From: Pseudomonadota bacterium
GTDB taxonomy: Bacteria; Bdellovibrionota_B; Oligoflexia; Silvanigrellales; Silvanigrellaceae
DNA length: 64,000 nt
Direction of reading: 5' to 3'
NCBI GenBank assembly: GCA_039799905.1
Contig: JBDLRP010000036.1
Coordinates: 32,001 to 96,000, forward strand
Shown: in pieces, positions 1 through 64,000 of the stretch
Numbering within the stretch: position 1 is the first letter of the stretch
Layout: each line of letters starts with the position of its first letter
The notes under the pieces: model-generated
The model's database searches: none
What the model was told of the DNA's origin: nothing
What the model saw: the letters and a program-made list of their open reading frames with translations, nothing else
Program-made: the position numbers and the translations under genes

Positions 1-70
1 AGCGAGCCAGCCTTTTTGCGTTGTGCTCCTTGGTCGCGTTAGGAGAGTCATTGCGGAGTTTACCTGAAAA

Positions 71-1000
71 ATGAGTCTGAAACGGGCAGGGTTGGTTGTC
101 GTTTTGCTGGCTCCGGTTGTTCCGGTCCACGCAGACATTCTCTCAGAAGATGAGATGGATGCCATTGCTGCCCCTGATACGGATGTTGCCGCATCGCGTT
201 GCGGCCTACAGACTCGAGTCTCCGTTCAATTGACGTCGGGAAAGATTCAATTTCCATACGGGCCTCCGGGATTGAAATCTTACAAAGGTTCATCGCAAGG
301 ATCTGGCCTAGGTTTGGATTTTTCGCAGAAGAGTTGCGATTCAGAGTTGGTTGATTCCTATGACGCTCAACTGTCTCTGGCGAATTATTTTCCGTCCAGT
401 GGCCGGCAGTACGATGTCCAGGCCCTATCATGGCTTGATTTGTCGGCAAGCACTGGTCTGACGTTTTCAGTGGTGCAGAGCAAGGCGGACTCTTTGCTTC
501 CTGCATTCTCCGTCCGTGCCGCGACCGGTGCCGGATATGAGCGATTTCTTTATGCACGAGGAGTTTTTTCATTTCAGGCAGTGCCTGCGGCTTTGTCGGG
601 TATCCTGAGTTGGTCGGGACAATTGTTTGGCGAATCCGCAAATTTCAGTCTGCAGGCGGGCAGCGGACGCCTTGTTTTCAGCAGAATTCTCAGCAAATAC
701 AGCACCGCCCGAACATCATCTTCCGTCAACGCATCCTTGGTGAAGATTAACTCAGATAAAAAATTGTCCGGGGTCGATCACCACATCGAGATGAATTTCG
801 GATTTTCGACGCAACAGTCTGCAGCAGGCAGTTCGGTCGGTAGATGCTATCAGCACGCAGTGACCCTCGGATGGAATTCACGGGAACGCGCGGCGGACGG
901 CTTTATGACCGAGAGTCATCCACTTTTACAAGAAGAAAAAACCTACAATCTTGACCTGAAGCATTCGGTTTGGGTCATTCGATGGTCTGAAAAAATTTAG
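71..1000 (+). CDS. Hypothetical exported protein (signal peptide, possibly beta-strand rich)
   Basis: 309-aa ORF; N-terminus MSLKRAGLVVVLLAPVVPVHA-D looks like a Sec signal peptide (VHA); overlaps the stop of the convergent kinase gene by 4 nt; no family recognised. Confidence 0.6.
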   Translation: MSLKRAGLVVVLLAPVVPVHADILSEDEMDAIAAPDTDVAASRCGLQTRVSVQLTSGKIQFPYGPPGLKSYKGSSQGSGLGLDFSQKSCDSELVDSYDAQLSLANYFPSSGRQYDVQALSWLDLSASTGLTFSVVQSKADSLLPAFSVRAATGAGYERFLYARGVFSFQAVPAALSGILSWSGQLFGESANFSLQAGSGRLVFSRILSKYSTARTSSSVNASLVKINSDKKLSGVDHHIEMNFGFSTQQSAAGSSVGRCYQHAVTLGWNSRERAADGFMTESHPLLQEEKTYNLDLKHSVWVIRWSEKI

Positions 1001-1662
1001 ACTTTCCTGAGGCGTTTATAAATCTCGCAGACGTCAACCTCGGTGCTTGGGTCCGAGAAAATTTGATCTGACAACTTAAGTTTGTCTGCAATGATTGCGC
1101 GCACTCTCTTGATATGAAGGTTGGTTCTTTCCAGTTGATTCTTGCTAGCCCACTGTGCCGCAGCGACAATCAATGACGAAACCTGTTCAGCGGTCAGTTT
1201 TTCTGTGTTGATAGTGATATCAAAATCCGAGTGGTCATGAATATCGAGCCCATACAGCTGCAGGTAACGCTTGCGATTTTGTTCATCGCGTTTCAGAGTC
1301 TTGTAAAGAACGGATTCGTAGGTTGCTTCCTTTTCACTTTCGCGTTTGTTGATTCTGCGTGCCCGCGCTTCCAGCGGAGCGTGCAGCCAGATTCGCAGGT
1401 CGGCATTCATAAGCCATGCCGCAAGGCGTGTTCCAAGAACAATATTTTCTTGCAGCGCGGCTCTGATGCACTTCAGGTCCGTCAGATAGTCATAAATGAA
1501 ATTGTCCGGAGCTTCGCGGTGCAGTTCCTCGAATGGGATTCCAAGTTCTTTTGCGAGATCGCGAAAAGTGTAATTAACGATGTTGAGTCCGAGAGCCCGC
1601 CCGACGTTGGTGGTGGCAGTCGTGTTACCGCATCCGCTGTGACCAGAAATCGCAATCCGCAT
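997..1662 (-). CDS. cmk: Cytidylate kinase, type 2 (archaeal/spirochaete-like)
   Basis: MRIAISGHSGCGNTT P-loop, NYTFRDLA, RLAAWL..ADLRIWL.APLE.RA.RI, RD..N.KRY..LYG.DI motifs; start moved to ATG at 1662, preceded by GGAG. Confidence 0.8.
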   Translation of the reverse strand: MRIAISGHSGCGNTTATTNVGRALGLNIVNYTFRDLAKELGIPFEELHREAPDNFIYDYLTDLKCIRAALQENIVLGTRLAAWLMNADLRIWLHAPLEARARRINKRESEKEATYESVLYKTLKRDEQNRKRYLQLYGLDIHDHSDFDITINTEKLTAEQVSSLIVAAAQWASKNQLERTNLHIKRVRAIIADKLKLSDQIFSDPSTEVDVCEIYKRLRKV

Positions 1663-1706
1663 AGTCGTCGGTCTCCATAAAAACACGTCAATCTTGAACG
1701 TATACG

Positions 1707-4700
1707 TTATCGGCTGCGGCTTTTCCAGTCAGCGTCAAACTCCCGAAGCTTCTTCAAAGCCGACTCGAATTCATCGTCTGAGACGCTGATGACAAAGCGC
1801 AGATGGCAGGGCAACCCCGTCCATGTAGCGTTATTTAGCAACAATCCATTGAAGGTAAAGATGTCGTGAGCAATTTTGTCGGCACATGCCGTTGGATCGA
1901 ATTGGGTTTCAGGTGGCTGTGCCCGACGCAGGTCCTCGATGTACCCGCGCGGGGAGGCGCACACAAAAAGGCCGCCCTCGGAATCTGCAACCTCCCATCC
2001 CAGTGAGGTCAGCAACTCAGAAAGTCGAGCTCCGCGCTGCTGCAACTGAGAGCGCTGCTGATCCAGAAATTCATGGATCGGGTGCTGGTCAGAGCAAAGA
2101 GCTTGATAGATTTTTTTTGCAGCGTATTTGACTGTCGAATGCGGTGCCGAAGAAATTCTTGTTCGGATGGATGATGCAAGTGTCGTATCCGTGCTGACAC
2201 TCCAGCCAAATCGGAGTCCTCCTGCGGCCAGCTCTTTGGACATACCGCCCATCAGAAAGATCGGAACTGACTCTCTTTCATGTTCCGAAATAAACCGGCT
2301 GAGGCGGGTGTAGGTCTGCTTCCGATGGAATTCCAAGCCTGAAAAAATCGAATCAAGAATCAAACCGCATTTGTGTTGGGCAAGAACCTCGAGGATGTCT
2401 GAGATTTCGCCCGAGCTGTAGACAGCACCCGTTGGATTGACAATCGGAGCGTTCAAGTAAAGCCAATGGGCTCCGGTGGCGGAGATTGTGTTGTCGAGTT
2501 CTTGAGCCGATATTTTAAAGCGATCGCGCGCGTGGGTCCTGACCCGCGTATGGTCTACATCGAAAAAATCACATGCCGATGAAAAATAACCGTAAGCACC
2601 CTCAGGCAATAAAATCTTTTGTTGTTTTTCGCTGATGGTTTCGAGCATCGCGGAGAATAATGGTGCAACTCCATTGCCCAAGATCACCGCTGACTCATCG
2701 ACGGATTCGAGGCCGAACCTGTGTGCAACAAATTCCACGATAGATTGTTCAACGTTGAGTTCTTGCGCGGAGACGTTCTGCCTGAGGTAGCTTTCCATGA
2801 TTGCGGCATGAACATAGGGTGGACTCTTGAGGCAGTTCTCTCCGTAGTCGAGACGAGTCGTGTTTGCCCCCAGATTCAACTGATGCGTGCGGATAGCCGG
2901 ATGAGCGAAAGCCTTTTGGATAAATGGAGCCAATGGCCCATGTTTGGAATCGTTGTCAGATTTTGGCAGGCGCAGGTCTTCGGATTTATTCTTGCGCAAA
3001 TCCGTCAATTGAAAATTCAATAGGTCAGAAAAAATTCTTGAATAGTACTTTTGTGTGAGCAGAGGAGTACGGCTGTATGTGAGCTCAGCTGCAGAGCTCA
3101 GCTGCTCTAGTAGGGTTGAGTTTTCAGAAAAAAGAAAACAAAGCTCAAGGTCGCGGTAGACTTTGTTTCTGACAAGTCCGCAGAGGAGTCCGACGTGTTT
3201 GGGCAGAGGATTGTCTGCAAGAAATGAAAGAACTCCGTGCGTCGAAGGTTGGCTCGACAATTCAAATTGCTGCGATAAGTCGATGAGCAGGCGTGTCGAA
3301 CTGCTCTTGGCGACCTCGCAGAGTCTAACAAACGCGTCACTGCTTCTTACTTCGAAGTCCTGAAGACTGACGATGGCCAGTTCAGGTTGCAGCTTTTCAA
3401 TCAGTTTGCAAATCTCGTCGGCCCGTCTGGGGATCTCGAGAACCACCGATTGTGAGAGGAGGTGGTCTTCGCCTCGGCGGCCGAGGATTGCATTGAGCTC
3501 TTTGTCGATGAAGGTCAGCTGAGGACGAAAAAGTTGTAAATGATTTTTGATGAGGCTGCGTCTGTTGGGAGCGATGAAGACACTCTTTGCCGTCATCGGG
3601 ATTCGCCAGTAGCTTCGTAAAAACTGCGCTATCTGTCTACGGAGTTGGGGTTCGCCCTCGGTGTCGGAGTAGGGGAGATTAGGTTTTTGCTGCAACCAGT
3701 CTGCAATGTTGCCAATGAAATTGATTTTTTCCTCGGCGAGCTCTTCATTATCGAAGGATAAATCGAGGCCACTCCGGGATTCCTCGAATTCATTCTGCCC
3801 GATGAGCTTGAATAGAGATTTGATTTGCGACGGCTGTCGGAGTTGAGCCTCATAGACCGAAAGACTATGCGCAATCCTTCCGCCCGCATTTGCATAGGCC
3901 TGCGCCGTCTGTGCACAGATGGGCTCGTCGCTGTTCAAGCTCGTATAAAACTCAAACCGGTGAGGAGTTGCCTTTTCAATATCGACAAGCGGCTGAATGT
4001 CGGTATCGGAGGCTTGCCAGACTTTGGTTGACCATATTTTACGTATTGAGAAGCCCCGCCGGGTGAACAATCGATCAAGCACCGCGGCGCCGGGTCGGCC
4101 TCCCATATTCAGTATTATTTTTGCTGACGGTTTGCAGACTGAAATCGCTTCTTCGACCGCCCTGGCGATCAGCCCCAGTCCGAACTGGTCTTCAATGTAG
4201 CCTTGTTTTTCGCAGTAGTTGCTGAGGCTATATAGAAATTGGTCATCGGCGTCTTCTGTTGCGAACTGGTCTGCGAGCAATGGTTCAGGGCTCAAAACCT
4301 GGGGAATGCAGCCAATCACTCGGTCTAGTTGAATCTTGTGGTCAATGGCGTAACCGAGCAAATCCGAACAGTGAAATTCAACCCGATCGAGGAGAGATTT
4401 TCCTTCACTGTCAATGATGGGCGTCCCGGAATTGTCCAATGCGTTGAGGAGTAGGTTGATGCGGGCGCAGGTGATGGCTCGTGGATTGATATCTAAACCA
4501 TAGAGTTTATAAGGCTGGGCTTGTCTGGCAAGTGCAATTGATATCCAGCCGTTTCCGCAACCAAGCTCGGCTATCGTTCGTCCCTGAAATTCTCCGGCGG
4601 GATAGCGGGCGAGGCCTTCGAAAAAAGTAAAAGACCAGTCTTCAGGCGTAAAGATACTCGGCAACTGAAGCAGGGCTAACTGATTTTCGCTCTGACTGTG

Positions 4701-4928
4701 ACCATCGAGAGTGAGGCAACTGAACGCGAAATGATATTTGCCAATGAATGCGTCGATGTCATCGTCGGATTCGTCACAGATTGCCTTAAGACTCTGCAGA
4801 AATCGCCTGGCGATGCCTGCACCGTCGGGCTGCGCGCACTGCTCAAGCAGTTCTTTGAATAGGTCATACGCAGCCTGACTTGATTCGCTGCATCTTTTGA
4901 GGAAGTCAGCTGGATTGAGGGCTGTCAC
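1707..4928 (-). CDS. Methionine S-methyltransferase, full-length plant-type (SAM methyltransferase plus PLP aminotransferase-like domains)
   Basis: PSIFTPEDWSFTFFEGL, ELGCGNGWISIA (SAM motif I), GLDINPRA, LLDRVEF..SDLL, GCIPQ, LSNYC, EDQFGLGLIARAVEE, NMGGRPG, PHSTVKYAAKK and WTGLP..LRF match plant MMT along the whole length. Start placed at GTG 4928 (AAGGAG upstream) instead of the ORF-caller 5003. Confidence 0.9.
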   Translation of the reverse strand: MTALNPADFLKRCSESSQAAYDLFKELLEQCAQPDGAGIARRFLQSLKAICDESDDDIDAFIGKYHFAFSCLTLDGHSQSENQLALLQLPSIFTPEDWSFTFFEGLARYPAGEFQGRTIAELGCGNGWISIALARQAQPYKLYGLDINPRAITCARINLLLNALDNSGTPIIDSEGKSLLDRVEFHCSDLLGYAIDHKIQLDRVIGCIPQVLSPEPLLADQFATEDADDQFLYSLSNYCEKQGYIEDQFGLGLIARAVEEAISVCKPSAKIILNMGGRPGAAVLDRLFTRRGFSIRKIWSTKVWQASDTDIQPLVDIEKATPHRFEFYTSLNSDEPICAQTAQAYANAGGRIAHSLSVYEAQLRQPSQIKSLFKLIGQNEFEESRSGLDLSFDNEELAEEKINFIGNIADWLQQKPNLPYSDTEGEPQLRRQIAQFLRSYWRIPMTAKSVFIAPNRRSLIKNHLQLFRPQLTFIDKELNAILGRRGEDHLLSQSVVLEIPRRADEICKLIEKLQPELAIVSLQDFEVRSSDAFVRLCEVAKSSSTRLLIDLSQQFELSSQPSTHGVLSFLADNPLPKHVGLLCGLVRNKVYRDLELCFLFSENSTLLEQLSSAAELTYSRTPLLTQKYYSRIFSDLLNFQLTDLRKNKSEDLRLPKSDNDSKHGPLAPFIQKAFAHPAIRTHQLNLGANTTRLDYGENCLKSPPYVHAAIMESYLRQNVSAQELNVEQSIVEFVAHRFGLESVDESAVILGNGVAPLFSAMLETISEKQQKILLPEGAYGYFSSACDFFDVDHTRVRTHARDRFKISAQELDNTISATGAHWLYLNAPIVNPTGAVYSSGEISDILEVLAQHKCGLILDSIFSGLEFHRKQTYTRLSRFISEHERESVPIFLMGGMSKELAAGGLRFGWSVSTDTTLASSIRTRISSAPHSTVKYAAKKIYQALCSDQHPIHEFLDQQRSQLQQRGARLSELLTSLGWEVADSEGGLFVCASPRGYIEDLRRAQPPETQFDPTACADKIAHDIFTFNGLLLNNATWTGLPCHLRFVISVSDDEFESALKKLREFDADWKSRSR

Positions 4929-5055
4929 AGGTCTGTTCTCCTTCGCTTCGAAGATTTTGGACGATATTCGAGCGGCGTTCTTTTGCAAGGTTGCAAAATC
5001 CAAAAAGCATCCGCAGACTATGGCTCTGAAATTTAAATCGAATGCGGGGTCAAAT

Positions 5056-6168
5056 ATGACAGGGTTGTCGTTCCTTCGTTCAATGGCCGGACTTATGGGG
5101 CATTGTTTGGTTAGCCCGAGGCACGGCAGAATTGTTGCTTGCGTCGTACTCGTCGGTTTTGAGCTGAATGTGTTTGCTCAACCCGCACCTTCAGACTCGA
5201 CTGGAGCCATTACCGCAACTGCTCCCGCTACTACATACGCACAAAATCCGAGCGGTTCCGGCGCTGATAGTCCGTTACATGCCGTTCCTCCGTCATCACT
5301 TCTCGATTCGAGATTGCATCCTGCTGTGCTGCCAACAGAAGCAGAGCTTTCGTGCTCGGTGCTCTTCGGCTGCCAAATGGGTTTGACGCGTGGTTTTTCA
5401 TTCGGCGGTGATGCCTACCGGACGCTCGGAATGACACTTCTCGGGCAGCATTTTTACGGTGCTGGGGCTTGGACGTATCTGGACGTCAACGTTGGGTATC
5501 AGTTTCTTCGACTCGCTGACCGGCAATCCACCCTGATGGGTGCCTTTGGTTTTCGCACTTTCAGCTACGAAAACTCAGAGGGAGCGAAATTGTCACGATC
5601 TGGTCCCGCATTCCGAACAGCTTATGCTGAGGCGGTAATGCCTGCTTACACGCAAGGAATGGTGTTCGAGGCTTTCTCGTCGACGGTCCGCACTGCGGGT
5701 GGAGCGGATCAGCCATTCAACAAAAATGACGACAAAAAAGTTCGAACCTTAGTGCGCGAATACGCGCAATTTTTGCGAGCGAATCCATTGCTGAGGCTGC
5801 AAATGCCTGCCGACCTTGAGATAGTAAATTGGTCTCCGTCACAGGTCGATTTACCGGCCCCTATGCGCGGATATCTGCGCATCAACCCAATTTATGAGCA
5901 GGCGGATCTGCTGATTCGCGATGGCGAGGTCACAGCGTATAGCTGGTTTGAGAAGCGTTTTGCTCTGCAATTGATGTTGCTGACGACTTACGCATCGCCA
6001 GAACAGAGATCGGGTCGGCTGGGTCTTCTTGGCGGCCTCGGCTTCGAAATGGCTGCAACTCGCTCAACTTTCGAGTCCAAATCGCCGAGCCCGGCGCTAA
6101 ACCCTGAGATTCCCGAGGCTCCTTTGCTGCGCGGAAAGCTTGAGATTCAGGTTACCTACCAGTTCTAA
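5056..6168 (+). CDS. Hypothetical exported protein, probable outer-membrane beta-barrel
   Basis: Signal-like hydrophobic stretch ending VFA-Q, Pro/Thr/Ser-rich linker, alternating strands, C-terminal ..LEIQVTYQF (terminal Phe). Start uncertain (ATGs at 5056, 5083, 5095). Confidence 0.55.
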   Translation: MTGLSFLRSMAGLMGHCLVSPRHGRIVACVVLVGFELNVFAQPAPSDSTGAITATAPATTYAQNPSGSGADSPLHAVPPSSLLDSRLHPAVLPTEAELSCSVLFGCQMGLTRGFSFGGDAYRTLGMTLLGQHFYGAGAWTYLDVNVGYQFLRLADRQSTLMGAFGFRTFSYENSEGAKLSRSGPAFRTAYAEAVMPAYTQGMVFEAFSSTVRTAGGADQPFNKNDDKKVRTLVREYAQFLRANPLLRLQMPADLEIVNWSPSQVDLPAPMRGYLRINPIYEQADLLIRDGEVTAYSWFEKRFALQLMLLTTYASPEQRSGRLGLLGGLGFEMAATRSTFESKSPSPALNPEIPEAPLLRGKLEIQVTYQF

Positions 6169-6288
6169 CAAGTTCTAACGTTCTTGCTTGCGCTGCCTCC
6201 AGCTTTGTATTAAGCGAAACGACTCACGTCTGGAAACAGCCGATTTCGCGCTGTAACTCTGGATAAGTTGTGAATAGGAAGGTTGCCA

Positions 6289-6711
6289 ATGGCAAAGAAA
6301 ATAGTCGGTCTCATCAAGCTCCAGATTACAGCTGGACAGGCCACAGCGGCTCCGCCAATCGGTCCGGCCCTGGGTCAACGCGGTGTTAACATTGCGATGT
6401 TCGTTAAAGAGTTCAACGCCCGCACTCAAAAGCAGGCAGGAACCATCCTCCCGACGATCATCACTGTGTATTCAGATAAATCATTCACATTCATCACGAA
6501 GACGCCTCCTGCGACAGTACTTCTGAAGCAGGCTGCGAAGATCCAGTCCGGAAGCAAGACTCCCGGCAAGGCTCTTTGCGGTTCCGTGACTGAAAAGCAA
6601 GTTGAGGAAATCGCCAAGACGAAGCTCCCCGACTTGAACTGCTACGATGTGGAAACTGCGAAACGCCTCATCAAGGGTTCGGCGCGTTCCATGGGACTCG
6701 AAGTCAAGTAA
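6289..6711 (+). CDS. rplK: 50S ribosomal protein L11
   Basis: [39 protein letters not shown] 6289 after AGGAAGG. Confidence 0.98.
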
Positions 6712-6725
6712 TACAAACATACTAT

Positions 6726-6756
6726 TGAGGGAGGCCGAGAGGCCGTTTGAACCTCA
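6726..6756 (+). promoter_or_regulatory. Putative L1-binding autoregulatory RNA site directly upstream of the rplA SD
   Basis: TGAGG-GA-GGCC-GAGA-GGCC-GTTTGAA-CCTCA: two helices flanking an asymmetric internal loop, the pattern of L1 target sites; abuts AGGAG SD. Confidence 0.65.
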
Positions 6757-6766
6757 GGAGATTTAA

Positions 6767-7459
6767 ATGAAGAAGATCGGTAAAAAACTCGCCGAAGCGC
6801 GCAAGAAAGTGAGCGCTGATAAGCGTTACTCTGTGACTGAAGCTTCTGCTCTTTTGAAAGAGATCAGCTACTCCAAGTTCGATGGAACTGTTGAAGTTGC
6901 AATGAACCTTGGTGTCGACCCTCGTCACGCCGACCAAAACGTCCGCGGTGCCGTTGTCCTTCCGAACGGCCTTGGAAAAAAAGTTCGCGTGTTGGTTTTC
7001 GCTAAGGGCGAGAAAATCAAAGAAGCAGAAGAAGCTGGCGCAGATTACGTTGGTGGTGAAGACATCGCTCAGAAAATCCTCGGCGGATGGCTTGATTTCG
7101 AAGCTGCTGTAGCTACGCCTGATATGATGGGCGTCGTTGGCCGTCTCGGTAAGATTCTCGCTCCACGCGGTTTGATGCCGAACCCCAAGGTCGGAACTGT
7201 GACCATGGATCTTCGCACTGCTGTTAAAGATGCGAAGGCTGGCCGCGTTGAATTTAAGGTGAACAAGGCCGGAATTATTCAGGCTCCTGTTGGCAAAACT
7301 TCTTTTGCAGCTCCTGCAATCGAAGAAAACCTCAAAGCGTTTGTCGAAGCGATTCTCAAGGCGAAGCCTGCGGCCGCTAAGGGAACTTACGTCAAGTCAG
7401 CTTACGTAAGCGCCACGATGAGCCCTAGTGTTCGTCTCGACACAACGGAAATGAAATAA
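6767..7459 (+). CDS. rplA: 50S ribosomal protein L1
   Basis: [40 protein letters not shown]. Confidence 0.98.
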
Positions 7460-7472
7460 TCAATTTGATTGT

Positions 7473-7531
7473 GGGTCGAAGACTGCAGGTTCCCGATGGT
7501 TCGGGGTAAATCCCGCATAGACTAAGACCCC
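7473..7531 (+). promoter_or_regulatory. L10 leader (L10(L12)4 autoregulatory RNA)
   Basis: GTCGAAGACTGCAGG...TAAATCCCGCATAGAC follows the GAAGAC.GCAGG/CC.GC.TAGAC kink-turn pattern; located between rplA and rplJ. Confidence 0.8.
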
Positions 7532-7582
7532 CTTTTGTAGTCAACCGGTGGTGCAAGCCACCTCAATTGAAGGGAGGTTCGA

Positions 7583-8101
7583 TTGGATAGGAATGCCAAA
7601 GTCGCCTGGCGCGACGACGTGGTTAAATACCTAGACAAGTCGTCCGCGCTGTTTCTGGCGCAATATCAGGGCATGACAGTGGAGGAGCTGACGGAACTTC
7701 GTCGCGCTCTCAAGGCTGCCAATGCTGAGTTTCGTGTCGTCAAGAACACGATTGCAAAGAAGGCCATTGAAGGTCGCAAGGAGAGCGTTATTGCCTCCGA
7801 CCTCAAGAACCAGACAGGCATCGTTTTCGTGTTTGGCGATGTAGCTGCCGCTGCCAAGGCATTCACAGAAGCTTCGAAGAAGAACGAGAAGCTGAAGGTT
7901 GTTGCTGGCTACATGGAAGCTGAAAAACTGGGCGTTAAGCAGATTGAGTCTCTGGCATCGCTTCCTTCGCGGGAAGTTCTCATTGCCAAGATCCTTGGTT
8001 CGCTCGTTGCTCCTCACCGCGGCATGCTTGGAGTCGTCCAAGGAGTTCCGCGCGCAATGGTCAGCGTGTTGAATCAGATCAAGGAAACGAAGACTGCTTA
8101 A
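7583..8101 (+). CDS. rplJ: 50S ribosomal protein L10
   Basis: YQGMTVEELTELRR, VVKNT, LASLPSREVLIAK; TTG start after GGGAGG. Confidence 0.97.
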   Translation: MDRNAKVAWRDDVVKYLDKSSALFLAQYQGMTVEELTELRRALKAANAEFRVVKNTIAKKAIEGRKESVIASDLKNQTGIVFVFGDVAAAAKAFTEASKKNEKLKVVAGYMEAEKLGVKQIESLASLPSREVLIAKILGSLVAPHRGMLGVVQGVPRAMVSVLNQIKETKTA

Positions 8102-8157
8102 TCTGGACTGAATACTTTTTTGCTTATTCATAAATCATTTTGTTAGGAGAGATATCA

Positions 8158-8535
8158 ATGTCGACAATCACTAAAGAACAGTTCATCGAGTACATCAAAG
8201 GCCTCACACTCATTCAAGCTGCAGAGCTGGTGAAAGAGCTCGAAGAAATCTTCGGCGTTTCCGCTGCTGCTCCTGTTGCTGTTGCTGCTGTTGCCGGCGC
8301 TGCTGCTCCTGCTGCTGAAGCTCAGACTGAATTCGAAGTCATCCTGAAGGCTGGCGGCGACAAGAAGCTCGACGTCATCAAGGAAGTCCGCGCTCTGACA
8401 GGTCTTGGCCTGAAAGAAGCTAAGGACCTCGTCGAAGGCGCTCCTAAGAGCCTCAAGACCGGCGTTACCAAGGCTGAAGCTGAAGACATCAAGAAGAAGC
8501 TTACAGCTGCTGGCGCAACTGTTGACATCAAGTAA
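8158..8535 (+). CDS. rplL: 50S ribosomal protein L7/L12
   Basis: [16 protein letters not shown] hinge, [27 protein letters not shown] 8158 after AGGAG. Confidence 0.98.
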
Positions 8536-8576
8536 TGCCCCGTTCCGGACGACTCGTCCGGTCAGGGTATGCCTAT

Positions 8577-8612
8577 TCAAGCCAACCGAATCCCTCGGTT
8601 GGCTTGACTTTT
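8577..8612 (+). terminator. Intrinsic terminator/attenuator between rplL and rpoB
   Basis: 13-bp perfect stem TCAAGCCAACCGA / TCGGTTGGCTTGA with 5-nt loop, followed by CTTTT. Confidence 0.7.
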
Positions 8613-8716
8613 GCTATTAGGAAGATAAGTTTCCGCCTACATGCGCAAAAAGGTCGCCTCCCGTGGGGAGGGTGCTATTTGCGATTATGGATCAGTAACG
8701 TAACGAGGTCCTCTTT

Positions 8717-12892
<4,176 letters not shown>

Positions 12893-12946
12893 GGGTTCCC
12901 TCTGAAAACTCGTGTTTGACGAAATCTTCGCATCTAGGAGCTAACG

Positions 12947-15900
12947 ATGAATGATAATCTGAGAACAGCTTACAGCTTCTTCGAAAAGCCGGTTGACCCG
13001 CTCGACTTTACGGCGGTCAAAATCGGTTTGGCGTCTCCCGAGCGCATCCGCAGTTGGTCTTTTGGTGAAGTTAAGAAGCCAGAAACAATCAACTACCGTA
13101 CCTTCAAGCCAGAGCGCGATGGTTTGTTCTGCGGAAAGATTTTTGGACCAGTGCGCGATTTTGAGTGCATCTGTGGAAAATATAAGCGTAAAAAGCACCG
13201 CGGTACGGTTTGTGAAAAATGTGGCGTTGAAGTTATCGAGAGCAAGGTTCGCCGTGAACGACTCGGTCACATCAACTTGGCATCGCCTGTTGCTCATATC
13301 TGGTTTTTAAAGTGCCTTCCTTCACGCATCGGTGCCGTCGTCGACCTCTCACTCAAGGATTTGGAAAAAATTCTTTATTGCGAGTCGTACATCGTTCTGG
13401 ATCCGCGTGAGACCGATCTCAAAAAGAACGAGCTTCTGAGTGAAGACAGGTTTCAGGCGAGTTTGCGTCAGTACGGCAACAACGCTTTCCGCGTAAGTAT
13501 CGGTGCCGACGCAATTCTCGAAATGCTTCAGGGAATTGATGTCTTTGAGCTTGCGAATCACCTTCGCGAGGCGCTCAAGAATGTGACTTCCGATGCCCAG
13601 ACAAAAAAGCTTATCAAACGCTTGAAGGTCGTCGGTGCGTTCTTGACCAGCGACAACAGCGTTGAGTGGATGATGCTGAACGTTATTCCCGTTCTGCCGC
13701 CTGACTTGCGCCCACTGGTTCCGCTCGATGGAGGCCGCTTTGCCACGTCGGATTTGAACGACCTTTATCGTCGCGTGATCAACCGTAACAACCGTCTTTT
13801 GCGATTGGGCGAACTCAACGCTCCTGACATCATTGTCCGCAACGAAAAGCGCATGTTGCAGGAAGCTGTCGACGCTTTGTTTGACAACGGCCGCCGCGGC
13901 AAGACCTTCACAGGTCCCAACAAGCGCCCGCTCCGCTCATTGTCAGACATGTTGAAGGGTAAAAACGGTCGATTCCGTCAGAACCTTCTCGGTAAGCGCG
14001 TAGACTACTCGGGACGTTCGGTGATCGTAGCCGGTCCTGAACTCAAGCTTCACCAGTGTGGTCTGCCCAAGTTGATGGCGCTGGAAATGTTCAAACCCTT
14101 CCTCTTCAACAAACTTGAAGAGCGTGGCTTCGTTTCAACCATCAAGAGCGCGAAAAAGATGGTCGAAAAAGAGCGTCCCGAAGTTTGGGATTTGCTTGAA
14201 GAAGTGACCAAAGAACATCCGGTACTTCTTAACCGTGCTCCAACGCTCCACCGTCTGGGAATTCAGGGCTTCGAGCCCGTTCTCGTCGAAGGAAAAGCCT
14301 TGCAGTTGCACCCGCTCGTATGTCAGGCGTTCAACGCCGACTTCGACGGTGACACGATGTGTGTGCACGTGCCTTTGAGCTTGGAAGCGCAAATTGAAGC
14401 ACGCGTTCTGATGATGTCGACAAATAACATTCTGTCGCCTCAGCACGGTACTCCGATTATTGAGCCTACCAAGGACATCGTTCTCGGACTCTACTATTTG
14501 ACCCGCGAAAACGTCGGTTCAAAAGGCAGCGGCATGAAATTTGCCGACCTGAGCGAAGTGCGTGCTGCATATGACCATGGCCGTATTGATGTCCATGCTC
14601 GCGTGCACGTCCGTGCGAAGCCATCGGACAAGACCCTGACACAAACGACTGTCGGTCGAGTGATTCTTCGCGAAGTGGTTCCAAACCGCGTTCCGTTCTT
14701 CGAAAAATACAACAAGGCAATGGACAAGAAGAGCCTCTCGGCTCTTGTGAACGAAACCTATCGTTTGTGTGGAGCCAAGGACACAGTTCTGCTGGCTGAC
14801 GCGCTGCGTGAGCTCGGTTACCGCCATGCAACTCAAGCCGGCATTTCCATCTCTATTAAGGACATGGTGATTCCCGCAGAAAAAACTGCGTTGTTGGGCA
14901 AAGCGCATGAAGAAGTGCGCACGGTACATGAAGAGTACAATCAGGGACTCATCACCGAAGGCGAGCGTCACAACAAGGTGATCGACATCTGGTCACGCGT
15001 GCAGGACGACATTGCTGAACACATGTTCAAGCAAATTTCGACGCAGAAGGTCAAAGACGAGACGGGCAAGGACACAATCATCCCCTCATTCAACTCTTTG
15101 TTCATGATGGCCGATTCCGGTGCACGTGGTAGCAAGTCTCAGATGCGCCAGTTGGCTGGTATGAGAGGCTTGATGGCCAAGGCAACGGGTGAAATCATCG
15201 AGACCCCAATCACGGCAAACCTCCGTGAAGGCCTCACTGTGTTGCAGTACTTCATCAACACGCACGGCGCGCGTAAAGGTCTGGCAGATACGGCTCTCAA
15301 GACCGCGTCTTCAGGTTACCTGACGCGTCAGCTTGTCGACGTCGCGCAAGACACGATCGTTTCAGAATACGATTGTGGAACAATGGACGGCATCGAGATG
15401 ACTCCCGTGATCGAAGGCGGTGAAGTTATCCAGAAGCTGGGTAACCGAATCCTTGGCCGTACCTCGCTTGAAGATGTTAAGAACCGCACAACCGGCGAAA
15501 TTATCGTAAAAGCAAACGAAGAAATGTCGGAAGAGGTCAATGCAAAGCTCGAGGCTGCGAAGATCGACCGCGTTAAAGTTCGTTCGGTATTGACCTGCCG
15601 CACCCGCCGTGGTGTCTGTGCGAAGTGCTACGGACGTGACCTTGCTACAGGTAACCTCGTGAACGTTGGCGAGGCTGTCGGCGTCATTGCTGCTCAGTCG
15701 ATTGGTGAGCCAGGAACTCAGCTCACAATGCGTACGTTTCACCAAGGTGGTGCTGCTTCAACGCAGGCTCAGCAGTCTTCTCATGAAGCCAAGGTGGAAG
15801 GAACGGTCAAAATCCTCAATTCGAACCTCGTTCGCGGTAAGGAAAAAGGCAAAGACCAAAACTGGTTCCGCGCAATGGGTCGTAACGGTGAAATCGTGGT

Positions 15901-17140
15901 CTATGACCTTGATGGTAACGAGCGCGATCGTCACTCGATTCCATATGGTGCGAAGGTCTTCGTCAAAGACGGCCAAAACATCGCTGTTGGCAATCAGTTG
16001 ATCGAGTGGGACCCCCACTCAGTCGTTATCGTTGCTGAAGTGGCCGGTAAGGTTCGCTATAGCGACATGGAAGAAGGCGTCTCGTACGAAGAGCGTCAGG
16101 AAGAAACAACGGGTATTTCACGTCGCGTTATTCTCGAGACGCGTGATGCCAAAATTAAGCCTGCATTGTTGGTGACCGATTCCAGTGGAACGGCGGTCAA
16201 GATTTCTCAAACACGTGATGCCAAGTATCTGCTGCCCAGCGGTGCGACGGTCATGTTTGCCGATGGCGAGTCTGTGTTCCCTGGCGATATTCTTTCGAAG
16301 ATTCCTCGCGAACAGGCCAAGACACGCGACATTACGGGTGGTCTGCCCCGCGTTGCCGAGCTTTTCCTCGCTCAGAAGCGTCGTACATTTGCGATCATTT
16401 CTGAGATCGATGGCTACGTCAGCTTCGGTAAGGATACCAAGGGCAAGCGCTGCGTGGTTGTGAAACCGGAAATCGGTGACCACAAAGAGTACCTAATTCC
16501 AAAGGGGCGCCACGTTGTCGTGACTGAAGGAGACTTCATCCGCGCCGGCGAACCGCTTGTGGATGGTTCACTCAACCCGCACGATATTCTTCGTGTTTTG
16601 GGTGAGAAGGCACTTGCAAGCTACTTGGTTTCTGAGATTCAGGCCGTTTATAAGCTTCAGGGCGTGCCAATTGACGATAAGCACATCGAAATTATCGTTA
16701 AGCAGATGCTCCGTCGCGTGAAAATCAAGGACCCAGGAGATACCGAGTTCCTTCCTGCAGCTCAGGTTGAGAAGTGGACATTCGAAGAGCAGAATGAGCT
16801 TGCGGTTGCTCGCGGTGCTCGTCCTGCCGTGGCTGAGCCCTTGCTTCTTGGTATTGCCCGGGCGGCCTCGTCAACGGAGTCGTTCATTTCGGCTGCCTCG
16901 TTCCAGGAAACGACAAAGGTTCTTACAGAAGCTTCGTTGTCCGGCCGCGTAGACCTTTTGCGTGGTCTGAAAGAAAACGTCATCATGGGTCGCCTGATTC
17001 CTGCAGGTACGGGAGTCAACTTGTACAAGAATGTTGATATGTTCGTTGAGGGCCAGACACTTGATGCCGAAGCCATTATTGAGGCGGCAACACCTTCGAT
17101 GGTTGCACGTCTTGGTGGTCATGCGCATAACTACCGATAA
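12947..17140 (+). CDS. rpoC: RNA polymerase beta' subunit
   Basis: 1397 aa; zinc-binding Cys motifs, catalytic [20 protein letters not shown] trigger loop. Confidence 0.99.
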
Positions 17141-17167
17141 TTTGGCTACTTAGGCCGAGTAAAGACG

Positions 17168-17199
17168 AGCCCCGAAACCTGCGTTCGGGGCTTTTTTTT
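17168..17199 (+). terminator. Rho-independent terminator after rpoC
   Basis: AGCCCCGAA-acctgcg-TTCGGGGCT followed by a run of T. Confidence 0.9.
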
Positions 17200-17238
17200 A
17201 TTTAGAAATTCGCATGGAATCTATTTTTTAAGGTTTAC

Positions 17239-17268
17239 TTGACAAGGTTTCGGCTGTTGGATATGGCT
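17239..17268 (+). promoter_or_regulatory. Putative sigma70 promoter of the S10 operon
   Basis: Perfect TTGACA at 17239-17244, 17-nt spacer, weak -10 TATGGC; AT-rich tract upstream; lies between the rpoC terminator and rpsJ. Confidence 0.5.
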
Positions 17269-17294
17269 CGAGGCCCATACTTGGAGATGTCTAG

Positions 17295-17606
17295 ATGGAA
17301 AGCCAAAAAATTCGCATTCGTCTTAAGGGATATGACGTAGCGCTCGTAGATCAGAGCGTTGCGCAAATTATTAGCAAGGCTAAAGGTACTGGCGCGCGCA
17401 TTGCGGGTCCTGTTCCGATGCCCACTCTCATCAACCGCTATACGGTTTTGCGTTCACCGCATGTGGACAAGAAATCACGTGAGCAGTTCGAAATCAGAAC
17501 TCACCGCCGTTTGATCGACCTGCTCGAGCCCAAACAGCAGACGGTGGATGCTCTGATGAAGCTCGACCTCGCTGCCGGCGTGGATGTTGAGATTAATCTT
17601 TACTAA
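17295..17606 (+). CDS. rpsJ: 30S ribosomal protein S10
   Basis: [31 protein letters not shown]. Confidence 0.98.
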
Positions 17607-17688
17607 CGAGGACACTCCGCAATAGTGCGGGGTGTTTATTGACAAACTGGCGCTGCGAATGACTCGCATCCAGTCCGAGGGAAGTCAT

Positions 17689-18240
17689 ATGATTCGTAAT
17701 GCATTTATCAAGGTCGGCATGACCAGTGCATTTACCGAAGCGGGAGAAGCGCAGGGCGTGACCGTTCTGCGTCTGCAACCTGCGAAGGTTGTTCGTCACG
17801 AGAGTCTCCAAGATGGGCGCACTCTGGTTGTCGTTGAGTACGATACCGGTGCAAAAAAGAAGACAACTCGTGGTTGGGCAGTTCAAAATGCCGCTGAATT
17901 TCCAGTCGGCTCATCTGTTGCCTCACCTGCTTTGACAGCAGGCCAGCTCGTCAAACTGACGGGAATCTCCAAAGGTAAAGGTTTTCAGGACGCAGTGACA
18001 CGCCACGGCTTTGCCGGCGGTCCTGCAAGTCATGGTAGCCGTTTCCATCGTGCTCCTGGTTCTGTCGGTATGCGTACCGAACCAGGCCGTACCCCTAAGG
18101 GTAAACGCCTGCCGGGTCATCACGGCGATTCACAAGTCACCCTGCGCAAAGTTCAGGTTGCATACTGGTCAGGCGACGAAGCAATTCTCGCTGTGGTCGG
18201 TGGTGTACCGGGACCTCGCGGCGGCCTCGTATTCATTTAA
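17689..18240 (+). CDS. rplC: 50S ribosomal protein L3 (short, divergent)
   Basis: KVGMT, SKGKGFQ, ASHGSRFHRAPGSVG, VPGPRGGLV; position in S10 operon; ATG 17689 after GAGGGA gives 183 aa. Confidence 0.93.
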   Translation: MIRNAFIKVGMTSAFTEAGEAQGVTVLRLQPAKVVRHESLQDGRTLVVVEYDTGAKKKTTRGWAVQNAAEFPVGSSVASPALTAGQLVKLTGISKGKGFQDAVTRHGFAGGPASHGSRFHRAPGSVGMRTEPGRTPKGKRLPGHHGDSQVTLRKVQVAYWSGDEAILAVVGGVPGPRGGLVFI

Positions 18241-18263
18241 TTAGGCGAGTGAGGAACACTGAG

Positions 18264-18860
18264 ATGTTGTCGCAAATTAAAACATTACCAAGTTGGTTGG
18301 CAGAAGGTGCTGAAAAAAGCGAAGGCACGCTGTGGCAAGTCGTGAAGGCTTATCGTGCTAACCGTCGTCAGGGCACTGTTGGCGTAAAGACTCGCGCAAT
18401 GGTCGCTTCGACTGGCAAAAAGCCCTACAAACAGAAGAAAACCGGTAGTGCACGCCGTGGTTCATTTGTCTCCCCGCTGCATGTTGGCGGTGGTGTTGCT
18501 CACGGTCCAAAGGCTCGTGACTACCGTGAAGCTATCCCGAGCAAGATGGCAAACGTTGCTCTTCAAATTGCACTTGCTCACCGTGTTAAAGCTGGAAAGG
18601 TTTTCACTGGTGCTGTGGAAATTCCTTCCGGAAAAACAAAAGACGCATGGAAACTCTTTAAGGAGATTGACGAGAAGGCAGGAAAAGTTCTTGTTTGTCT
18701 GTCGAATCCCTCCGAGCTGACCTTGCGCGCAGTCCGCAACATCCGTGGTGTTGTGCTTGTCAAACCAGAGCAAGTCACTGCCCTTGACATCGTCGAGTGC
18801 AGAAAACTTGTTGCGACCGGAGAGGCGATGGAAATCCTCTCTCGCCGACTCACGAAGTAA
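18264..18860 (+). CDS. rplD: 50S ribosomal protein L4
   Basis: RANRRQGT..VKTR, KKPYKQKKTGSARRGS, GGGVAHGPK; start ATG 18264 or GTG 18249. Confidence 0.95.
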   Translation: MLSQIKTLPSWLAEGAEKSEGTLWQVVKAYRANRRQGTVGVKTRAMVASTGKKPYKQKKTGSARRGSFVSPLHVGGGVAHGPKARDYREAIPSKMANVALQIALAHRVKAGKVFTGAVEIPSGKTKDAWKLFKEIDEKAGKVLVCLSNPSELTLRAVRNIRGVVLVKPEQVTALDIVECRKLVATGEAMEILSRRLTK

Positions 18861-18871
18861 AGGGGTGAGAG

Positions 18872-19198
18872 ATGCGTTCTGATCTCGTAATTCTTGGTTC
18901 GATTCTGAGTGAGAAAGCTGTCACGCTTTCTGCACAAAATGTCTTTGCACTCAAAGTGGCAAAGAAGGCGTCGAAAGCTGATGTTTCCAAAGCAGTCAAA
19001 GCCGTATTCGGCGTCGATGTGCTCGAAGTCAACACAGCAATCGTCCGTGGTCGCGTCGCGCGCAAGGCTCGCAGCAAAAGTGCTGGCCCTGTGACCGTGA
19101 AGGCACCAAACTATAAGAAGGCATACGTTCGGTTGAAAGAAGGTCAGACACTGCCTGTAGCAGGTCTGGTCGCAGCAGAAACCGAGCAAGGTAAGTAA
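18872..19198 (+). CDS. rplW: 50S ribosomal protein L23
   Basis: SEKA, AVKAVFGVDV.EVNT, YKKAYVRLKEGQ; synteny. Confidence 0.93.
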   Translation: MRSDLVILGSILSEKAVTLSAQNVFALKVAKKASKADVSKAVKAVFGVDVLEVNTAIVRGRVARKARSKSAGPVTVKAPNYKKAYVRLKEGQTLPVAGLVAAETEQGK

Positions 19199-19248
19199 TT
19201 ATTGGGGCGCGGAAAATTACCTCGTTATCGCGCCCTTAGGAGAGGTTT

Positions 19249-20082
19249 ATGGCAATTCGTCAGATGCGGCCCTACACGGCCACCACGCGGTTCCAGAGCT
19301 ATATCAAGTACCGCGAAGTTTTGACTACGAACGAGCCCTTCAAAGGTTTGCTCGAGCCGCTGCCCAGGAAAGCAGGACGCAACAACAATGGTCGCATTGT
19401 GGTTCGTCATCAAGGCGGCGGAAATAAGCGCAAGTATCGTGTCATCGACTGGAAGCGGACTCGTCGCAACATCGAAGGCGTTGTAACTAGCGTCGAGTAC
19501 GATCCGAACCGCACGGCTTTTATTTCGTTGGTTCAGTATAAAGATGGCGATCGTCGTTATCATTTGGCTACGACTGGCGTGACAGTCGGAACCAAAATCC
19601 TCAACTCCGAAGAAGCAGATATCAAGCCAGGAAACAGCTTGCCAATGCGCAAGATTCCTGCTGGTACAGCAATCCACAGCATCGAGCTCAAGCCGGGCGC
19701 AGGTGCCAAGTTGGTTCGCAGCGCCGGTGGATCTGCAACTCTTGTGGGTCGTGTCGAAGGCTACGCACAGGTGCGTATGCCATCAGGTGAACTCCGCATG
19801 ATTCCAGAAAACTGCTACGCGACGGTTGGTACAGTTTCAAACGCTGACCATATGAACGTTTCGCTGGGCAAAGCTGGTCGCGCTCGTTGGATGGGCAAGC
19901 GTCCTGCGGTTCGTGGTGTTGCAATGAACCCAATCGACCATCCGATGGGTGGTGGTGAAGGGCGCACATCAGGTGGCCGTCATCCGTGCTCTCCATGGGG
20001 TCAGTTGGCGAAGGGTTACAAGACCCGCCGCACTGCTAGACCAAGTGACAAGTTCATCATTAGTCGCCGCAAGAAGAAGTAA
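19249..20082 (+). CDS. rplB: 50S ribosomal protein L2
   Basis: GRNNNGRI, EYDPNRTAFI, VRGVAMNPIDHPMGGGEG. Confidence 0.99.
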   Translation: MAIRQMRPYTATTRFQSYIKYREVLTTNEPFKGLLEPLPRKAGRNNNGRIVVRHQGGGNKRKYRVIDWKRTRRNIEGVVTSVEYDPNRTAFISLVQYKDGDRRYHLATTGVTVGTKILNSEEADIKPGNSLPMRKIPAGTAIHSIELKPGAGAKLVRSAGGSATLVGRVEGYAQVRMPSGELRMIPENCYATVGTVSNADHMNVSLGKAGRARWMGKRPAVRGVAMNPIDHPMGGGEGRTSGGRHPCSPWGQLAKGYKTRRTARPSDKFIISRRKKK

Positions 20083-20096
20083 GAGGGGTTTGAAGT

Positions 20097-20372
20097 ATGC
20101 CACGTTCGTTAAAAAAGGGCCCATTCATTGATGGTCACCTGCTGAAGGCGGCGGATAAGAATAAGGGTGCAGGAAAGGTCATCAAGACCTGGAGCCGCCG
20201 CTCTACAATCGTTCCTGATTTTGTTGGACTTACTTTTGCAGTTCACAACGGCAAGAAGTTTGTTCCTGTTTATGTGAATGAAAACATGGTCGGCCATAAG
20301 CTCGGTGAGTTTGCTCCGACACGAACCTTCTTCGGCCATGGGGCTGACAAGAAGACGGCTAAGAAGAAGTGA
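20097..20372 (+). CDS. rpsS: 30S ribosomal protein S19
   Basis: [33 protein letters not shown]. Confidence 0.99.
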
Positions 20373-20383
20373 GGGGGAGTGAT

Positions 20384-20707
20384 ATGAACGCTAAAGCTTC
20401 GCATTACGCAGCAAAGTGCACGCCCCGCAAAGCGCGTCTTCTGCGTCCACTGGTCAAAGGCAAGACGGCAGCTGCCGCGGTTGCACTTCTCAGCGCTGAA
20501 AGACGCGCTGGATCGGTTGCAACAATCAAATTGATTAAATCTGCCATGGCGCAACTTCCCAAGGAACTGGCGGCCAACGCGGTAGTAGCGGATTTGGTGG
20601 TGAATGAAGGTCCTCGTCGTACGACCTACATGCCTCGCGCTCAAGGACGCGCGTCGCCTGTAACGAAGAAGACATCGCACTTAACAGTTCGCTTGGCACT
20701 TGGTTGA
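20384..20707 (+). CDS. rplV: 50S ribosomal protein L22 (divergent)
   Basis: TPRKARL, KLIKSA, VNEGP, PRAQGRA, KTSHLTV; synteny. Confidence 0.93.
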   Translation: MNAKASHYAAKCTPRKARLLRPLVKGKTAAAAVALLSAERRAGSVATIKLIKSAMAQLPKELAANAVVADLVVNEGPRRTTYMPRAQGRASPVTKKTSHLTVRLALG

Positions 20708-20719
20708 GGGGGAATCGCA

Positions 20720-21412
20720 GTGGGACAGAAAGTAAATCCTATCGGATTGCGCTTGGGTATTAATAAGACTTGGGATTCCCGTTGGTTCAGCCAGCGCGAC
20801 TTCGCGCGTTACCTCAACGAGGATCTCAACGTTCGCAAGTTCATCTCCAAGAAATACGGATCAGTCGACGTGGCTGGCGTTTCAAAGATTGAAATTGAGC
20901 GCGCCGCAAAACAGTTGATTGTGAAGATCTACACCGCCAAGCCGGGCCGGATTATCGGTAAGCAAGGCAAGGGAATTGAGGTTTTGAGAGACGAAATCAA
21001 AAGTCTTCTCAAGCAGCCCGAGCGTACAGTGAAAGTTGACATCTTTGAGGTCAAGAATGCTGATACGAACGCACAGTGGAGCGCTTTGAACGTTGCTCAG
21101 CAGCTTGAAAAGCGTATCTCGTTCCGTCGTGCAATGCGCAAAGTAATGCAGTCGGCAATGAAAGCTGGTGCCAAAGGAATTAAGGTTCGCGTCTCCGGAC
21201 GTCTGAACGGCGCAGAAATGGCTCGTACGGAGTGGTACATGGAAGGACGCGTTCCTCTCCACACGCTTCGTGCGGACATCGACTACGCAACTGCAGAGGC
21301 AAAGACAACCTACGGCATCATTGGCGTTAAGGTGTGGATCTTCAAGAATGAAATCTTCGGCAAGGGCGTTCCCGGACGGGAAGGCCGTACGCCTCGCTCG
21401 AATGAGGAGTGA
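20720..21412 (+). CDS. rpsC: 30S ribosomal protein S3
   Basis: [41 protein letters not shown]. Confidence 0.99.
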
Positions 21413-21418
21413 TGGACG

Positions 21419-21844
21419 ATGTTAGCTCCAAAGAAAGTTAAATTTCGTAAGTCCCACAAGGGACGTATCAAGGGTGTTGCGGACCGTTGTAACACAGTTT
21501 CTCTCGGTGACTTCGCTCTTCAGGCTGTTGAGCCTGGAAAGCTGACCTCGCGTCAGATTGAAGCAAGCCGAATTGCCTTGACTCGCCACATTAAGCGTGG
21601 TGGTAAGGTGTGGATTCGCGTGTTTCCGGACAAGCCGATCACCAAGAAGCCAGCTGAAACACGTATGGGTTCTGGTAAAGGCGGCTTGGATCACTGGGTT
21701 GCACCAATTCGCGCTGGTCGCGTGGTGTTTGAAATTCAGGGTATTCCCGAAAATCTCGCACAGGAAGCTTTCGCGCTGGCAGCTGCGAAACTTCCCTTCA
21801 AGACTCGGGTTGTGTCCCGCGCTGCTAAGGTTTGGGAGGTCTGA
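21419..21844 (+). CDS. rplP: 50S ribosomal protein L16
   Basis: [35 protein letters not shown]. Confidence 0.99.
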
Positions 21845-22041
21845 TGAGCTCGAAGAAGACGAAAGAAACGATTTCACCAGCCGACGCAGCTGCACGCAAG
21901 CGCGAGCTCGCGAAGGATCTCGTGAAGTTCCGCGTATCGCTTGATCCAAGCACGATTGCATCGGGCAAAGGTCCGGTCCAACTCCGCCGTGAGTTGCGTG
22001 TCCTTGGCCGCGCAGCAGCCGCGAACAGCAAGAAGAAGTGA
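21844..22041 (+). CDS. rpmC: 50S ribosomal protein L29 (highly divergent)
   Basis: 65-aa basic helical ORF coupled to rplP (TGATG), between rplP and rpsQ; residual EL..DL..FR and LRRELR pattern; assigned mainly by synteny. Confidence 0.75.
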   Translation: MSSKKTKETISPADAAARKRELAKDLVKFRVSLDPSTIASGKGPVQLRRELRVLGRAAAANSKKK

Positions 22042-22051
22042 GGAGTAGCCA

Positions 22052-22306
22052 GTGACAACGACTGATAAAGTAACAAAGAACCCCGTGAGAGCGCGCGTCG
22101 TAGGCCTGTCCAAGGACGGGAAAACTGCGAAAGTTGAAGTTCCTCGCGTTGTTGTAGCCGAACGTTATGGTAAGCGCCTTCAACGTGAAATCTCGCTTCA
22201 CGTTGATACTGCCGACACGAAGGTGATGGAAGGCAAGGAAGTCATGATTCTTCCCTGCCGTCGTATTTCGAAGACCAAGAGCTGGAAAGTAGTTTCCGTT
22301 ATTTAA
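22052..22306 (+). CDS. rpsQ: 30S ribosomal protein S17 (divergent)
   Basis: KTAKVEV, RYGK, CRRISKTKSWKVV; synteny. Confidence 0.92.
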   Translation: MTTTDKVTKNPVRARVVGLSKDGKTAKVEVPRVVVAERYGKRLQREISLHVDTADTKVMEGKEVMILPCRRISKTKSWKVVSVI

Positions 22307-22332
22307 TTTGTTGAGATTTTAAGAGGTGTATC

Positions 22333-22710
22333 GTGATTCAACCGGAATCCATCCTGGTAGCAGCTGATAACAGCGGAGCGCGATCACTCAACGTTATTCG
22401 CGTCATGGGCGGCTCGTTCCGCCGTTACGCGCGCGTTGGTGACTTGATCGTAGTTTCCGTCAGAGACGCTGTGCCTGGAGGCCGTGTGAAAAAAGGTGAA
22501 GTTCACAAGGCCATCGTCGTCAGATGCAAAAAAGAAGTGTCTCGCGCTGACGGATCAAGCATCCGTTTTGACGAAAACGCAGCTGTTCTTGTCAAAATTG
22601 TCAAGAACGAACGTGAGCCAATCGGCACCCGTATCTTCGGGCCCGTTGCTCGTGAACTGCGCGCTCGCAACTGCGGAAAAATCATTAGTCTTGCTCCGGA
22701 GGTCTTGTAA
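22333..22710 (+). CDS. rplN: 50S ribosomal protein L14
   Basis: [39 protein letters not shown]. Confidence 0.99.
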
Positions 22711-22712
22711 TT

Positions 22713-23348
22713 ATGGCAACCGATAAGAACGCGACAGCCAAGAAAGCTGGCGGAAAGAAAGCCGACGCGGGCGTGACCGTTGTGCGTGGCGAACATGTAA
22801 AGGGTGTCAAACCACGCTACTTGTCGAAATTCAGCGACAGCGTGTTCCCAGAGCTCAAGAAGCGCCACAAAGACACCAACCCAATGGAGCTTCCAAAACT
22901 GGTGAAGATTGTTGTCAACACCTGTCAGGGTGAAGCGACACAGAACATCAAGGCTCTTGAGTCGGCTGCTGCTGAACTTGAGATGATCACGGGCCAGAAG
23001 CCTTTGATCACCCGCGCTAAAAAGTCTATCGCTTCGTTTAAGTTGCGCGCAGGAATGCCGATCGGCGCTTCCGTAACTCTCCGTCGCGAAAGAATGTTTG
23101 AGTTTTATGACCGTCTCGTGAACGTTGCTCTTCCTCGCGTACGCGATTTCCGCGGCGTTTCTGTGAACAGCTTCGACGGTCGTGGAAACTACTCGTTGGG
23201 TTTGCGTGAGCAGATTATTTTTCCGGAAATTGAAGCTGACAAGGTCGACAAGTCTCGCGGCCTCAGTATCACGATAGTGACATCCGCCAAGACGGATGAG
23301 TCAGCTCGTGAGCTGCTGACTCTTCTCGACATGCCATTCCGTAAGTGA
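22713..23348 (+). CDS. rplE: 50S ribosomal protein L5 with ~33-aa N-terminal extension
   Basis: [48 protein letters not shown]; follows rplN after a 2-nt gap with no rplX between. Confidence 0.97.
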
Positions 23349-23358
23349 GGTTTGAACG

Positions 23359-23544
23359 ATGGCACGCTTAGCAATGATTAATAAAGCGAATAAGAAACCG
23401 AAGTTCTCGACCCGTGCGCACAACCGCTGCAACCAGTGCGGGCGTCCAAGAGCTTATTACCGCGATTTCGGCATCTGCCGTTTGTGCCTCAGAAAGTTGG
23501 CTTTGAACGGCCAAATTCCGGGCATGATCAAGGCTAGCTGGTGA
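23359..23544 (+). CDS. rpsN: 30S ribosomal protein S14, short zinc-binding type
   Basis: 61 aa; RCNQCGR and CRLCLR Cys pairs, IPGMIKASW. Confidence 0.97.
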
Positions 23545-23555
23545 GGTGAAGTACA

Positions 23556-23954
23556 ATGAACACGACTGATCCAATTGCAGACATGCTGACCCGCCTTCGC
23601 AATGCTAGCCGCGCTGGACTCCGCTATGCGGTCGTTCCAGCCAGCAAGCTGAAGGTCGACGTCACAAAGATTCTCGAATCTGAGGGATTCATCCGCGGTT
23701 TCCGTCTTATCCGTGATAACGGCCAAGGCAAAATCAAGATTGCGGTGAAGTACAACGAGAACGGCGCTCCGGCGATTCGCGGACTGGCAAGGGTTTCCAA
23801 GCCGGGCTGCCGAGTTTATTCGAGCGTGGCTAAGTTGAAGCCAGTGCGTGCTGGCCTCGGCATGGCGATTCTTTCAACACCTAAGGGCGTAATGACCGAC
23901 TCTGCTGCTCGTGCTGAGAAGGTTGGCGGCGAGGTTTTGGCACAGGTTTGGTGA
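23556..23954 (+). CDS. rpsH: 30S ribosomal protein S8
   Basis: TDPIADMLTRLRNA, RVSKPG.RVY, ILSTPKGVMT, GGEVL. Confidence 0.99.
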   Translation: MNTTDPIADMLTRLRNASRAGLRYAVVPASKLKVDVTKILESEGFIRGFRLIRDNGQGKIKIAVKYNENGAPAIRGLARVSKPGCRVYSSVAKLKPVRAGLGMAILSTPKGVMTDSAARAEKVGGEVLAQVW

Positions 23955-23983
23955 TCTGCTGCCTTAAGAAGTGAGTGTGATTT

Positions 23984-24520
23984 ATGTCAAGAATCGGTAA
24001 ACAACCCGTAAAGGTTCCGAATGGCGTGACCGTTAAGTTGAACGGTCCCATGCTTGAAGTGAATGGTCCCAAGGGCGCGCTTAAGCGCGATACATTTGGA
24101 CGTATCAAAATTGCTCAGACTGGCGCCGAGATTGCAGTTCAGCCTGCGATCGAGGATGGAGCTAATTTCTGGGGTCTGTACAGAACTCTCCTGGCCAACA
24201 TGGTCGAGGGCGTTACAACGGGCTACAGCCGCCAGCTTGAGCTTGTGGGAACGGGATATCGCGCTGCCATGAGCGGCAAGAACCTGACCCTCACTGTTGG
24301 TTATTCGCATCCTGTCAACATGACACCACCTGCTGGCGTTGCGTTTGACGTAGACAAGGCCGGTAAGGTTGTTGTTGCTGGTGCTGATAAAGAACTCGTC
24401 GGACGTGTTGCTGCGCAAGTTCGCGCTGTTCGTGCACCTGAGCCATACCATGGCAAGGGTATACGTTACGTCGGCGAAGTTATTGTTACCAAAGTTGGTA
24501 AATCTTCCGGTAAGAAATGA
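23984..24520 (+). CDS. rplF: 50S ribosomal protein L6
   Basis: MSRIGKQP, VGTGYRA, GYSHPV, PEPYHGKGIRY. Confidence 0.98.
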   Translation: MSRIGKQPVKVPNGVTVKLNGPMLEVNGPKGALKRDTFGRIKIAQTGAEIAVQPAIEDGANFWGLYRTLLANMVEGVTTGYSRQLELVGTGYRAAMSGKNLTLTVGYSHPVNMTPPAGVAFDVDKAGKVVVAGADKELVGRVAAQVRAVRAPEPYHGKGIRYVGEVIVTKVGKSSGKK

Positions 24521-24567
24521 ACGTAGGTTTGTCGGCCTGTATGTGAGCAGGCGACGAGGAGAACATT

Positions 24568-24930
24568 ATGTATCGTGTTGTGAACAGACGGCGTGTGCGT
24601 GAATATCGCAAGATGCGTTTCTGGCGTCGTCGCCTGACTGATCTGAGCAAGCCGCGCCTTTGCATCTTTAGAAGTGCACGCCACATTCAGGTTCAGTTGA
24701 TTGATGATAACAGTCAAAAGGTTCTTGCTTCTGCAACATCTTTTGAGAAGTCGCTTCGCACTTCGGGCCTCCGCGGCAAAGACATGGCGAAGAAAGTTGG
24801 GTCTACTATTGCAGAGCGTGCAAAGAAGCTCGGTCTCGAAGACGTAGTCTTCGACCGCAATGGTTTCAGTTACCATGGTCGCGTTCAGGTTCTTGCAGAC
24901 TCTGCACGTGAATCTGGCTTGAAGTTCTGA
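24568..24930 (+). CDS. rplR: 50S ribosomal protein L18
   Basis: [38 protein letters not shown]. Confidence 0.97.
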
Positions 24931-24949
24931 AGAAGGTCAGGGAGTACAC

Positions 24950-25429
24950 ATGCAGGTTAGAACTGAAGAGAAAAAAGATCGCTTTGAAGACCGTGTCGTC
25001 AGCGTTGCTCGTGTTTCGAAAACAGTGAAGGGCGGACGTCGCATGAGCTTCTCAGCTCTTGTTGTTGTTGGTGACCGCGAAGGCACTGTCGGTTTCGGAC
25101 TCGGTAAGGCAGGCGAAGTTCCTGAGGCTGTCCGCAAGGCAGTTGCGCAGGCTAAAAAGTCGCTCGTTAGCATTCCGCTTGAGAACCAGACCATTCCATT
25201 CATGGTTCAGGCGAAATTTGGTGCTAGTAAGCTCCTGTTGAGCCCCGCTCCAGATGGTACTGGTATCGTTGCGGGAAGCGCTGTTCGCGCGATCGCCGAA
25301 CTCGCTGGAATTCCCAACCTGATGGCGAAGATCCAAGGCAGTCGTAACCCCCACAATGTTGTCAAGGCAACATTTTCTGGGTTGCGGCAGCTGACGACTC
25401 GCGAAGAATACGTAAACGCACGTAAATGA
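24950..25429 (+). CDS. rpsE: 30S ribosomal protein S5
   Basis: [42 protein letters not shown]. Confidence 0.98.
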
Positions 25430-25439
25430 GGTTTAGGCC

Positions 25440-25637
25440 ATGCAAAGCCTTAATTCGAAGAAAATTAAAGTCACACTGTTGAGAAGTCATGCGGGCCGCT
25501 CTGAATCGCAGAAGCGCACTTTGATTTCTCTGGGTCTCAAGAAAATCGGTGAGTCACGCGTATTGCCGAACCTCAATCCGATTCTCGGTCAAGTTAACAA
25601 AGTCATCCAGTGGGTCAAAGTAGAAGCCGCTGAGTAA
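25440..25637 (+). CDS. rpmD: 50S ribosomal protein L30
   Basis: IKVTLLRS, TL.SLGLKKI, GQVNKV; synteny. Confidence 0.93.
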   Translation: MQSLNSKKIKVTLLRSHAGRSESQKRTLISLGLKKIGESRVLPNLNPILGQVNKVIQWVKVEAAE

Positions 25638-25647
25638 GAGGTGTCAC

Positions 25648-26070
25648 GTGAGAATGCAAGATTTGCGTCCAAATGAAGGCGCTACCAAGGACAGACGTCG
25701 TCTTGGCCGTGGGCCGGGAAGTGGTCTTGGAAAGACGGGCGGCCGTGGTGGCAAAGGCCAAACAGCTCGTGCCGGTGGTGGAATTCGCCCTGGTTTCGAA
25801 GGCGGCCAGACCCCACTTTACCGCCGTTTGCCTAAACGCGGTTTCACCAACGTTCATGCAATTGAAGTGTTTGCGCTTAATCTGCGCGACTCGGAGCCTT
25901 ATGTTGAGGCCGGAGTGCTTGACGGAAAGACGATCGCCGGTGATAAGGCGGTTGTTAAGTTGTTGTCGGTAGGCGACGTACCAAAGTCGTTGAAGACTGT
26001 TAAAGCAATCCGCGTGTCAGGGACTACACGCGACAAACTGAACGCCGCCGGCGTGAAGATTGAGGAGTAA
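25648..26070 (+). CDS. rplO: 50S ribosomal protein L15
   Basis: RLGRGPGSGLGKTGGRGGKGQTAR, GFEGGQTPLYRRLPKRGF. Confidence 0.97.
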   Translation: MRMQDLRPNEGATKDRRRLGRGPGSGLGKTGGRGGKGQTARAGGGIRPGFEGGQTPLYRRLPKRGFTNVHAIEVFALNLRDSEPYVEAGVLDGKTIAGDKAVVKLLSVGDVPKSLKTVKAIRVSGTTRDKLNAAGVKIEE

Positions 26071-26077
26071 GGACGCG

Positions 26078-27415
26078 ATGGCACTTGCCGAAGAGAGCGG
26101 TGAGAATCTGTTGTTGAAAAGAGTGGCTTTCACTCTGTTGGCTCTGATGGTTTTCCGGTTGGGTGTGCATATTCCGACTCCGGGTGTGAACACGCAAGCT
26201 CTTGTCACTCTGGCAAGCCAGAACTCTGGCGGCCTCCTGAAAATGTTGAATATGTTTTCTGGTGGCGCACTTAACCAGTTCTCTATTTTCGCGTTGGGCG
26301 TCATGCCCTACATTTCTGCGAGCATCATCATTCAGCTTATGACCGTCGTCGTGCCCTCACTGGAGCAGCTCCAGAAAGAGGGCGGCGTCGGTCGTCAAAA
26401 GTTGAACCGCATCACGCGCACGCTTGCTGTAATTATCGCTGTTTTGCAGGGCTACCTTGCGGCTGTTGCGCTGGAGAAGGCACCTGAAACTGCCGCTGGC
26501 GCTGCTGTTCTCGACCCTGGTTTTGCTTTCAGAGCTCTGGCAGCTCTTCTTCTCACGTCAGGGACGTGTTTTGTGATGTGGCTCGGAGAGCAGATCACCG
26601 AAAAGGGAATTGGTAACGGGACATCGTTGATTATTTTCGCCGGTATCGTAGCTTATTTTCCAAATGGACTCGGTACGGTAATTGAAGGCCTCAAGGACAA
26701 CAGTATGACAGTTGTCACAGCTCTTGGTCTTGCGGCGTTTTTGATAGCACTCGTATTCGGAATCTCTTTTATTGAGCAGAGCTACCGCAAAATTGCGGTT
26801 CATTATGCGAAAAGAACCATAGGTAATCGCGTCACGTCTGGCCAATCGACGCACCTTCCTTTGAAGGTGAACATGTCCGGTGTGATTCCCGCAATTTTTG
26901 GAAGTACAATTCTGGCTGTGCCATTGTCTTTCGGAGGATTTTTCGGAAAGACTGAGGCGAGTCCTTGGATGTCGGCGCTTTTTCCGAATCAGTGGCTCTA
27001 CAATGTTCTGTTTGCATTGCTGGTGCTTTTTTTCTGTTATTTTTACACGTCAATTACCTTCAAGCCGGATGACATCGCCGAGAATTTGAAGAAACAGAAC
27101 GCCTACATCCCCGGAATTCGCCCAGGTACAGAAACAGCTGAAGCCCTCGACATGGTGGTGACACGTCTGACCTTGGCAGGTGCAATCTACATGAATCTGG
27201 TGTGCATCATCCCACAGGTTGTCACGGGTGGCTTTTCTGAAAAACTTTTTGTGGGCGGAACGAGTCTTTTGATTGTGGTTGGCGTTGCGCTTGAAACCGT
27301 TCGACAGGTAAGTGCGCAGTTGGCAACTCAGCGCTACGACTCATTGCTTTTTACGGGCAAGGGTAACGATTCTGCACCCAACCTGACTCCAGCGACTGAT
27401 CGGAGTCCGCTGTGA
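26078..27415 (+). CDS. secY: Preprotein translocase subunit SecY
   Basis: FSIFALGVMPYISASIIIQL, WLGEQITEKGIGNG.SLIIF, LPLKVNMSGVIP, IPGIRPG, GGTSLLIVVGV. Confidence 0.98.
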   Translation: MALAEESGENLLLKRVAFTLLALMVFRLGVHIPTPGVNTQALVTLASQNSGGLLKMLNMFSGGALNQFSIFALGVMPYISASIIIQLMTVVVPSLEQLQKEGGVGRQKLNRITRTLAVIIAVLQGYLAAVALEKAPETAAGAAVLDPGFAFRALAALLLTSGTCFVMWLGEQITEKGIGNGTSLIIFAGIVAYFPNGLGTVIEGLKDNSMTVVTALGLAAFLIALVFGISFIEQSYRKIAVHYAKRTIGNRVTSGQSTHLPLKVNMSGVIPAIFGSTILAVPLSFGGFFGKTEASPWMSALFPNQWLYNVLFALLVLFFCYFYTSITFKPDDIAENLKKQNAYIPGIRPGTETAEALDMVVTRLTLAGAIYMNLVCIIPQVVTGGFSEKLFVGGTSLLIVVGVALETVRQVSAQLATQRYDSLLFTGKGNDSAPNLTPATDRSPL

Positions 27416-28077
27416 AGGTTATTGTGTTCTTGGGCGCGCCCGGTGCGGGCAAGGGGACTCAAGCTGCATTAGTCGCTACGCGGCTTGGGGCGAACCATAT
27501 CTCCACGGGCGCTATCATAAGAGAAGAAATCAAATCGGGCTCACCATTGGGACAAAAGGTGAAGGGACTTGTAGAAAGTGGATTGCTGGTCGATGACCAG
27601 ACACTGTTCGAATGTTGTTCCGGAGCTATGGTCCGAGCTCGCGAGGCAAAAAATGAACTCCTGATACTTGATGGAGTGCCTCGCAATGTAACTCAGGTCA
27701 AAATACTCGACACCGTGCTTCAGAATTTGAACCTCAAGGTCGACGCGGCACTTGATTTTGAAGTTCCTACGGACCTGCTGGTTGCGCGATTGAGCAACCG
27801 CTGGACGTGTCAGAAGTGCGGAGCGATTGCCTCCGGGAATTCAGAGGGTTTAGCCCCCTCGTCCTGTAATTCCTGTCAGGCGGTTGGGTCGTTTGCGAGA
27901 CGAAAGGACGATGAGCCTGCTTCAGTTGCGAAGAGGCTTGGAGTCTATGCTACTGAAACTGCTCCTATTTCGGGTCTGTACCGTGAGCGTAGGCTGTTGC
28001 ATCGTATTGATGCCAACCAGTCACCTGAACGGGTCTACTTGGATGTTGGAGATGTAATAACGAAAAAACTGAAGTGA
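27412..28077 (+). CDS. adk: Adenylate kinase (zinc-lid type)
   Basis: GAPGAGKGTQA, HISTG, ILDGVPR, lid CQKC..CNSC, RKDD. Confidence 0.95.
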   Translation: MKVIVFLGAPGAGKGTQAALVATRLGANHISTGAIIREEIKSGSPLGQKVKGLVESGLLVDDQTLFECCSGAMVRAREAKNELLILDGVPRNVTQVKILDTVLQNLNLKVDAALDFEVPTDLLVARLSNRWTCQKCGAIASGNSEGLAPSSCNSCQAVGSFARRKDDEPASVAKRLGVYATETAPISGLYRERRLLHRIDANQSPERVYLDVGDVITKKLK

Positions 28078-28147
28078 AGTGTTGCTGGTTCGTTAAATTT
28101 AGGATAGCGAACTGGCTCGTCTGACTTCGGTCTTTGGTGGGATTTGT

Positions 28148-28366
28148 ATGGAACGCGATGATCGAATTGAGGTTGAGGGCACTGTTGCTGAGAAGCTACC
28201 GAACAATATGTTTCGGGTGGAGCTTGAAAATGGACACCTTGTTCTCGCTCATGTGTCTGGAAAGATGAGGATGAACTTCATCAATATTCTCCCTGGCGAC
28301 AGAGTGAAAGTTGAGTTGAGTCCTTATGACCTCCAGAGGGGTCGGATTGTTTTCCGCGCAAAGTAA
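28148..28366 (+). CDS. infA: Translation initiation factor IF-1
   Basis: [35 protein letters not shown]. Confidence 0.98.
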
Positions 28367-28391
28367 GAATTGGAATTGAGTGAGGTTGTAT

Positions 28392-28505
28392 ATGAAGGTT
28401 CGTGCGAGCGTGAAGCCGATCTGCGACAAATGCAAGGTCGTTCGTCGTGAAGGTATTGTTCGGGTGATTTGCTCAATTAAGAAACATAAGCAACGCCAAG
28501 GCTAA
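28392..28505 (+). CDS. rpmJ: 50S ribosomal protein L36 (zinc-binding type; below the ORF-track size cutoff)
   Basis: Manual translation: [37 protein letters not shown]. Confidence 0.97.
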
Positions 28506-28525
28506 GAGTTTTTTGGGGGTTTTCC

Positions 28526-28894
28526 GTGGCACGTATTGCCGGTGTAGACATTCCGCGCAACAAGCGGATCGAAATTTCACTAACCTATATTTACGGCATT
28601 GGCCGTAAAACAGCGCAAAAGCTGCTTGACACGGTTGCTATTAACCGTGACACACGCACGCAGGAATTGACGGACGAGCAAGTGAACTTGCTTCGTAAGG
28701 CGATTGATAGCGGCCTCACTGTTGAGGGCGATCTTCGTCGTATGGTTCAGTCCAACGTCAAGCGCTTGATGGATTTGGGATGCTATCGTGGCCTCCGTCA
28801 TCGTCGTGGTCTGCCAGTGCGCGGACAGCGGACGAAGACGAATGCACGTACACGCAAGGGTCCGAAGAAGACCGTTGCAAACAAGAAAAAATAA
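28526..28894 (+). CDS. rpsM: 30S ribosomal protein S13
   Basis: [44 protein letters not shown]. Confidence 0.99.
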
Positions 28895-28917
28895 TAGCCA
28901 GCTGAAGTGAGTGAATT

Positions 28918-29307
28918 ATGAACAAGGCTGTTGTCAGCAAAAAGAAGCGTGTAAAACGCAATGTTCCAGTAGGGATCGCTACGATCAACGCTAGCTTCAA
29001 CAATACCATCGTCACATTTGCTGACGTCAATGGTGATGTTGTGACTTGGTCGAGCTCGGGAAGCAAGGGATTCAAGGGTTCACGCCGCAGCACCCCTTTT
29101 GCAGCTCAGATGGCTGCTGAAGACGCAGCTCGCAAGGCAATGGAGAGCGGAATGCGCTCCTGCTCGGTTGTGGTGACTGGTCCAGGCTCGGGTCGTGAGT
29201 CCGCGATTCGTGCGATTTCAGCAACAGGTATGAAGGTCACGCTCATCAAGGATGAAACACCCATTCCACATAATGGTTGCCGTCCTCCGAAGCGTCGTCG
29301 CGTCTAA
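28918..29307 (+). CDS. rpsK: 30S ribosomal protein S11
   Basis: [39 protein letters not shown]. Confidence 0.99.
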
Positions 29308-29326
29308 TTGAATTGGAGATTTAACC

Positions 29327-29959
29327 GTGGCTCGTTATATTGGTCCAAGCTGTAGAATGTGTCGTCGGGAGGGCGTCAAGCTCTATCTGAAAGGCGACCG
29401 CTGCTATACAGACAAGTGCGCTGTTGATAAACGCAAGTCTGCTCCGGGTCAGCACGGAGCGCGTCGTAGCAAGTTGTCGGACTACGGCAACCAGCTCCGC
29501 GAGAAGCAGAAGCTTCGTCGTGTATACGGAATTCTTGAAAAGCAGTTCCGTGGTTTGTTTGAAAAAGCGTCCGCTAAAAAAGGTAAGACTGGTGAGCTTC
29601 TGCTCCAAGGTCTTGAGCTGAGACTTGACTCGGTCGTGTATCGTTTGGGTCTCGCTTCGAGCCGTAACGCTGCTCGTCAGATCGTCCGCCACAACCATGT
29701 TTTGGTGAACGGCAAGCGTCTTAATATCCCGTCGGCGATTTTGAAGGTCGGTGACAAGGTGACTTTGGTAGAGGGAAGCCGTAACATGGCGCCCGTGCTG
29801 GCGTCGCTCGAGGCTACCAAGCGTGAGGGCCATGGTGCTCCTGCGTGGTTGAAGTGGGACAATTCCAGCTTCACTGGCGAGATTCTCGCTAAGCCGGCCC
29901 GCGAAGACATTTCGGTGCCTGCACGCGAGCAGATGGTTGTCGAGCTTTACTCGAAGTAA
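29327..29959 (+). CDS. rpsD: 30S ribosomal protein S4 (zinc-binding type)
   Basis: MARYIGPSCRMCRREG, QLREKQK, LELRLDSVVYRLG, VVELYSK. Confidence 0.99.
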   Translation: MARYIGPSCRMCRREGVKLYLKGDRCYTDKCAVDKRKSAPGQHGARRSKLSDYGNQLREKQKLRRVYGILEKQFRGLFEKASAKKGKTGELLLQGLELRLDSVVYRLGLASSRNAARQIVRHNHVLVNGKRLNIPSAILKVGDKVTLVEGSRNMAPVLASLEATKREGHGAPAWLKWDNSSFTGEILAKPAREDISVPAREQMVVELYSK

Positions 29960-30010
29960 CAATGAGTGCGCAGGAACGCGCATTCGTAAGGATTTAGGAC
30001 GGGGTAATTG

Positions 30011-31012
30011 ATGCAGAGTAACTGGAAAGCGCTTGTTAAGCCACAGTTTATTGAAAAAGAAGATGTCACCCCTATTTTCGGTCGTTTCATTGCTAAGCCT
30101 CTGGAGCGTGGTTTCGGGACGACACTTGGAAATGCTCTTCGTCGCGTGTTGTTGTCATCATTGCAGGGTGCTGCAGTCGTCGGTCTCAAGATCGATGGTG
30201 TTGAACATGAGTTCTCAACGGTGGCTGACGTCGCTGAAGATGTGACTGAGATTGTTTTGAACCTGAAAGCTTTGGGCGTTTGGTTGGATGGCGAGACTGA
30301 AAAAGTTGCTACAATCGACGTTGCTGGCCCTAAGGTAGTGACTGGTTCTGATATTCAGTGCGACGGCTCTTTGCGCGTACTTGACCCTGATCAGGTCATC
30401 TGCACGGTCGGTGCGGGCGGACGCTTCAAAGCTGAACTTCATATCCGTTCAGGTAAAGGCTATGTGACGAGCGAGTCAATCAAAGAGGCAGGGCTTCCTG
30501 TCGGTGTAATTCCGATGGATGCCGTCTTCTCGCCCGTTCGTCGTGTGAGCTTTTCGGTAGCCGAAACGCGCGTTGGTCAGCGCTCGGATTTCAACAAGCT
30601 TGTTCTCGAAGTGAGCACCAACGGTGCTGTTTCTCCTGAGGATGCGTTGGCTTATTCTGCCAAAATTCTCAAAGATCAGGTGTCGGTCTTCATCAACTTC
30701 CAAGAAGCTGAAGAAGAGGCCCCAGTTGCAGAAGCAGTGACGGTAGATGCGCGCGTAAACGAGAGCCTTTACAAGTCAGTCGATGAGCTGGAACTTTCAG
30801 TTCGGGCTGCGAATTGTCTTGAAAACGCTGGAATTCGGTATATTGGTGAGCTTGTGATGCGCAGCGAGTCCGAAATGCTCAAGACAAAGAATTTCGGTCG
30901 TAAAACGCTGAACGAAATTAAAGATATCCTTGCGGAAATGGGCTTGCATCTTGGTATGAAGATCGAAGGTTTCGATCCTGCCCGTCTTCGCGAACGTGAA
31001 TTCAAGGCATAA
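30011..31012 (+). CDS. rpoA: RNA polymerase alpha subunit
   Basis: [41 protein letters not shown]. Confidence 0.99.
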
Positions 31013-31029
31013 GAAGGTAGGATTGTGCG

Positions 31030-31410
31030 ATGAGACATCGTTTTGGCTATAGAAAGCTCAATCGTAATTCAACTGAGAGAAAGGCGCTCTTGCGCGGCCT
31101 TGCGACTCAGTTGCTGACGAGCGGTCGCATTGAGACGACTGTTGAGCGTGCGAAGGAACTGCGTGGAGTTGTCGAGCCCTTGATTACATTGGCACGCAAA
31201 GACTCTCTTGCGAACCGTAGAATTGCAGCTGCGCGCCTGTACGGAAGCGAAGTTGTGTCGAAGCTTTTCAGGGAAGTTGCTCCCGCGACTGGAACGCGTC
31301 CAGGTGGGTTCACCCGTATTTTGAAGCTTGGCTTCCGTCCTGGTGACCACGCCCGCCGTGCGCTCATCGAGTTGGTTGATGAGCCCAAAGTGCAGGCTGA
31401 AGCTAAATAA
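31030..31410 (+). CDS. rplQ: 50S ribosomal protein L17
   Basis: [37 protein letters not shown]. Confidence 0.98.
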
Positions 31411-31439
31411 CGGAGTCGATTGATTCTGTTAGTTTTGAG

Positions 31440-31464
31440 AGCCGACCGTTTGGTCGGCTTTTTT
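31440..31464 (+). terminator. Rho-independent terminator closing the alpha operon
   Basis: AGCCGACC-gttt-GGTCGGCT followed by TTTTT. Confidence 0.88.
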
Positions 31465-31523
31465 CGTTTTTGGAATCGCGGTTTTTCGTTGTTGGGGCGG
31501 GGGCTGCGGCTGAACTTCGAAGT

Positions 31524-32669
31524 TCAGTTGCGTTCCGCAATGATGGTGACTTCCTGTCTGTTGTGGAAGAGGTGCTTGGTACAGATGACCGAAGCTTGCG
31601 AATCGGCAAACAGCTTGGAAGCCTGAGCGATGGCGTCGCAGGCTTCATGCATGTCTGGAAGCTTCAATGTGAAGACTACAAGTGAGCCAGAAGCCATTGT
31701 TCGAGCTAGATTTGCCACATACTTTGCAGCAAGTTGATAAGGACCATTCATGTCGCAAAGAAGCGCATCAAATCCGCTTGCGCTCTGGACGTCTTGAGCG
31801 TGAACTTTTAGGTGTCTCAGCTTTGGGTTTTTAAGGACCTTGGCAGACATTTCAGCCAGGTCGACGGCAGTCACTCGTGCTCCCCAGTCTAACAAATGCT
31901 GTGTCATTCCGCCGGGAGCTGCTCCAAGTTCGAGCCAGTTCTGAAAATGCTTTGCGGTGAGCTTAAGTTCTTCAAGGAGTGCAAGAACTTCGCGTATTTT
32001 CCCGCCGGCTCGGCTTGGCGATTGATAGCGTTCTTGAGCATTTTCGGAGTTGTTCTGCGATAAAAATCCGAGCCCACCGCTTAATGCGCTGCCCATGCTC
32101 ATCCGATTTTGTACGACTCCCGCGAACAATCCTCTTTCGTCCAGAAGCACCGCCAGTATAGGTTGCTGTTGCTCCGGTGCGCGGCACACTGGTTCAGATT
32201 CCTCCAAATTCTCCAGTTGAGCTTGCGTCTTTAGCTGCAGAATTCTCCCTTTCAGACCGACCACCACTCGTTTGAGTTTTGCGGTCGTGGAAATGATCTC
32301 CAACTGTTCCCATGAGAAGCCAAATTTGCGCAATAAACCCTGCGCGGCTTTTTCGACGAAAATATCCGCATGCGGTGAAGTGGGCCATTGGTGAATGATT
32401 GGGCATATCCAGCGAGGAAAAACTGTATTTAGAAGGTCCCGCGAATTTACAGCCGAGCTGAATTCAATTGTATAAAAATCCTGTTGCAGGTGGCGAAGCG
32501 TAAAGTTGTTTTCGGCAACCAATTGGCTGAGAAAATCCTTTCGCCAGATGTTCATCATGTCGGTGCTGATATGCAGCATCCATCTGGCTGAGTTTTCGCC
32601 TATTGCAGGCAGGAGTTCCTGAAGTCGCAAAGCTAATCTCCACTGATTTAGATTGAGAGTGGGCCGCAT
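31524..32669 (-). CDS. RlmM/FtsJ-like SAM-dependent rRNA 2'-O-methyltransferase
   Basis: PSRAGGKIRE, LELGAAPGGMT, VTAVD, LLCDMN, FTLKL, HL.HNR.EVT give the K-D-K-E tetrad and RlmM-like C-terminal motifs; N-terminal half divergent. Confidence 0.75.
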   Translation of the reverse strand: MRPTLNLNQWRLALRLQELLPAIGENSARWMLHISTDMMNIWRKDFLSQLVAENNFTLRHLQQDFYTIEFSSAVNSRDLLNTVFPRWICPIIHQWPTSPHADIFVEKAAQGLLRKFGFSWEQLEIISTTAKLKRVVVGLKGRILQLKTQAQLENLEESEPVCRAPEQQQPILAVLLDERGLFAGVVQNRMSMGSALSGGLGFLSQNNSENAQERYQSPSRAGGKIREVLALLEELKLTAKHFQNWLELGAAPGGMTQHLLDWGARVTAVDLAEMSAKVLKNPKLRHLKVHAQDVQSASGFDALLCDMNGPYQLAAKYVANLARTMASGSLVVFTLKLPDMHEACDAIAQASKLFADSQASVICTKHLFHNRQEVTIIAERN

Positions 32670-34216
32670 GCGAGTTCAACGGATCTGCGAAATTCACCCG
32701 TCTTTATAGTTTCACACAGCAATTCGATGTCCACATGAAGCGAGCGATCGACGTCCATTGAGGCTGAGCGTTTGCGGATGAAGTCATATGCGGCGCGGAC
32801 CCCCAATCCTCCCTGTTGTGGCGTATGAAATTCCAAGCCCTGAGCTGCGGCCAAAGATTCAATCGCCAGAACTCGCGCAGTATTTTCCAACACTCTTTGT
32901 AGCTTCAATGCGGAGGTCATTCCCATGCTGACGTGGTCTTCTTGCTCTGCAGAAGTTGGAATGCTGTCCACTGAGGCTGGGTGGCAATGGACCTTGTTTT
33001 CGCTGACGAGCGAAGCGGCAACGACATGGGGAATCATAAACCCTGAGTTGAGCCCTGAATTCTTCATCAGAAATGCCGGCAGTCCGCTCATGTGAGGATT
33101 GACGAGCTTATCGATGCGCCGCTCGGCGATACTGGCGATTTCTGCGATGGCGATGGCGAGGTAGTCGAGGACCATTGCAACTGGCTCGCCGTGGAAGTTG
33201 CCTCCGCTTAAAATTTCGTCTGATTCAGGGAAAACCAGCGGGTTGTCGGTGCTGGAATTGGCCTCCGTCAAAAGCGTATCTAATACATGGTTAAACGCGT
33301 TGCGAGCCGCACCGTGCACCTGCGGGGCGCATCGGAAAGAGTACGGGTCTTGAACTTTCTTGCACGCAGCGTGGCTGAGGCGGATGCCGTCGTCTGCGAG
33401 AACACTACGCATATTGGCAGCAGCCTGCTGCTGTCCTTTGTGTGGACGGACGGCCTGAATTTCTTCACGAAAGGCGGTTGCGGTGCCAAGCGTCGCGTCC
33501 AGCGCCATGGCAACTGTGATATCGGCCGTGCAAAGCAACTGCTCAGCTGTGTCACATGCTAGCAGTCCGATAGCGGTCATCACCTGGGTTCCGTTGATGA
33601 GTGAGAGACCTTCCTTGGGTTCCGGCGACAAAGGGGGCTGCTTGAGTTGTGAAAGGACCTCTGCGGTTGCCTGTATCTTGCCATTCCATTCCACCTGACC
33701 TTCGCCGATCAGGGCAAGCGCCAAGTGCGCAAGCGGCGCGAGGTCGCCGCAAGCACCGACTGAGCCCTGGCTTGGAACGACAGGATGGATTTTGTTGTTA
33801 AGGAAAAACTGCATTTGCCGGAGTGTCGCTTCGCGGACTCCCGAATTTCCGCGCAGCATGGTCTGAAGGCGGAGGACCATGATTGCCCTGACCACCTCCT
33901 GAGGCAGTGGAGCACCAACGCCGCAGGCATGTGATCGGATAAGGTTGAGTTGGAGCTGGGAGAGCTGATCCGCAGGTATGCGGACGGCTGCGAGGGCGCC
34001 GAAACCTGTATTGATGCCGTAAAAAGTATCTCCACTCTGGAGTCGTGACTCGACACATTGTCGCGAGCGGCTAACGGCAACCAGCGCTTGTTGGGAGAGC
34101 TCGACCTGAGCCCCGTGCCGCGCGATGTCGACCAATTGCCCTAGTGTCAGTCGGTCGCCTTCCAGAGTGATTTTTCTGCTCGATTGGGTGGCTTTGGAAT
34201 CGATGGTCTGTGACAT
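32648..34216 (-). CDS. hutH: Histidine ammonia-lyase
   Basis: YGINTGFG, QLNLIRSHACGVG (SH specificity pair), GSVGACGDLAPLAH (MIO loop), KEGLSLINGTQ, QDPYSFRC.PQVHGA, SGGNFHG, QEDHVSMG. Confidence 0.93.
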   Translation of the reverse strand: MSQTIDSKATQSSRKITLEGDRLTLGQLVDIARHGAQVELSQQALVAVSRSRQCVESRLQSGDTFYGINTGFGALAAVRIPADQLSQLQLNLIRSHACGVGAPLPQEVVRAIMVLRLQTMLRGNSGVREATLRQMQFFLNNKIHPVVPSQGSVGACGDLAPLAHLALALIGEGQVEWNGKIQATAEVLSQLKQPPLSPEPKEGLSLINGTQVMTAIGLLACDTAEQLLCTADITVAMALDATLGTATAFREEIQAVRPHKGQQQAAANMRSVLADDGIRLSHAACKKVQDPYSFRCAPQVHGAARNAFNHVLDTLLTEANSSTDNPLVFPESDEILSGGNFHGEPVAMVLDYLAIAIAEIASIAERRIDKLVNPHMSGLPAFLMKNSGLNSGFMIPHVVAASLVSENKVHCHPASVDSIPTSAEQEDHVSMGMTSALKLQRVLENTARVLAIESLAAAQGLEFHTPQQGGLGVRAAYDFIRKRSASMDVDRSLHVDIELLCETIKTGEFRRSVELACGPLSI

Positions 34217-34284
34217 GCCTGCCTCTTTGAAGTTTCTTCAGGTCGTGGATAAACTCGATAGACACAACGGACAGGGGACATAAC

Positions 34285-36381
34285 ATGGCCTACAGGTCAC
34301 GCTCAAAATACACACCCGGCGGCGGTGTTCTCGCATTTTTTGAGCAGGTCTCACGATTCGTCTCACTGTCAGTCTTAGGCTGGGTTATCCTTTCCATCTT
34401 TCTTATCCTATTTGTGGCAGATGGAAAGATCACCGACTCTTTTGATTTGCGCTTGGTCAAAAGTGTTTTTACGGATTGGCAGCTTTTCGGAACTGCTGCG
34501 AGTCTTGTAGCGCTCAACGGAATCATTGGTGCGGTGATCGCAATTCCTGCGGCATTTGTGCTGCTTATGTCTCGGCAGTATCTCGATTACCATGCCGGAA
34601 GAACGTCCCGTCGTGGTGGAGCTATCAAAGCCAAACTTGTTCGTATGCTTCCCGTGGCGATTTTGATTTTGAGCCATCTGTCGGTTTTGTTTTTAAATTT
34701 GGTTTCGGCACCTCAGATCACCCGAAATTGGTTTCAAAAGGAAAGTCACTTTGCATCGATGACGGTCGGCAGTCATTTTGTTCTGACGTCGTTGACGAGG
34801 GCATCGTTTGACATGTCATCCGGCGTGGCAGGAAGACCCAACAGTGCACCGCAGAATGACGCCTTGAAGTCCGGCAGGCGTCTGACCGTCTTTATGATGC
34901 CAGCTGATTTTTTAGAGAGCGACGACTTCAAAGCCGAAATGGTCAAGTTGAAGGGTGCGCAGCGCATTCCCTTCATCATGTCACGGTCCAACCTGATCGA
35001 GCAGCTTGATTCGTTGTTTGCATCAAATAACAATCGGACTTTTGATTTGTTCAGAAGAGTTCTTGCAGCCCCGCATGAATACGGAAAACTTCAGAAAAGC
35101 AGCGGTTCGGATGTATTGCTTTCCTTGTCGCCTCAGGTTCGATTCGGAAGTCAGCCTCTTGGCCTTGCAGCGAATTCTCTGGCGGGCTTGAAAGAAAAGC
35201 TCTTTGTTTATGAAGCACAGCGTCGCCTGATTCTCTCACAATTTCAGATTTTTTCCGCACTTCGCCTGCTCGACGGACTTCCGTTTGTTGGACGGAATAT
35301 GGAATGGCTAGATTTGGTTTCCGATGATGTTGCGCGGATTCGACGCAGTGCGCGCTTGTCTTCTGAAAGCTTGAGTAATTCAAAGTCTCTGTCTGTGATT
35401 CAGCTTTCAGCTTTTGAAAGTCGTTTTTCAAGTATTCAAGCTCCCTTCCGGCCGTTGGGCTGGCCTGAGACAATATCCGGCTACGAGAAGCGCCTGATTA
35501 CGAAGAATATTGTCCGAGAGTTGACGCAATACCTGCACGACAGCGCAGCGAATGAAAACAGCCTGTGGGCGATTCTGCCGTATGCGGATGACAGACGCGT
35601 CAATCCAGTCAGCTACGCGCTTGTAAAGGAAAATATTGATCTAACTTCGAAATTGAATGAACGTCAGATGCAGACTTTCGGTTTGTTTGAAAATGAGTTG
35701 GGCCGATTGTTGGGTCAATTCGTGGATTCAGAACTCGCACCGGTGATGCCGGAAACCAACGCTCCAGGCGCAAAAAACAACTCTTCGGGAAAACTGAAGT
35801 TGATGTGTTCTGTGACTGAGGTGGACTCTGCGGGAGGTGATTTCCAATTTCAATCTTCGCAACAGCGTGAAAAAAGTCTGGGTGAGCTCTTGAATTCTTT
35901 ATCTCAGCTGCCGCTGGGTGACCTCGTTTTTTTGTCTAAAAAGTCTCTTAACTTGATTGCGCGTGACCCCGGTATCGGCTTTCTTTGTCGCACCGATCAG
36001 CAATCCATTGATGAGACTTATTTACTTAAATTTCAGGGGTATTCGAAGTTGACTGGAGTCAGCGAATTGCCCCCCTCAATCTTGGTTGCCAGAGGAAAAG
36101 GCTCTGCAGGCGGCGCTGCCCGTCAGCAGGGCGGAAAAGTCTCTGCTGCAACTTCTGATAAGTTGTCCACCCCGCGGCCATTCGATGAAGTCTATCTAGA
36201 ACGCGATGTGCTGAACGAGTTCCTATTGTTTCAACTTCAGCCTTCCGAGGCGACCACTGACTCACAAAAAGCTTTCGTTTGGCGATCTTTGGATGCGCGC
36301 GAGCAAGAGTTGTTTTTTTCGAAGTTCGAAATTGAGACGCTCAAAGTGATTGAAAATTTTGCCCGTGCGAGGATTCACTGA
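34285..36381 (+). CDS. Hypothetical inner-membrane protein (3-4 N-terminal TM helices, large soluble domain)
   Basis: 698-aa ORF with hydrophobic segments in the first 140 aa; SD-like AGGGGA; stop abuts the next ATG. Confidence 0.65.
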   Translation: MAYRSRSKYTPGGGVLAFFEQVSRFVSLSVLGWVILSIFLILFVADGKITDSFDLRLVKSVFTDWQLFGTAASLVALNGIIGAVIAIPAAFVLLMSRQYLDYHAGRTSRRGGAIKAKLVRMLPVAILILSHLSVLFLNLVSAPQITRNWFQKESHFASMTVGSHFVLTSLTRASFDMSSGVAGRPNSAPQNDALKSGRRLTVFMMPADFLESDDFKAEMVKLKGAQRIPFIMSRSNLIEQLDSLFASNNNRTFDLFRRVLAAPHEYGKLQKSSGSDVLLSLSPQVRFGSQPLGLAANSLAGLKEKLFVYEAQRRLILSQFQIFSALRLLDGLPFVGRNMEWLDLVSDDVARIRRSARLSSESLSNSKSLSVIQLSAFESRFSSIQAPFRPLGWPETISGYEKRLITKNIVRELTQYLHDSAANENSLWAILPYADDRRVNPVSYALVKENIDLTSKLNERQMQTFGLFENELGRLLGQFVDSELAPVMPETNAPGAKNNSSGKLKLMCSVTEVDSAGGDFQFQSSQQREKSLGELLNSLSQLPLGDLVFLSKKSLNLIARDPGIGFLCRTDQQSIDETYLLKFQGYSKLTGVSELPPSILVARGKGSAGGAARQQGGKVSAATSDKLSTPRPFDEVYLERDVLNEFLLFQLQPSEATTDSQKAFVWRSLDAREQELFFSKFEIETLKVIENFARARIH

Positions 36382-39333
36382 ATGTCGCGCCGTTCTGTTT
36401 TTAGAATAAATTTTTTTATCTCTCTGGCCGTGGTTGTTTTGCTGGTCTTGTCGGCCGCAGCGTGGCTAGTCAGCAAATATCCATGGCCTGTGCTGCATGC
36501 AGATTTCTCGCAAGCCAAAGAATCTGTTTTTTTGGGACACTGGCCCCAGCCTTCCATTGAAGAGGATAAGCAAGAGCGCAAAAAACTCCGTCGTTTCCCG
36601 AAGAGCGAACAGCAGCGCAGGCTCGGTATTATTTTGCGGCGCATGGATTATCTGAATGTTCCGATCTTTGATTTATTTTTGGATCAGGGAATTCAGTTTT
36701 TAACACCGGAAGTCCCTGTTGGTGCTTCGCCTGCCGTACCGTTGATTTGGCCATCACTGCCATCAAAGCGGCTTTTTGGAAGTGCGGAATCATCTCTCAG
36801 GGATGTGCGCTATATTGTGCTGCCAACCCCGTTTGGAGCGCAGTGTGTCGAGGGCATTCATCTGGTGGCCGGCGAAGAAATAAGAGTGAATCTCCCTCCG
36901 GCAAAAAATAAGAGAAATATCACTTTCAACGTCCTTCCGCTGGCTCCCTCGAACATGCGTGCTTGGATTGGGCAATTCAGTTGGGGCAGGCAGTTCAACG
37001 ATTCCGAAGTAAATAAGGTTCATTCCGTCTCGATTCCGGTCAATGATCCTGCCGCAACCATGTTACGTCTGAGCATGGGCAGCGGCAGCGTGCTGATGAC
37101 CTCCGGCTCAATTTCTCAGTGGGATCGAGTTGGTCGATTGCCTGTTCAGGTCGGCGAATCGAGTTCACTCTGGCGAACGGCAAACGAGAAGGTGTCTGTC
37201 GAGGAGGAAAGTAGTCAGGAAGTCGTTGCAGAAGAGGGTGGGGAAGAATCTCCTGCCATGCCTGCCAATACTCAATCTGCCGGCGTAAAGGTGGCAGAGA
37301 ATTCTGCTCCCGCCGCCATTCCAGCACAGGCGGGGAGTAAAGTCGCGACAAATGAAAAAGGCAAAAAGGATGGTTCAGAGTCAGAGAAGAAAACGACGGA
37401 AAAAAAGGTAAACCCGCTGGACGAATTGCTTGATCCTGAGTCCGTCAAATACAACAGCGTGATTGATGTGCCTGGTAGCGATTCTGTCGCTGTGGGTTAC
37501 AATGTTTTGTTCATTCAGCTGGATCCTGCATTGAATGAGGCGTTCTCCAATGAGGCGCAATTGGCTGAGTTGGCGCCCAGACTTCATTCGTTTCTACAAA
37601 ATTCTCTGAACATTCCAACTCAGATTCCCAATGTGTCTGCTGCTGAGTTGTTTCAGCATACAATCGTGCGACAGAACGCTGAGCTCATTCCGGTCGGGTT
37701 ACCTATTCTAACCAAAGATTTGCTTACTGGAAGCGGAGTTTTCAATCTGTATCAGGAGTTTAGAAACTACGGTTACAAGGTAGTCAGTTTTGCGCCCTCC
37801 AAAGCTCTTGCGCTGCCGGAGGCGCTCTCACGCGGGCATGAAATTCCGAGAGTTGACGGACGTTGGCTTGAACAGAACGACTGGAAATTTGTGGCGCGCA
37901 GGAAGGAACTTGATCAGCAGAATGAGCCTGTGACCGGGCTTGATGCAATATTTAAGAATGAACAGACTGCGTCTGTGCAAGCGATCTCAGAAACCGAGTT
38001 TAACAAGATGGCAGAAATGCTCGAGGGTCTTGAACGCTCCAGCGATGCTATCCCTGATTGGCGTGCCAATGAAATTGCTGTCATCAGTGACAATATGTTG
38101 TATCTGCCGCGTCTTGTTGACGGTTTTCAGCGCTGGATGAGGGAAAATACCCAGACGCGCTTTTTGGCTCATGTGTATTTGAACAACGATGACTGGGCAT
38201 TGCGTCCGTCGTTCAAGGATTTCCTCAAAGTTCTAAAGTACAAGAAGCTCAAAGCGTTGGCGTTTCCCGCGGTCAGCGATAAACTCGCGCGGATTGTGAT
38301 GCTGGACCGCGTGTTTGGCAATTTGATCGACACGTTGATTGCCCGTCGGACTTTTCATCGCACAGCGGTGGCGTTGATTTTGCCGTCCAACTCGGTTGGC
38401 CGTAAAGAACAAGCAGGGCGTTTGCTCGTCAGTGTTCCTGGTTTGAAAGGTCGCTCCCCAGCAGTCGCAACGAATTCCAGTTTCGATGATTCGCTGGCAA
38501 CGGTAGCGCAGATTGTTGGTGTTCAGCTCAATCAGTTTGACGTCAATGGGCGAAGAATTTTTAAGGGGCTGAGTCTTGAAGCGGTTAAAAGACAGCCGAC
38601 GCCCCCCAATCCTGCACAAATTGAAAAGGCATCTGCTTCTGGAAAGAAAAATGAGCTCGAAAAGCCCACTCAGGAAAGGAATTCCCAATCTCTGCAGAGT
38701 GACTCGGGCACACAGCAAAATTCAAACCAGCTGGGCGCAACTGTTCTTGCCGAGGGAGCATTGCCCGCGTCTGAAACGGCTGAAGCCTTGGGTCAATTGC
38801 AGCACGTCAGCCGCTTTCGGATGATTGTCCTTCCGCGTGCTGCGGGATGCCAGCCATTTGAGTGGACGGCGTCGTCCTCATACTTTGGGTTGGTATCGAG
38901 TCAGCCGATCGTTGAGGAGCCGCTCCCGCGCGGAAAGGTCATTCGTGTGTTTCCTTGCAGCCTGCGTGACCAAGTCATTGAGCTGAGCTGGTTCCAGAGT
39001 CATCTGGGCGCTCAGCAAACGAGTTTTTCCGCCCAGAACGTGAGTCAGTGGTTGGGCGGTTCGTTCCGACTCAATTCCGAAGCTTCAAGTGGTGAAACGC
39101 GTGACGCACCATTGTTTTTGGTTGGCCCGCAGGCGCTTGCGCTGGATTCTCTTCCGCTTCGATTGCAAAAGTTCTCTCCTCAGGAGATTCCTCTTGTCTT
39201 TGATGTGAGTCCAAACGCAGCTGCTGGAAGAGAAACACTGGCACGTGTTCTCAATCTGAGTTCGCAGATCCAGAGTCCACAGATGTCGGCACGGACACTG
39301 GTCTACTTTTTTAGAGAGCCAGTCCGCAGGTAG
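36382..39333 (+). CDS. Large membrane-anchored protein with degenerate sulfatase/alkaline-phosphatase-like domain
   Basis: 983 aa, one N-terminal TM; ordered remnants NVLFIQLD, LYQEFRNYGYKV, FLAHVYL, LDRVFGNLIDTL..T.V, LLVSVPG, DSLATVAQIVGV..GLSL; no CxPxR/SxPxR. Confidence 0.55.
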   Translation: MSRRSVFRINFFISLAVVVLLVLSAAAWLVSKYPWPVLHADFSQAKESVFLGHWPQPSIEEDKQERKKLRRFPKSEQQRRLGIILRRMDYLNVPIFDLFLDQGIQFLTPEVPVGASPAVPLIWPSLPSKRLFGSAESSLRDVRYIVLPTPFGAQCVEGIHLVAGEEIRVNLPPAKNKRNITFNVLPLAPSNMRAWIGQFSWGRQFNDSEVNKVHSVSIPVNDPAATMLRLSMGSGSVLMTSGSISQWDRVGRLPVQVGESSSLWRTANEKVSVEEESSQEVVAEEGGEESPAMPANTQSAGVKVAENSAPAAIPAQAGSKVATNEKGKKDGSESEKKTTEKKVNPLDELLDPESVKYNSVIDVPGSDSVAVGYNVLFIQLDPALNEAFSNEAQLAELAPRLHSFLQNSLNIPTQIPNVSAAELFQHTIVRQNAELIPVGLPILTKDLLTGSGVFNLYQEFRNYGYKVVSFAPSKALALPEALSRGHEIPRVDGRWLEQNDWKFVARRKELDQQNEPVTGLDAIFKNEQTASVQAISETEFNKMAEMLEGLERSSDAIPDWRANEIAVISDNMLYLPRLVDGFQRWMRENTQTRFLAHVYLNNDDWALRPSFKDFLKVLKYKKLKALAFPAVSDKLARIVMLDRVFGNLIDTLIARRTFHRTAVALILPSNSVGRKEQAGRLLVSVPGLKGRSPAVATNSSFDDSLATVAQIVGVQLNQFDVNGRRIFKGLSLEAVKRQPTPPNPAQIEKASASGKKNELEKPTQERNSQSLQSDSGTQQNSNQLGATVLAEGALPASETAEALGQLQHVSRFRMIVLPRAAGCQPFEWTASSSYFGLVSSQPIVEEPLPRGKVIRVFPCSLRDQVIELSWFQSHLGAQQTSFSAQNVSQWLGGSFRLNSEASSGETRDAPLFLVGPQALALDSLPLRLQKFSPQEIPLVFDVSPNAAAGRETLARVLNLSSQIQSPQMSARTLVYFFREPVRR

Positions 39334-39342
39334 TTTCTGCAA

Positions 39343-40152
39343 TCAGGATTTACGAAAGACGCGCCACGGGTTCCCCTGCTGCCGTGGTTTGATGATGATG
39401 TCGTCCAAGTTGATGTGTCGCGGTTGCCGCAGTGCGAAGAGAATGCTTTCAGCCACATCGCCCGCATCAAGCGATTCAACGCCCTGATAAACCGCGTTCG
39501 CGCGTTGATTGTCGCCGGAAAAGCGGACGAGGCTGAATTCCGTTTCAACCATGCCCGGCGAGACCATCATAACGCGAATTCCACTCTCAAGAGTTTCGAG
39601 CCGCAGCGCTTCGTGAAAAGCCCTGACGGCATGCTTGCTCGCGCAATAAACGGCTCCATTTTCATAGGAATGATGTGCTGCAACGCTAGAGAGCACGACT
39701 ATGTCACCGCTTTTTCTTGCACTCATTGCACGCGCAGCTCTGGCGCTCATCGTAAAGGCGGCGCTCACGTTGGTAGAAATCATTTCAGACCAGTCGGTTG
39801 TCACGGATTCGGTTATTTTTGCGAGGCCTTTTGCCAGCCCAGCATTGTTGATGAGAATGTCCGCCTCAAAGGCGCCGGCACTTTCCAAAACGTCAGCAGT
39901 GTCTTCGCGGGTTACGTCCTGCGGGAAGATTTTGATGCGCAGTTCAGGGAAATGGCTTTGCAATTCAATGCTCAGTTCGGCCAGTCGATCTTGCCGGCGG
40001 GCGACGAGGTAAAGGTGACAGCCCTCTTGAGCCAAGCGGGCAGCAACAGCAAGACCGATTCCTGAGGATGCTCCGGTGATGAGCGCAGTTTGTCCGCGCA
40101 GCGAGGTGCAGCGCGGGCGCAGGGCGTCGCTTATCAGTTTTCCGACCGACAT
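39343..40152 (-). CDS. Short-chain dehydrogenase/reductase, YdfG-like NADP-dependent
   Basis: TGASSGIG, ARR, LINNAGLA.G, YCASK (YxxxK), PGMVETEFS.VRF.GD. Confidence 0.9.
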   Translation of the reverse strand: MSVGKLISDALRPRCTSLRGQTALITGASSGIGLAVAARLAQEGCHLYLVARRQDRLAELSIELQSHFPELRIKIFPQDVTREDTADVLESAGAFEADILINNAGLAKGLAKITESVTTDWSEMISTNVSAAFTMSARAARAMSARKSGDIVVLSSVAAHHSYENGAVYCASKHAVRAFHEALRLETLESGIRVMMVSPGMVETEFSLVRFSGDNQRANAVYQGVESLDAGDVAESILFALRQPRHINLDDIIIKPRQQGNPWRVFRKS

Positions 40153-40164
40153 GACTGCTCGCCT

Positions 40165-42018
40165 TTATTGGATGGATTTAACGTATTGGTCTACCGCCTG
40201 TCGGAATAAAGACACACGCGATATACTTTGCTCGTAGGCCTTTTCAGGTCCGTCGTTTGTGGCCAGAGTGCAGACCGAAATATAAAATTTGATTTTAGGT
40301 TCCGTACCGCTCGGACGCATGGAGATTTTGCTGCCGTCTTCAAGCTCGAGTTGCAGAACATCGGATTTAGGTAACCCGTCGTAACGCTCGGCCTCTGCAA
40401 AAGAGCCGCCGCTGCGTGTGCGGCGAGCCTGCTGCTGGTAATCGTAAATTGTTTTGACCGGCGTACCCGCGAATTCATTGAGTGGATTTGTTCGCATGGC
40501 ATTCATAAGCCTGCCGATGCGCCGCGCGCCTTCTTCACCTTCGAGGTCGACGGTGATCAGATCTTCCTGCCATGCGCCATGCTTTTTGAAGAGTGCTAGG
40601 AGCCTTTCGCAGTGAGTGATTCCGCTGCTGCGGAACGATGCCGACATTTCAACGGCCTGACAAAGCGCGCCGATGCCGTCTTTGTCGCGCACGTAGTCAC
40701 CCGGCATGAATCCGAAGCTTTCCTCGGTGCCGAAAAGATACTTGCGATCCTTCATTCCAAGTCGTTCCCACTCGTTTACGACTCCTGCGATCCACTTGAA
40801 ACCTGTGAGTGTGTCGAGAATTTCAACACCATAACTATGGCAGATACGCGAATGCAGATCTGACGTCACAATGGTCTTGATGATTTTGTGTTCCGGCCGC
40901 AGTGTGCCGAGTTTTTTGCGGGTTGAAAGGATGTAGTCGATCAGCAGCGCGCCTGTCTGGTTACCGTTGAGAAAGACGTAATCGCCGAATGCTTGTGCTT
41001 TGAAAAGTCCGTTTGCAGCTTTTGGATCACGCACCACAAGCGCGAGTCGATCGGAATCGGGGTCGGTTGCGAGTACAATATCAGCATTGCGCTCGGCAGC
41101 CTGAGCAATTGCAATTTTGAGAGCCTGAGGCTCTTCCGGATTTGGCTTTTTAACGGTGGGGAAATGTCCGTCGGGCTTCGCCTGCTCTGGAACAATGTGA
41201 AGCTTATTGTATCCCCATTCAGCGAGAGCTCTTTTTGTCGGAGCGGCACCTGTGCCATGCAAGGGGGTATAAACGATGCTGACGTCTTTATTCAGGTCAG
41301 GTTCCAGCTGCAGTGACTTTACCTGTGCGAAGTAGGCATCAACTGTTTGTGGCGGAACCGGCCGGACGAGTCCTTTGCTGACGGCTTCCTGAAAAGAAAT
41401 ACTGCGCGCCTGCTGGTATTCTGTCAGTGCAAAAACTTCGGAAAGGATGGCCTTATCGTGGGGTGGCGTGATTTGCGCACCGTCATCCCAGTAGACTTTG
41501 TAGCCGTTGTACTGAGGAGGGTTGTGACTCGCTGTGATGCATAGTCCTCCCGTGCAGTGCAGATGACGGACCGCGAAAGACAGACAGGGTGTTGTCTGGA
41601 CCTCGTTGAACAGAAAGACCGGAATTTGATTTGCAGCGAGCACAGCCGCTGCCTGTTCGGCAAAGTATCTTGATGAAAGTCTGCTGTCGTAGGCAATGAC
41701 AACTCCACGCTCGGCGGACTTTTTACCTTGCTTGAGAATGTAGTTTGCGAATCCCTGTGTCGCTTTGCGGACAATCGGGCCGTTCATGCGGTTGCTTCCT
41801 GCCCCGACAACACCGCGCAAACCGCCGGTTCCGAATTCGAGTTCACGCCAGAAGCGCTCTCTCAGCTCGTCGTTTTGTTCATTGCGGACGAGTTCGATTA
41901 TTTCGCTCTTCGCTTCTACTTCAACACTCGGATCTTCCAGCCAGAGAGCGACGCGCTGGAAGCTTTCACCGAGAACTTTTTTGAGTGAATCCGGAAGTTG
42001 GTTGACGAGAGAACTCAT
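40165..42018 (-). CDS. pgm: Phosphoglucomutase/phosphomannomutase
   Basis: LEFGTGGLRG, TASHNP (phosphoserine), DPDSDR (metal), TGFKW, GTEES, RPSGTEPKIKFY. Confidence 0.92.
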   Translation of the reverse strand: MSSLVNQLPDSLKKVLGESFQRVALWLEDPSVEVEAKSEIIELVRNEQNDELRERFWRELEFGTGGLRGVVGAGSNRMNGPIVRKATQGFANYILKQGKKSAERGVVIAYDSRLSSRYFAEQAAAVLAANQIPVFLFNEVQTTPCLSFAVRHLHCTGGLCITASHNPPQYNGYKVYWDDGAQITPPHDKAILSEVFALTEYQQARSISFQEAVSKGLVRPVPPQTVDAYFAQVKSLQLEPDLNKDVSIVYTPLHGTGAAPTKRALAEWGYNKLHIVPEQAKPDGHFPTVKKPNPEEPQALKIAIAQAAERNADIVLATDPDSDRLALVVRDPKAANGLFKAQAFGDYVFLNGNQTGALLIDYILSTRKKLGTLRPEHKIIKTIVTSDLHSRICHSYGVEILDTLTGFKWIAGVVNEWERLGMKDRKYLFGTEESFGFMPGDYVRDKDGIGALCQAVEMSASFRSSGITHCERLLALFKKHGAWQEDLITVDLEGEEGARRIGRLMNAMRTNPLNEFAGTPVKTIYDYQQQARRTRSGGSFAEAERYDGLPKSDVLQLELEDGSKISMRPSGTEPKIKFYISVCTLATNDGPEKAYEQSISRVSLFRQAVDQYVKSIQ

Positions 42019-43406
42019 TTGAGCTGACCTTTTTTGATTTCTGTGATGTTTTCCGAAACACTGTTAAGAAACTTTTGAATGTTTCTTCGCGTGTAAGCAT
42101 CCGTGTCTGGATACTTGTTAAGAATATTTTCGAGTATCTGCTTGCACTGAGAGAGGCTGTCAAGCTTGACTTGTGCATCTCCCGTCATCGATACGCGCTT
42201 GTATAATTCGGAAGCCTTGCGGCGCATGTCTTTGACGTGGGCTTCCGATGCTTCACGGCGGAGTCCGCGCGTGCGCTCGTTTTTGTTTGCCTCTGCGAGG
42301 CTGTCGAGAATTTCTACTGCATCACCTGGTTTGCCGTCGTTCAAGGCGAGCTTGGCAAGCTGAAGGGCCTTGTCGGTGGAGAGATCTGAGCGGTCGGTTG
42401 AACTCAGTATTGCCGCTGGGGTGAGGTTTGCGCATTGATTCGCTTGCGCAGCGTTTTGCGCATCAGTCAGTGCCGATTTTGCGGCTGAGTTTGCACCTGT
42501 TATTGAGTCGATGCGAACCTGGTGAGCGCGGCTTGGAAAGAGTCTGCGGATTTTTCCAGACACATCTTCGAGCGCCGCTGCGTCTCCCTTCATTCTTGTT
42601 TCTTCGAGAGTGGCGAGCTGACTTGCAAAGGAAAGCTCAAAAGCAGCGAAGAGTTTGAGGCGCGCCATGAGAAGCTTGTCGTAAGCCGTTCCCTGAGCGA
42701 CCAGGGACAGCAACTCATCAAGTTTCGTCAGAGCTGCCGATTGTGTTGCCGGATCTGCAAGGCTCGATCTGACATCTTTGAGGAGCGCAGCCTGCGGACC
42801 TGTGAGCATTGGTTCAATTCCCTGCAGGTCAAGCCTTAAAGTCTGGCCTGAAACCATCGACATGAACTGAAGTGCGGATAAGCTGACCGCTTTTGAAAAC
42901 GCATTGCGGGTAGAGGTCAGATCGCCGGCTGCAGAATAGCTCTCCGCCTTAAGTTGCTCGACGAAACCTGCACTGAACAGCGGTGATTCTTGTTTCAGCG
43001 TTCTGTCTGCCGCAGCGATAAATCGATTCAACGCTTCTTTGTCCTGCGGTGATTTTTGCTGTGCGCACCAGGAAGTCGCCAGAGTAACGCTGTGGGCATA
43101 GCTTTCGGCGGGTGCCATCAGCTGCCCTTCCAGTTTGCGAATCGTATCGCAATCGCGTTTTGCGAGTGCCGTTTCAAACTGCGTAACGTAAGGAATTTCA
43201 GGTCCAGTTTGCGCCTGTTTTGCGCTGTTGTCCTGACCCGTTGTTGTTGCGCCCGAGGGCCGTAGTTCTGGCGAGGGCGGCGGTGCGGCTTTTTTGGATT
43301 CGCAACTTTGCAGCACAAACGCGCTGCCAATGAACGCTAAAATAGCTGCTGATGATAGACTTGGAGCGCGCAGGGACATCGGACGAAAAAATGAAATGAC
43401 GGTCAT
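42015..43406 (-). CDS. Hypothetical helical (TPR-like) lipoprotein
   Basis: Hydrophobic signal ending FVLQS-C (lipobox-like), Pro-rich linker, Ala/Leu-rich helical repeats; overlaps the pgm start by 4 nt; start could be at a later ATG. Confidence 0.6.
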   Translation of the reverse strand: MTVISFFRPMSLRAPSLSSAAILAFIGSAFVLQSCESKKAAPPPSPELRPSGATTTGQDNSAKQAQTGPEIPYVTQFETALAKRDCDTIRKLEGQLMAPAESYAHSVTLATSWCAQQKSPQDKEALNRFIAAADRTLKQESPLFSAGFVEQLKAESYSAAGDLTSTRNAFSKAVSLSALQFMSMVSGQTLRLDLQGIEPMLTGPQAALLKDVRSSLADPATQSAALTKLDELLSLVAQGTAYDKLLMARLKLFAAFELSFASQLATLEETRMKGDAAALEDVSGKIRRLFPSRAHQVRIDSITGANSAAKSALTDAQNAAQANQCANLTPAAILSSTDRSDLSTDKALQLAKLALNDGKPGDAVEILDSLAEANKNERTRGLRREASEAHVKDMRRKASELYKRVSMTGDAQVKLDSLSQCKQILENILNKYPDTDAYTRRNIQKFLNSVSENITEIKKGQLK

Positions 43407-43448
43407 TGGGACGTCTCCGCAGGTTGACAGAGGAACGGCCCGCGGATG

Positions 43449-44699
43449 TTACCAGTGGCTTGAGAGGCCAAGCAAGTATCTGCGCTCTTTGTCTGCTTTG
43501 CCTTGAGTGAATATGGGAGCTTCGTAGGACGTCATCTCGACGTTGAAATGCGGAAGTGGAATAGCGAAGCCCCATGAGACGCGGGTGTCATTGAGCCCGC
43601 CGCGGATGGAAAAGGTCCTCGAACTAAGCGCATTGCCTAAAAATAACTCAACACCCGCATGGGTCAGTTGGTTGATATTGACGTCCTGAAAACCATAGTT
43701 TTTGCCGCGATAGCTGATGGGAAGCGGGTATATGTCGCCGGATACCTTCAAATTGAGGCGCGCTCCTCCAATTCGAATGCGAGGCACAATGCTGACGCCC
43801 ATGCGTACCTCGGTCGGGTCGAGTCTTGTGCCCTCGATGTCGTCCTTCACGTCGCCGCTGCGTTTTGCACCACAAATCGACTGGGACTTGCCAGTGGCCG
43901 GATTCACGAAGTTTTCAACGCATCCGGTCGGCAGGTTGAGCACAGAAAGGGCAAAACTTGGCATCCAAAAGTCGCCAGCGGTTACGATGAATCCCAGGTC
44001 GGCGGCGGTGGAGGTCGTTTTGTGTGAATTAGTTTTGATTGCGGCGAATAGCGACTTTGAGCTGACTGCGTCCGCGAGATTGTAAGTGGACTCCGAAGTC
44101 CAACGCATATTGGGACGCAGTGAAAGCCCAAATGCGGTCGCCCCCGTGCGGGACGCGAGGCTCATGTTCAACGCGGCGGTTGCGGTCGACTCGAGAAAGA
44201 CGCTCCGGCTGACTCCGTTGTCGGCGCTGGGGGGAGCAATGAGTGTTGAGCGGACTGGCATGCCAACGAAAAACGTTGGGCCCCCGCGTTCACCCAAAAC
44301 AGCCCACGGAAGCATTTGCAACTCGAAATAGTTCCGCTCGGCAGAGGAGAGTGTGGCGAGACTCTTGAGCCACTCAGAAGGCTTCAGAGCTTTGCCTTTA
44401 AACGACGAGAGTGCGGTTGAGTTTCCTCCAACCGACAGACCTGGCACATCTACAACATGAACTGCGGCTCTGCTGCGCGGATGGCGGGTTTTGTTGAGCG
44501 CAGCCGGGTTCGCAAAGAGCGCGTCTTCGTTAAAGGCATGTGCCGTTTGGCTGCCGCCGAGCGCTCTTGAGTAACTTGAACTCCAGACGTTCTTCCATTC
44601 CTGCGGATAAACGGCAGATTCGCCCTCAGCTGCATTCGCCTGTTGCGCAGCCAAGCAGAAAATGACGAAGTTTGTGAGCTGTGCTATTTGCCGCTTCAT
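43449..44699 (-). CDS. Putative outer-membrane beta-barrel protein (TraF/PorV/FadL-like N-terminal motif)
   Basis: Signal peptide ..QQANA-A, RALGG...A....ALFANPAAL motif, alternating strands, C-terminal ..YLLGLSSHW. Confidence 0.6.
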   Translation of the reverse strand: MKRQIAQLTNFVIFCLAAQQANAAEGESAVYPQEWKNVWSSSYSRALGGSQTAHAFNEDALFANPAALNKTRHPRSRAAVHVVDVPGLSVGGNSTALSSFKGKALKPSEWLKSLATLSSAERNYFELQMLPWAVLGERGGPTFFVGMPVRSTLIAPPSADNGVSRSVFLESTATAALNMSLASRTGATAFGLSLRPNMRWTSESTYNLADAVSSKSLFAAIKTNSHKTTSTAADLGFIVTAGDFWMPSFALSVLNLPTGCVENFVNPATGKSQSICGAKRSGDVKDDIEGTRLDPTEVRMGVSIVPRIRIGGARLNLKVSGDIYPLPISYRGKNYGFQDVNINQLTHAGVELFLGNALSSRTFSIRGGLNDTRVSWGFAIPLPHFNVEMTSYEAPIFTQGKADKERRYLLGLSSHW

Positions 44700-44811
44700 C
44701 GCAGCCCCCCGTTCTTTGATCGGAGAACTGCCCGTAAACATGAGGGAACAGTCATGTTTGCAGACACATGTGCAGTAATTGCCGTTTTTGCCTAGTTTTG
44801 TTGGAGTTTAA

Positions 44812-45912
44812 ATGCCTAATTTTCCTGATTATTTTTGGAAATTTCTGGAGCGAGGGCAGGTCCGCAGGAGCATGGCATTCGACATCTCACTCGAGAGCTT
44901 TCATCAGTGGGTTTCGGCGCAGCCGAAAATAGAAACACATGTCCACATGGAGGCAGCTGTTGCATCTTCTTTTTATTTGCAGCGTCCCGCACCCGACTCG
45001 TGGTCGGACTCCCTTCCATGGCAACGTTTGCCTTTTGAAAGTTTGCGGGGCTTCATTCGTGCCTGGGTTGATTTATCCAAGTCCATGCGCAGCTTGAATG
45101 ATTTTGAATGTCTTGCCGAGGCGTTCGTTGCAGAGCGAGTTGTCGCCAACATCCGATATTCAGAAGTGTACGTGTCTCCTGCCGATTTTTCTTTCATACG
45201 AAAACGCTTCTCCATTGCGCCGGAAATTTTTGAATTTGAGGATGTGGTTCGCGCTTATATCCGCGGACTGAAACGCGGACTCGCACAGCATGAAGGATTT
45301 GAAGTTCGGCTCATTGTTGATTCTTTGTGGATTTCTGATGCTGGGGAAAGGACGACAATTCTTCAGAGCCTAAAAAATATTCTTCAAGACTCGCACTGCT
45401 CCGATTCCGACGGACATTCATATGTGATCGGCGTGGGGCTCGGGGGGATGGAAAATCACGAAAACTTGCAAGAGAAAACAGAATTTTTTGCGGTTGTGCG
45501 CGACATGGGTTTGAAGATTGACATTCACAGCGGCGAGGGCGGAGATTCGGAAATTCATTTGGGAACGTTGAATGCTCTGCAGCCTGATCGTGTTGCTCAT
45601 GGTTTTGCCGGAGCCGTGGATGGCTATTTTTTCGAGAAAAATCTGGTAATGTGTCCACTCAGCAATCTTTTGTTGAAGACGTTCGCAGGTGAACCTCACG
45701 AACATCCGGTGTTTGACTGTCTGAAGCGCGGCTTGCCAGTTTGTATCGGATCGGATGATCCGCTGCTGCTCTCCAGTTCGCTCGCTCTGGATTACACATT
45801 CCTTCATGCATTCGCTGGCAACGGTCATGGAATTTTTGAATTTACGCAAAAAAACACGCGCGAACGCGTGCTCTCGGCCACTGCGCTGGCGCGCGTGGTG
45901 AAATTCCTCTGA
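44812..45912 (+). CDS. Adenosine/adenine deaminase family metallohydrolase
   Basis: PKIETHVHMEA (HxH), NIRYSEV, HSGE, RVAHG, CPLSN, GSDDP. Confidence 0.85.
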   Translation: MPNFPDYFWKFLERGQVRRSMAFDISLESFHQWVSAQPKIETHVHMEAAVASSFYLQRPAPDSWSDSLPWQRLPFESLRGFIRAWVDLSKSMRSLNDFECLAEAFVAERVVANIRYSEVYVSPADFSFIRKRFSIAPEIFEFEDVVRAYIRGLKRGLAQHEGFEVRLIVDSLWISDAGERTTILQSLKNILQDSHCSDSDGHSYVIGVGLGGMENHENLQEKTEFFAVVRDMGLKIDIHSGEGGDSEIHLGTLNALQPDRVAHGFAGAVDGYFFEKNLVMCPLSNLLLKTFAGEPHEHPVFDCLKRGLPVCIGSDDPLLLSSSLALDYTFLHAFAGNGHGIFEFTQKNTRERVLSATALARVVKFL

Positions 45913-45918
45913 ACATGA

Positions 45919-47151
45919 TCACGAGGCCAGCGAGAGCATTGTCTCCAAAGGCGACGGCTTGGCACCCACCTTCGCGGGTTTGACGTTTTCCTTGATCTTG
46001 CGGAGTTTTGTCAGCGGCAGCACACGACCTGGTTTTTTGGTGCCTTCCGTCAGCATTCCCTGAAGGTTCAGCATGATGTCTTCCATGATGGGAGTTTTGA
46101 TCGGTCTGTTGCCGCGAAGAATGTTCTCGACGGTTGCAAGTTCTTCCTCGAGCAGTTCACGCGAGACCTCGCCAAAGAGACGCAGGTGCTTCTGCAATAC
46201 CACACAAAGGTTTTCTGCAAGTTGCTTTTGTGAAACTTCGGCCGCCGAGCGGATCAGCAAAGCCAGATGTTGAGCAGTCATGGACAAACTTTGATGTTCT
46301 TTTGAGACCCATTCAGAATAGGAAGCCATGAAGCTCGGAAATTCATCGGGATGTTTGAGCATGTAGTGACGCAACACGCTGTGGCTCATTTCTGCCAGCG
46401 CGGGAGCTGCGGAAAAAAACGAACTGAGGTGCTCTGCAAGAAAGAAGAATGCTGCGTTTCCACGTTTTTTCTGTTCGAAGAAAGCCTGCAAAAGATCGTC
46501 CAGCAGACTCTGTCCGAATCGGCTGATCACGCGGTTCAGCTGCGATGTTGTGCTCGCGTTGAGCGGACACTTGGATAGGTAGTGCAGCAGAGAAACTCTT
46601 ATAGCGTTGTTGTTTACGTTGCTGCGCGCAAGCAGGCTTGTCGTCACGTACTCTACAACCCTCGATGCGCCTTGAGGGTCGAGACCGCCCTGACCGGCGC
46701 GTTCTGCCACCATCAATCCGAACTCGGTCACCAGCACAAGTACGGCTTGTCCAATTGAATGTTTGCTGTGGCTGTCAGACAGTTCCATATCTGATAGATG
46801 CAACATTGCCATGGAAATTTCGCGATAAAAATCGGAGTCCTGAGACTGTTCGAGCAAAGCCCTCAGAAAGGAGAGGCTAGTATCCCAATCCCTCTCGTGG
46901 GCAAGGCCGGCTGCGACCAACCAGATCGTTCCCTCGAGATGTTTTTCGTTGTCGAAGTGAGTCTTGATCCGCGAGGCTGCGTGTCTCACTATCCTCTCGC
47001 GAGCTTCAGAACTCGAGCATTTGAATCCGCGAAGAAAATTCAATTTGTGCGCTTCACTCGAGTGCGGCTGGAGTGCGGCATCGTCGTTGAGCTCCTTCAT
47101 GGCCGTCTCTATGGCCTGTTCTGGCGACAATTCCTTTAGGTGATGTGACAT
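45919..47151 (-). CDS. Hypothetical all-helical protein with basic C-terminal tail
   Basis: 410-aa ORF, SD GAGAGGGG, 27 nt downstream of the GYF-PilZ gene; no family recognised. Confidence 0.65.
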   Translation of the reverse strand: MSHHLKELSPEQAIETAMKELNDDAALQPHSSEAHKLNFLRGFKCSSSEARERIVRHAASRIKTHFDNEKHLEGTIWLVAAGLAHERDWDTSLSFLRALLEQSQDSDFYREISMAMLHLSDMELSDSHSKHSIGQAVLVLVTEFGLMVAERAGQGGLDPQGASRVVEYVTTSLLARSNVNNNAIRVSLLHYLSKCPLNASTTSQLNRVISRFGQSLLDDLLQAFFEQKKRGNAAFFFLAEHLSSFFSAAPALAEMSHSVLRHYMLKHPDEFPSFMASYSEWVSKEHQSLSMTAQHLALLIRSAAEVSQKQLAENLCVVLQKHLRLFGEVSRELLEEELATVENILRGNRPIKTPIMEDIMLNLQGMLTEGTKKPGRVLPLTKLRKIKENVKPAKVGAKPSPLETMLSLAS

Positions 47152-47178
47152 GACGTGCCCCCTCTCACAACTTTCCGT

Positions 47179-47736
47179 TTAGTGAGCCTGATGACGTTTG
47201 ACGTAGTCGACGATGCGAGAGCGTGAGTTCTCATCGAGTCCTCTGAGCTCAAGTCCATAGCCGACGTGCAAACCCTTTTCTCTGACCTGACGCACGACAA
47301 TCGCCCTCAGGTGCATTGGCTTTCCGAGCCCCTTGCCTTCTTTGAGTGTCAGTTTCACTTCGTCGTTCAATTTGAAAACGGCATCTTCCGTCTCGAAGTA
47401 AATTCCTGAAATTGAAATATTTTTGATGTGTCCAGTCGCAACGCTGGTGTCGTTGTGTGCAACGACAAGTTCATGAATGGTTGCACGCGGAGCCCTGCGG
47501 CCTTGTCCCGCCTGTTCGCCGACCGGAACTGAGATGAGGTGCGACTTCGCCGGGGCCTTTAGTTCGCTGACTTCTCCGAGCGGTCGCCAATCTGGAAATC
47601 CTTCTCTGTAAACGTAGTCAGCTTCTTTGAGATTTCCTTCGGCAATTGCGGCACGCAGCTCGACTTCAGTCATCGGGCCGACTTGCTCTTCCCGTGCGTA
47701 ATAGAACCAGATTCTTTCGTTCAGCGCGGCTCCCAT
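47179..47736 (-). CDS. GYF_2 (DUF4339) plus PilZ domain protein, probable c-di-GMP receptor
   Basis: WFYY....QVGP....L...I..G.L...DYVYREG..DW.PL.EV.EL (GYF_2); RRAPR and NISISG (PilZ RxxxR and D/NxSxxG). Confidence 0.85.
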   Translation of the reverse strand: MGAALNERIWFYYAREEQVGPMTEVELRAAIAEGNLKEADYVYREGFPDWRPLGEVSELKAPAKSHLISVPVGEQAGQGRRAPRATIHELVVAHNDTSVATGHIKNISISGIYFETEDAVFKLNDEVKLTLKEGKGLGKPMHLRAIVVRQVREKGLHVGYGLELRGLDENSRSRIVDYVKRHQAH

Positions 47737-47781
47737 TGCCTTCAACCCTCCGAAATTCTCAATCCCTGAAGAACAAAACGT

Positions 47782-47809
47782 TCATCGGAAGGACTCGATA
47801 TGAACTTGA
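47782..47809 (-). promoter_or_regulatory. Putative sigma28 (FliA) promoter for the GYF-PilZ gene
   Basis: Minus strand reads TCAAG-N15-TCCGATGA about 45 nt upstream of the start; resembles TCAAG/TAAA...GCCGATAA with spacing 1 nt longer than the enteric consensus. Confidence 0.45.
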
Positions 47810-47947
47810 CAATAAATTTGAATTCTTTAACAAAACAGCAAAAGTAATAGTTATTATAGAAATTTATACTGCCTTTTGTTTCTTGCGGGTGTTGCTGGTT
47901 TTGGGTGACGGAATCGGCGAAAATACAGCTTGTGGAGGTGGGATGAG

Positions 47948-48475
47948 ATGTGTCCAAAATTCAGCGGTCTTTTGGGAAAGATTCTGATTATACTGGCGTT
48001 ACCTATGTATTGTGGGCAGTCGATGGCAAGACCTGCCGTAAAGCAAATTCCTCAATATCAGGGCACAACTGCTTCCGAGATTCCGGATTCCAACTCTGAA
48101 TATATGAACATGATTTCGCGCCTTGAGCGGATGGATGCAGACGGACAGAGGGCCACGCTGGTCTCGGATGGTTTCTTTAGCGGACTGAGTTGGATAGGTC
48201 GGACTGCGTGTCTCAATTATGTGTGTGGAGTTTTAAGCACTGATCTCTGCAGACGAGCCTTGGAACTTGGTCTCAAGGATGAGGCATTGGTTGTCCGTGA
48301 CCACGCCTTACGGATTACCATTTCAGCCAAGCAACTTACAGAAGTTGAAAAGAGGATTGCAGCCGAGCGAATGGTGGAGGACTCGCGCAACTATAGAAAA
48401 GGCCGACCTTTCTGGATTGTCGATAGAGCGCGCGGTTTTCTTGTTGCCGAGTCGGGCAATTCAACGGCGAGATGA
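47948..48475 (+). CDS. Hypothetical exported protein with a HEAT-like repeat
   Basis: GGAGG SD, N-terminal hydrophobic segment, ALELGLKDEALVVRDHA resembles a HEAT repeat. Confidence 0.55.
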   Translation: MCPKFSGLLGKILIILALPMYCGQSMARPAVKQIPQYQGTTASEIPDSNSEYMNMISRLERMDADGQRATLVSDGFFSGLSWIGRTACLNYVCGVLSTDLCRRALELGLKDEALVVRDHALRITISAKQLTEVEKRIAAERMVEDSRNYRKGRPFWIVDRARGFLVAESGNSTAR

Positions 48476-49654
48476 GCCGAGAGCAGTCTTCAACTTCTGC
48501 AATACATCTCTGAGCCACCTCGGATCCTTGACTCCCTCGAAACTGAGCTCAACCCGCCGATTGCGCGCCCATGCAACGTCACTTTGCGCGGGGTCGATGG
48601 GTCGTGCAGGGCCGAACCCGACGGCACGCATACGCGCTGCAGGCACATCTGCTCGAATGAGAGCCTCTCTCACAGCCGTTGCGCGTGCGAGCGACAATCG
48701 GTTGTTGTACTCGAGTGAACCGCGGATGTCAGTGTGACCTTCGATGGTCACGCTCGACCATCGGTCCTGATTTTGAGCAAGCACCAGACCGAGTTCACGG
48801 AGAAAGATTTCTGAACGCTTCAGCAAAATGGCTTTGTCGGTCTCGAAATTGACCATCTCGGAATCGAGCAAAAACCTCACATTCTCTTTGACAATTGTGC
48901 GCTCGATTGTCTTTTCGACCTGAACCTTTTTGACAGTTTCATCGTTGGTCAGATTGCGGATTTCTTTGATTACAGTTTTTGGGCTGAAAATGTTTGTGCC
49001 GAATTGCAGACTCAGCATTGCGATATGCACTTGTCTTTCGAATAGATTGACGTCCGAAAGATAAGAAAGCATCACGCGCGGCTTGAAATCGGTGCCGAAC
49101 TCAAGCCCGAGCTGCGCACCCAGAAAAATAGCGGCCCGGTATGCCTTTTTTGTATCTGGCCCGAAGGAAGAGTTCGTACCCACGAACGCACTGGCAACCG
49201 GTCCGAATGACCAAATGCCATCGCCGTCGACGCTGTGATTCAAGCGAAAGCGCGCGGCGAAGTCGGTAGTGGCAGTTTTGGTTTGAATGCTCACATTCTC
49301 GAGCTGGACTTTGCTTCCTGGCGTGTCTCCCTCGATGATGTCCGCGCTGCCCTTTAGGAGCGACGATGAGTAACCGGCGCCTGCCTCAATTTCTAGGTTC
49401 GGGTTGTAAAAGGTCAGGACCGCCTTTCCGCCCACCAGTGTTCCCTGCTTGGCACTTTCATCGTCGTCGTTGGGAGACGTTTTCATGAATGCACCGTCGC
49501 CACTGATAAACAAATTGAGCCCGAATCCGCTGGGTCGTGCAGAATCCTCTGATGTCCGCACTGTGCGGCTGTGAGAGGGAGCTGCTGTCGCAAGTTGAAA
49601 AGTGCCCATGCAGCAGAGGAATGTCATATATTGTAGAGCAGGGCGCAGCATCAT
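48461..49654 (-). CDS. OmpA-family protein (N-terminal beta-barrel plus canonical peptidoglycan-binding domain)
   Basis: VNFETDKA.L, IEGHTD.RG...YN..LS..RA.AV, GFG..RP, NRRVE; start overlaps the upstream stop (ATGA). Confidence 0.88.
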   Translation of the reverse strand: MMLRPALQYMTFLCCMGTFQLATAAPSHSRTVRTSEDSARPSGFGLNLFISGDGAFMKTSPNDDDESAKQGTLVGGKAVLTFYNPNLEIEAGAGYSSSLLKGSADIIEGDTPGSKVQLENVSIQTKTATTDFAARFRLNHSVDGDGIWSFGPVASAFVGTNSSFGPDTKKAYRAAIFLGAQLGLEFGTDFKPRVMLSYLSDVNLFERQVHIAMLSLQFGTNIFSPKTVIKEIRNLTNDETVKKVQVEKTIERTIVKENVRFLLDSEMVNFETDKAILLKRSEIFLRELGLVLAQNQDRWSSVTIEGHTDIRGSLEYNNRLSLARATAVREALIRADVPAARMRAVGFGPARPIDPAQSDVAWARNRRVELSFEGVKDPRWLRDVLQKLKTALGSSRR

Positions 49655-50841
49655 TTGCACTTCTCTCCCTTGCATGTTTCAGGAGTCGAGTAGCGCTTGA
49701 ACAAACTGTTGAGTTCATCGGTGACGGTGTCCGGTTGACTGAGCCCTGTGAATGAAAAATCCACGAGCGTTACAGAAAAGGGACCAGATGCATATTCGCC
49801 GATATTGGGGCGTCCACCCAAGCCGGCAGCCAGAATGCGCTGGCCGTTGAGGCCAGTGCTGACCAACGCATTGCGGATGGCCTGTGCACGGCGTTCACTC
49901 AGCCGAAGATCTCGTTGTGGATCTGGGGAAGCTTTAATCTGTGCTTCAATTGTAAGGGTTTTGAAATAGGGCTGAAGAGGTTTCAATGCACTACTCAGCT
50001 CGAGTATGAATGACTGCATTTCGGGAGAAAGAAGCGCATCGTTTCGATTGAAGCGGAATGAGTCACGAGGCAGTGAATACTTGCTCACGTCGCGCACAAC
50101 GGTGCGGGAAATGACACGTGGCACTTCAACCTTTTGAATACGTTCCGAGCGTATGACCACATCGGTCTTTCTCAGAAGAGTATCGTAACCCTGGAGCGGA
50201 AGTCCGAACTGAAGCGTCAGTCCGTAAGTCTGCACGTAGCGTTGGTTGTCAGGAATTTCGAATAAATATTGCGCTCCGAGACGAAAAATTCCGGATTCAC
50301 TGAGAAGGTCGACAGCGAGCATTCCACCGCCGAGAAGCATATTCCTCACCAGTCCTTTTCGCTGGCTGAGCGTTAGGTCTGTTCCAAAATAATCCTGCAC
50401 GATCAGGCCGAGGTTGAACTTCGGTGTCAGCCGGTATCGCATCCCACCTTCGACAAAAGCAGACTGTGTATAAATGCGGTGACCAATCTCGGGAGCGGCC
50501 GGATTGTTGTCGCGGGTTTTGCCGTACAGTGCAGAGAATCCCCATCCTATGCCACCTTCAAGAATCCAGCTGTCCAGCAGAAATGATGCAAGAGCTTTGC
50601 CTGTCAGGTAGTTGCCCGTAAACGGACCTTCGTTGCTGATGGTTGTCGTGTGATTCAATAAACCTACGTCGGTTCCAAGCTGCAGAACAGTTGGCAGCGT
50701 CGTTTCTGAGCGAATTATTTTTTCAGTTGTCTTTGATGAAATCTGAGGATCACTGGCCAATGTTCCGGCCCGCGCCTGCGGTGCAGAAAAAAGCAAGCCT
50801 AGAGCAGCTGTGGCTGCAAGCTGAATCCGACCGATAGGCAT
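49651..50841 (-). CDS. OmpA-family paralog with degenerate peptidoglycan-binding domain
   Basis: Signal peptide, beta-barrel-like N-terminus, FRFNRNDALL, LSERRAQAIRNAL, AAGLG; GHTD and NRRVE motifs absent. Confidence 0.75.
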   Translation of the reverse strand: MPIGRIQLAATAALGLLFSAPQARAGTLASDPQISSKTTEKIIRSETTLPTVLQLGTDVGLLNHTTTISNEGPFTGNYLTGKALASFLLDSWILEGGIGWGFSALYGKTRDNNPAAPEIGHRIYTQSAFVEGGMRYRLTPKFNLGLIVQDYFGTDLTLSQRKGLVRNMLLGGGMLAVDLLSESGIFRLGAQYLFEIPDNQRYVQTYGLTLQFGLPLQGYDTLLRKTDVVIRSERIQKVEVPRVISRTVVRDVSKYSLPRDSFRFNRNDALLSPEMQSFILELSSALKPLQPYFKTLTIEAQIKASPDPQRDLRLSERRAQAIRNALVSTGLNGQRILAAGLGGRPNIGEYASGPFSVTLVDFSFTGLSQPDTVTDELNSLFKRYSTPETCKGEKCK

Positions 50842-50861
50842 GGGACTGTCTCTCCTGAATG

Positions 50862-51470
50862 TTATCCCATATAGGAGAGTAGCTGAACCTCGCTTTGAGA
50901 CAAGCCAAGTTTCCGGCAGATCACGGACAGTTCCTTGCCATCGTGAATCAATCGGCGAGCTTCTGCGTATTTTTCAGCCTGAAGTTCCTTGAGAACTTCG
51001 TCGGACGGAACATTTTCGTCGAGGAAGCGGAGTATCTTGCGGGCATTTGCCGTTGACTCGAGTAATTGTCCATTGGTCTGCTCAGCAACCTGAACTGTCT
51101 TTTCGAGTTGCATTTTTTGGCGGTTAATTTGTCCGACCGACACGTCGGCAAGTGCCCTGAGTTTTTCTTCGAGGTCATTGACGACCAGCTCAGACTTGCG
51201 ACTCATTTCCGTCCATTCATCGTGGGCGTCTGCACCGATCCTGCGCAATTTGTTGAGTGTCTCTTCCGAGAGTCGTTTGGCTTCCTTCAACTCGCGCGCG
51301 ACAGACTGTTGCAATTCGACCAGCTCATGACGCTCGGCGTCCAGTCGGGCGAATTCCTTTTCACGGGCGCGTTTGCCATTGGCAAGCCAGCGGAAGCAGG
51401 TCATGAAGAACACCACCTCCAGCAGTAAAAACAACGCGCCAAAGCTTGCAATGATAACGATATTGTTCAC
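50862..51470 (-). CDS. Membrane-anchored coiled-coil protein with C-terminal HTH-like (DUF2802-like) domain
   Basis: N-terminal TM, heptad region, KYAEARRLIHDG....I.RKLGLSQSEVQLL; located in the flagellar operon tail. Confidence 0.65.
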   Translation of the reverse strand: MNNIVIIASFGALFLLLEVVFFMTCFRWLANGKRAREKEFARLDAERHELVELQQSVARELKEAKRLSEETLNKLRRIGADAHDEWTEMSRKSELVVNDLEEKLRALADVSVGQINRQKMQLEKTVQVAEQTNGQLLESTANARKILRFLDENVPSDEVLKELQAEKYAEARRLIHDGKELSVICRKLGLSQSEVQLLSYMG

Positions 51471-51949
51471 GGTGCACTTGCTCCGACGCCAAGATAATCA
51501 GCCAAAACGCGTCCATCGACTGGGTCAATATTGACCGTCTGAACGGTAATCATGAAGCGGTTGGGGCGCTTGCCGACATCCTCGCAGGTCACAACACGGC
51601 AGAGCATCTGAAAATGCGACGGCGCGTCCGTGTGACGATAATCAACGTGACGTGCTTTGCGCGCCCAAAAATCGGGAAGCTCGATATAGAGCCGCATGAG
51701 GCAGCCGGTTTCGTACGATAAAGACGAATAAAACATCGCTCCATCAGGAGCTACGCTGATTGTCTCGCCTTGAAGCATCTTGTTGTAAGTGTTGGTGATG
51801 TTGAATTTGCAATAGCGTAGCGGGATTTTCTTAGAGACAAGTCTGAGTCGCAGGGAGGAAAGCAACTCGAGGGTCGAGACCTTCTGCCCGGAGGAAGTTT
51901 CGTCCGTATCACCATGGAGCTCTTCAAAGGTCGTGAGCGTGTCGGCCAT
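51467..51949 (-). CDS. PilZ-like domain protein (non-canonical)
   Basis: GET.SV..DGAMF.S...Y..G..M.L.I.LP....CRVV.C pattern typical of PilZ barrels; canonical RxxxR and DxSxxG not intact. Confidence 0.5.
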   Translation of the reverse strand: MADTLTTFEELHGDTDETSSGQKVSTLELLSSLRLRLVSKKIPLRYCKFNITNTYNKMLQGETISVAPDGAMFYSSLSYETGCLMRLYIELPDFWARKARHVDYRHTDAPSHFQMLCRVVTCEDVGKRPNRFMITVQTVNIDPVDGRVLADYLGVGASAP

Positions 51950-51952
51950 AAA

Positions 51953-52348
51953 TCACCTCCGGTTTGCAAAGATTTTTTCAATTTTCTCTTTGAGAGTGGC
52001 CGCATTGAAGGGCTTGACGATGTAGCTGCTGACTCCCGACTTAACGGCTTCCACAATGTTTTCCTTGTCGGCCTCAGCTGTGACCATCAGAAACGGAAGT
52101 CCCTTGAGGTTGGGGTCGGCGCGCACTGACTTGAGCAGCTCGATGCCTGTGACGTTGGGCATGTTCCAGTCGGAGATGACAAATTGGATATCAGGCTTTT
52201 GCCTCAGAATTTTCAGCGCAGACTCGCCGTCTTCAGCTTCCTGCACGTCATTATAGCCAAGCTGGCGTAAAACCTGACGCACGATTTTACGCATCGTCGG
52301 GAAGTCGTCGACAACAAGGATTTTAAGATCGGTTGGTGGCATCGGCAT
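51953..52348 (-). CDS. cheY: Chemotaxis response regulator CheY
   Basis: [44 protein letters not shown]. Confidence 0.95.
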
Positions 52349-52360
52349 GTGTCTTCTCCG

Positions 52361-53254
52361 TCATTCCTGCAAAAGATTTTTAAGTTTAAGTCTCATTTTT
52401 TGAACGGCCTGCGTGTGCAGCTGAGAGACACGCGACTCCGTAACGTCGAGAATGCGGCCGATTTCCTTGAGATTAAGATCTTCGTAGTAGTAGAGGCTGA
52501 GAACAAGTTTTTGTTTCTCCGGAAGCTCTTCGACAGTCTTGAGAATGATGTCGCGGACTCCCTTTGCCTTCAGCATGGTGAAAGGGTTTTTTGAGTTTGG
52601 GTTTTCAAGGCATTCAAGCAGCGATTTCTTATCGCCGGAGTGAACGCCGCCGAGTTCCTCCAAGGAAAGCATGGAGACGCGGGTTCTCCCTGACTTTTCA
52701 TGGAATTCTTCGAGAGAGATTTCCAGGTGCTCCGCTGTTTCCTTGTCTGTCGGAGGCCGTCCCAGCTTTTGCTCGAGCTCGTATCGTGCCCGTTCCTCGC
52801 GCTTGTTGGTCTCACGCACGGAGCGTGGCACCCAGTCCTGATTGCGGAGTTCGTCGAGAATTGCACCGCGGATACGGAATTCAGCGTATGTTTTGAATTT
52901 GTTGTCGCGGCTTGGATCGTATTTGTCGATGGCGTCCATCAGACCAATGACGCCAGCCGAAAACAGGTCGTCGAGGTCGATATTCGAAGGCAGACGTGCA
53001 GCAATCTTTTGCGCGATATATTTGATGAGGGGAGCATAGTCCATGATCACCTGATTGCGCATCGGATCGTTGGCCGCAGCCTGCGCTCGCGCCTGAGATG
53101 AGGATTGCTTCTTCGCAGCGGCTTTCCTTGCTGCTCGCTCGCCGCTCTCGCTGTCATAGATAGACGTTTTGGTTGCAGTCTGACCTTTGTCAGCGGCTTT
53201 CTCGCCGGCTTTTTCCTGAAGAGGCTGCTTTTTAGCTGCGGTGCCCGTGCTCAT
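52361..53254 (-). CDS. fliA: Flagellar sigma factor sigma28 with N-terminal extension
   Basis: RLPSNIDLDDL, GLMDAI.KYD, FKTYAEFRIRGAILDELR..DWVPRSVR, LNLKEIG.IL.VTESRVSQLH. Confidence 0.95.
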   Translation of the reverse strand: MSTGTAAKKQPLQEKAGEKAADKGQTATKTSIYDSESGERAARKAAAKKQSSSQARAQAAANDPMRNQVIMDYAPLIKYIAQKIAARLPSNIDLDDLFSAGVIGLMDAIDKYDPSRDNKFKTYAEFRIRGAILDELRNQDWVPRSVRETNKREERARYELEQKLGRPPTDKETAEHLEISLEEFHEKSGRTRVSMLSLEELGGVHSGDKKSLLECLENPNSKNPFTMLKAKGVRDIILKTVEELPEKQKLVLSLYYYEDLNLKEIGRILDVTESRVSQLHTQAVQKMRLKLKNLLQE

Positions 53255-53275
53255 AACTTCCCCCAACAGGATTCT

Positions 53276-54217
53276 TTAGCTCAAAGTTTCTGTCGTTTGC
53301 CCTGCGACAAGCCGCTTCCAGAAGAACTGCATTGTTCCCTTTGGCTGCGGTGTGTCGCTGTTGAACAGGATCTCGCGCGCCACTGTGCGCAGTCCTCTGG
53401 ATGCTGGCGAAAATGGATAGCGCTGTACGTAGGGCGCTCGTTCACGCACCGAACTCCGCACGGATTCACAGAAAGGCACGGCGCCTGCGTAATCGACTTT
53501 GACCTGAAGGTATTCGGCCGCGACGGAGCTGAGTCGCTCGTAGACCCGCAGAGCTTCTTCGTCGCTCTTTGCCATGTTGACGACGAGTTTGAAGCAGGAC
53601 TCGTTATTCGTCTGTGCGAGAACTTTCATGGTTGCGTAGGCGTCCGCAAGGCTCGTCGGCTCGGGAGTCGCAACCAGCAGGACTTCGGAAGCGCTTGCCG
53701 CCCAATGCTGGACGTTTTTCGACACACCAGCAGGCGTGTCGATCAGGACGACATCGAAGTCGTCTTGGATACTTTCAATTTGGTCGAGAAGAACCAGTTT
53801 CTGCATTTTTCCCAACTCATTCACCCGTGACATGCCGCTGGAAGCCGGAATCAGGCGTAATCCTTCCGGTCCAGTGATGATGACATCACGCAGCTCCCGC
53901 TCTCCCATCAGGACGTCGTCCAAAGTGGACTCCGCTCTTAAATTGAGAATCACATCGAGATTTGCGAGACCAAGGTCACCATCTATCAGCAATGTTCGCA
54001 TCCCCTCGCGGACGAAACACAGCCCAAGGTTTGCAGTGGTCAAAGTTTTGCCGACCCCTCCCTTGCCTCCGGTGACAGTAAATACCCGCGGTGCCTTGCT
54101 GATGGCCGACGAATTGCTTCCGCTCTTTCTCATGCCAGTGTTGACTGTTGTACCGCCCGGAACATGGACACGGGCTTCTTCCATCAGGCGGCGCAGAGTT
54201 GTTGCTTGATCAAACAC
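53276..54217 (-). CDS. flhG: Flagellar number regulator FlhG (MinD-like ATPase)
   Basis: N-terminal DQAxxLR activator helix, GGKGGVGKT, DGDLGLANLD, TPEPTS.ADAYA. Confidence 0.93.
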   Translation of the reverse strand: MFDQATTLRRLMEEARVHVPGGTTVNTGMRKSGSNSSAISKAPRVFTVTGGKGGVGKTLTTANLGLCFVREGMRTLLIDGDLGLANLDVILNLRAESTLDDVLMGERELRDVIITGPEGLRLIPASSGMSRVNELGKMQKLVLLDQIESIQDDFDVVLIDTPAGVSKNVQHWAASASEVLLVATPEPTSLADAYATMKVLAQTNNESCFKLVVNMAKSDEEALRVYERLSSVAAEYLQVKVDYAGAVPFCESVRSSVRERAPYVQRYPFSPASRGLRTVAREILFNSDTPQPKGTMQFFWKRLVAGQTTETLS

Positions 54218-54244
54218 GCTGACAGTCTCCCTTTTCTCAGTTCA

Positions 54245-55750
54245 TCAAAGTTTGAAAATCCGTTCCACGACCCGCTCCTTGGTGGCGGGTTCCAAATCTT
54301 CGGGCACTTTTTGCCCAGTGGTAAAAAAAGACACGGGAATCTTGCTGGTGATGTTGGTGTTGAGAATTTCTCCGAAGCTCCACGACTCGTCGAGCTTCGT
54401 AAAAATCAGACTCTGGGGACTGACCGTCCTGAATGCCTTCAGAGTTTCATCCAGATCGCGTTGTTTCATGCTCGCAGAAAGAACCATGTGATAATGAACC
54501 GGAAATGGCATCGTGCTCAGCTGGCGCAGCTGCTCCATTTGCAGAACATGCTTGCTGCTTCGTCCTGCAGTATCGATGAAGATGGCATCGTAGTCGTAAT
54601 ATTTTGTCACGAAATCCGAGAGGTCTTGAAGATCGCTGACCTCAGAGAACGGACAATCGAGAATTTTTGAATATGCCCGCAATTGATCGGCAGCCGCGAT
54701 CCGGAACGAATCCATACTGACGAGCGCAACCCGCTTTTTGTCGTGAAGCTGAAGTCTGGCCGCAAGTTTTGCGATAGTTGTGGTTTTACCCACGCCTGTC
54801 GAGCCGACTAAAGCAATCACCTTCTGATTTGCAAAGCTTGTTGACGGCGTGACGCTCATCTGTCGAAACAAAAAACGTATCGACTGATTGAGATAATGCT
54901 CTCTGAGCTTTTCTCCCGTCAGCAGCTGACCGTCCGAGTGGCTCGGCTTTGGCCCGGACGTGACGACGTGAGCCAATTCCGAAATAATCGCTTCAATGAC
55001 TCCAGCAGCACGCAGTCTGATGCAAATGTCGTTGAGGCATTCGTCCTTAATGACCGCGGTGTCGCCGTCGGACTGATACCTTTGCCTCATGAGATCATGC
55101 AGCAAAACGCGGATTTCCTGCATCTGTTCCGAAACATTGATATGCGGAATCTGTTCGATTTCGCGCCTGACGCGTCCCAATTCATCGCGCAGAACTTTAA
55201 CTTCTTCGGTTGAGCTCTCGTCGAATTTTCTTGTCACTCCAGTCAGGTGTGAAAGGTTTGAATCAGAAGAACGCAGCTGTTGCTGGTTGTTCTGACTGGC
55301 TCCGAGAAGCTCGCCGGATGTCAGATGACTCGTGCGTTTCTGGACCGCGGTTGAGGAGCTCTGCTGGGTTCCCTCCAATGCGCTGGCAAGAGTCTTTGCG
55401 AGTGAGCGGGTGGCTGTGTTGAGTTGTGGCAGCGTGTTGTTTGTCTTGATGACGCTCACATCGGATTTTTGATCCGCCTTCGGGAAATTGACCCGCTGCG
55501 CACGTGCGGCCTCTTCCGGAGAAAGCACCGTACTGCGCGGGCGAAGTGCTGATTGCCTGACCTGTGCATGATTGGTGGCGGCAGGTGCTGCAGTGACCTC
55601 AATGACGCGCAAGGGGCGTCCTGTGTCGTCGGACACAGTCGTCTTTTCGCGGGTCGAGAGGATGACCGCGTCGCGGCCGAGCTCTTTCTTTACCAGCTTT
55701 ATTGCATCCTGCATGTTGAAGGCTTCGAACTTATGGACATCCATTGTCAC
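54245..55750 (-). CDS. flhF: Flagellar SRP-family GTPase FlhF
   Basis: A...VKKELG.DAVILSTR, GSTGVGKTTTIAKLAA, DTAGRS, TKLDE, TTGQ.VPEDL. Confidence 0.95.
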   Translation of the reverse strand: MTMDVHKFEAFNMQDAIKLVKKELGRDAVILSTREKTTVSDDTGRPLRVIEVTAAPAATNHAQVRQSALRPRSTVLSPEEAARAQRVNFPKADQKSDVSVIKTNNTLPQLNTATRSLAKTLASALEGTQQSSSTAVQKRTSHLTSGELLGASQNNQQQLRSSDSNLSHLTGVTRKFDESSTEEVKVLRDELGRVRREIEQIPHINVSEQMQEIRVLLHDLMRQRYQSDGDTAVIKDECLNDICIRLRAAGVIEAIISELAHVVTSGPKPSHSDGQLLTGEKLREHYLNQSIRFLFRQMSVTPSTSFANQKVIALVGSTGVGKTTTIAKLAARLQLHDKKRVALVSMDSFRIAAADQLRAYSKILDCPFSEVSDLQDLSDFVTKYYDYDAIFIDTAGRSSKHVLQMEQLRQLSTMPFPVHYHMVLSASMKQRDLDETLKAFRTVSPQSLIFTKLDESWSFGEILNTNITSKIPVSFFTTGQKVPEDLEPATKERVVERIFKL

Positions 55751-55783
55751 ACCTCTGGCTGCGAGGAATTACCCGTTTAATCC

Positions 55784-57910
55784 TCAGGAAATCATCTGAA
55801 CATTTCTAATTTTCACAGCGCCCGCCACTTCGTCGTAGGAAAGAACGGCGACCTGCGGTAAATATCGGACCATGAGTCGTTGGAAGGCCTGCCGCAATCG
55901 TGCAGAAATCAACAGCACAGGTTGCGTCCCTTCGGAATCGAAGGCGCTGATGCCCTGCATCAACTTCTGGAGGATCTCCTGAGCCTGACGTGCATCAAGA
56001 TTGAGGTACGAACTGCCGTTGTCTGTCGTCACAAGGCCGCCGCCCAGTATGTCTTCGATCATACGGTCAAAGGTCACCACGACGAGTTCATCCTTTTCGT
56101 TCAGATACTTCTGCGTGATTCCGCGTCCGAGTGCTTTTCTGCACTGTTCAGCCAGAACATCAGGGTTCTTTACAATCTTACAGTGGTCAGCAAGGCACTC
56201 GAAGAGTGAAAGAATGTCCCGCACCGACACGTCTTCGCGCAGCAGATTTTGCATCACTTTGACGACGTCGCCGATCGAAAGACGCTCGGAATGAATGACT
56301 TCCTCAACGACCTTCGGATTCGTCTCCTTGAGTTTGTCGACGAGGTACTGAACATCTTGCCGAGTCAACAGCTCCGCTGCATGTTCACGCAACGCTTTGG
56401 TCAAATGTGTTGCGATGACCGTGGCACAGTTGACAACAGTGTATCCTCGGAAGGCAGCCTCATCTTTCTCGCGCTTGTGCACCCAGATCGCGGGCAGACC
56501 ATAGGCGGGATCAACGGTCGGTTCGCCATTGATTGGCATTTCCACATTGCCCGGGTCCATCGCAAGGAAGTAGTCGACCATCAGTTGCCCGGTGGCGATT
56601 TTGCTGCCCTTGAGTGAAATTGTGTACTGGCCTGGAGCGTTGTTCAGCAGGTTGTCGCGCAGCTGTATCTGCGGAACAACGATTCCCAAATCCTGGGCAA
56701 ATTGCTTGCGGATGCTTTGGATTCTGTCGACAACTTCGCCGTCCTGCTGCGGATCGATTAGGTGAACAAGGGCGTGACCGACTTCGATCGTCAGGACATC
56801 GAGTTTCATGAGTGAATCGATGCTTTCGGAGTCTTTTTTCTCCTTGGCGGCTGTGTCGGTCTCTTTGCCTTCCTGTTCTTTTGCGAGGTCCTCCCTGATT
56901 CTTCTGTCAGCGATGCGGCCGAGCAGAATCAAGATTCCTCCAAGTGAGAGGAACGCTATTTTTGGAAATCCAGGTATCGCAGCAAGTAAAAATAAAATTC
57001 CCGCTGCAACATAAAGCGCTTTCGGATGCACTCTGAATTGTTTTGCAACCTGTCCGCCGAGGTCACCTTCCGATGTCGAACGGGTTACGATAAGACCGGC
57101 AGCAGTCGAAATCATCAGCGAAGGAATTGCTGCGATAAGTCCGTCACCCACGGCAAGCAGTGTGAACGTCTTTGCGGCATCGCCTGCGCTCATGTTGAAT
57201 TGGATGATTCCAATCACCAAACCGACAATCATGTTGACAAGTGTAATAATGATGCCGGCAATGGCATCGCCGCGTACGAATTTTGAAGCACCGTCCATGG
57301 CACCGTAGAAGTCGGCTTCTTTTTCTACCGCGGTTCTTCTGCGGCGAGCCTCTTCAGCATTGATGTGGCCTGCGTTCAATTCGGCATCGATTGCCATCTG
57401 TTTTCCGGGCATAGCGTCGAGAGTAAAGCGAGCGGCGACTTCTGCGATACGACCCGAACCCTTGGTGATGACCACAAAGTTGATGACGGTGAGGATGATG
57501 AAGATGACGAGACCGACGCCGATGTTGTCGGCAATCACGATGTTGCCGAATGCCTTGATGAGTCCGCTCATCTTGCCGGTTGTATCGCCGCCGTGGGTGA
57601 GAATCTGGCGTGTGGTCGATACGTTGAGTGCAAGGCGAAAAAGCGTAGAAACCAGCAGGATCGTCGGAAACACTCCGAAGTCGAGTGGTTTTCGGATGTA
57701 GATTGCGACAAGCATGATAACAAGTGACGTGGATAGAGAAATCGCGAGAAGAAAATCCAGAAGTAAAGCTGGCACGGGGAAGATCATCATCGGCAGAATG
57801 CCGACGACCGCGACGGCCATCAGAATATCCGGACTGCGCATCCAGCTGAGCGCCGACGCTCCGCCCTTACCTTCTGCAACTGTGCCGGTTAATGCGTTTG
57901 CTGTTGCCAT
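55784..57910 (-). CDS. flhA: Flagellar export gate protein FlhA
   Basis: RIAEVAARFTLDAMPGKQMAIDAELNAG, ADFYGAMDGASKFVRGDAIAG, LLREDVSVRD. Confidence 0.98.
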   Translation of the reverse strand: MATANALTGTVAEGKGGASALSWMRSPDILMAVAVVGILPMMIFPVPALLLDFLLAISLSTSLVIMLVAIYIRKPLDFGVFPTILLVSTLFRLALNVSTTRQILTHGGDTTGKMSGLIKAFGNIVIADNIGVGLVIFIILTVINFVVITKGSGRIAEVAARFTLDAMPGKQMAIDAELNAGHINAEEARRRRTAVEKEADFYGAMDGASKFVRGDAIAGIIITLVNMIVGLVIGIIQFNMSAGDAAKTFTLLAVGDGLIAAIPSLMISTAAGLIVTRSTSEGDLGGQVAKQFRVHPKALYVAAGILFLLAAIPGFPKIAFLSLGGILILLGRIADRRIREDLAKEQEGKETDTAAKEKKDSESIDSLMKLDVLTIEVGHALVHLIDPQQDGEVVDRIQSIRKQFAQDLGIVVPQIQLRDNLLNNAPGQYTISLKGSKIATGQLMVDYFLAMDPGNVEMPINGEPTVDPAYGLPAIWVHKREKDEAAFRGYTVVNCATVIATHLTKALREHAAELLTRQDVQYLVDKLKETNPKVVEEVIHSERLSIGDVVKVMQNLLREDVSVRDILSLFECLADHCKIVKNPDVLAEQCRKALGRGITQKYLNEKDELVVVTFDRMIEDILGGGLVTTDNGSSYLNLDARQAQEILQKLMQGISAFDSEGTQPVLLISARLRQAFQRLMVRYLPQVAVLSYDEVAGAVKIRNVQMIS

Positions 57911-57947
57911 TGCCTGCCTCTCTGATGCGGATGGAGCCGGTTAAATT

Positions 57948-59051
57948 TCAACCGACTGCACTCTGCAGGTTGAATCGTTCAAAATAATCGCGACCACGTG
58001 CCTGATAGATCACCTTCATGACTTCGATGACCGAAGCGTAGAGACTGGGCGGAACTTCCTGTCCGACTTTGACTGTCTTATAAAGAGTTCTTGCAAGCGC
58101 CTTGTTCTCGACAAGCATGATGTCGTTCTTTTTTGCGATTTCACGGATTTTCAATGCAAGAAAATCCTGCCCTTTTGCTACGACAATCGGTGCCTGCATT
58201 CCGCGGACATACCTGATGGCCACTGAAAAGTGAGTCGGGTTGGTGATGACAAATGTTGCTGTCGGCACCGCGGCGACGTTTTTTCGCATGATGAGTTCGC
58301 GTGCCATTCTGCGGCGCTGGCTTTTGACGAGCGGGTCACCTTCCTGAGATTTGTTTTCATCCTTGATTTCCTGCTTGCTCATCATCATTTGCTTTTCGAG
58401 CCTGAATAGGCTGTAGCCGTAGTCGGCAGCAGCAAGAACACCGACCGTGATAGTGGTCCAGACGAGCAGTTTGATGACCGAGGACCAAAGTGTGTTGGCG
58501 TATGCCCCTGTGTTTTGAAAATATGCCAAAGCGCTGTATTCGAGTTCGTTCTTCAAAAAGACGTAAAGTACCGTGCACAAGGTTATACCCTTGACGAGTA
58601 CTTTGCCGAGTTCCTCTAGTCCTCCGGCCGATAGCATTCTCTTGAATCCGGAAATGAAATTTAGCTTATCAAAACTCGGGGTGATCTTTTTCCACGACCA
58701 GTTGAACTGGGTGATCGCCAAACCAACGACCGACGGAGTGACCGATAACAGTACAACTGTTCCAGCAAGCACTGGCAAAACCGGAGCAACAATTTGATTT
58801 ACTACATCGATTGGTGAGATCGTGCCGGTACCCTGTTCGCCGATAATTGCAAAGGTGCGATGAAACGCGCTCTTTAGGGAATTCGAAATATCTTGTCCGA
58901 GCATCGACAAGCCAATTGTGACGAGAATCAGAGTGATGGCTGCGAGAATTTCACGAGGGTTCGCGATCTGACCGTCCTCACGGTACTGTTTTCGCCGCTC
59001 TTCGGTGGCTTCTTCGGTTTTGTCTTGCTGACTTTCATCGCGTTCTTCCAT
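57948..59051 (-). CDS. flhB: Flagellar export switch protein FlhB
   Basis: KTEEAT, MSKQEIKDE.K..EGDP, NPTH autocleavage site, VVAKGQD.LALKIREIA. Confidence 0.97.
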   Translation of the reverse strand: MEERDESQQDKTEEATEERRKQYREDGQIANPREILAAITLILVTIGLSMLGQDISNSLKSAFHRTFAIIGEQGTGTISPIDVVNQIVAPVLPVLAGTVVLLSVTPSVVGLAITQFNWSWKKITPSFDKLNFISGFKRMLSAGGLEELGKVLVKGITLCTVLYVFLKNELEYSALAYFQNTGAYANTLWSSVIKLLVWTTITVGVLAAADYGYSLFRLEKQMMMSKQEIKDENKSQEGDPLVKSQRRRMARELIMRKNVAAVPTATFVITNPTHFSVAIRYVRGMQAPIVVAKGQDFLALKIREIAKKNDIMLVENKALARTLYKTVKVGQEVPPSLYASVIEVMKVIYQARGRDYFERFNLQSAVG

Positions 59052-59059
59052 TGCTCACC

Positions 59060-59872
59060 TCAATGCTTCGGATCGAATGCTTTTTGAACGCGGGAGAATG
59101 CAGAAATTTCCTGAATTCCTGCATGTTCACCCATCAAGCGCACAAAAGCAGATGCTGAAAAGAAGAGAACAATCATGCTGAGCAGAAAGCTGACCGGAAA
59201 ACTGATGACGAATGCGTTGAGCTGTGGAAGCGCGCGGTTTAGCAAACCGAGTGCAATCGTTGAGACCATCTGAATCAGAAGGAGCGGTCCTGCAATTCTA
59301 ATTCCTATGTCGAAACTCACGGTGACGGTTTGCATGACGACCGACAGGAGTGCTTTGGAATCCGCTTCGGGAGCAAAGGGAATTGTCACGAATGAAGTTA
59401 CGATGCCCTGAATGAAAACGTGATGAATATTGAAAACCAGAAGAAGAATTGTGATCATCCACACCTTAAGTGATGCGAATGCCGATTCTTGAATACCAAT
59501 CTGCGGAGAGAAAAGGGTTGCGGTTTGAAAGCCCATGTTGACACCGACGATGTTTGCTCCGATTGAAGCGGCAAAGGTCAGGAGCTTTGCCGCGAATCCA
59601 ATAGCAAAGCCAAAAAACACCTCCCTCAGAGTCGCAAGGCCTAGCGTCAGCGGGCTCCATTGGATGAAGCCTGCCGATGAGTGAAGGTGTTTTTCTACAG
59701 TAGGCCATATGCAGAGGCTGAGCATCAGGGCAAAGAGGACACGAATTCTTGAGGGAATCGTGGCATCTCCAAAGATGGGAAGAAAAAACAAAACACTCAC
59801 GATCCGCAGGAAGACCATCACTGCGAGCGGCCAGACTTTTGGATCAAGCTGGAAGAGTGTTTCGTAATTCAT
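59060..59872 (-). CDS. fliR: Flagellar export protein FliR
   Basis: Hydrophobic; LPIFG...IP.RIR, MGF, LGLLNRALPQLN.F.ISFP. Confidence 0.93.
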   Translation of the reverse strand: MNYETLFQLDPKVWPLAVMVFLRIVSVLFFLPIFGDATIPSRIRVLFALMLSLCIWPTVEKHLHSSAGFIQWSPLTLGLATLREVFFGFAIGFAAKLLTFAASIGANIVGVNMGFQTATLFSPQIGIQESAFASLKVWMITILLLVFNIHHVFIQGIVTSFVTIPFAPEADSKALLSVVMQTVTVSFDIGIRIAGPLLLIQMVSTIALGLLNRALPQLNAFVISFPVSFLLSMIVLFFSASAFVRLMGEHAGIQEISAFSRVQKAFDPKH

Positions 59873-60144
59873 TTTTGTCTCATGATCTCTGGAATCTTTT
59901 TAAAGATGTCTTGAGTGTAATTTGTCATACGCCGGACCATCCATGGGCTCATCACTGCGAAGACCGCAATCATTGCGGCAATTTTCGGGAGAAATGAGAG
60001 AGTCGCCTCGTTGATCTGTGTCGCCGCCTGAAAAATGCTGATGAGCAAACCGACCACCAGGGCAGTGACGAGCAGAGGGAGGCTGAGTTCTGCGGTGGCG
60101 TAGATGAGCCCCATGAATATGTCGATGACCTGTTGACTGTTCAT
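59869..60144 (-). CDS. fliQ: Flagellar export protein FliQ
   Basis: VGLLISIFQAATQINEATLSFLPKI; ATG 60144 overlaps the fliP stop. Confidence 0.96.
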   Translation of the reverse strand: MNSQQVIDIFMGLIYATAELSLPLLVTALVVGLLISIFQAATQINEATLSFLPKIAAMIAVFAVMSPWMVRRMTNYTQDIFKKIPEIMRQK

Positions 60145-61031
60145 ACGAAGCTCCTGATCAGTGAACTGGCAAGTAGATTCCAACCGTCCACAACGACGAA
60201 AAGGATAATTTTCAGCGGAAGGCTGACGATGGTCGGCGGTAGCATCATCATACCCATTGCCATCAGCACGCTGCTAACAATCATGTCGATAACGATGAAT
60301 GGCAGATAAACCAGAAATCCGATCTGAAATGCACTTTTGAGTTCACTGATGATGAACGAGGGAATCAACACCCGCATCGAGATGTCCTCAGGCTTTTGCG
60401 GCTGCGGTTCCTGAGAAAGACTTAAAAAGAGTTTAATGTCATCCTTGCGGACTTGGTTCATCATAAAGTCACGCAGTGGTCCTTGGGCTTTGTTGAAAGC
60501 CTCTTCGGCGCTCATCGTCTTTGCCATGTATGGTGCCAGCGCGGTGTCATATATCTTCGTTGTTGTGGGCCCCATGACGAAATATGTGAGAAAGAGCGAG
60601 AGACCAATCAAAACCTGGTTTGGAGGCATAGTCGGCGAGCCAAGTGCCTGCCTGACGAAGCTCAGCACGATCAGAATTCTTGTGAATGCGCTCATCAGAA
60701 GAAGAATTGCGGGTGCGAGTGTCAGAATCGTGAGAATTCCGACCACACGCAGCGCCGGCACCAAATCATCCGGATTTTCAGAGTCGCCGATACTCAACGA
60801 GAACAATGGTATTGAACCGTTTTTTAGACTCGTTTTCGATGGTGTTAGCCCTGGAGCAGTGACAGGAGCGATCTGCGGGATGTTGTTGATTCCCTGTTGT
60901 GACTGCTGCGACTGAGCATGGGCGGCTGACGGCGAAAAGACCAACGGAGCAAGATTTACTGCAGCAAGAAGGCAAGTGACGATGGTCAGGAAATATTTAA
61001 TTTTGTGAACCAGTCCCATTGTCATTTGCAT
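60141..61031 (-). CDS. fliP: Flagellar export protein FliP
   Basis: FTRILIVLSFVRQALG...PPNQVLIGLSLFLT, PSF.ISELK.AFQIGF, MGMMMLPP.IVSLP.K, DGW; start uncertain (61031/61025/61019). Confidence 0.95.
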   Translation of the reverse strand: MQMTMGLVHKIKYFLTIVTCLLAAVNLAPLVFSPSAAHAQSQQSQQGINNIPQIAPVTAPGLTPSKTSLKNGSIPLFSLSIGDSENPDDLVPALRVVGILTILTLAPAILLLMSAFTRILIVLSFVRQALGSPTMPPNQVLIGLSLFLTYFVMGPTTTKIYDTALAPYMAKTMSAEEAFNKAQGPLRDFMMNQVRKDDIKLFLSLSQEPQPQKPEDISMRVLIPSFIISELKSAFQIGFLVYLPFIVIDMIVSSVLMAMGMMMLPPTIVSLPLKIILFVVVDGWNLLASSLIRSFV

Positions 61032-61082
61032 TTTAATCCGCCTGTGAGCGTGAAAGTGTTGACGCCGTCGCGCTGGATACAT

Positions 61083-62426
61083 TCAGGATAGTGGGCGCAG
61101 TTCCTTAAGCCTTTCACGAATCATGTTGGTGACGTTTCCGGCCTCATCTTGATTGCTGGCCTGTTGTGACTGTGATTGCGTCAGGGTTCTTTTGCTCTCT
61201 TGCTCAAACGCGTTTGCAAGGTACTTGGGGAATGCGGCGCGGGTCTGTTTCATGGTAGATTCACGTTTGCCTTCTTCGGCAGGCGGAATTTCTGCCATCC
61301 TTCTTTCAGTGCTTCTGGATTCGCCTGTGCGTGCTGTGGATGTGGAGGACACCGCAGGAGCGTCTGCTTGTTCCTCATTTCTGCTGGGCTTGTTGCGGAG
61401 ATTTTTTTCGCGGAGATTTTTCAGGGCACCCATCAGCATCTCCGAACGAGCTAGCGCGGTTTCCTCACCGGCCGATTCGCCGCCTTGTGCTGAGGATGCC
61501 ACCAACTTGACCGGCTCATCCTGATTTGCACGTTGGGTGACCTTTCTTTTGCGCGGCTCTTCACCGCCTCCGTCGTCGACTAATGCAAGATTCCCGCGAT
61601 TTTGACCCGAAAGCTCCGTCAACATCGTAATTCCGTGTTCCGTCGATGCGAGTGCGACTTCCTTGTCACGGATGCGGACGAGGATGATCTGACGTTTGGG
61701 AGAGAGTGCCATGGAGGTAATGAGCTGAAGTTGTTTCTCAGTTCTTCCTGTGCTGAAGCCGCGTCCTTGTTTGATACGAACTGCCATCACGCCAGTCGCC
61801 GCAATGCCGAGTATGAGGAAGGTTCCTGCAAGTAAGGTCGTCCAAGGAAAACTCTCTGTCTGGCCAATCGGCAACAATTGTGTTTGAAGTGCTGCTCCGT
61901 TGGGTACCATGCTTCCTGCATTCGCGCCCGAAGTGGTAGCGCCCTCAGTGGATTTAGCAGTCTCTATTTGATTCGTCTGCGGTGTTTCAGGCTGCGCGAT
62001 GCTTGCCTGAGCCGCGCTCGCAGCGGGGGAGCTTGGGTTTGCAGCGGTTGGGTTTGGTGTTGTCGTATTAGTTGTCGTGGGCGAAGTGCTGCCTGCATTG
62101 TTTGAGTTTTCAGACGCATTTGGTATGGCATTCACTTGTTGCGCTGCCGGTGCGGTGGTCATTTTTGTTTCGTTGCCCGCGCTGTCGGGCTTCTTCGCCT
62201 GCAGCTCGAAGGTTGCGCCCTGTGTTGGGGTCTCGGGTGATGGAATTGGTGGAACAACTGCGTTGGCAGTCTTGGTCGCGCCCGTGATTGTCTGGACTGA
62301 CGATTTGTTTGCATCATTAGCCGAAGCTGATTGGAGCAGTAGAAGCGAAGACGGCACCAGCCAGACTGTTGCAGCCGCTCTCGCGAGAGTCTCTCTTATG
62401 CTGTTTGAACGGAATAAGTTGTTCAT
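61083..62426 (-). CDS. fliO: FliO-domain protein with long low-complexity extensions
   Basis: Between fliN and fliP; TM helix followed by LQLITSMALSPKRQIILVRIRDKEVALASTEHGITMLTEL (FliO core). Confidence 0.8.
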   Translation of the reverse strand: MNNLFRSNSIRETLARAAATVWLVPSSLLLLQSASANDANKSSVQTITGATKTANAVVPPIPSPETPTQGATFELQAKKPDSAGNETKMTTAPAAQQVNAIPNASENSNNAGSTSPTTTNTTTPNPTAANPSSPAASAAQASIAQPETPQTNQIETAKSTEGATTSGANAGSMVPNGAALQTQLLPIGQTESFPWTTLLAGTFLILGIAATGVMAVRIKQGRGFSTGRTEKQLQLITSMALSPKRQIILVRIRDKEVALASTEHGITMLTELSGQNRGNLALVDDGGGEEPRKRKVTQRANQDEPVKLVASSAQGGESAGEETALARSEMLMGALKNLREKNLRNKPSRNEEQADAPAVSSTSTARTGESRSTERRMAEIPPAEEGKRESTMKQTRAAFPKYLANAFEQESKRTLTQSQSQQASNQDEAGNVTNMIRERLKELRPLS

Positions 62427-62454
62427 CTGGTAACCTCGAGAGTGTTATTTCGTC

Positions 62455-62859
62455 TCAGACTGCTTCTGGAGTGGAAACGTCATCGATGCCCAGTCCGCTC
62501 ATGACGTCGGTCAGACGCACACCGAATTTTTCGTTGACGACAACCACTTCTCCCATCGCGACCAGCTTGTCGTTGACGTAAATTTCCATTGGTTCACCGG
62601 CCATCTTGTCGAGCTCGATAACTGAACCCTGTCCCAGCTGTAGGAGGTCGTTGACCAGCAATTTCGTGCGGCCGAGTTCAACAGTCACTTTAAGCGGCAC
62701 GTCGAGAACCATCTTCATTTTTGAAAGATCGATCCGGCTCATCGGGCTATCTTCATGAAATTTGGCGGGAGAGCCCTGTTCCGGAGCAGACGATTCACCA
62801 AGTGCCTTGCTATCGAGGCCAAAATCTTCCGGACTGAATCCCTGATTGTTGTCTTCCAT
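62455..62859 (-). CDS. fliN: Flagellar motor switch protein FliN
   Basis: LDVPLKVTVELGRT, LLQLGQGSVIELDK.AGEP, GEVVVVNEKFGVRLTD. Confidence 0.97.
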   Translation of the reverse strand: MEDNNQGFSPEDFGLDSKALGESSAPEQGSPAKFHEDSPMSRIDLSKMKMVLDVPLKVTVELGRTKLLVNDLLQLGQGSVIELDKMAGEPMEIYVNDKLVAMGEVVVVNEKFGVRLTDVMSGLGIDDVSTPEAV

Positions 62860-63842
62860 TAGATGTCTCCCACAGTTTCCGTGATTTTGACTGCTCTGTT
62901 GCCGCGGACGATGCCGGGAACGCCTCTGTATTTGTGGATGCCCTCGACAGTAATATCGAGTGGTTTGTTGGCCTCGTGATCGAGAATGATGATGTCTCCA
63001 ACCGAGAGTTCCATCATGTCACGAAGGTTGATCCATGCTGTTCCGAGTGTGCACGAAATATTGACGTGCGTGCCAAGAAGCTGATTTTTAATTCGGTTGA
63101 TCCAGATGTGGTCGACCTCGAGCTGTTCATTTTGGAAGCCGACGCTGAGCTTGGATTTGATTGGTTCGAGGGTTGAATACGGAATGACCAGTTTGATTGA
63201 GCCGCTCATCTTCTCGAGTTCAACGTCGAAGGTTGTCGAGATGACGACATCCGAAGGCGGAACGACCGCAACAAACTGTGGGTTTATTTCAGTACGTGAG
63301 TAATGAATCTTCAGAGGAAAGACCGGCGCCCAAGCCTTCTCGAGGTCGTCGATTGCCGCCATGACGATCCGGCGGGCAATTTTGATTTCGATTTGTGTGA
63401 AGTCTTTGCCTTCGATTTTTGTATAGGGAACTTCACCGCCGCCGAAAAGACTGTCCACCAGTCCGTAAAGCAACTTCGCTTCGATGACCATCACGGCTGA
63501 GCCGCGCAACGGGTCGACACGCAGAATGTTCAGACAGCTCGGCAGCGGAAGGCTGTTCATAAATTCACCGAATTTGATGGGCCCGCTGCTGTTGACGCCG
63601 ATGTTCGCGACTTTGCGCAGTGCTGCGGAGAGCGACACGCGGAAGAGTCGGATGAAACGGTCATGAATGATGTCAAGAGTCGGCATTCGTCCGCGGATGA
63701 TCCGGTCCTGATTCGTCAGGTCATAGCGGACAAAATTCGAATCGTGCGCCTTGTCGTCATGCTCCTGAGTGTCAATGCGTCCATCCGAGACCGCATTTAA
63801 TAGAGCGTCGACTTCACTTTGACTGAGTACTTGTTGTTCCAT
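62859..63842 (-). CDS. fliM: Flagellar motor switch protein FliM
   Basis: LSQSEVDALL CheY-binding motif, RIIRGRMPTL, LFGG, EINPQF, IPYSTLEPI. Confidence 0.97.
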   Translation of the reverse strand: MEQQVLSQSEVDALLNAVSDGRIDTQEHDDKAHDSNFVRYDLTNQDRIIRGRMPTLDIIHDRFIRLFRVSLSAALRKVANIGVNSSGPIKFGEFMNSLPLPSCLNILRVDPLRGSAVMVIEAKLLYGLVDSLFGGGEVPYTKIEGKDFTQIEIKIARRIVMAAIDDLEKAWAPVFPLKIHYSRTEINPQFVAVVPPSDVVISTTFDVELEKMSGSIKLVIPYSTLEPIKSKLSVGFQNEQLEVDHIWINRIKNQLLGTHVNISCTLGTAWINLRDMMELSVGDIIILDHEANKPLDITVEGIHKYRGVPGIVRGNRAVKITETVGDI

Positions 63843-63845
63843 GTC

Positions 63846-64000
63846 TCACTCCACCAAAAAGTCTGTGAAGTAGATGGTCTTCACCGGACGCTCGAAAGAC
63901 TCATTGATTTTATTGATGAGCTCGCGTCGCAGTTTTTCTTTTCCGCGTTCTGTCAGGAGATCAAGTCTGGTGCGCGTGCTGACTGAGCTGATGATGATGT
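63846..64000 (-). CDS. fliL: Flagellar basal-body protein FliL (3' part only, truncated by the window edge)
   Basis: Manual translation ..IIISSVSTRTRLDLLTERGKEKLRRELINKINESFERPVKTIYFTDFLVE* matches the FliL C-terminus; directly upstream of fliM. Confidence 0.88.
   Translation of the reverse strand, partial: IIISSVSTRTRLDLLTERGKEKLRRELINKINESFERPVKTIYFTDFLVE

Follow-up and report, generated by a model that had tools for sequence, protein, structure and literature searches.

The window analyzed here is a stretch of 64,000 nucleotides of contig JBDLRP010000036.1 from a member of the Silvanigrellaceae, and its minus strand carries a whole plant-type (Group III) methionine S-methyltransferase (MMT) ORF at positions 1707..5003. 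All coordinates below refer to the window, and all features described lie on the minus strand. Read from the TTG codon at 5003 to the stop codon at 1707-1709, the ORF encodes 1098 aa. A GTG codon at 4926..4928, corresponding to residue 26 of the long ORF, is likely the true start of the MMT and would give a product of 1073 aa. A Shine-Dalgarno-like AAGGAG run ends 9 nt upstream of this GTG (4928), residues 1-30 of the long ORF have pLDDT values of 50-58 in the AF2 model, and the alignments of relatives begin only at residues 20-34. The 90%-identity cluster of the MMT protein contains both 1098-aa and 1073-aa members. Residue numbers given here are those of the long ORF.

Three modules were recognized in the protein: an MmtN-like SAM methyltransferase comes first, a degenerate aminotransferase-like domain lies in the middle, and a complete class I aminotransferase domain follows. 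Each chain thus has two aminotransferase-like domains, and a preliminary description of this DNA, which treated the C-terminal region, had missed the second one. The AF2 model of the full-length protein had a pLDDT of 90.4 and a pTM of 0.87.

The methyltransferase part

The MmtN-like class I SAM-dependent methyltransferase domain (3822..4706; residues 100-394) contains the sequence ELGCGNG (GxGxG), D171, and C232, and Pfam methyltransferase matches fall at residues 140-196. The MmtN structure 7vvv aligned with residues 117-348 (E 5.4e-11), which placed ELGCGNG on EVGIGTG, D171 on MmtN D69, and C232 on MmtN C121. Both residues were invariant among 108 aligned relatives, and Asp69 and Cys121 are described as SAM-binding residues of MmtN in PMC9135737. 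The N-terminal domain would convert methionine and SAM to S-methylmethionine (SMM), since it is 63-65% identical to seed-plant MMTs and conserves the SAM-binding residues of MmtN. A plant MMT of the same kind, Spartina SaMMT1, is active according to an excerpt of Payet et al. (PMC11464771).

A predicted PLP site in the C-terminal domain

The complete class I aminotransferase domain occupies positions 1710..2918 (residues 696-1098) and encloses the region 1707-2900 of the preliminary description. The Pfam family Aminotran_1_2 (PF00155) matched residues 707-1084 with positions 2-359 of its 361-position model (E 1e-32), scoring 114.2 bits versus a curated cut-off of 19.7. A profile of the domain matched solved class I aminotransferases (4my5, E 3.7e-32; 6f77, E 9.8e-31), and N856, D884, S922-K923, R931, and R1069 fall on conserved counterparts in both alignments. 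When the domain model was searched with Foldseek, the top matches were class I aminotransferases with a TM (target) of ~0.8, and the ESM Atlas look-alikes of the domain were generic aminotransferase clusters and nothing more specific. The four motifs listed in the preliminary description, NPTG, LILDSIF, GGMSKELAAGGLRFGW, and HLRF, were all found by translation inside 1707-2900 and in that order. This set is far beyond chance because the Pfam match covers the whole domain and the profile matches solved class I aminotransferases.

From the N-terminal end of the domain, the RLDYGEN loop (2835..2855; residues 717-723) corresponds to the substrate loop GEPDF in class I aminotransferases and aligned with LTLGEPDF in 4my5 and LGAGEPDF in 6f77. 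G778 (2670..2672) lies in GNGVAPLF, the predicted phosphate loop; a loop of this type binds the PLP phosphate in aminotransferases. Y804 (2592..2594), aligned to a Tyr of 4my5 and a Trp of 6f77, is the expected PLP-ring stacker. The NPTG motif (2427-2438) supplies N856, which corresponds to the Asn binding PLP O3'. LILDSIF is the translation of 2343-2363 and ends in D884-S-I-F887 (2343..2354), in which the Asp corresponds to the pyridine-N Asp and falls on DEVY (4my5) and DDMY (6f77). The GGMSKELAAGGLRFGW segment (2202-2249) contains the Lys codon AAA at 2235-2237, encoding K923. The stretch from S922-K923 through R931 (2211..2240), with the predicted Schiff-base Lys and phosphate-binding Ser and Arg, falls on SK......R of 4my5 and 6f77. 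R1069 (1797..1799), within HLRF (1794-1805), is the counterpart of the alpha-carboxylate Arg and falls on the Arg of GYLRISYA (4my5) and PNFRISYA (6f77).

There is one departure from the usual set, namely F887 at the position where 4my5 (DEVY) and 6f77 (DDMY) have Tyr. The Tyr three residues past the Asp normally hydrogen-bonds PLP O3', and in aspartate aminotransferase replacement of the O3' Tyr by Phe reduces turnover. The Phe at this position counts against a second PLP-dependent reaction.

Conservation of the predicted PLP residues in bacteria and seed plants

Conservation was assessed in 73 prokaryotic rows (the query and 72 species-level genomes) and in 52 named seed-plant MMTs. The bacterial rows span at least eight phyla-level groups, including clades that are 25-27% identical in the C-terminal domain. 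K923, D884, R931, and G778 were each present in 73/73 prokaryotic rows, Y804 and R1069 in 72/73, N856 in 71/73, and S922 in 70/73. The substrate loop was conserved to the same degree in bacteria (R717, G721, and E722 each in 72/73, N723 in 73/73), whereas plants have H..DQS instead. A separate set of 116 database relatives had Lys at the K923 column in 115, the exception being a Gln in P0054. The F887 column was Phe in 116/116 of these relatives, 72/73 bacteria, and 49/52 plants.

The seed plants had neither K923 (0/52) nor G778 (0/52), and Y804 (1/52, usually Asn) and R931 (4/52) were rarely found. The residues that they retain are D884 (51/52), R1069 (51/52), and N856 (45/52). A wider set of 197 rows contained 124 with Lys and 73 without; among the 19 unnamed rows listed from it, all 8 of bacterial type had the Lys and all 11 of plant type lacked it.

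We also scanned the alignment without bias for positions at which bacteria are invariant (at least 93%) and plants carry another residue (at most 20% kept), the denominator being the replaced plus the shared (at least 90%) positions. Such bacteria-only positions made up 4 of 80 in the methyltransferase, 4 of 19 in the middle domain, all of them within 639-645, and 13 of 33 in the C-terminal domain (R717, G721, E722, N723, G778, Y804, F807, K923, R931, L1012, F1013, P702, and S1073). Identity to the query in modules 1, 2, and 3 was 63-65%, 37-39%, and 27-29% for plants and 65%, 37%, and 37% for Fluviispira; plants match distant bacteria in the first two modules and fall behind in the third. The plant sequences came from a search restricted to the methyltransferase part, and a search restricted to the C-terminal domain had no plant sequence among the 120 matches listed.

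As aligned, bacteria have a complete and strongly constrained set of PLP residues, and it is exactly the predicted PLP site, i.e., the Lys, the phosphate Arg, the stacking Tyr, and the substrate loop, that seed plants have lost. The preliminary description had stated that the plant segment lacks the Lys and had called for alignment of this residue across homologs; the counts above agree with this statement and place the Lys throughout the bacterial homologs. Its suggestion that the bacterial protein represents the ancestral state also fits these data. The PLP-competent form is the older one, because all bacterial clades, including the deepest, carry the set and because the domain's own ancestors were aminotransferases with the Lys. 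Land-plant MMTs would derive from this form, with the scaffold kept and the PLP chemistry lost. In a tree built with FastTree only, with long-branch warnings and with deep nodes, including the placement of plants among the bacterial clades, unresolved, the query sits in a clade that also holds the plants.

The middle domain and a predicted single-chain pseudo-dimer

The middle domain (2919..3821; residues 395-695) is a degenerate aminotransferase-like domain in which column 612, the Schiff-base equivalent, is occupied by K, N, R, or H and provides no Schiff-base Lys. An hhalign comparison kept the middle and C-terminal domains in register for 208 columns, with E 1.9e-4 and a probability of 47%. 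The middle-domain profile matched the solved aminotransferases 2gb3 (E 2e-4) and 2zc0 (E 3.6e-4). Its AF2 model (pLDDT 88.4) had class I aminotransferases as top Foldseek matches (E ~1e-10, probability 1.00), with TM (query) values of 0.52-0.61.

In aminotransferases, one subunit lends a Tyr to the PLP phosphate of its partner. Y445 (3669..3671), in PY....G...LR, aligned to the Tyr of Y....G...LR in 2gb3 and 2zc0 and is likely the counterpart of this cross-subunit Tyr; its column is Tyr in 73/73 bacteria and 39/52 plants. At the same position the C-terminal domain has a gap and Gln/Arg, and the Tyr is missing. The YSR loop (Y643, S644, and R645; 3069..3077) is predicted to lie against the phosphate pocket of the C-terminal domain. 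Bacteria conserve its Y in 70/73, its S in 69/73, and its R in 72/73 rows, and no other part of the middle domain has a cluster of positions that are invariant in bacteria alone. In plants the three residues are E/Q, G, and N/H, with S and R each left in 1/52. The YSR loop is thus gone in plants together with the PLP set, and Y445 is relaxed there.

We modeled the C-terminal domain with PLP and the middle domain as a complex of two chains, and the interface contacts given here come from this two-chain model only. The complex had a score of 0.87, in which PLP placement is unscored, and the best of three controls had 0.00. Of 157 solved complexes, 116 attained this mark, as did 2 of 215 mismatched pairs; these counts are only rough given that own alignments and the ligand were used. 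Contact agreement between runs was at least 83%, and the pLDDT of the partner was at least 77. The lowest-error predicted contacts were Y445 with G928/G929, Y643/S644 with A780/P781, and R645-L648 with R931, and residues 777-778 and 780-781 of the C-terminal domain fall in the predicted interface with the middle domain. Because solved aminotransferase homodimers exist, the passing score may mirror likeness to known dimers rather than binding.

The model suggests a single-chain pseudo-dimer with one active site, because the middle domain keeps Y445 and the YSR loop and both are modeled against the phosphate pocket of the C-terminal domain. PLP would be held as a Schiff base at K923, and its phosphate would lie between G778, S922, and R931 on the side of the C-terminal domain and Y445 with the YSR loop on the side of the middle domain. 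The middle domain would then stand in for the second subunit of an aminotransferase, making the chain an internal pseudo-dimer.

Distribution and genomic context

The gene is near-core in its lineage, being present in 28 of 34 genomes of the order and in 12 of 12 genomes of the genus. Groups named as carriers are Oligoflexia, Acidobacteriota, Kangiellaceae, pleurocapsalean cyanobacteria, and rotifers.

ORFs were called and clustered in 80 loci, and no conserved neighbor or pathway partner was found across them; the largest cluster comprised 18 loci, all close kin. Neighbors were shared only within the family of the query, namely a cytidylate-kinase-like gene downstream (13 loci), a divergent gene upstream (17-18 loci), and ribosomal protein genes. 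Thirty-two same-strand downstream genes compared with Pfam belonged to unrelated families or to none. Gene neighbors were dropped as a functional clue, as nothing was common to these 80 loci beyond the query's own family. The preliminary description had noted an absence of partner genes and explained it by a second activity in the same polypeptide. The absence is real for the 80 loci and the 32 downstream genes; a second activity may or may not be its cause.

Homocysteine S-methyltransferase domains occur twice in the query's own genome, once within a MetH-like frame and once fused to MTHFR in a 653-aa protein; this is compatible with an SMM cycle but unspecific. The DMSP lyase family PF16867 had no match in this genome, an absence that is unproven because the genome is 93.8% complete. 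The Silvanigrellaceae are a freshwater family, in which DMSP is not expected.

The putative second reaction and its alternatives

Given the intact set of PLP residues, the bacterial MMT likely has a second active site that depends on PLP, and a second PLP-dependent reaction is likely as well. The explanation that we prefer, and consider on balance probable, is a three-module Group III MMT with a second PLP-dependent site that is predicted to be completed by the degenerate middle domain. Its steps, ranked by falling confidence, are synthesis of SMM, binding of PLP at K923, turnover of an alpha-amino acid, and use of SMM as the substrate. The PLP site would turn over an alpha-amino acid, because it retains both the alpha-carboxylate Arg (R1069) and the substrate loop GEN. 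Our committed guess for the substrate is SMM, the methyltransferase's own product, which may be transaminated to 4-dimethylsulfonio-2-oxobutyrate or undergo an ACC-synthase-like elimination that releases dimethyl sulfide. The next most likely role after SMM processing would be the final step of methionine salvage, supplying methionine to the methyltransferase. The most far-reaching form of the argument is that these proteins are pseudo-heterodimeric PLP enzymes that make SMM and then process it by transamination(-decarboxylation) or by a DMS-releasing ACC-synthase-like elimination, and that the plant enzyme is their half-dead descendant. We regard it as unlikely.

PLP may instead be bound without turnover, so that the domain would sense a ligand or switch the methyltransferase allosterically, with Met, SMM, or SAM forming the external aldimine in a MocR/GabR-like manner. 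GabR and PdxR, which are PLP-dependent regulators of aminotransferase fold, were among the fold matches of the middle domain, and the MocR-like YczR was among the NCBIfam matches of the whole protein. With Phe replacing the O3' Tyr, catalysis would be slower, and no pathway partner is conserved. The alpha-carboxylate Arg and RLDYGEN are as invariant as the cofactor binders, although this is compatible with either reading and does not discriminate between them. We know of no methyltransferase that is regulated by PLP-aldimine sensing, and we consider such a switch quite unlikely.

A transaminase that forms methionine from 4-methylthio-2-oxobutyrate and Glu, feeding the methyltransferase, is improbable. 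The methionine aminotransferase YbdL of E. coli belongs to the same broad class I group and was among the fold and sequence matches, and the conserved Arg residues at the site entrance (R717, together with the middle-domain R645) would fit a co-substrate that is a dicarboxylic acid, for example glutamate. However, likeness to YbdL or MtnE-type enzymes was no greater than that to other aminotransferases, and we see no physiological reason for tying salvage to SMM synthesis.

In plants, both aminotransferase-like modules persist although the PLP set is gone. The scaffold therefore serves a function that does not depend on PLP, and this function could be the principal one in bacteria as well. In its strict form, the C-terminal modules would serve for folding or oligomerization only, and the residues conserved in bacteria would be cofactor-free structural relics. 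In line with this, plant SaMMT1 is still active in a protein type that has both modules and lacks the Lys, the phosphate Arg, and the stacking Tyr (PMC11464771, as excerpted), and 35 positions of the two modules are conserved both in bacteria (at least 93%) and in plants (at least 90%). Relics are, however, not expected to be invariant in 73/73 genomes from at least eight phyla-level groups while plants decay at the same positions, and we hold a pure scaffold to be very improbable.

Least probable of all is the full reading of the preliminary description, a self-contained polypeptide that would lead from Met through SMM to DMSP-aldehyde/DMSP or DMS: the fusion of the methyltransferase with an intact PLP site, the lack of conserved partner genes, a transamination-decarboxylation of SMM reportedly put forward for one plant (Rhodes et al. 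1997), and the PLP enzymes (decarboxylase and transaminase) of known bacterial SMM-to-DMSP routes (PMC7496086, in part) speak for it, but only one of four tested bacteria with a Group III MMT made DMSP according to the available part of Peng et al. 2022 (PMC9135737), oxidation to DMSP lies beyond one PLP site, the relatives are mostly uncultured metagenome bacteria, and with no DMSP lyase match either, a DMSP route in one polypeptide is at most weakly indicated.

Significance

Bacterial plant-type MMTs have already been published. Full-text searching, the scope of which did not extend to Williams 2019 and Bourgis 1999, found no mention of intact PLP residues in a bacterial MMT. What is new here is that the middle domain keeps the putative cross-subunit Tyr (Y445) and the YSR loop, and that the latter was lost in plants together with the PLP set. 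The plant MMT was reportedly cloned in 1999 by Bourgis and coworkers, and its aminotransferase-like tail is said to have been unexplained since. The purpose of SMM in bacteria with a Group III MMT is called hard to predict in the excerpted text of PMC9135737. Through the comparison of bacteria and plants, both puzzles become questions for the bench. If the site is active, it would add a new reaction to the sulfonium (SMM, DMS, and DMSP) metabolism of common freshwater, soil, and marine bacteria, and the plant domain would be explained as a relic. If PLP is merely bound, the protein would contain an unusual cofactor-dependent regulator of a methyltransferase. A composite site that does process SMM would amount to an undescribed, widespread sulfonium pathway.

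Comparison with known systems

Plant MMT (EC 2.1.1.12; e.g., Magnolia P0161, Oryza P0184, and Cryptomeria P0195) matches the query in length and in the kind and order of its three modules, and the query aligned end to end and co-linearly with the 52 seed-plant MMTs (~1070-1100 aa). D884, F887, and R1069 are common to both. Plant MMT differs in having no Schiff-base Lys, phosphate-loop Gly, RLDYGEN, or YSR, and in having the phosphate Arg and the stacking Tyr only rarely.

By homology, the query belongs to the bacterial Group III ("plant-like") MMTs of Peng et al. 2022 (PMC9135737, as available in part). This group includes Pseudobacteriovorax antillogorgiicola, and two Pseudobacteriovorax loci (L029 and L067) fall in the same tree as the query and carry the same PLP set. 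The Group III gene is described in that excerpt as unlinked to DMSP, NRPS, and Met-cycle genes, and the same is true of the query. The tail is there termed merely an aminotransferase domain at the C terminus, and the excerpted text makes no mention of intact PLP residues, of plants having lost them, or of a further domain that is aminotransferase-like.

MmtN (7vvv) is homologous to residues 117-348 and has the same GxGxG motif as the query and the same two SAM-binding residues, Asp and Cys, but it is ~300 aa long and without the aminotransferase-like modules. It is a trimer according to the same partial source (PMC9135737).

Aminotransferases of the Thermus AspAT and Pyrococcus aromatic aminotransferase type (4my5, 6f77, 1gd9, and 1bjw) share the fold of the C-terminal domain (TM ~0.8), and the Lys, Asp, Asn, Ser, both Arg, and stacking aromatic residues of 4my5 and 6f77 align with those of the query. 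These enzymes are homodimers with two active sites, whereas the query chain has one complete and one degenerate domain. The query also differs from them in having Phe for the O3' Tyr, GEN for GEP, and a shortened cross-subunit-Tyr loop in the C-terminal domain. ACC synthase (1m4n, 1b8g, and 7dlw) has the class I aminotransferase fold and acts on a sulfonium amino acid, SAM. ACC synthases ranked 7th to 9th among the PDB profile matches of the C-terminal domain (E 6.4e-27) and were also found as fold matches, although they are no closer to the query than ordinary aminotransferases. The GEN of the query may resemble the AEN motif of ACC synthase.

An intact PLP residue set in the C-domain of a plant-type MMT

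The plant-type (Group III) methionine S-methyltransferase (MMT) is encoded on the reverse strand by a long ORF of 1098 aa that begins at TTG (1707..5003) and supplies the residue numbering used throughout. A GTG at 4926-4928 on the same strand gives 1073 aa, the length of other proteins in the query's 90% cluster, and has an AAGGAG run 9 nt upstream (~4938-4943); the first 30 residues of the long ORF had poor modelling quality in the predicted structure. The TTG start at 5003 probably over-extends the ORF, and the GTG at 4928 appears the likelier one. Pfam placed methyltransferase signatures at residues 140-196 and Aminotran_1_2 at residues 707-1084 (E 1e-32). Among solved structures, residues 117-348 aligned with the bacterial methionine S-methyltransferase MmtN (7vvv, E 5.4e-11), and the tail matched class I aminotransferases. 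The full-length model had a pTM of 0.87.

The preliminary description had listed aminotransferase motifs in the C-terminal domain (C-domain, residues 696-1098), and translation located every one of them where it had been placed: NPTG (2427-2438), LILDSIF (2343-2363), GGMSKELAAGGLRFGW (2202-2249), and HLRF (1794-1805), all on the reverse strand, with the AAA codon of the Schiff-base Lys, K923, at 2235-2237. When the domain profile was aligned with 4my5 (E 3.7e-32) and 6f77 (E 9.8e-31), N856, D884, S922-K923, R931, and R1069 coincided with their conserved counterparts in these enzymes, and Y804 with the aromatic residue that stacks on the ring. The Tyr usually found three residues after the Asp was absent in the alignment to these two enzymes, its place being taken by F887, and Phe occupied this column in all 116 relatives first collected.

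The PLP residue set is conserved among bacterial-type homologues

Searching the database with the C-domain returned 181 matches. The best 120 of these, which were listed, came from Silvanigrellaceae and other Oligoflexia, Bacteroidota, Acidobacteriota, Kangiellaceae/Pleioneaceae, pleurocapsalean cyanobacteria, and a rotifer. Lys was present in the K923 column of 115 of 116 full-length rows, and D884, N856, R931, R1069, Y804, and G778 were invariant across all 116. The single exception, P0054 (a metagenome protein of 1070 aa), has Gln (GGISQEFSAAGIRFGY) and is the sole bacterial-type relative without the Lys; its Gln may stem from a sequencing error or mark a naturally inactive variant. Rotifer assemblies of Rotaria sp. 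(P0045 and cluster members) encode a full-length bacterial-type MMT with Lys and Arg intact (GGISKEFAGAGLRFGY), and an animal lineage therefore has the PLP-competent form.

An independent sample was drawn from one genome per species, giving 80 loci; 72 ORFs with a length of 900 aa or more were retained, seven shorter, truncated ORFs were removed, and the query brought the total to 73 rows. K923, D884, R931, and G778 were conserved in 73/73 rows, Y804 and R1069 in 72/73, and N856 in 71/73. These rows take in a deep clade (Planctomycetota, Holophagaceae, Polyangiaceae, and Longispora) with only 25-27% C-domain identity. Cultured relatives with the same residue set include Fluviispira multicolorata (L018) and Silvanigrella aquatica (P0119). 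The gene is near-core in its own lineage, occurring in 28 of the order's 34 genomes and in 12 of 12 of the genus. One same-genus genome (G018:C10:31345-34635) carries a single in-frame TGA inside the MMT match.

Seed-plant MMTs have lost the Schiff-base Lys

No plant MMT appeared among the matches listed from the C-domain search. A second search, with the methyltransferase part only, returned dozens of named plant MMTs with 63-65% identity there. The alignment combined 53 named plant MMTs and 16 homologues from outside plants, of which 15 are bacterial and one is from a rotifer. Plant counts use n = 52, with Macadamia P0166, whose C-terminus is cut short, excluded; named plant rows shorter than ~1030 aa were also excluded (P0192, P0207, P0210, P0211, P0218, P0220, P0227, and P0230). 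None of the 52 plants has Lys in the K923 column (F in 24, L in 22, and P, M, and S in two each), nor Gly in the G778 column (usually S, T, C, or F). The bacterial residue is found in four plants at R931 (usually K, D, E, or T) and in one at Y804 (usually Asn); D884 and R1069 are each kept in 51 of 52. The substrate loop RLDYGEN (residues 717-723) has H.D.DQS as its plant counterpart. A wider alignment held 197 rows, 124 with the Lys and 73 without it; among 19 unnamed rows inspected there, it was present in 8/8 of bacterial type and 0/11 of plant type. These counts bear out, for seed plants, the claim in the preliminary description that plant MMT lacks this Lys. In many eudicot MMTs a Lys stands one column past the lost one (SLKM, aligned to E924), and the E924 column is Glu in monocots, magnoliids, and one conifer (Cryptomeria), as in bacteria.

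A FastTree tree built on the first two modules (125 rows, 612 columns) placed plants in one clade with a support of 100. Rooting on the deep bacterial clade placed plants inside the bacterial radiation, with their nearest bacterial kin not settled and a long-branch warning attached. Whatever the root, the PLP-competent state is the older one and its absence in plants a loss, because the domain derives from Lys-bearing aminotransferases and the Lys occurs in every bacterial clade.

The middle domain resembles a second aminotransferase

Residues 395-695 had no Pfam match. An hhalign comparison of these residues with the C-domain gave an in-register alignment spanning 208 columns (E 1.9e-4, probability 47%). 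Their profile also matched the solved aminotransferases 2gb3 (E 2e-4) and 2zc0 (E 3.6e-4); PLP fold-type I enzymes made up 27 of its 30 matches up to E 10. The AF2 model of this region (pLDDT 88.4) matched class I aminotransferases in Foldseek (E ~1e-10, probability 1.00). Together, these comparisons indicate a second aminotransferase-like domain. By alignment it lacks a Schiff-base Lys: column 612, the equivalent position, holds K, N, R, or H. One aminotransferase subunit lends the Tyr of the motif Y....G...LR to its partner's phosphate pocket. In the middle domain this Tyr, Y445, was present in 73/73 bacterial-type rows, and the column is relaxed in plants, where 39 of 52 keep it; the C-domain lacks it, with a loop four residues shorter and Gln or Arg in the aligned column.

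We scanned all positions conserved in at least 93% of bacteria, scoring them as replaced when at most 20% of plants keep the residue and as shared when at least 90% do. The methyltransferase part had four replaced and 76 shared positions, the replacements being conservative (L to M and V to I) or not (L309 to C and E385 to S). The C-domain had 13 replaced (R717, G721, E722, N723, G778, Y804, F807, K923, R931, L1012, F1013, P702, and S1073) and 20 shared. The middle domain had four replaced and 15 shared, and all four (A639 and Y643-S644-R645) sit in one loop, so that one loop of this domain has changed in plants along with the PLP site.

Complex prediction took the C-domain alignment together with PLP as a rider, and scored the middle domain as the partner. 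The result was 0.87, against 0.00 for the best of three controls. Of solved complexes, 116 of 157 attain this mark, as do 2 of 215 mismatched pairs; these counts are a rough guide only, given the custom alignments and ligand. Contact agreement across runs was at least 83% and partner pLDDT at least 77. Because aminotransferase homodimers are among the solved structures, the high score may reflect similarity to these, and it shows resemblance rather than binding. The lowest-error predicted contacts joined Y445 with G928/G929, T642-S644 with A780/P781, and R645-L648 with R931. S922, N777-G778, and E722-S727 likewise lay in the predicted interface, as did reciprocal elements (C-domain 739-742 and middle domain 616-620). 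The arrangement, as predicted, is that of an aminotransferase dimer with only one of two sites surviving.

Gene neighbourhood and genome context

The next gene downstream, which begins 21 nt past the MMT stop, is cytidylate-kinase-like (PF13189; 997-1686, reverse strand). It follows MMT in 12 related loci and lies ~3.5 kb downstream in a 13th (L015); a nucleotide kinase may be a recurrent neighbour. Upstream lies a divergent 423-aa ORF (4897-6168, forward strand) that, with its start as listed, overlaps the long MMT ORF. It belongs to no Pfam family and holds the same position in 17 related loci. It ends in ...QVTYQF, which by eye resembles an outer-membrane barrel terminus; rplK, rplA, and rplJ, also assigned by eye, lie beyond it. 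In the Silvanigrella/Fluviispira loci L017 (4208-6175), L018 (13243-15231), and L019, an acetyl-CoA-synthetase-like gene abuts or overlaps the MMT stop (0 to 27 nt); AMP-binding with ACAS_N (Pfam) was assigned for the first two, and the L019 gene was matched by size and position.

Across the 80 loci, no neighbour was common to MMT loci outside the query's own family, and downstream genes were mutually unrelated, in keeping with the absence of partner genes noted in the preliminary description. This agrees with Peng et al. 2022 (PMC9135737), according to whom bacterial Group III MMT has no linkage to DMSP, NRPS, or Met-cycle genes. The window's genome (93.8% complete) had no match to a DMSP-lyase family. 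Two homocysteine S-methyltransferase domains are encoded in it: the first belongs to a MetH-like frame, the second to a 653-aa MTHFR fusion (contig C13, locus L002 529-2490, reverse strand) that adjoins a MetH-like frame and a histone-deacetylase-family gene. The fusion is a candidate user of SMM as methyl donor, which would close an SMM cycle.

Likely function and relation to known enzymes

The similarity of the methyltransferase part to plant MMT is high enough for SMM synthesis to be safely inferred; such MMT activity is described for Spartina SaMMT1 (Payet et al., PMC11464771). The tail, judged from its residues, is on balance probably a catalytic PLP site. The full cofactor and alpha-carboxylate set is invariant across phyla, the trans-acting residues of the middle domain are retained in complementary fashion, and plants have lost all of these jointly, a pattern that argues for a working site rather than a relic. 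PLP-dependent sensing seems unlikely. A cofactor-free scaffold, set against that invariant cofactor set, is very improbable.

If the tail is a catalytic PLP site, the fusion of methyltransferase and tail suggests that its substrate would be SMM, the product of the first domain. Candidate reactions are transamination, elimination, and methionine-forming transamination; the invariant Phe in place of Tyr suggests something other than an ordinary, fast-working transaminase. The full DMSP route in one chain put forward earlier is the least supported proposal. Two precedents make SMM a plausible substrate. ACC synthases, which act on the sulfonium amino acid SAM, share the fold and give strong profile matches to the C-domain, and known bacterial DMSP routes have PLP enzymes downstream of SMM (PMC7496086).

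Full-text literature searches turned up no mention of intact bacterial PLP residues, of plants lacking those residues, or of two aminotransferase-like domains in MMT. Bacterial plant-type MMTs were reportedly published by Williams in 2019. They are also described by Peng et al. 2022 (PMC9135737). The gene is an ordinary member of this known family, and its novelty is the PLP feature relative to the characterised plant enzyme, a feature that opens a long-standing question about the MMT tail to direct testing.

What the first reader, a model, noticed from the sequence alone, without database searches (positions are those of the whole stretch)
1707..4928. Full-length plant-type methionine S-methyltransferase in a bacterium
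Seen: a ~1073-aa protein carrying plant-MMT motifs in order from N- to C-terminus, not just the methyltransferase domain. Knowledge: MMT makes S-methylmethionine (SMM) from Met and SAM; SMM feeds the plant SMM cycle, Se volatilisation and DMSP synthesis. Characterised bacterial Met methyltransferases (MmtN, BurB) are short single-domain enzymes in DMSP or toxin clusters, and two-domain bacterial homologues are rare. Inference: this organism makes SMM, and its lineage may be close to the donor or recipient of the plant gene. No DMSP pathway genes are adjacent in this window.
Basis: partly seen in the sequence, partly recalled or inferred. Interest (0 to 1): 0.8.

Follow-up and report, generated by a model that had tools for sequence, protein, structure and literature searches.

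The report
Bacterial methionine S-methyltransferase with intact PLP site
This freshwater bacterium carries a full-length relative of the plant enzyme that makes S-methylmethionine, a kind of gene already reported in bacteria, and unlike the plant enzymes it keeps the residues of a vitamin-B6 (PLP) active site, so it likely also carries out a second, still unknown reaction.

Summary
Window 1707-4928 (minus strand) is a 1,073-codon gene. Its product matches Selaginella methionine S-methyltransferase (MMT) end to end at 43% identity.

The kind is already in print. Peng et al. 2022 (PMC9135737) describe plant-like "Group III" MMT in Oligoflexia and Deltaproteobacteria and leave its role in bacteria open. 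The gene is native here: strong matches occur in 12 of 12 same-genus and 8 of 12 other same-family (Silvanigrellaceae-like) genomes, with conserved neighbours.

What I add:
- **Three domains, not two.** The protein is methyltransferase, then a degenerate aminotransferase-fold domain, then a complete aminotransferase domain.
- **PLP site kept in bacteria, lost in plants.** The PLP lysine is present in 139 of 140 bacterial sequences and 14 of 14 deeper relatives, and in 0 of 120 land plants. Eleven other bacteria-invariant C-domain positions and two middle-domain positions are also lost in plants. The methyltransferase site is shared (69 of 73 invariant columns).

So this is the PLP-competent bacterial form, not a plant-like copy. 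A second reaction is predicted but unidentified.

The trees do not place this lineage near the plant gene. No DMSP genes are adjacent. A homocysteine S-methyltransferase/MTHFR fusion lies elsewhere in the genome.

This scan reached the same reading in five other genomes.

The parts
1707..4928 (-). MMT coding sequence: 1,073 codons from GTG 4928, stop codon at 1707-1709. The longest ORF reaches a TTG at 5003.
   Evidence: full-length match to Selaginella MMT
4938..4943 (-). AAGGAG, a Shine-Dalgarno-like sequence 9 nt upstream of the GTG start
   Evidence: read directly from the sequence
4707..4928 (-). N-terminal helical region (ORF residues 26-99) that precedes the methyltransferase fold
   Evidence: Helices 31-90 in the AlphaFold2 model; conserved in alignment A1
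3819..4706 (-). SAM-dependent methionine S-methyltransferase domain (ORF residues 100-395), homologous to MmtN
   Evidence: 7vvv matches at E 5e-12 over chain residues 17-243 and, with the family profile, 24-293. Pfam methyltransferase hits. G148, G150, G152, D171 and C232 are invariant in all 276 sequences compared.
4548..4562 (-). GxGxG SAM-binding motif (G148-C-G150-N-G152)
   Evidence: Translation ELGCGNGWIS of 4539-4568; invariant
2898..3812 (-). Middle domain (ORF residues 398-702): a degenerate class I aminotransferase fold with no PLP lysine. It carries S644 and R645, which are invariant in bacteria and lost in plants.
   Evidence: hhalign against the C-terminal domain: E 1.7e-4, 202 columns in register. 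10 of 48 homologous middle domains hit PF00155 weakly. AlphaFold2 pLDDT 88.1. The listed Foldseek PDB hits are class I/II-fold PLP enzymes, mostly aminotransferases, best E 2e-10.
1710..2897 (-). C-terminal class I aminotransferase-fold domain (ORF residues 703-1098) with a complete set of PLP-site residues
   Evidence: PF00155 E 1e-32. Foldseek target-normalised TM-score about 0.8 to aspartate and aromatic aminotransferases. N856, D884, K923, R931 and R1069 are conserved.
2235..2237 (-). Codon of K923, the predicted PLP Schiff-base lysine (motif GGMSKELAAGGLRFG)
   Evidence: Translation of 2205-2249. Aligned to the SK lysine motif of aminotransferase 4my5. Lys in 139 of 140 bacterial sequences and 0 of 120 land-plant sequences.
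997..1686 (-). Archaeal-type (d)CMP kinase gene, 20 nt downstream of the MMT stop on the same strand. Likely co-transcribed; any functional link is unknown.
   Evidence: TIGR02173 at 120.8 bits, over its 102.1 cut-off. PF13189. The same neighbour, 14-106 nt downstream or overlapping, in 12 of the related loci, and one further locus has it about 3.5 kb away. No terminator-like site lies between the two genes.

Best explanation
Window 1707-4928 (minus strand) encodes a 1,073-residue, three-domain, full-length homologue of plant methionine S-methyltransferase that is predicted to make S-methylmethionine (SMM) from methionine and SAM.

**Shown here**
- The order of domains is an MmtN-like SAM methyltransferase, a degenerate aminotransferase-fold middle domain, and a C-terminal class I aminotransferase-fold domain.
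- The protein belongs to the clade that Peng et al. 2022 call Group III MMT.
- The gene is a vertically kept feature of a freshwater Silvanigrellaceae-like family.
- The bacterial members, this one included, keep the PLP lysine (K923), the phosphate-binding arginine (R931) and about ten further active-site positions. All 120 land-plant MMTs examined have lost them.

**Inferred**
- The methyltransferase domain methylates Met as in plants, because its invariant columns are shared with plants.
- The C-terminal domain binds PLP and catalyses a second reaction. Its most likely substrate is the SMM just made or its precursor: transamination, decarboxylation or gamma-elimination of the sulfonium amino acid, or amination of the Met keto acid.
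- The middle domain stands in for the second subunit of an aminotransferase dimer and supplies S644/R645 to that site.
- SMM could be returned to Met by the genome's homocysteine S-methyltransferase/MTHFR fusion, which would close an SMM cycle.
For: **Homology**
- 43% identity and 859 bits to Selaginella MMT over residues 33-1089.
- JGI names many of the 120 listed relatives 'methionine S-methyltransferase'.
- 7vvv matches at E 5e-12, with D171, S203/L204 and C232 aligned to its D69, S101/L102 and C121. Peng et al. name these as the SAM-binding residues.

**Shared methyltransferase site**
- 69 of 73 bacteria-invariant columns are kept in 120 plant sequences. The 2 that are lost are V to I and D to E.

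**PLP site**
- K923: 116/117 + 23/23 bacterial, 14/14 deeper relatives, 0/120 land plants, 0/2 streptophyte algae.
- R931: 116/117 + 23/23 bacterial, against 8/120 plants.
- Only 20 of 41 bacteria-invariant C-domain columns are kept in plants. Twelve are lost: R717, G721, E722, N723, G778, Y804, F807, K923, R931, L1012, F1013, V1071. In the middle domain S644 and R645 are also lost.

**Folds**
- Full-length model: pLDDT 85.6, pTM 0.83.
- C-terminal domain: target-normalised TM-score about 0.8 to aminotransferases.
- Middle domain: pLDDT 88.1, and the listed PDB hits are class I/II-fold PLP enzymes, mostly aminotransferases. hhalign of middle against C-terminal domain gives E 1.7e-4.

**Native gene**
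- Strong matches in 12/12 same-genus genomes and 8/12 other same-family genomes.
- Conserved flanking genes in 14-20 loci.

**Possible return step**
- NF006396, bifunctional homocysteine S-methyltransferase/MTHFR, at 683.9 bits over its 453 cut-off, next to metH.
Against: - Nothing here shows enzyme activity, and I saw no assay of a bacterial Group III MMT. Williams et al. 2019, which Peng et al. cite for these bacteria, is not held.
- The Met-binding residues E127 and R132 of MmtN do not map cleanly in the pairwise alignment.
- The tyrosine that usually follows the PLP aspartate in class I aminotransferases (recalled) is Phe (F887) in 138 of 140 bacterial sequences. The PLP chemistry may therefore be atypical or absent.
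- Plant MMT works without this site, so the C-terminal domain may be mainly structural.
- No neighbour points to a substrate for the second site; neighbours differ between phyla.
- I could not inspect the model's coordinates, and the complex predictor was not available. Contact between the middle and C-terminal domains is therefore inferred only from the high pTM and from the joint loss of these residues in plants.
Confidence: 0.8

Rival explanations
1. The enzyme makes only SMM, and the C-terminal domain is a scaffold or regulatory module as in plants. On this view the conserved PLP-type residues serve folding or ligand sensing, not catalysis.
For: Plant MMT is active although it lacks K923 and R931 (0/120 and 8/120). 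F887 takes the place of the usual tyrosine. No conserved partner gene suggests a second pathway step.
Against: Twelve C-domain positions plus S644/R645 are at least 97% conserved across 140 bacterial sequences that average only 40% pairwise identity in this domain. They are also kept in the 14 deeper relatives (11 of the 14 positions at 93% or more), and they decay only in plants. That pattern is typical of an active site under selection.
Confidence: 0.35
2. The gene is the first step of DMSP synthesis by the methylation pathway, as MmtN is in marine bacteria.
For: One of four tested bacteria with Group III MMT (Pseudobacteriovorax antillogorgiicola) made DMSP, according to Peng et al. 2022 citing Williams et al. 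2019. The intact PLP domain could in principle decarboxylate or transaminate SMM towards DMSP.
Against: Three of those four strains made none. All listed runs that hold this DNA are freshwater, lake, reservoir or lagoon metagenomes. No candidate downstream genes lie in the window or in 80 related loci. The only group II decarboxylase in the genome is PanP-like and lies on another contig. No PF16867 DMSP lyase was found in the 94%-complete genome.
Confidence: 0.1
3. The methyltransferase domain methylates a substrate other than free methionine, for example an intermediate held on the PLP domain. The protein would then not be an SMM synthase.
For: No activity data exist for this clade in what I could read. 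MmtN residues E127 and R132 do not align cleanly.
Against: The methyltransferase domain's invariant columns are nearly all shared with plant MMT (69/73). Plant MMT's activity on Met is established in the literature (stated in Peng et al. 2022).
Confidence: 0.08
4. The gene is a recent transfer from a plant, or plant contamination of the assembly.
For: High full-length similarity to plant MMT.
Against: It is present with the same flanking genes (rplK-rpoBC side, CMP kinase side) in related genomes, and in 20 of 24 family genomes. GC content is even across the region. There are no introns. It keeps PLP residues that every plant sequence examined has lost. Its clade excludes plants at SH-aLRT 97.
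Confidence: 0.01

Closest known systems
Bacterial Group III MMT (the plant-like MMT of some Oligoflexia and Deltaproteobacteria; Peng et al. 2022, PMC9135737, citing Williams et al. 2019)
   Same: Same architecture, same class of bacteria (Oligoflexia), and no linkage to DMSP, NRPS or Met-cycle genes, as that paper reports. The window protein groups with named Silvanigrellaceae, Silvanigrella, Fluviispira and Pseudobacteriovorax proteins.
   Different: Nothing essential; this is a further member. In the passages I read, the paper speaks of a 'dual domain structure'. It does not mention the middle pseudo-aminotransferase domain or the difference in the PLP site.
Plant methionine S-methyltransferase (EC 2.1.1.12), e.g. 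Selaginella moellendorffii XP_024516277.1
   Same: Colinear over about 1,060 residues at 43% identity. The methyltransferase site is shared in 69 of 73 invariant columns. The three-domain layout is the same.
   Different: Plants lack the PLP lysine (0/120) and mostly lack R931, R645, Y804, G778 and the R717/G721-E-N motif. The bacterial protein keeps them all.
MmtN (Group I/II single-domain Met S-methyltransferase; PDB 7vvv, identity of the entry recalled)
   Same: Homologous methyltransferase fold. The GxGxG motif and SAM-binding residues D69, S101/L102 and C121 have counterparts.
   Different: MmtN has about 300 residues and no aminotransferase-fold domains. The match is only E 5e-12. MmtN genes sit in DMSP or NRPS clusters or beside HMT; this gene does not.
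Class I (fold type I) aminotransferases and ACC synthases
   Same: The C-terminal domain has the fold (target-normalised TM-score about 0.8). It also has the NPxG asparagine, the aspartate, the SK lysine, the phosphate arginine and the C-terminal arginine.
   Different: It is fused behind a methyltransferase and a pseudo-aminotransferase domain. Phe replaces the usual Tyr after the aspartate. It reaches no NCBIfam equivalog cut-off: the best is GntC at 79 bits against a cut-off of 415.

Membership tests
Group III MMT (plant-like methionine S-methyltransferase) | N-terminal MmtN-like SAM methyltransferase domain with GxGxG and the SAM-binding Asp, Ser-Leu and Cys | tested here: met
   G148/G150/G152, D171 and C232 are invariant; S203/L204 are aligned to S101/L102
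Group III MMT (plant-like methionine S-methyltransferase) | Large protein (about 115 kDa) with a C-terminal aminotransferase-like domain, colinear with plant MMT | tested here: met
   PF00155 at E 1e-32; residues 33-1089 match Selaginella MMT residues 14-1083
Group III MMT (plant-like methionine S-methyltransferase) | Groups with plant and bacterial MMT, apart from other relatives, in a tree | tested here: met
   A split of support 100 separates the MMT clade (plants included) from the 30-35%-identity relatives. MmtN Groups I and II were not in my trees.
Group III MMT (plant-like methionine S-methyltransferase) | Catalyses Met + SAM -> SMM + SAH | not testable with these tools
   Inferred from the shared methyltransferase-site columns (69/73)
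Plant MMT in the narrow sense | C-terminal domain without a PLP lysine (the state seen in all plant sequences examined) | tested here: not met
   K923 is present here. Plants: 0/120.
MmtN (Group I/II) | Single-domain protein of about 300 residues | tested here: not met
   1,073 residues in three domains
BurB | SET-domain Met methyltransferase (described so in the abstract of PMC12542666, seen in the listing) | tested here: not met
   No SET domain among the Pfam hits
Class I/II aminotransferase superfamily (PF00155), C-terminal domain | Fold plus the PLP lysine, the pyridine-N aspartate, the asparagine, the phosphate arginine and the carboxylate arginine | tested here: met
   K923, D884, N856, R931, R1069
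Class I/II aminotransferase superfamily (PF00155), C-terminal domain | Tyrosine three residues after the aspartate, hydrogen-bonded to PLP O3' (feature recalled) | tested here: not met
   F887 in 138 of 140 bacterial sequences
SMM cycle (MMT + HMT) | A homocysteine S-methyltransferase able to use SMM, encoded in the same genome | tested here: inconclusive
   A PF02574 domain occurs only in MetH and in an HMT/MTHFR fusion (NF006396, above its cut-off). The stand-alone MmuM-type model NF007020 reaches only 86 bits against a cut-off of 215. Which methyl donor the fusion uses is unknown.

The most novel reading that the evidence does not exclude
Bacterial Group III MMTs are bifunctional. A methyltransferase makes SMM. 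A PLP site then converts the sulfonium amino acid, or feeds methionine to the methyltransferase. That site is built by an intramolecular pseudo-dimer: a dead aminotransferase domain supplies S644/R645 to a live one. The plant enzyme would then be a PLP-dead descendant of this bacterial form, taken up once by an early streptophyte. The 'aminotransferase-like' tail of plant MMT would be the fossil of a lost second reaction.
Probability: 0.4. Interest if true: 0.75.

Novelty: new member of a known kind. Interest (0 to 1): 0.45.

Why it matters
The gene itself adds one more freshwater lineage to a published class.

The comparison made here has wider reach. It gives a testable reason for the unexplained aminotransferase-like part of MMT: bacteria keep a working-looking PLP site, and all plants examined have lost it. 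It also predicts an unknown sulfonium or methionine reaction in at least six bacterial phyla, several of them with cultured members (Silvanigrella, Fluviispira, Aliikangiella, Xenococcus PCC 7305).

If the second reaction releases DMS or leads towards DMSP, it would bear on sulfur-cycling budgets. It also argues that the ancestral state was bacterial and PLP-competent, which fits a bacterium-to-streptophyte transfer, although my trees do not resolve this.

Tried and rejected
- **Complex prediction.** Complex prediction (middle domain against C-terminal domain, with PLP) was not available. The queue was full, and one search was not sent on. No fold was made, so the contact between the domains is untested.
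- **AU test under the mixture model.** It never finished. Only the LG+G4 test stands. There the tree with all bacterial MMTs held together was not rejected (p-AU 0.637) and had a log-likelihood 10.7 higher. The nesting of plants inside bacteria seen in the FastTree run and at SH-aLRT 93 is therefore not established.
- **Sequencing runs.** No RNA holder was listed. I laid no reads.
- **Rfam.** The whole window gave 0 matches at gathering score, so there is no SAM riboswitch before the gene.
- **Promoter and terminator scan of 1-6400.** It found no more than shuffled sequence gives.
- **Papers not held.**
  - Bourgis et al. 1999, by DOI.
  - Bourgis et al. 1999, by a PMC id I recalled.
  - Williams et al. 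2019.

  I therefore could not check what they say on the PLP lysine or on assays of bacterial MMT.
- **Literature searches on the PLP site and on transfer to plants.**
  - 'methionine S-methyltransferase' + pyridoxal + aminotransferase + C-terminal gave 2 papers, neither on this point.
  - 'methionine S-methyltransferase' + 'horizontal gene transfer' + streptophyte gave one paper holding all three terms, on Porphyra, which I did not read.
  - These searches cover only the held library. The supplements of Peng et al. 2022 (Supplementary Fig. 11) were not opened and may show the alignment.
- **Conserved functional partner across phyla.** Apart from generic response regulators, nothing recurs.
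- **Our own scan, by sequence.** Nothing was found.
Full report
**The observation**

The minus strand carries one long open frame, 1707..5003 (1,098 aa from a TTG). I take that start as the real one, for two reasons:
- The nearest homologues begin at the residue aligned to position 26 of the long frame (alignment A1).
- An AAGGAG lies 9 nt upstream of the GTG.

GC content is even (0.49-0.52) through the gene and its flanks.

Pfam sees class I SAM methyltransferase signals at residues 130-200 and Aminotran_1_2 at 707-1084 (E 1e-32). NCBIfam gives only sub-threshold aminotransferase hits.

**Is it really MMT over its whole length?**

Yes.
- A search of 1.84 billion cluster representatives gave 1,613 hits at E <= 0.001 and about 40 full-length clusters above 650 bits.
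- One of these, P0127, is Selaginella moellendorffii methionine S-methyltransferase XP_024516277.1. It matches query residues 33-1089 against its own 14-1083, at 43% identity and 859 bits.
- Proteins of the streptophyte algae Closterium and Mesostigma are in the same list.
- The best solved relative of the N-terminal domain is 7vvv (E 5e-12). I recall this entry as the MmtN structure of Peng et al. 2022.
- The SAM-binding residues that paper names (D69, S101/L102, C121) align to D171, S203/L204 and C232. MmtN's Met-binding E127 and R132 do not map cleanly in that pairwise alignment.

**Already known**

I read sections 12-15 of Peng et al. 2022 (PMC9135737). They make four relevant points:
- Plant and bacterial MMT together are their Group III.
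- Only one of four tested strains with it (Pseudobacteriovorax antillogorgiicola) made DMSP.
- The gene is not linked to DMSP, NRPS or Met-cycle genes, so the role of SMM in these bacteria is 'difficult to predict'.

The finding is therefore a new member of a published kind. Williams et al. 2019, their source, is not held.

**Whose gene is it?**

- The nearest records are a MAG labelled Pseudomonadota (98% identity) and Silvanigrellaceae or Silvanigrella MAGs at 61-66%.
- Among relatives of the window's genome, strong full-length matches occur in:
  - 12 of 12 same-genus genomes (one is only a C-terminal piece, one is in two pieces, one has an in-frame TGA);
  - 8 of 12 genomes of other genera in the family;
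  - 0 of 1 other genome of the order;
  - 1 of 15 other genomes of the class.
- Twenty Silvanigrellales loci share the divergent upstream neighbour. Fourteen share a downstream CMP-kinase-like gene. Twelve share the rpoB side.
- The gene is thus native and vertically kept in this family.
- All listed runs that hold the DNA are freshwater, lake, reservoir or lagoon metagenomes.

**Distribution**

A pattern scan of one genome for each of 185,579 species found 166 stretches, of which 157 encode a relative. By record title, the 80 loci kept are:

| Label | Loci |
|---|---|
| Pseudomonadota | 30 |
| Bdellovibrionota | 25 |
| Cyanobacteriota (Pleurocapsales) | 9 |
| Acidobacteriota | 8 |
| Bacteroidota | 4 |
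| Myxococcota | 1 |
| No phylum label (2 of them Sericytochromatia) | 3 |

. Some MAG labels are doubtful, because several 'Pseudomonadota' entries group with Silvanigrellaceae in my trees. The word-indexed search of 5.8 billion proteins gave 553 relatives among the 7,998 candidates scored. The gene is scarce per genome but taxonomically wide.

**Three domains**

- hhalign of the family's middle region (residues 395-690) against its C-terminal region aligned 202 columns in register (E 1.7e-4, probability 49%).
- Ten of 48 middle domains hit PF00155 weakly (best E 1.1e-4). The window's own middle domain hit nothing.
- AlphaFold2 on the full-length alignment gave pLDDT 85.6 and pTM 0.83. Its Foldseek hits were class I aminotransferases at a target-normalised TM-score of about 0.8.
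- A separate model of residues 398-702 (48-row alignment A2) gave pLDDT 88.1. Its listed PDB hits are class I/II-fold PLP enzymes, mostly aminotransferases (E about 2e-10, query-normalised TM-score about 0.6).

So MMT is a methyltransferase followed by a degenerate aminotransferase domain and a complete one. Class I aminotransferases work as dimers with shared active sites (established knowledge). An intramolecular pseudo-dimer is therefore the natural reading. This is inferred, not shown.

**The PLP site**

I aligned 276 sequences:
- 117 proteins of at least 950 aa (2 shorter ones dropped, 2 rotifer ones set apart);
- 23 further representatives;
- 14 deeper relatives of 30-35% identity;
- 120 land-plant MMTs;
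- 2 streptophyte algae;
- 2 rotifers.

The unnamed metagenomic proteins are taken to be bacterial. That is an assumption.

| Position | Bacteria | Deeper relatives | Land plants |
|---|---|---|---|
| K923 (Schiff-base lysine) | 116/117 + 23/23 | 14/14 | 0/120 (L 60, F 38, S 7, T 4, P 4 shown) |
| R931 | 116/117 + 23/23 | 14/14 | 8/120 |

In plants a Lys stands one position later in 59 of 120 sequences, so it is not conserved there either. The two streptophyte algae also lack K923.

An unbiased scan looked at columns at least 97% conserved in the 140 bacteria:

| Domain | Bacteria-invariant columns | Kept in plants (>=0.9) | Lost in plants (<=0.2) |
|---|---|---|---|
| Methyltransferase | 73 | 69 | 2 (V to I, D to E) |
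| Middle | 17 | 14 | 2 (S644, R645) |
| C-terminal | 41 | 20 | 12 |

The twelve C-terminal losses are R717, G721, E722, N723, G778, Y804, F807, K923, R931, L1012, F1013 and V1071.

In the profile alignment to aminotransferase 4my5 these positions fall on the usual Lys, NPxG, Asp and aromatic motifs.

Two caveats apply. The residue after the Asp that is usually Tyr (recalled) is Phe in 138 of 140 bacteria. And the joint loss of S644/R645 with the PLP residues is only a correlation.

I reached this result before consulting the scan's notes. Those notes report the same reading for five other genomes.

**Relation to the plant gene**

- Streptophytes form one clade (support 100) that follows the species order Mesostigma, Closterium, land plants.
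- Rooted on the deeper relatives, FastTree nests this clade among bacteria.
- IQ-TREE with LG+G4 leaves the backbone open.
- The PMSF mixture tree puts it in a 39-row clade at SH-aLRT 93.
- The AU test under LG+G4 does not reject a tree with all bacterial MMTs together (p 0.637; that tree's log-likelihood is 10.7 higher).

Nesting is therefore not established. The window's clade lies inside a 28-row bacterial clade (SH-aLRT 97) without plants, so this lineage has no special tie to the plant gene. The outgroup and all bacterial clades keep the PLP site and only streptophytes lack it. This makes the plant state the derived one.

**Surroundings and the rest of the genome**

- Twenty nt downstream on the same strand lies an archaeal-type (d)CMP kinase (TIGR02173, 120.8 bits against a 102.1 cut-off).
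- Upstream and divergent lies a 423-aa ORF with no family hit, followed by rplK-rplA-rplJ-rplL-rpoB-rpoC.
- There is no riboswitch, and no promoter or terminator signal above chance.
- PF02574 occurs only in MetH (1,165 aa) and in the adjacent 653-aa homocysteine S-methyltransferase/MTHFR fusion (NF006396, 683.9 bits against a 453 cut-off). This fusion is a candidate for returning SMM to Met. Its methyl donor is unknown.
- The single group II decarboxylase is PanP-like.
- No PF16867 DMSP lyase was found in this 94%-complete genome.

**Verdict**

The claim of rarity and novelty is overtaken by the 2022 paper, and the link to the origin of the plant gene is unsupported.

The bacterial enzyme has three domains and keeps a PLP site that plants have lost, which predicts a second activity. 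That activity is unidentified, and no assay, contact map or expression data could be obtained here.

Noticed in passing
window 997-1686 (-); L086:7416-8117 (+) = own genome about 3.6 kb beyond the MMT stop; L030:7357-7995 and L044:7321-7962: Pyrimidine kinases lie near MMT in two phyla. An archaeal-type (d)CMP kinase follows MMT closely in the window and in 12 Silvanigrellaceae-like loci. A PRK-family uridine kinase lies about 3.6 kb away in the same lineage. In two Thermoanaerobaculia loci a uridine kinase overlaps the MMT start by 4 nt. I have no explanation.
   Followed up: partly
L018:4208-6175, L019:11186-13183, L020:11243-13234: In Silvanigrella and Fluviispira loci an acetyl-CoA-synthetase-like gene (ACAS_N + AMP-binding) overlaps the MMT stop by 1-28 nt. 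A small ORF of 100-121 aa with no Pfam hit overlaps the MMT start by 4 nt.
   Followed up: partly
window 4897-6168 (+), likely start near 5020: Divergent neighbour of MMT with no Pfam or NCBIfam hit. It has a signal-peptide-like N-terminus and ends in ...VTYQF, like an outer-membrane barrel. It is conserved next to MMT in 20 Silvanigrellales loci.
   Followed up: partly
proteins P0093, P0119 (Rotaria rotifers): Full-length MMT in bdelloid-type rotifers nests inside a Bacteroidota (Crocinitomicaceae) clade in all three trees. This suggests a separate bacterium-to-animal transfer. P0093 keeps the PLP lysine; P0119 has Glu there and a deletion.
   Followed up: partly
proteins P0142 (Closterium), P0153 (Mesostigma): Streptophyte algae have MMT homologues that branch below land plants in species order. 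[quoted passage not shown]
   Followed up: partly
proteins P0154-P0174; L081: A deeper clade with the same three-domain architecture (30-35% identity, named 'aminotransferase/methylase' by JGI) keeps IGCIPQV, GxGxG and the PLP lysine. Its function is unknown.
   Followed up: partly
proteins P0217-P0219, P0233-P0235: Much longer proteins (about 1,490-1,800 aa) match the methyltransferase and aminotransferase parts in two stretches, so they may be larger fusions. I did not look at them.
   Followed up: no
L034, L036, L042, L078 (cyanobacteria); L035, L053, L055 (Kangiellaceae); L038, L058, L082: Response-regulator genes sit directly beside MMT in several unrelated phyla: divergent in Pleurocapsales, downstream in Kangiellaceae. 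The family is so common that this may be chance.
   Followed up: partly

Follow-up and report, generated by a model that had tools for sequence, protein, structure and literature searches.

Why does the spc operon of this bacterium leave no room for rplX, the gene for ribosomal protein uL24? The available text of two reports counts uL24 among the components of the first intermediate in 50S assembly and describes it as gating the tunnel exit (PMC9935924, PMC6298777). The locus in question lies in a 64,000-nt window (the whole stretch of DNA analysed here) from a member of the order Silvanigrellales. A first-pass annotation, made from the letters alone, had taken the locus for an in-frame deletion that fused the first codons of rplX to rplE, leaving a motile bacterium in which L24 was either absent or relocated. 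The analysis described below leads us to consider it probable, on the evidence of sequence, that the Silvanigrellales have lost uL24 and assemble their large subunit without it, rplX having first moved out of the operon and then disappeared.

The rplN-rplE junction

The arrangement first annotated at the junction is confirmed to the base. The TAA of rplN occupies positions 22708-22710, two bases (TT) follow, and the ATG of a 211-residue L5 begins at 22713, so that nothing of rplX could be accommodated (Table 1). The identity of the downstream product as uL5 is borne out by both its domains and its position. The canonical order rplN-rplX-rplE, which had been called almost universal, was indeed found at 78 of the 80 loci of a broad genome scan but is not present in the window; the two exceptions in the scan were one Silvanigrellales record and one Oligoflexus record, the latter also with a direct rplN-rplE junction. 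The closest named L5, 78% identical, belongs to a Silvanigrellales record and falls within the order of the source genome in the tree. As for the GGAGGT within the end of rplN, its position stands as first described; its service to the L5 start codon is likely from the sequence, and we regard it as the putative ribosome-binding site of rplE. Elsewhere in the window rpoC is directly followed by rpsJ (17140-17295), with no str genes between them, and rpsL and rpsG are found on another contig (G000:C16:28929-29991).

The junction is bridged in public sequencing runs by an RNA-library contig (22322-23374, 0 differences) and by a DNA contig of another study (22410-22899, 1 difference); these come from two of four runs, the remaining two of which break or stop near the junction and are evidence neither way. 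A junction of 0-3 nt, together with an extended L5 (205-226 aa), recurs in 20/20 Silvanigrellales loci examined. Because contigs from two independent studies span the junction, and because it recurs throughout these loci, the absence of rplX here is no assembly error.

Table 1. Positions of the features discussed (window coordinates unless another record is named)
Feature	Position	Strand	Remarks
rplC (uL3)	17689..18240	+	about 30 internal residues fewer than sister clade, in 7/7 order sequences
rplD (uL4)	18249..18860	+	lacks part of the sister-clade N-terminal segment; modest rate excess
rplW (uL23)	18872..19198	+	6-residue insertion in basic tunnel loop, in 7/7 order sequences; no rate excess
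rplV (uL22)	20384..20707	+	ranks first of 26 proteins in order-specific rate excess; 3-residue deletion in 7/7
rpmC (uL29)	21844..22041	+	normal slot; missed by Pfam, NCBIfam and class-derived profile
rplN (uL14), 125 aa	22333..22710	+	PF00238, E 1e-46
Shine-Dalgarno-like GGAGGT	22698..22703	+	within last rplN codons, 9 nt before rplE ATG
2-nt rplN-rplE junction	22711..22712	+	empty canonical rplX slot
rplE (uL5), 211 aa	22713..23348	+	Pfam L5 and L5_C; precedes rpsN-rpsH
L5 N-terminal extension, about 31-33 aa	22713..22811	+	Lys/Gly/Ala-variable first half, conserved second half
Flagellar export and chemotaxis-type gene cluster	51953-63842	-	by eye
gpmI (BPG-independent phosphoglycerate mutase)-MazG fusion, 939 aa	L067:3121-5940	-	adjoins dsbD back-to-back
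60-aa Lys/Arg/Ala-rich ORF	L169:1734-1916; G000:C13:104233-104415	-	no Pfam/NCBIfam match
48-aa basic ORF just upstream of infC	L170:1539-1685; G000:C30:15038-15184	+	no Pfam/NCBIfam match

The search for uL24 in the genome and the order

Does rplX lie elsewhere in the genome? The source genome (3.38 Mb, 93.8% complete, 52 contigs) gave no uL24 match with TIGR01079, a search that was positive in 12 of 14 control genomes, and no match at E<=10 with PF17136, which was positive in 11 of the 14. HMMER --max, applied to 94,165 six-frame segments with uL24 profiles built from 5, 15 and 93 sequences, found no uL24 (best E 2.7, 4.6 and 3.8, respectively), and tblastn with five uL24 queries found no remnant (best E 0.08). 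Among 3,035 predicted genes the top match to the uL24 profile was the KOW domain of NusG (E 0.1); since this domain ranks first, the search reaches a paralogous KOW, and no small KOW protein was found by it in the source genome. The Pfam KOW model matched NusG and, weakly, a single 394-aa frame. Inspection by eye of the small basic predicted genes (102 in all) revealed nothing resembling uL24; that list is incomplete in that the gene caller missed short genes (S14 and L36 among them), a gap that the six-frame searches do not share.

The same picture extends to the relatives. PF17136 matched in none of 34 Silvanigrellales genomes, two single-contig and also 3-contig assemblies among them, and a profile derived from the sister clade (the 15 nearest uL24 sequences) gave only five weak matches in these 34 (E 0.17-0.69), which we read as NusG, a long ORF of no relation and, in three cases, stretches without a uL24-like gene. 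By comparison bL20, the positive control, a protein of similar size encoded outside the operon, was detected in 30 of the same 34. Across the class, counting the 104 genomes at least 85% complete, TIGR01079 was found in 0/27 genomes of the source genome's own family against 75/77 of other families. The 34 order genomes are kin, and the absence thus represents one event, not 34. Most of them measure 2.5-5.4 Mb, with 3/34 assemblies under 2 Mb. The absence of uL24 appears from these sequences to extend to the whole order, a clade-wide pattern, with positive controls and single-contig genomes included, of the kind that marks a lineage-specific loss of a ribosomal protein. Of the two outcomes first envisaged, the lack of L24 accords with the searches, none having been detected in the genome or its relatives, whereas relocation does not, no relocated gene being visible to sequence searches.

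In bacteria the standard set comprises 54 ribosomal proteins, and 53 of these are present in the source genome, as are bL9 and trigger factor. Eleven were identified by Pfam, 39 by a further search, S2 and S1 separately, and the last is uL29; uL15 was below the cut-off in the first Pfam search and reached E 2e-40 in the profile control.

How far might a uL24 diverge before it escaped such searches? The gene could still be encoded, or an unrelated protein could fill the site, with divergence past profile detection having followed exit from the operon. Protein uL29 shows what this would entail: although it sits in its normal slot, it escapes Pfam, NCBIfam and an HMM derived from the class, and was identified by position together with a language-model score of 0.86, which makes it a lead-level assignment. 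In this lineage, therefore, a ribosomal protein can change beyond recognition by profiles. The order has a long stem branch (0.38), the uL24-binding helices of the rRNA look intact, and the genes missed by the gene caller leave the list of candidates incomplete, all of which would suit a hidden uL24. Set against this is a direct control of sensitivity, in which profiles built without the order recovered seven of eight diverged ribosomal proteins as top match (E<=6.5e-9), uL29 being the one that failed. The uL24 profile ranks the NusG KOW ahead of any candidate, inspection of the small basic genes yielded none, no weak match is common to the 34 genomes, and the site beside dsbD that holds rplX in the sister clade (see below) is empty of it in the Silvanigrellales loci examined. 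We consider a hidden or substituted uL24 unlikely, and loss of the protein remains the reading that we prefer.

The L5 extension and the history of rplX

The L5 of the window begins with an extension for which about 33 residues had first been estimated, and the match to NCBIfam PRK00010, which starts at L5 residue 35 (profile position 4), bears this out. In an alignment covering 18 of 20 order tails, R25-G26 is invariant (18/18) and K15, H28 and G31 are nearly so; the RG motif was observed only in the order. The segment in which a likeness to the start of L24 had been noticed spans L5 residues 15-31 (nt 22755-22805). Could this be what is left of rplX? An in-place, in-frame deletion on the Silvanigrellales stem, fusing the first KOW codons to rplE and quite separate from any relocation in the sister clade, would agree with the conserved half of the tail, which carries the invariant R25-G26 and by eye, once two gaps are admitted, resembles the computed KOW consensus, and with an ATG that follows the rplN stop by 0-3 nt. 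It would need about as many events as a move followed by a loss, and a relic of 20 residues could erode past detection.

The resemblance is visible by eye and is no better than chance. A Pfam search of the tail at E<=10 gave no match, the score against the uL24 profile was 0.5 bits or less in all 19 tails listed of the 20, and hhalign aligned three columns with a probability of about 0.2%. On an 18-column KOW matrix the 20 tails scored -20 to -33 without gaps and NusG -11, compared with +36 to +52 for true uL24 sequences, which belonged to the training set. Shuffled tails scored as well (p 0.32-0.95 ungapped), and with one gap four tails gave p values of 0.09-0.76, the lowest of which counts in favour of a fusion. 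Residues 1-31 have no strands in an AlphaFold model, with pLDDT under 50; the alignment was shallow (14 sequences), and the fragment could be unfolded off the ribosome. Basic L5 tails of comparable kind (21-67 aa, by eye) occur in at least 8 of the 78 loci that keep rplX, and these score alike (-18 to -38). A profile of the L5 tail found 0 matches at E<=0.001 among 1.84 billion representatives, its own family included, and is without power; a search with L5 residues 1-45 returned five proteins, all L5, from candidates of 116-370 aa only, so that uL24 had no chance of being returned.

In the sister clade, moreover, the same junction goes together with a normal L5 and with an rplX preserved intact at another site, so that a fusion would call for two rare exits in sister clades. 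On the ribosome uL5 is located at the central protuberance, a long way from the tunnel exit, and a fusion to it, even if real, could hardly replace uL24. We therefore reject the fusion of rplX to rplE as the best reading and regard it as improbable. The tail is likely to be an independent basic extension of a kind found in many lineages. The Lys/Ala-rich uL5 tails of Polyangiaceae, Nitrospirota and alphaproteobacterial records are likewise basic and of low complexity and place 20-70 aa before the core, but the genomes that carry them keep rplX in place, and the Silvanigrellales tail differs in its order-specific conserved RG motif. This motif points to some role for the tail, likely to be rRNA binding near uL5 as judged from its conservation.

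What, then, became of rplX? In other orders of the class, the loci show rplN directly followed by an rplE of normal length in 8/10 cases and rplX in place in 2/10. The sister clade (Oligoflexales-type) thus has the identical direct rplN-rplE junction but, unlike the Silvanigrellales, an intact rplX elsewhere and an L5 of about 180-190 aa. The relocated rplX lies beside a gene matching the dsbD of the source genome in 11/13 loci. In the source genome this relocation was not found: dsbD and a gpmI-mazG fusion stand back-to-back and leave no space between them. Among ten other loci of the order, dsbD is paired with a gpmI-like gene (by eye) in eight and has different neighbours in two, and the uL24 profile found nothing upstream of dsbD in these ten (best E 0.085 among 453 segments).

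In a FastTree phylogeny of six proteins (47 taxa, 763 columns only), the two clades with direct junctions are sisters with local support of 0.976, the Silvanigrellales and the relocated-rplX clade each having support of 1.0, and the two genomes of the class that retain rplX in the operon fall outside both. The reading that we favour as the simplest is a single exit of rplX from the operon in the shared ancestor, followed by loss of the lone gene; the numbers of events for this history and for two separate exits are similar. On this history the exit of rplX from the spc operon would date to the ancestor shared with the Oligoflexales-type clade, in which it survives as a lone gene, mostly beside dsbD, and its loss would fall on the Silvanigrellales stem, with rplE perhaps coupled directly to rplN through the Shine-Dalgarno-like sequence in the rplN 3' end. 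The remaining alternative, that rplX lies on a piece left unassembled or unbinned, draws on the incomplete and fragmented state of the source genome and on the greater ease with which a lone gene than an operon gene is lost from a bin, but has next to no likelihood given its absence from all 34 order genomes, single-contig and 3-contig assemblies included, in 30 of which bL20 was found, its recovery in 75 of the 77 other-family genomes, many equally fragmented, and the independent contigs that span the junction.

Early-binding proteins, 23S rRNA and precedents

How might a large subunit be assembled without uL24? In its available text, PMC9935924 describes the first 50S intermediate as roughly 500 nt of domain I together with uL22, uL24 and uL29, to which uL4 and uL23 are then added; bL20 is also listed among the early binders (PMC10931766), and uL4 and uL24 are both said to stabilise the H18-H20 junction (PMC6426284). 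In Silvanigrellales several of these proteins are changed. Relative-rate tests on 26 proteins, with 7 order genomes, up to 12 sister genomes and up to 2 outgroups, placed uL22 first (+0.21) and uL29 second (+0.14), followed by SecY, uS17 and uL4. When 10 outgroups outside the class were used (11 proteins), the excess of uL22 was +0.14 (95% interval 0.09-0.20), that of uL29 was non-significant (+0.06, interval -0.01 to 0.12), and that of uL6 was gone. Tree-based rate ratios (uL22 7.0, uL6 2.6, uL4 2.55, SecY 2.2) are superseded by these bootstrap tests. Against the same outside outgroups uS17 (window 22052-22306) shows a strong acceleration (+0.13), on a par with that of uL22, and nothing obvious connects it with uL24. 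SecY (window 26078-27415), with an order-specific excess of +0.11, docks at the tunnel exit. The N-terminus of uL4 is shortened in all seven order sequences aligned, and uL3, which has lost internal residues (Table 1), is the second assembly initiator. The match of uL22 and uL29 to the proteins of the first 50S intermediate is post hoc, and the signal of co-evolution is mixed.

Protein uL24 binds H7 of the 23S rRNA, and bL20 can replace the initiator at low temperature. The 23S rRNA was not assembled in the source genome and was recovered in three of the five relatives tried. In one family member, domain I fits the Rfam model, the H7 and H18-H20 region included, and this 23S shows no sign of a lost uL24 binding site or domain I helix. 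A single comparison across orders revealed no deletion in H18-H20; the sequences are too few for a covariation test. When compared with one 23S of the sister clade, two 23S sequences of the family (L057 and L058) have three gaps in common, which measure 12, 13 and 26 nt and fall at alignment columns 1217, 1598 and 1771.

The uL23 insertion has a parallel in engineered strains. A longer uL23 loop, when engineered, contacts H6/H7, and loop insertions of 4 or more residues are counted in 1,257/14,104 bacterial uL23 sequences in the accessible part of the same report (PMC9307626). Strains with a longer basic uL23 tunnel loop and no uL24 loop at the exit port show the same pair of features as the Silvanigrellales; they retain the uL24 body, however, whereas in Silvanigrellales no part of the protein was detected, and the condition would be a natural one shared by the whole order. 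In a tentative scheme, the early binders that remain (a strongly remodelled uL22 and an altered uL4, together with uL29 and bL20) would take over the nucleation of domain I, the longer basic loop of uL23 would serve as a clamp on H6/H7, and lack of the uL24 loop would leave a wider tunnel exit. Loss of uL24 is well supported at the DNA level; the compensation was fitted to it post hoc and has mixed support. It is conceivable, at about the same modest level of confidence, that a whole order with mostly normal genomes, some of its members cultured, has a natural uL24-free ribosome in which domain I nucleation and the tunnel exit have been rebuilt, with uL22, uL29 and uL4 remodelled and the uL23 loop gripping H6/H7.

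What precedents are there? The accessible text of Nikolaeva et al. (PMC7782861) reports natural loss of uL24 only in drastically reduced genomes, where it is correlated with bL9, and cites viable uL24 knockouts in E. coli, in which a helicase can also offset a uL24 defect (PMC2770661). The losses in tiny genomes resemble the present case in that the gene is absent and the rRNA binding helices are retained (PMC7782861, in part), but in the source genome bL9, uL29 and trigger factor are retained, as is every other standard ribosomal protein. Simplification of the reductive endosymbiont type, with a genome under about 1 Mb and co-losses, is not what was found in a genome of 3.38 Mb with 53/54 ribosomal proteins. 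Clade-wide losses of S21, L25, L30 and L34 from normal genomes are described in the consulted text of Galperin et al. (bioRxiv 10.1101/2021.01.31.429008), such as bS21 in Actinobacteria and L30/L34/S21 in Halanaerobiales, which are likewise losses on one stem in free-living bacteria; uL24, which initiates assembly universally, is not among these bacterial cases, and neither Silvanigrella nor Oligoflexia appears in the main text. L24 and rpl genes are not mentioned in the accessible portion of a Silvanigrellales genome paper (PMC12321486), and no published report of uL24 loss or relocation in the class Oligoflexia was found in a search that covered little of the subscription literature. The order has cultured freshwater members, according to the part of PMC7386786 available.

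If uL24 is absent, the order would show directly how a 50S subunit begins to assemble when its main initiator is missing, and how proteins are folded and handed off by a ribosome whose exit port is open. Either outcome is informative, be it an empty uL24 site or a uL24 or replacement invisible to sequence searches. The case also bears on those marker-gene sets that treat rplX as universal.

Finally, several observations were made on other small basic proteins. The 60-aa ORF (Table 1) is conserved in 22/24 family genomes and weakly matched in 6/15 other-order genomes; unnamed clusters from Myxococcota and Bdellovibrionota score 0.94 against it, and Thx-family clusters 0.77. With its composition like that of a ribosomal protein it is possibly an unrecognised small ribosomal protein, a candidate put forward from sequence features. 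As a replacement for uL24 it was rejected, since the six other-order genomes that it matches keep rplX and it is thus unspecific to the loss. Two histone H1-like Lys/Ala-rich proteins (G000:C29:107922-108335 and G000:C45:77836-78270) and several HU/IHF-like paralogues were noted by eye elsewhere in the source genome, and the 48-aa ORF upstream of infC is likewise basic. The flagellar and chemotaxis-type cluster of the window, also recognised by eye, is consistent with the motile habit first ascribed to this bacterium.
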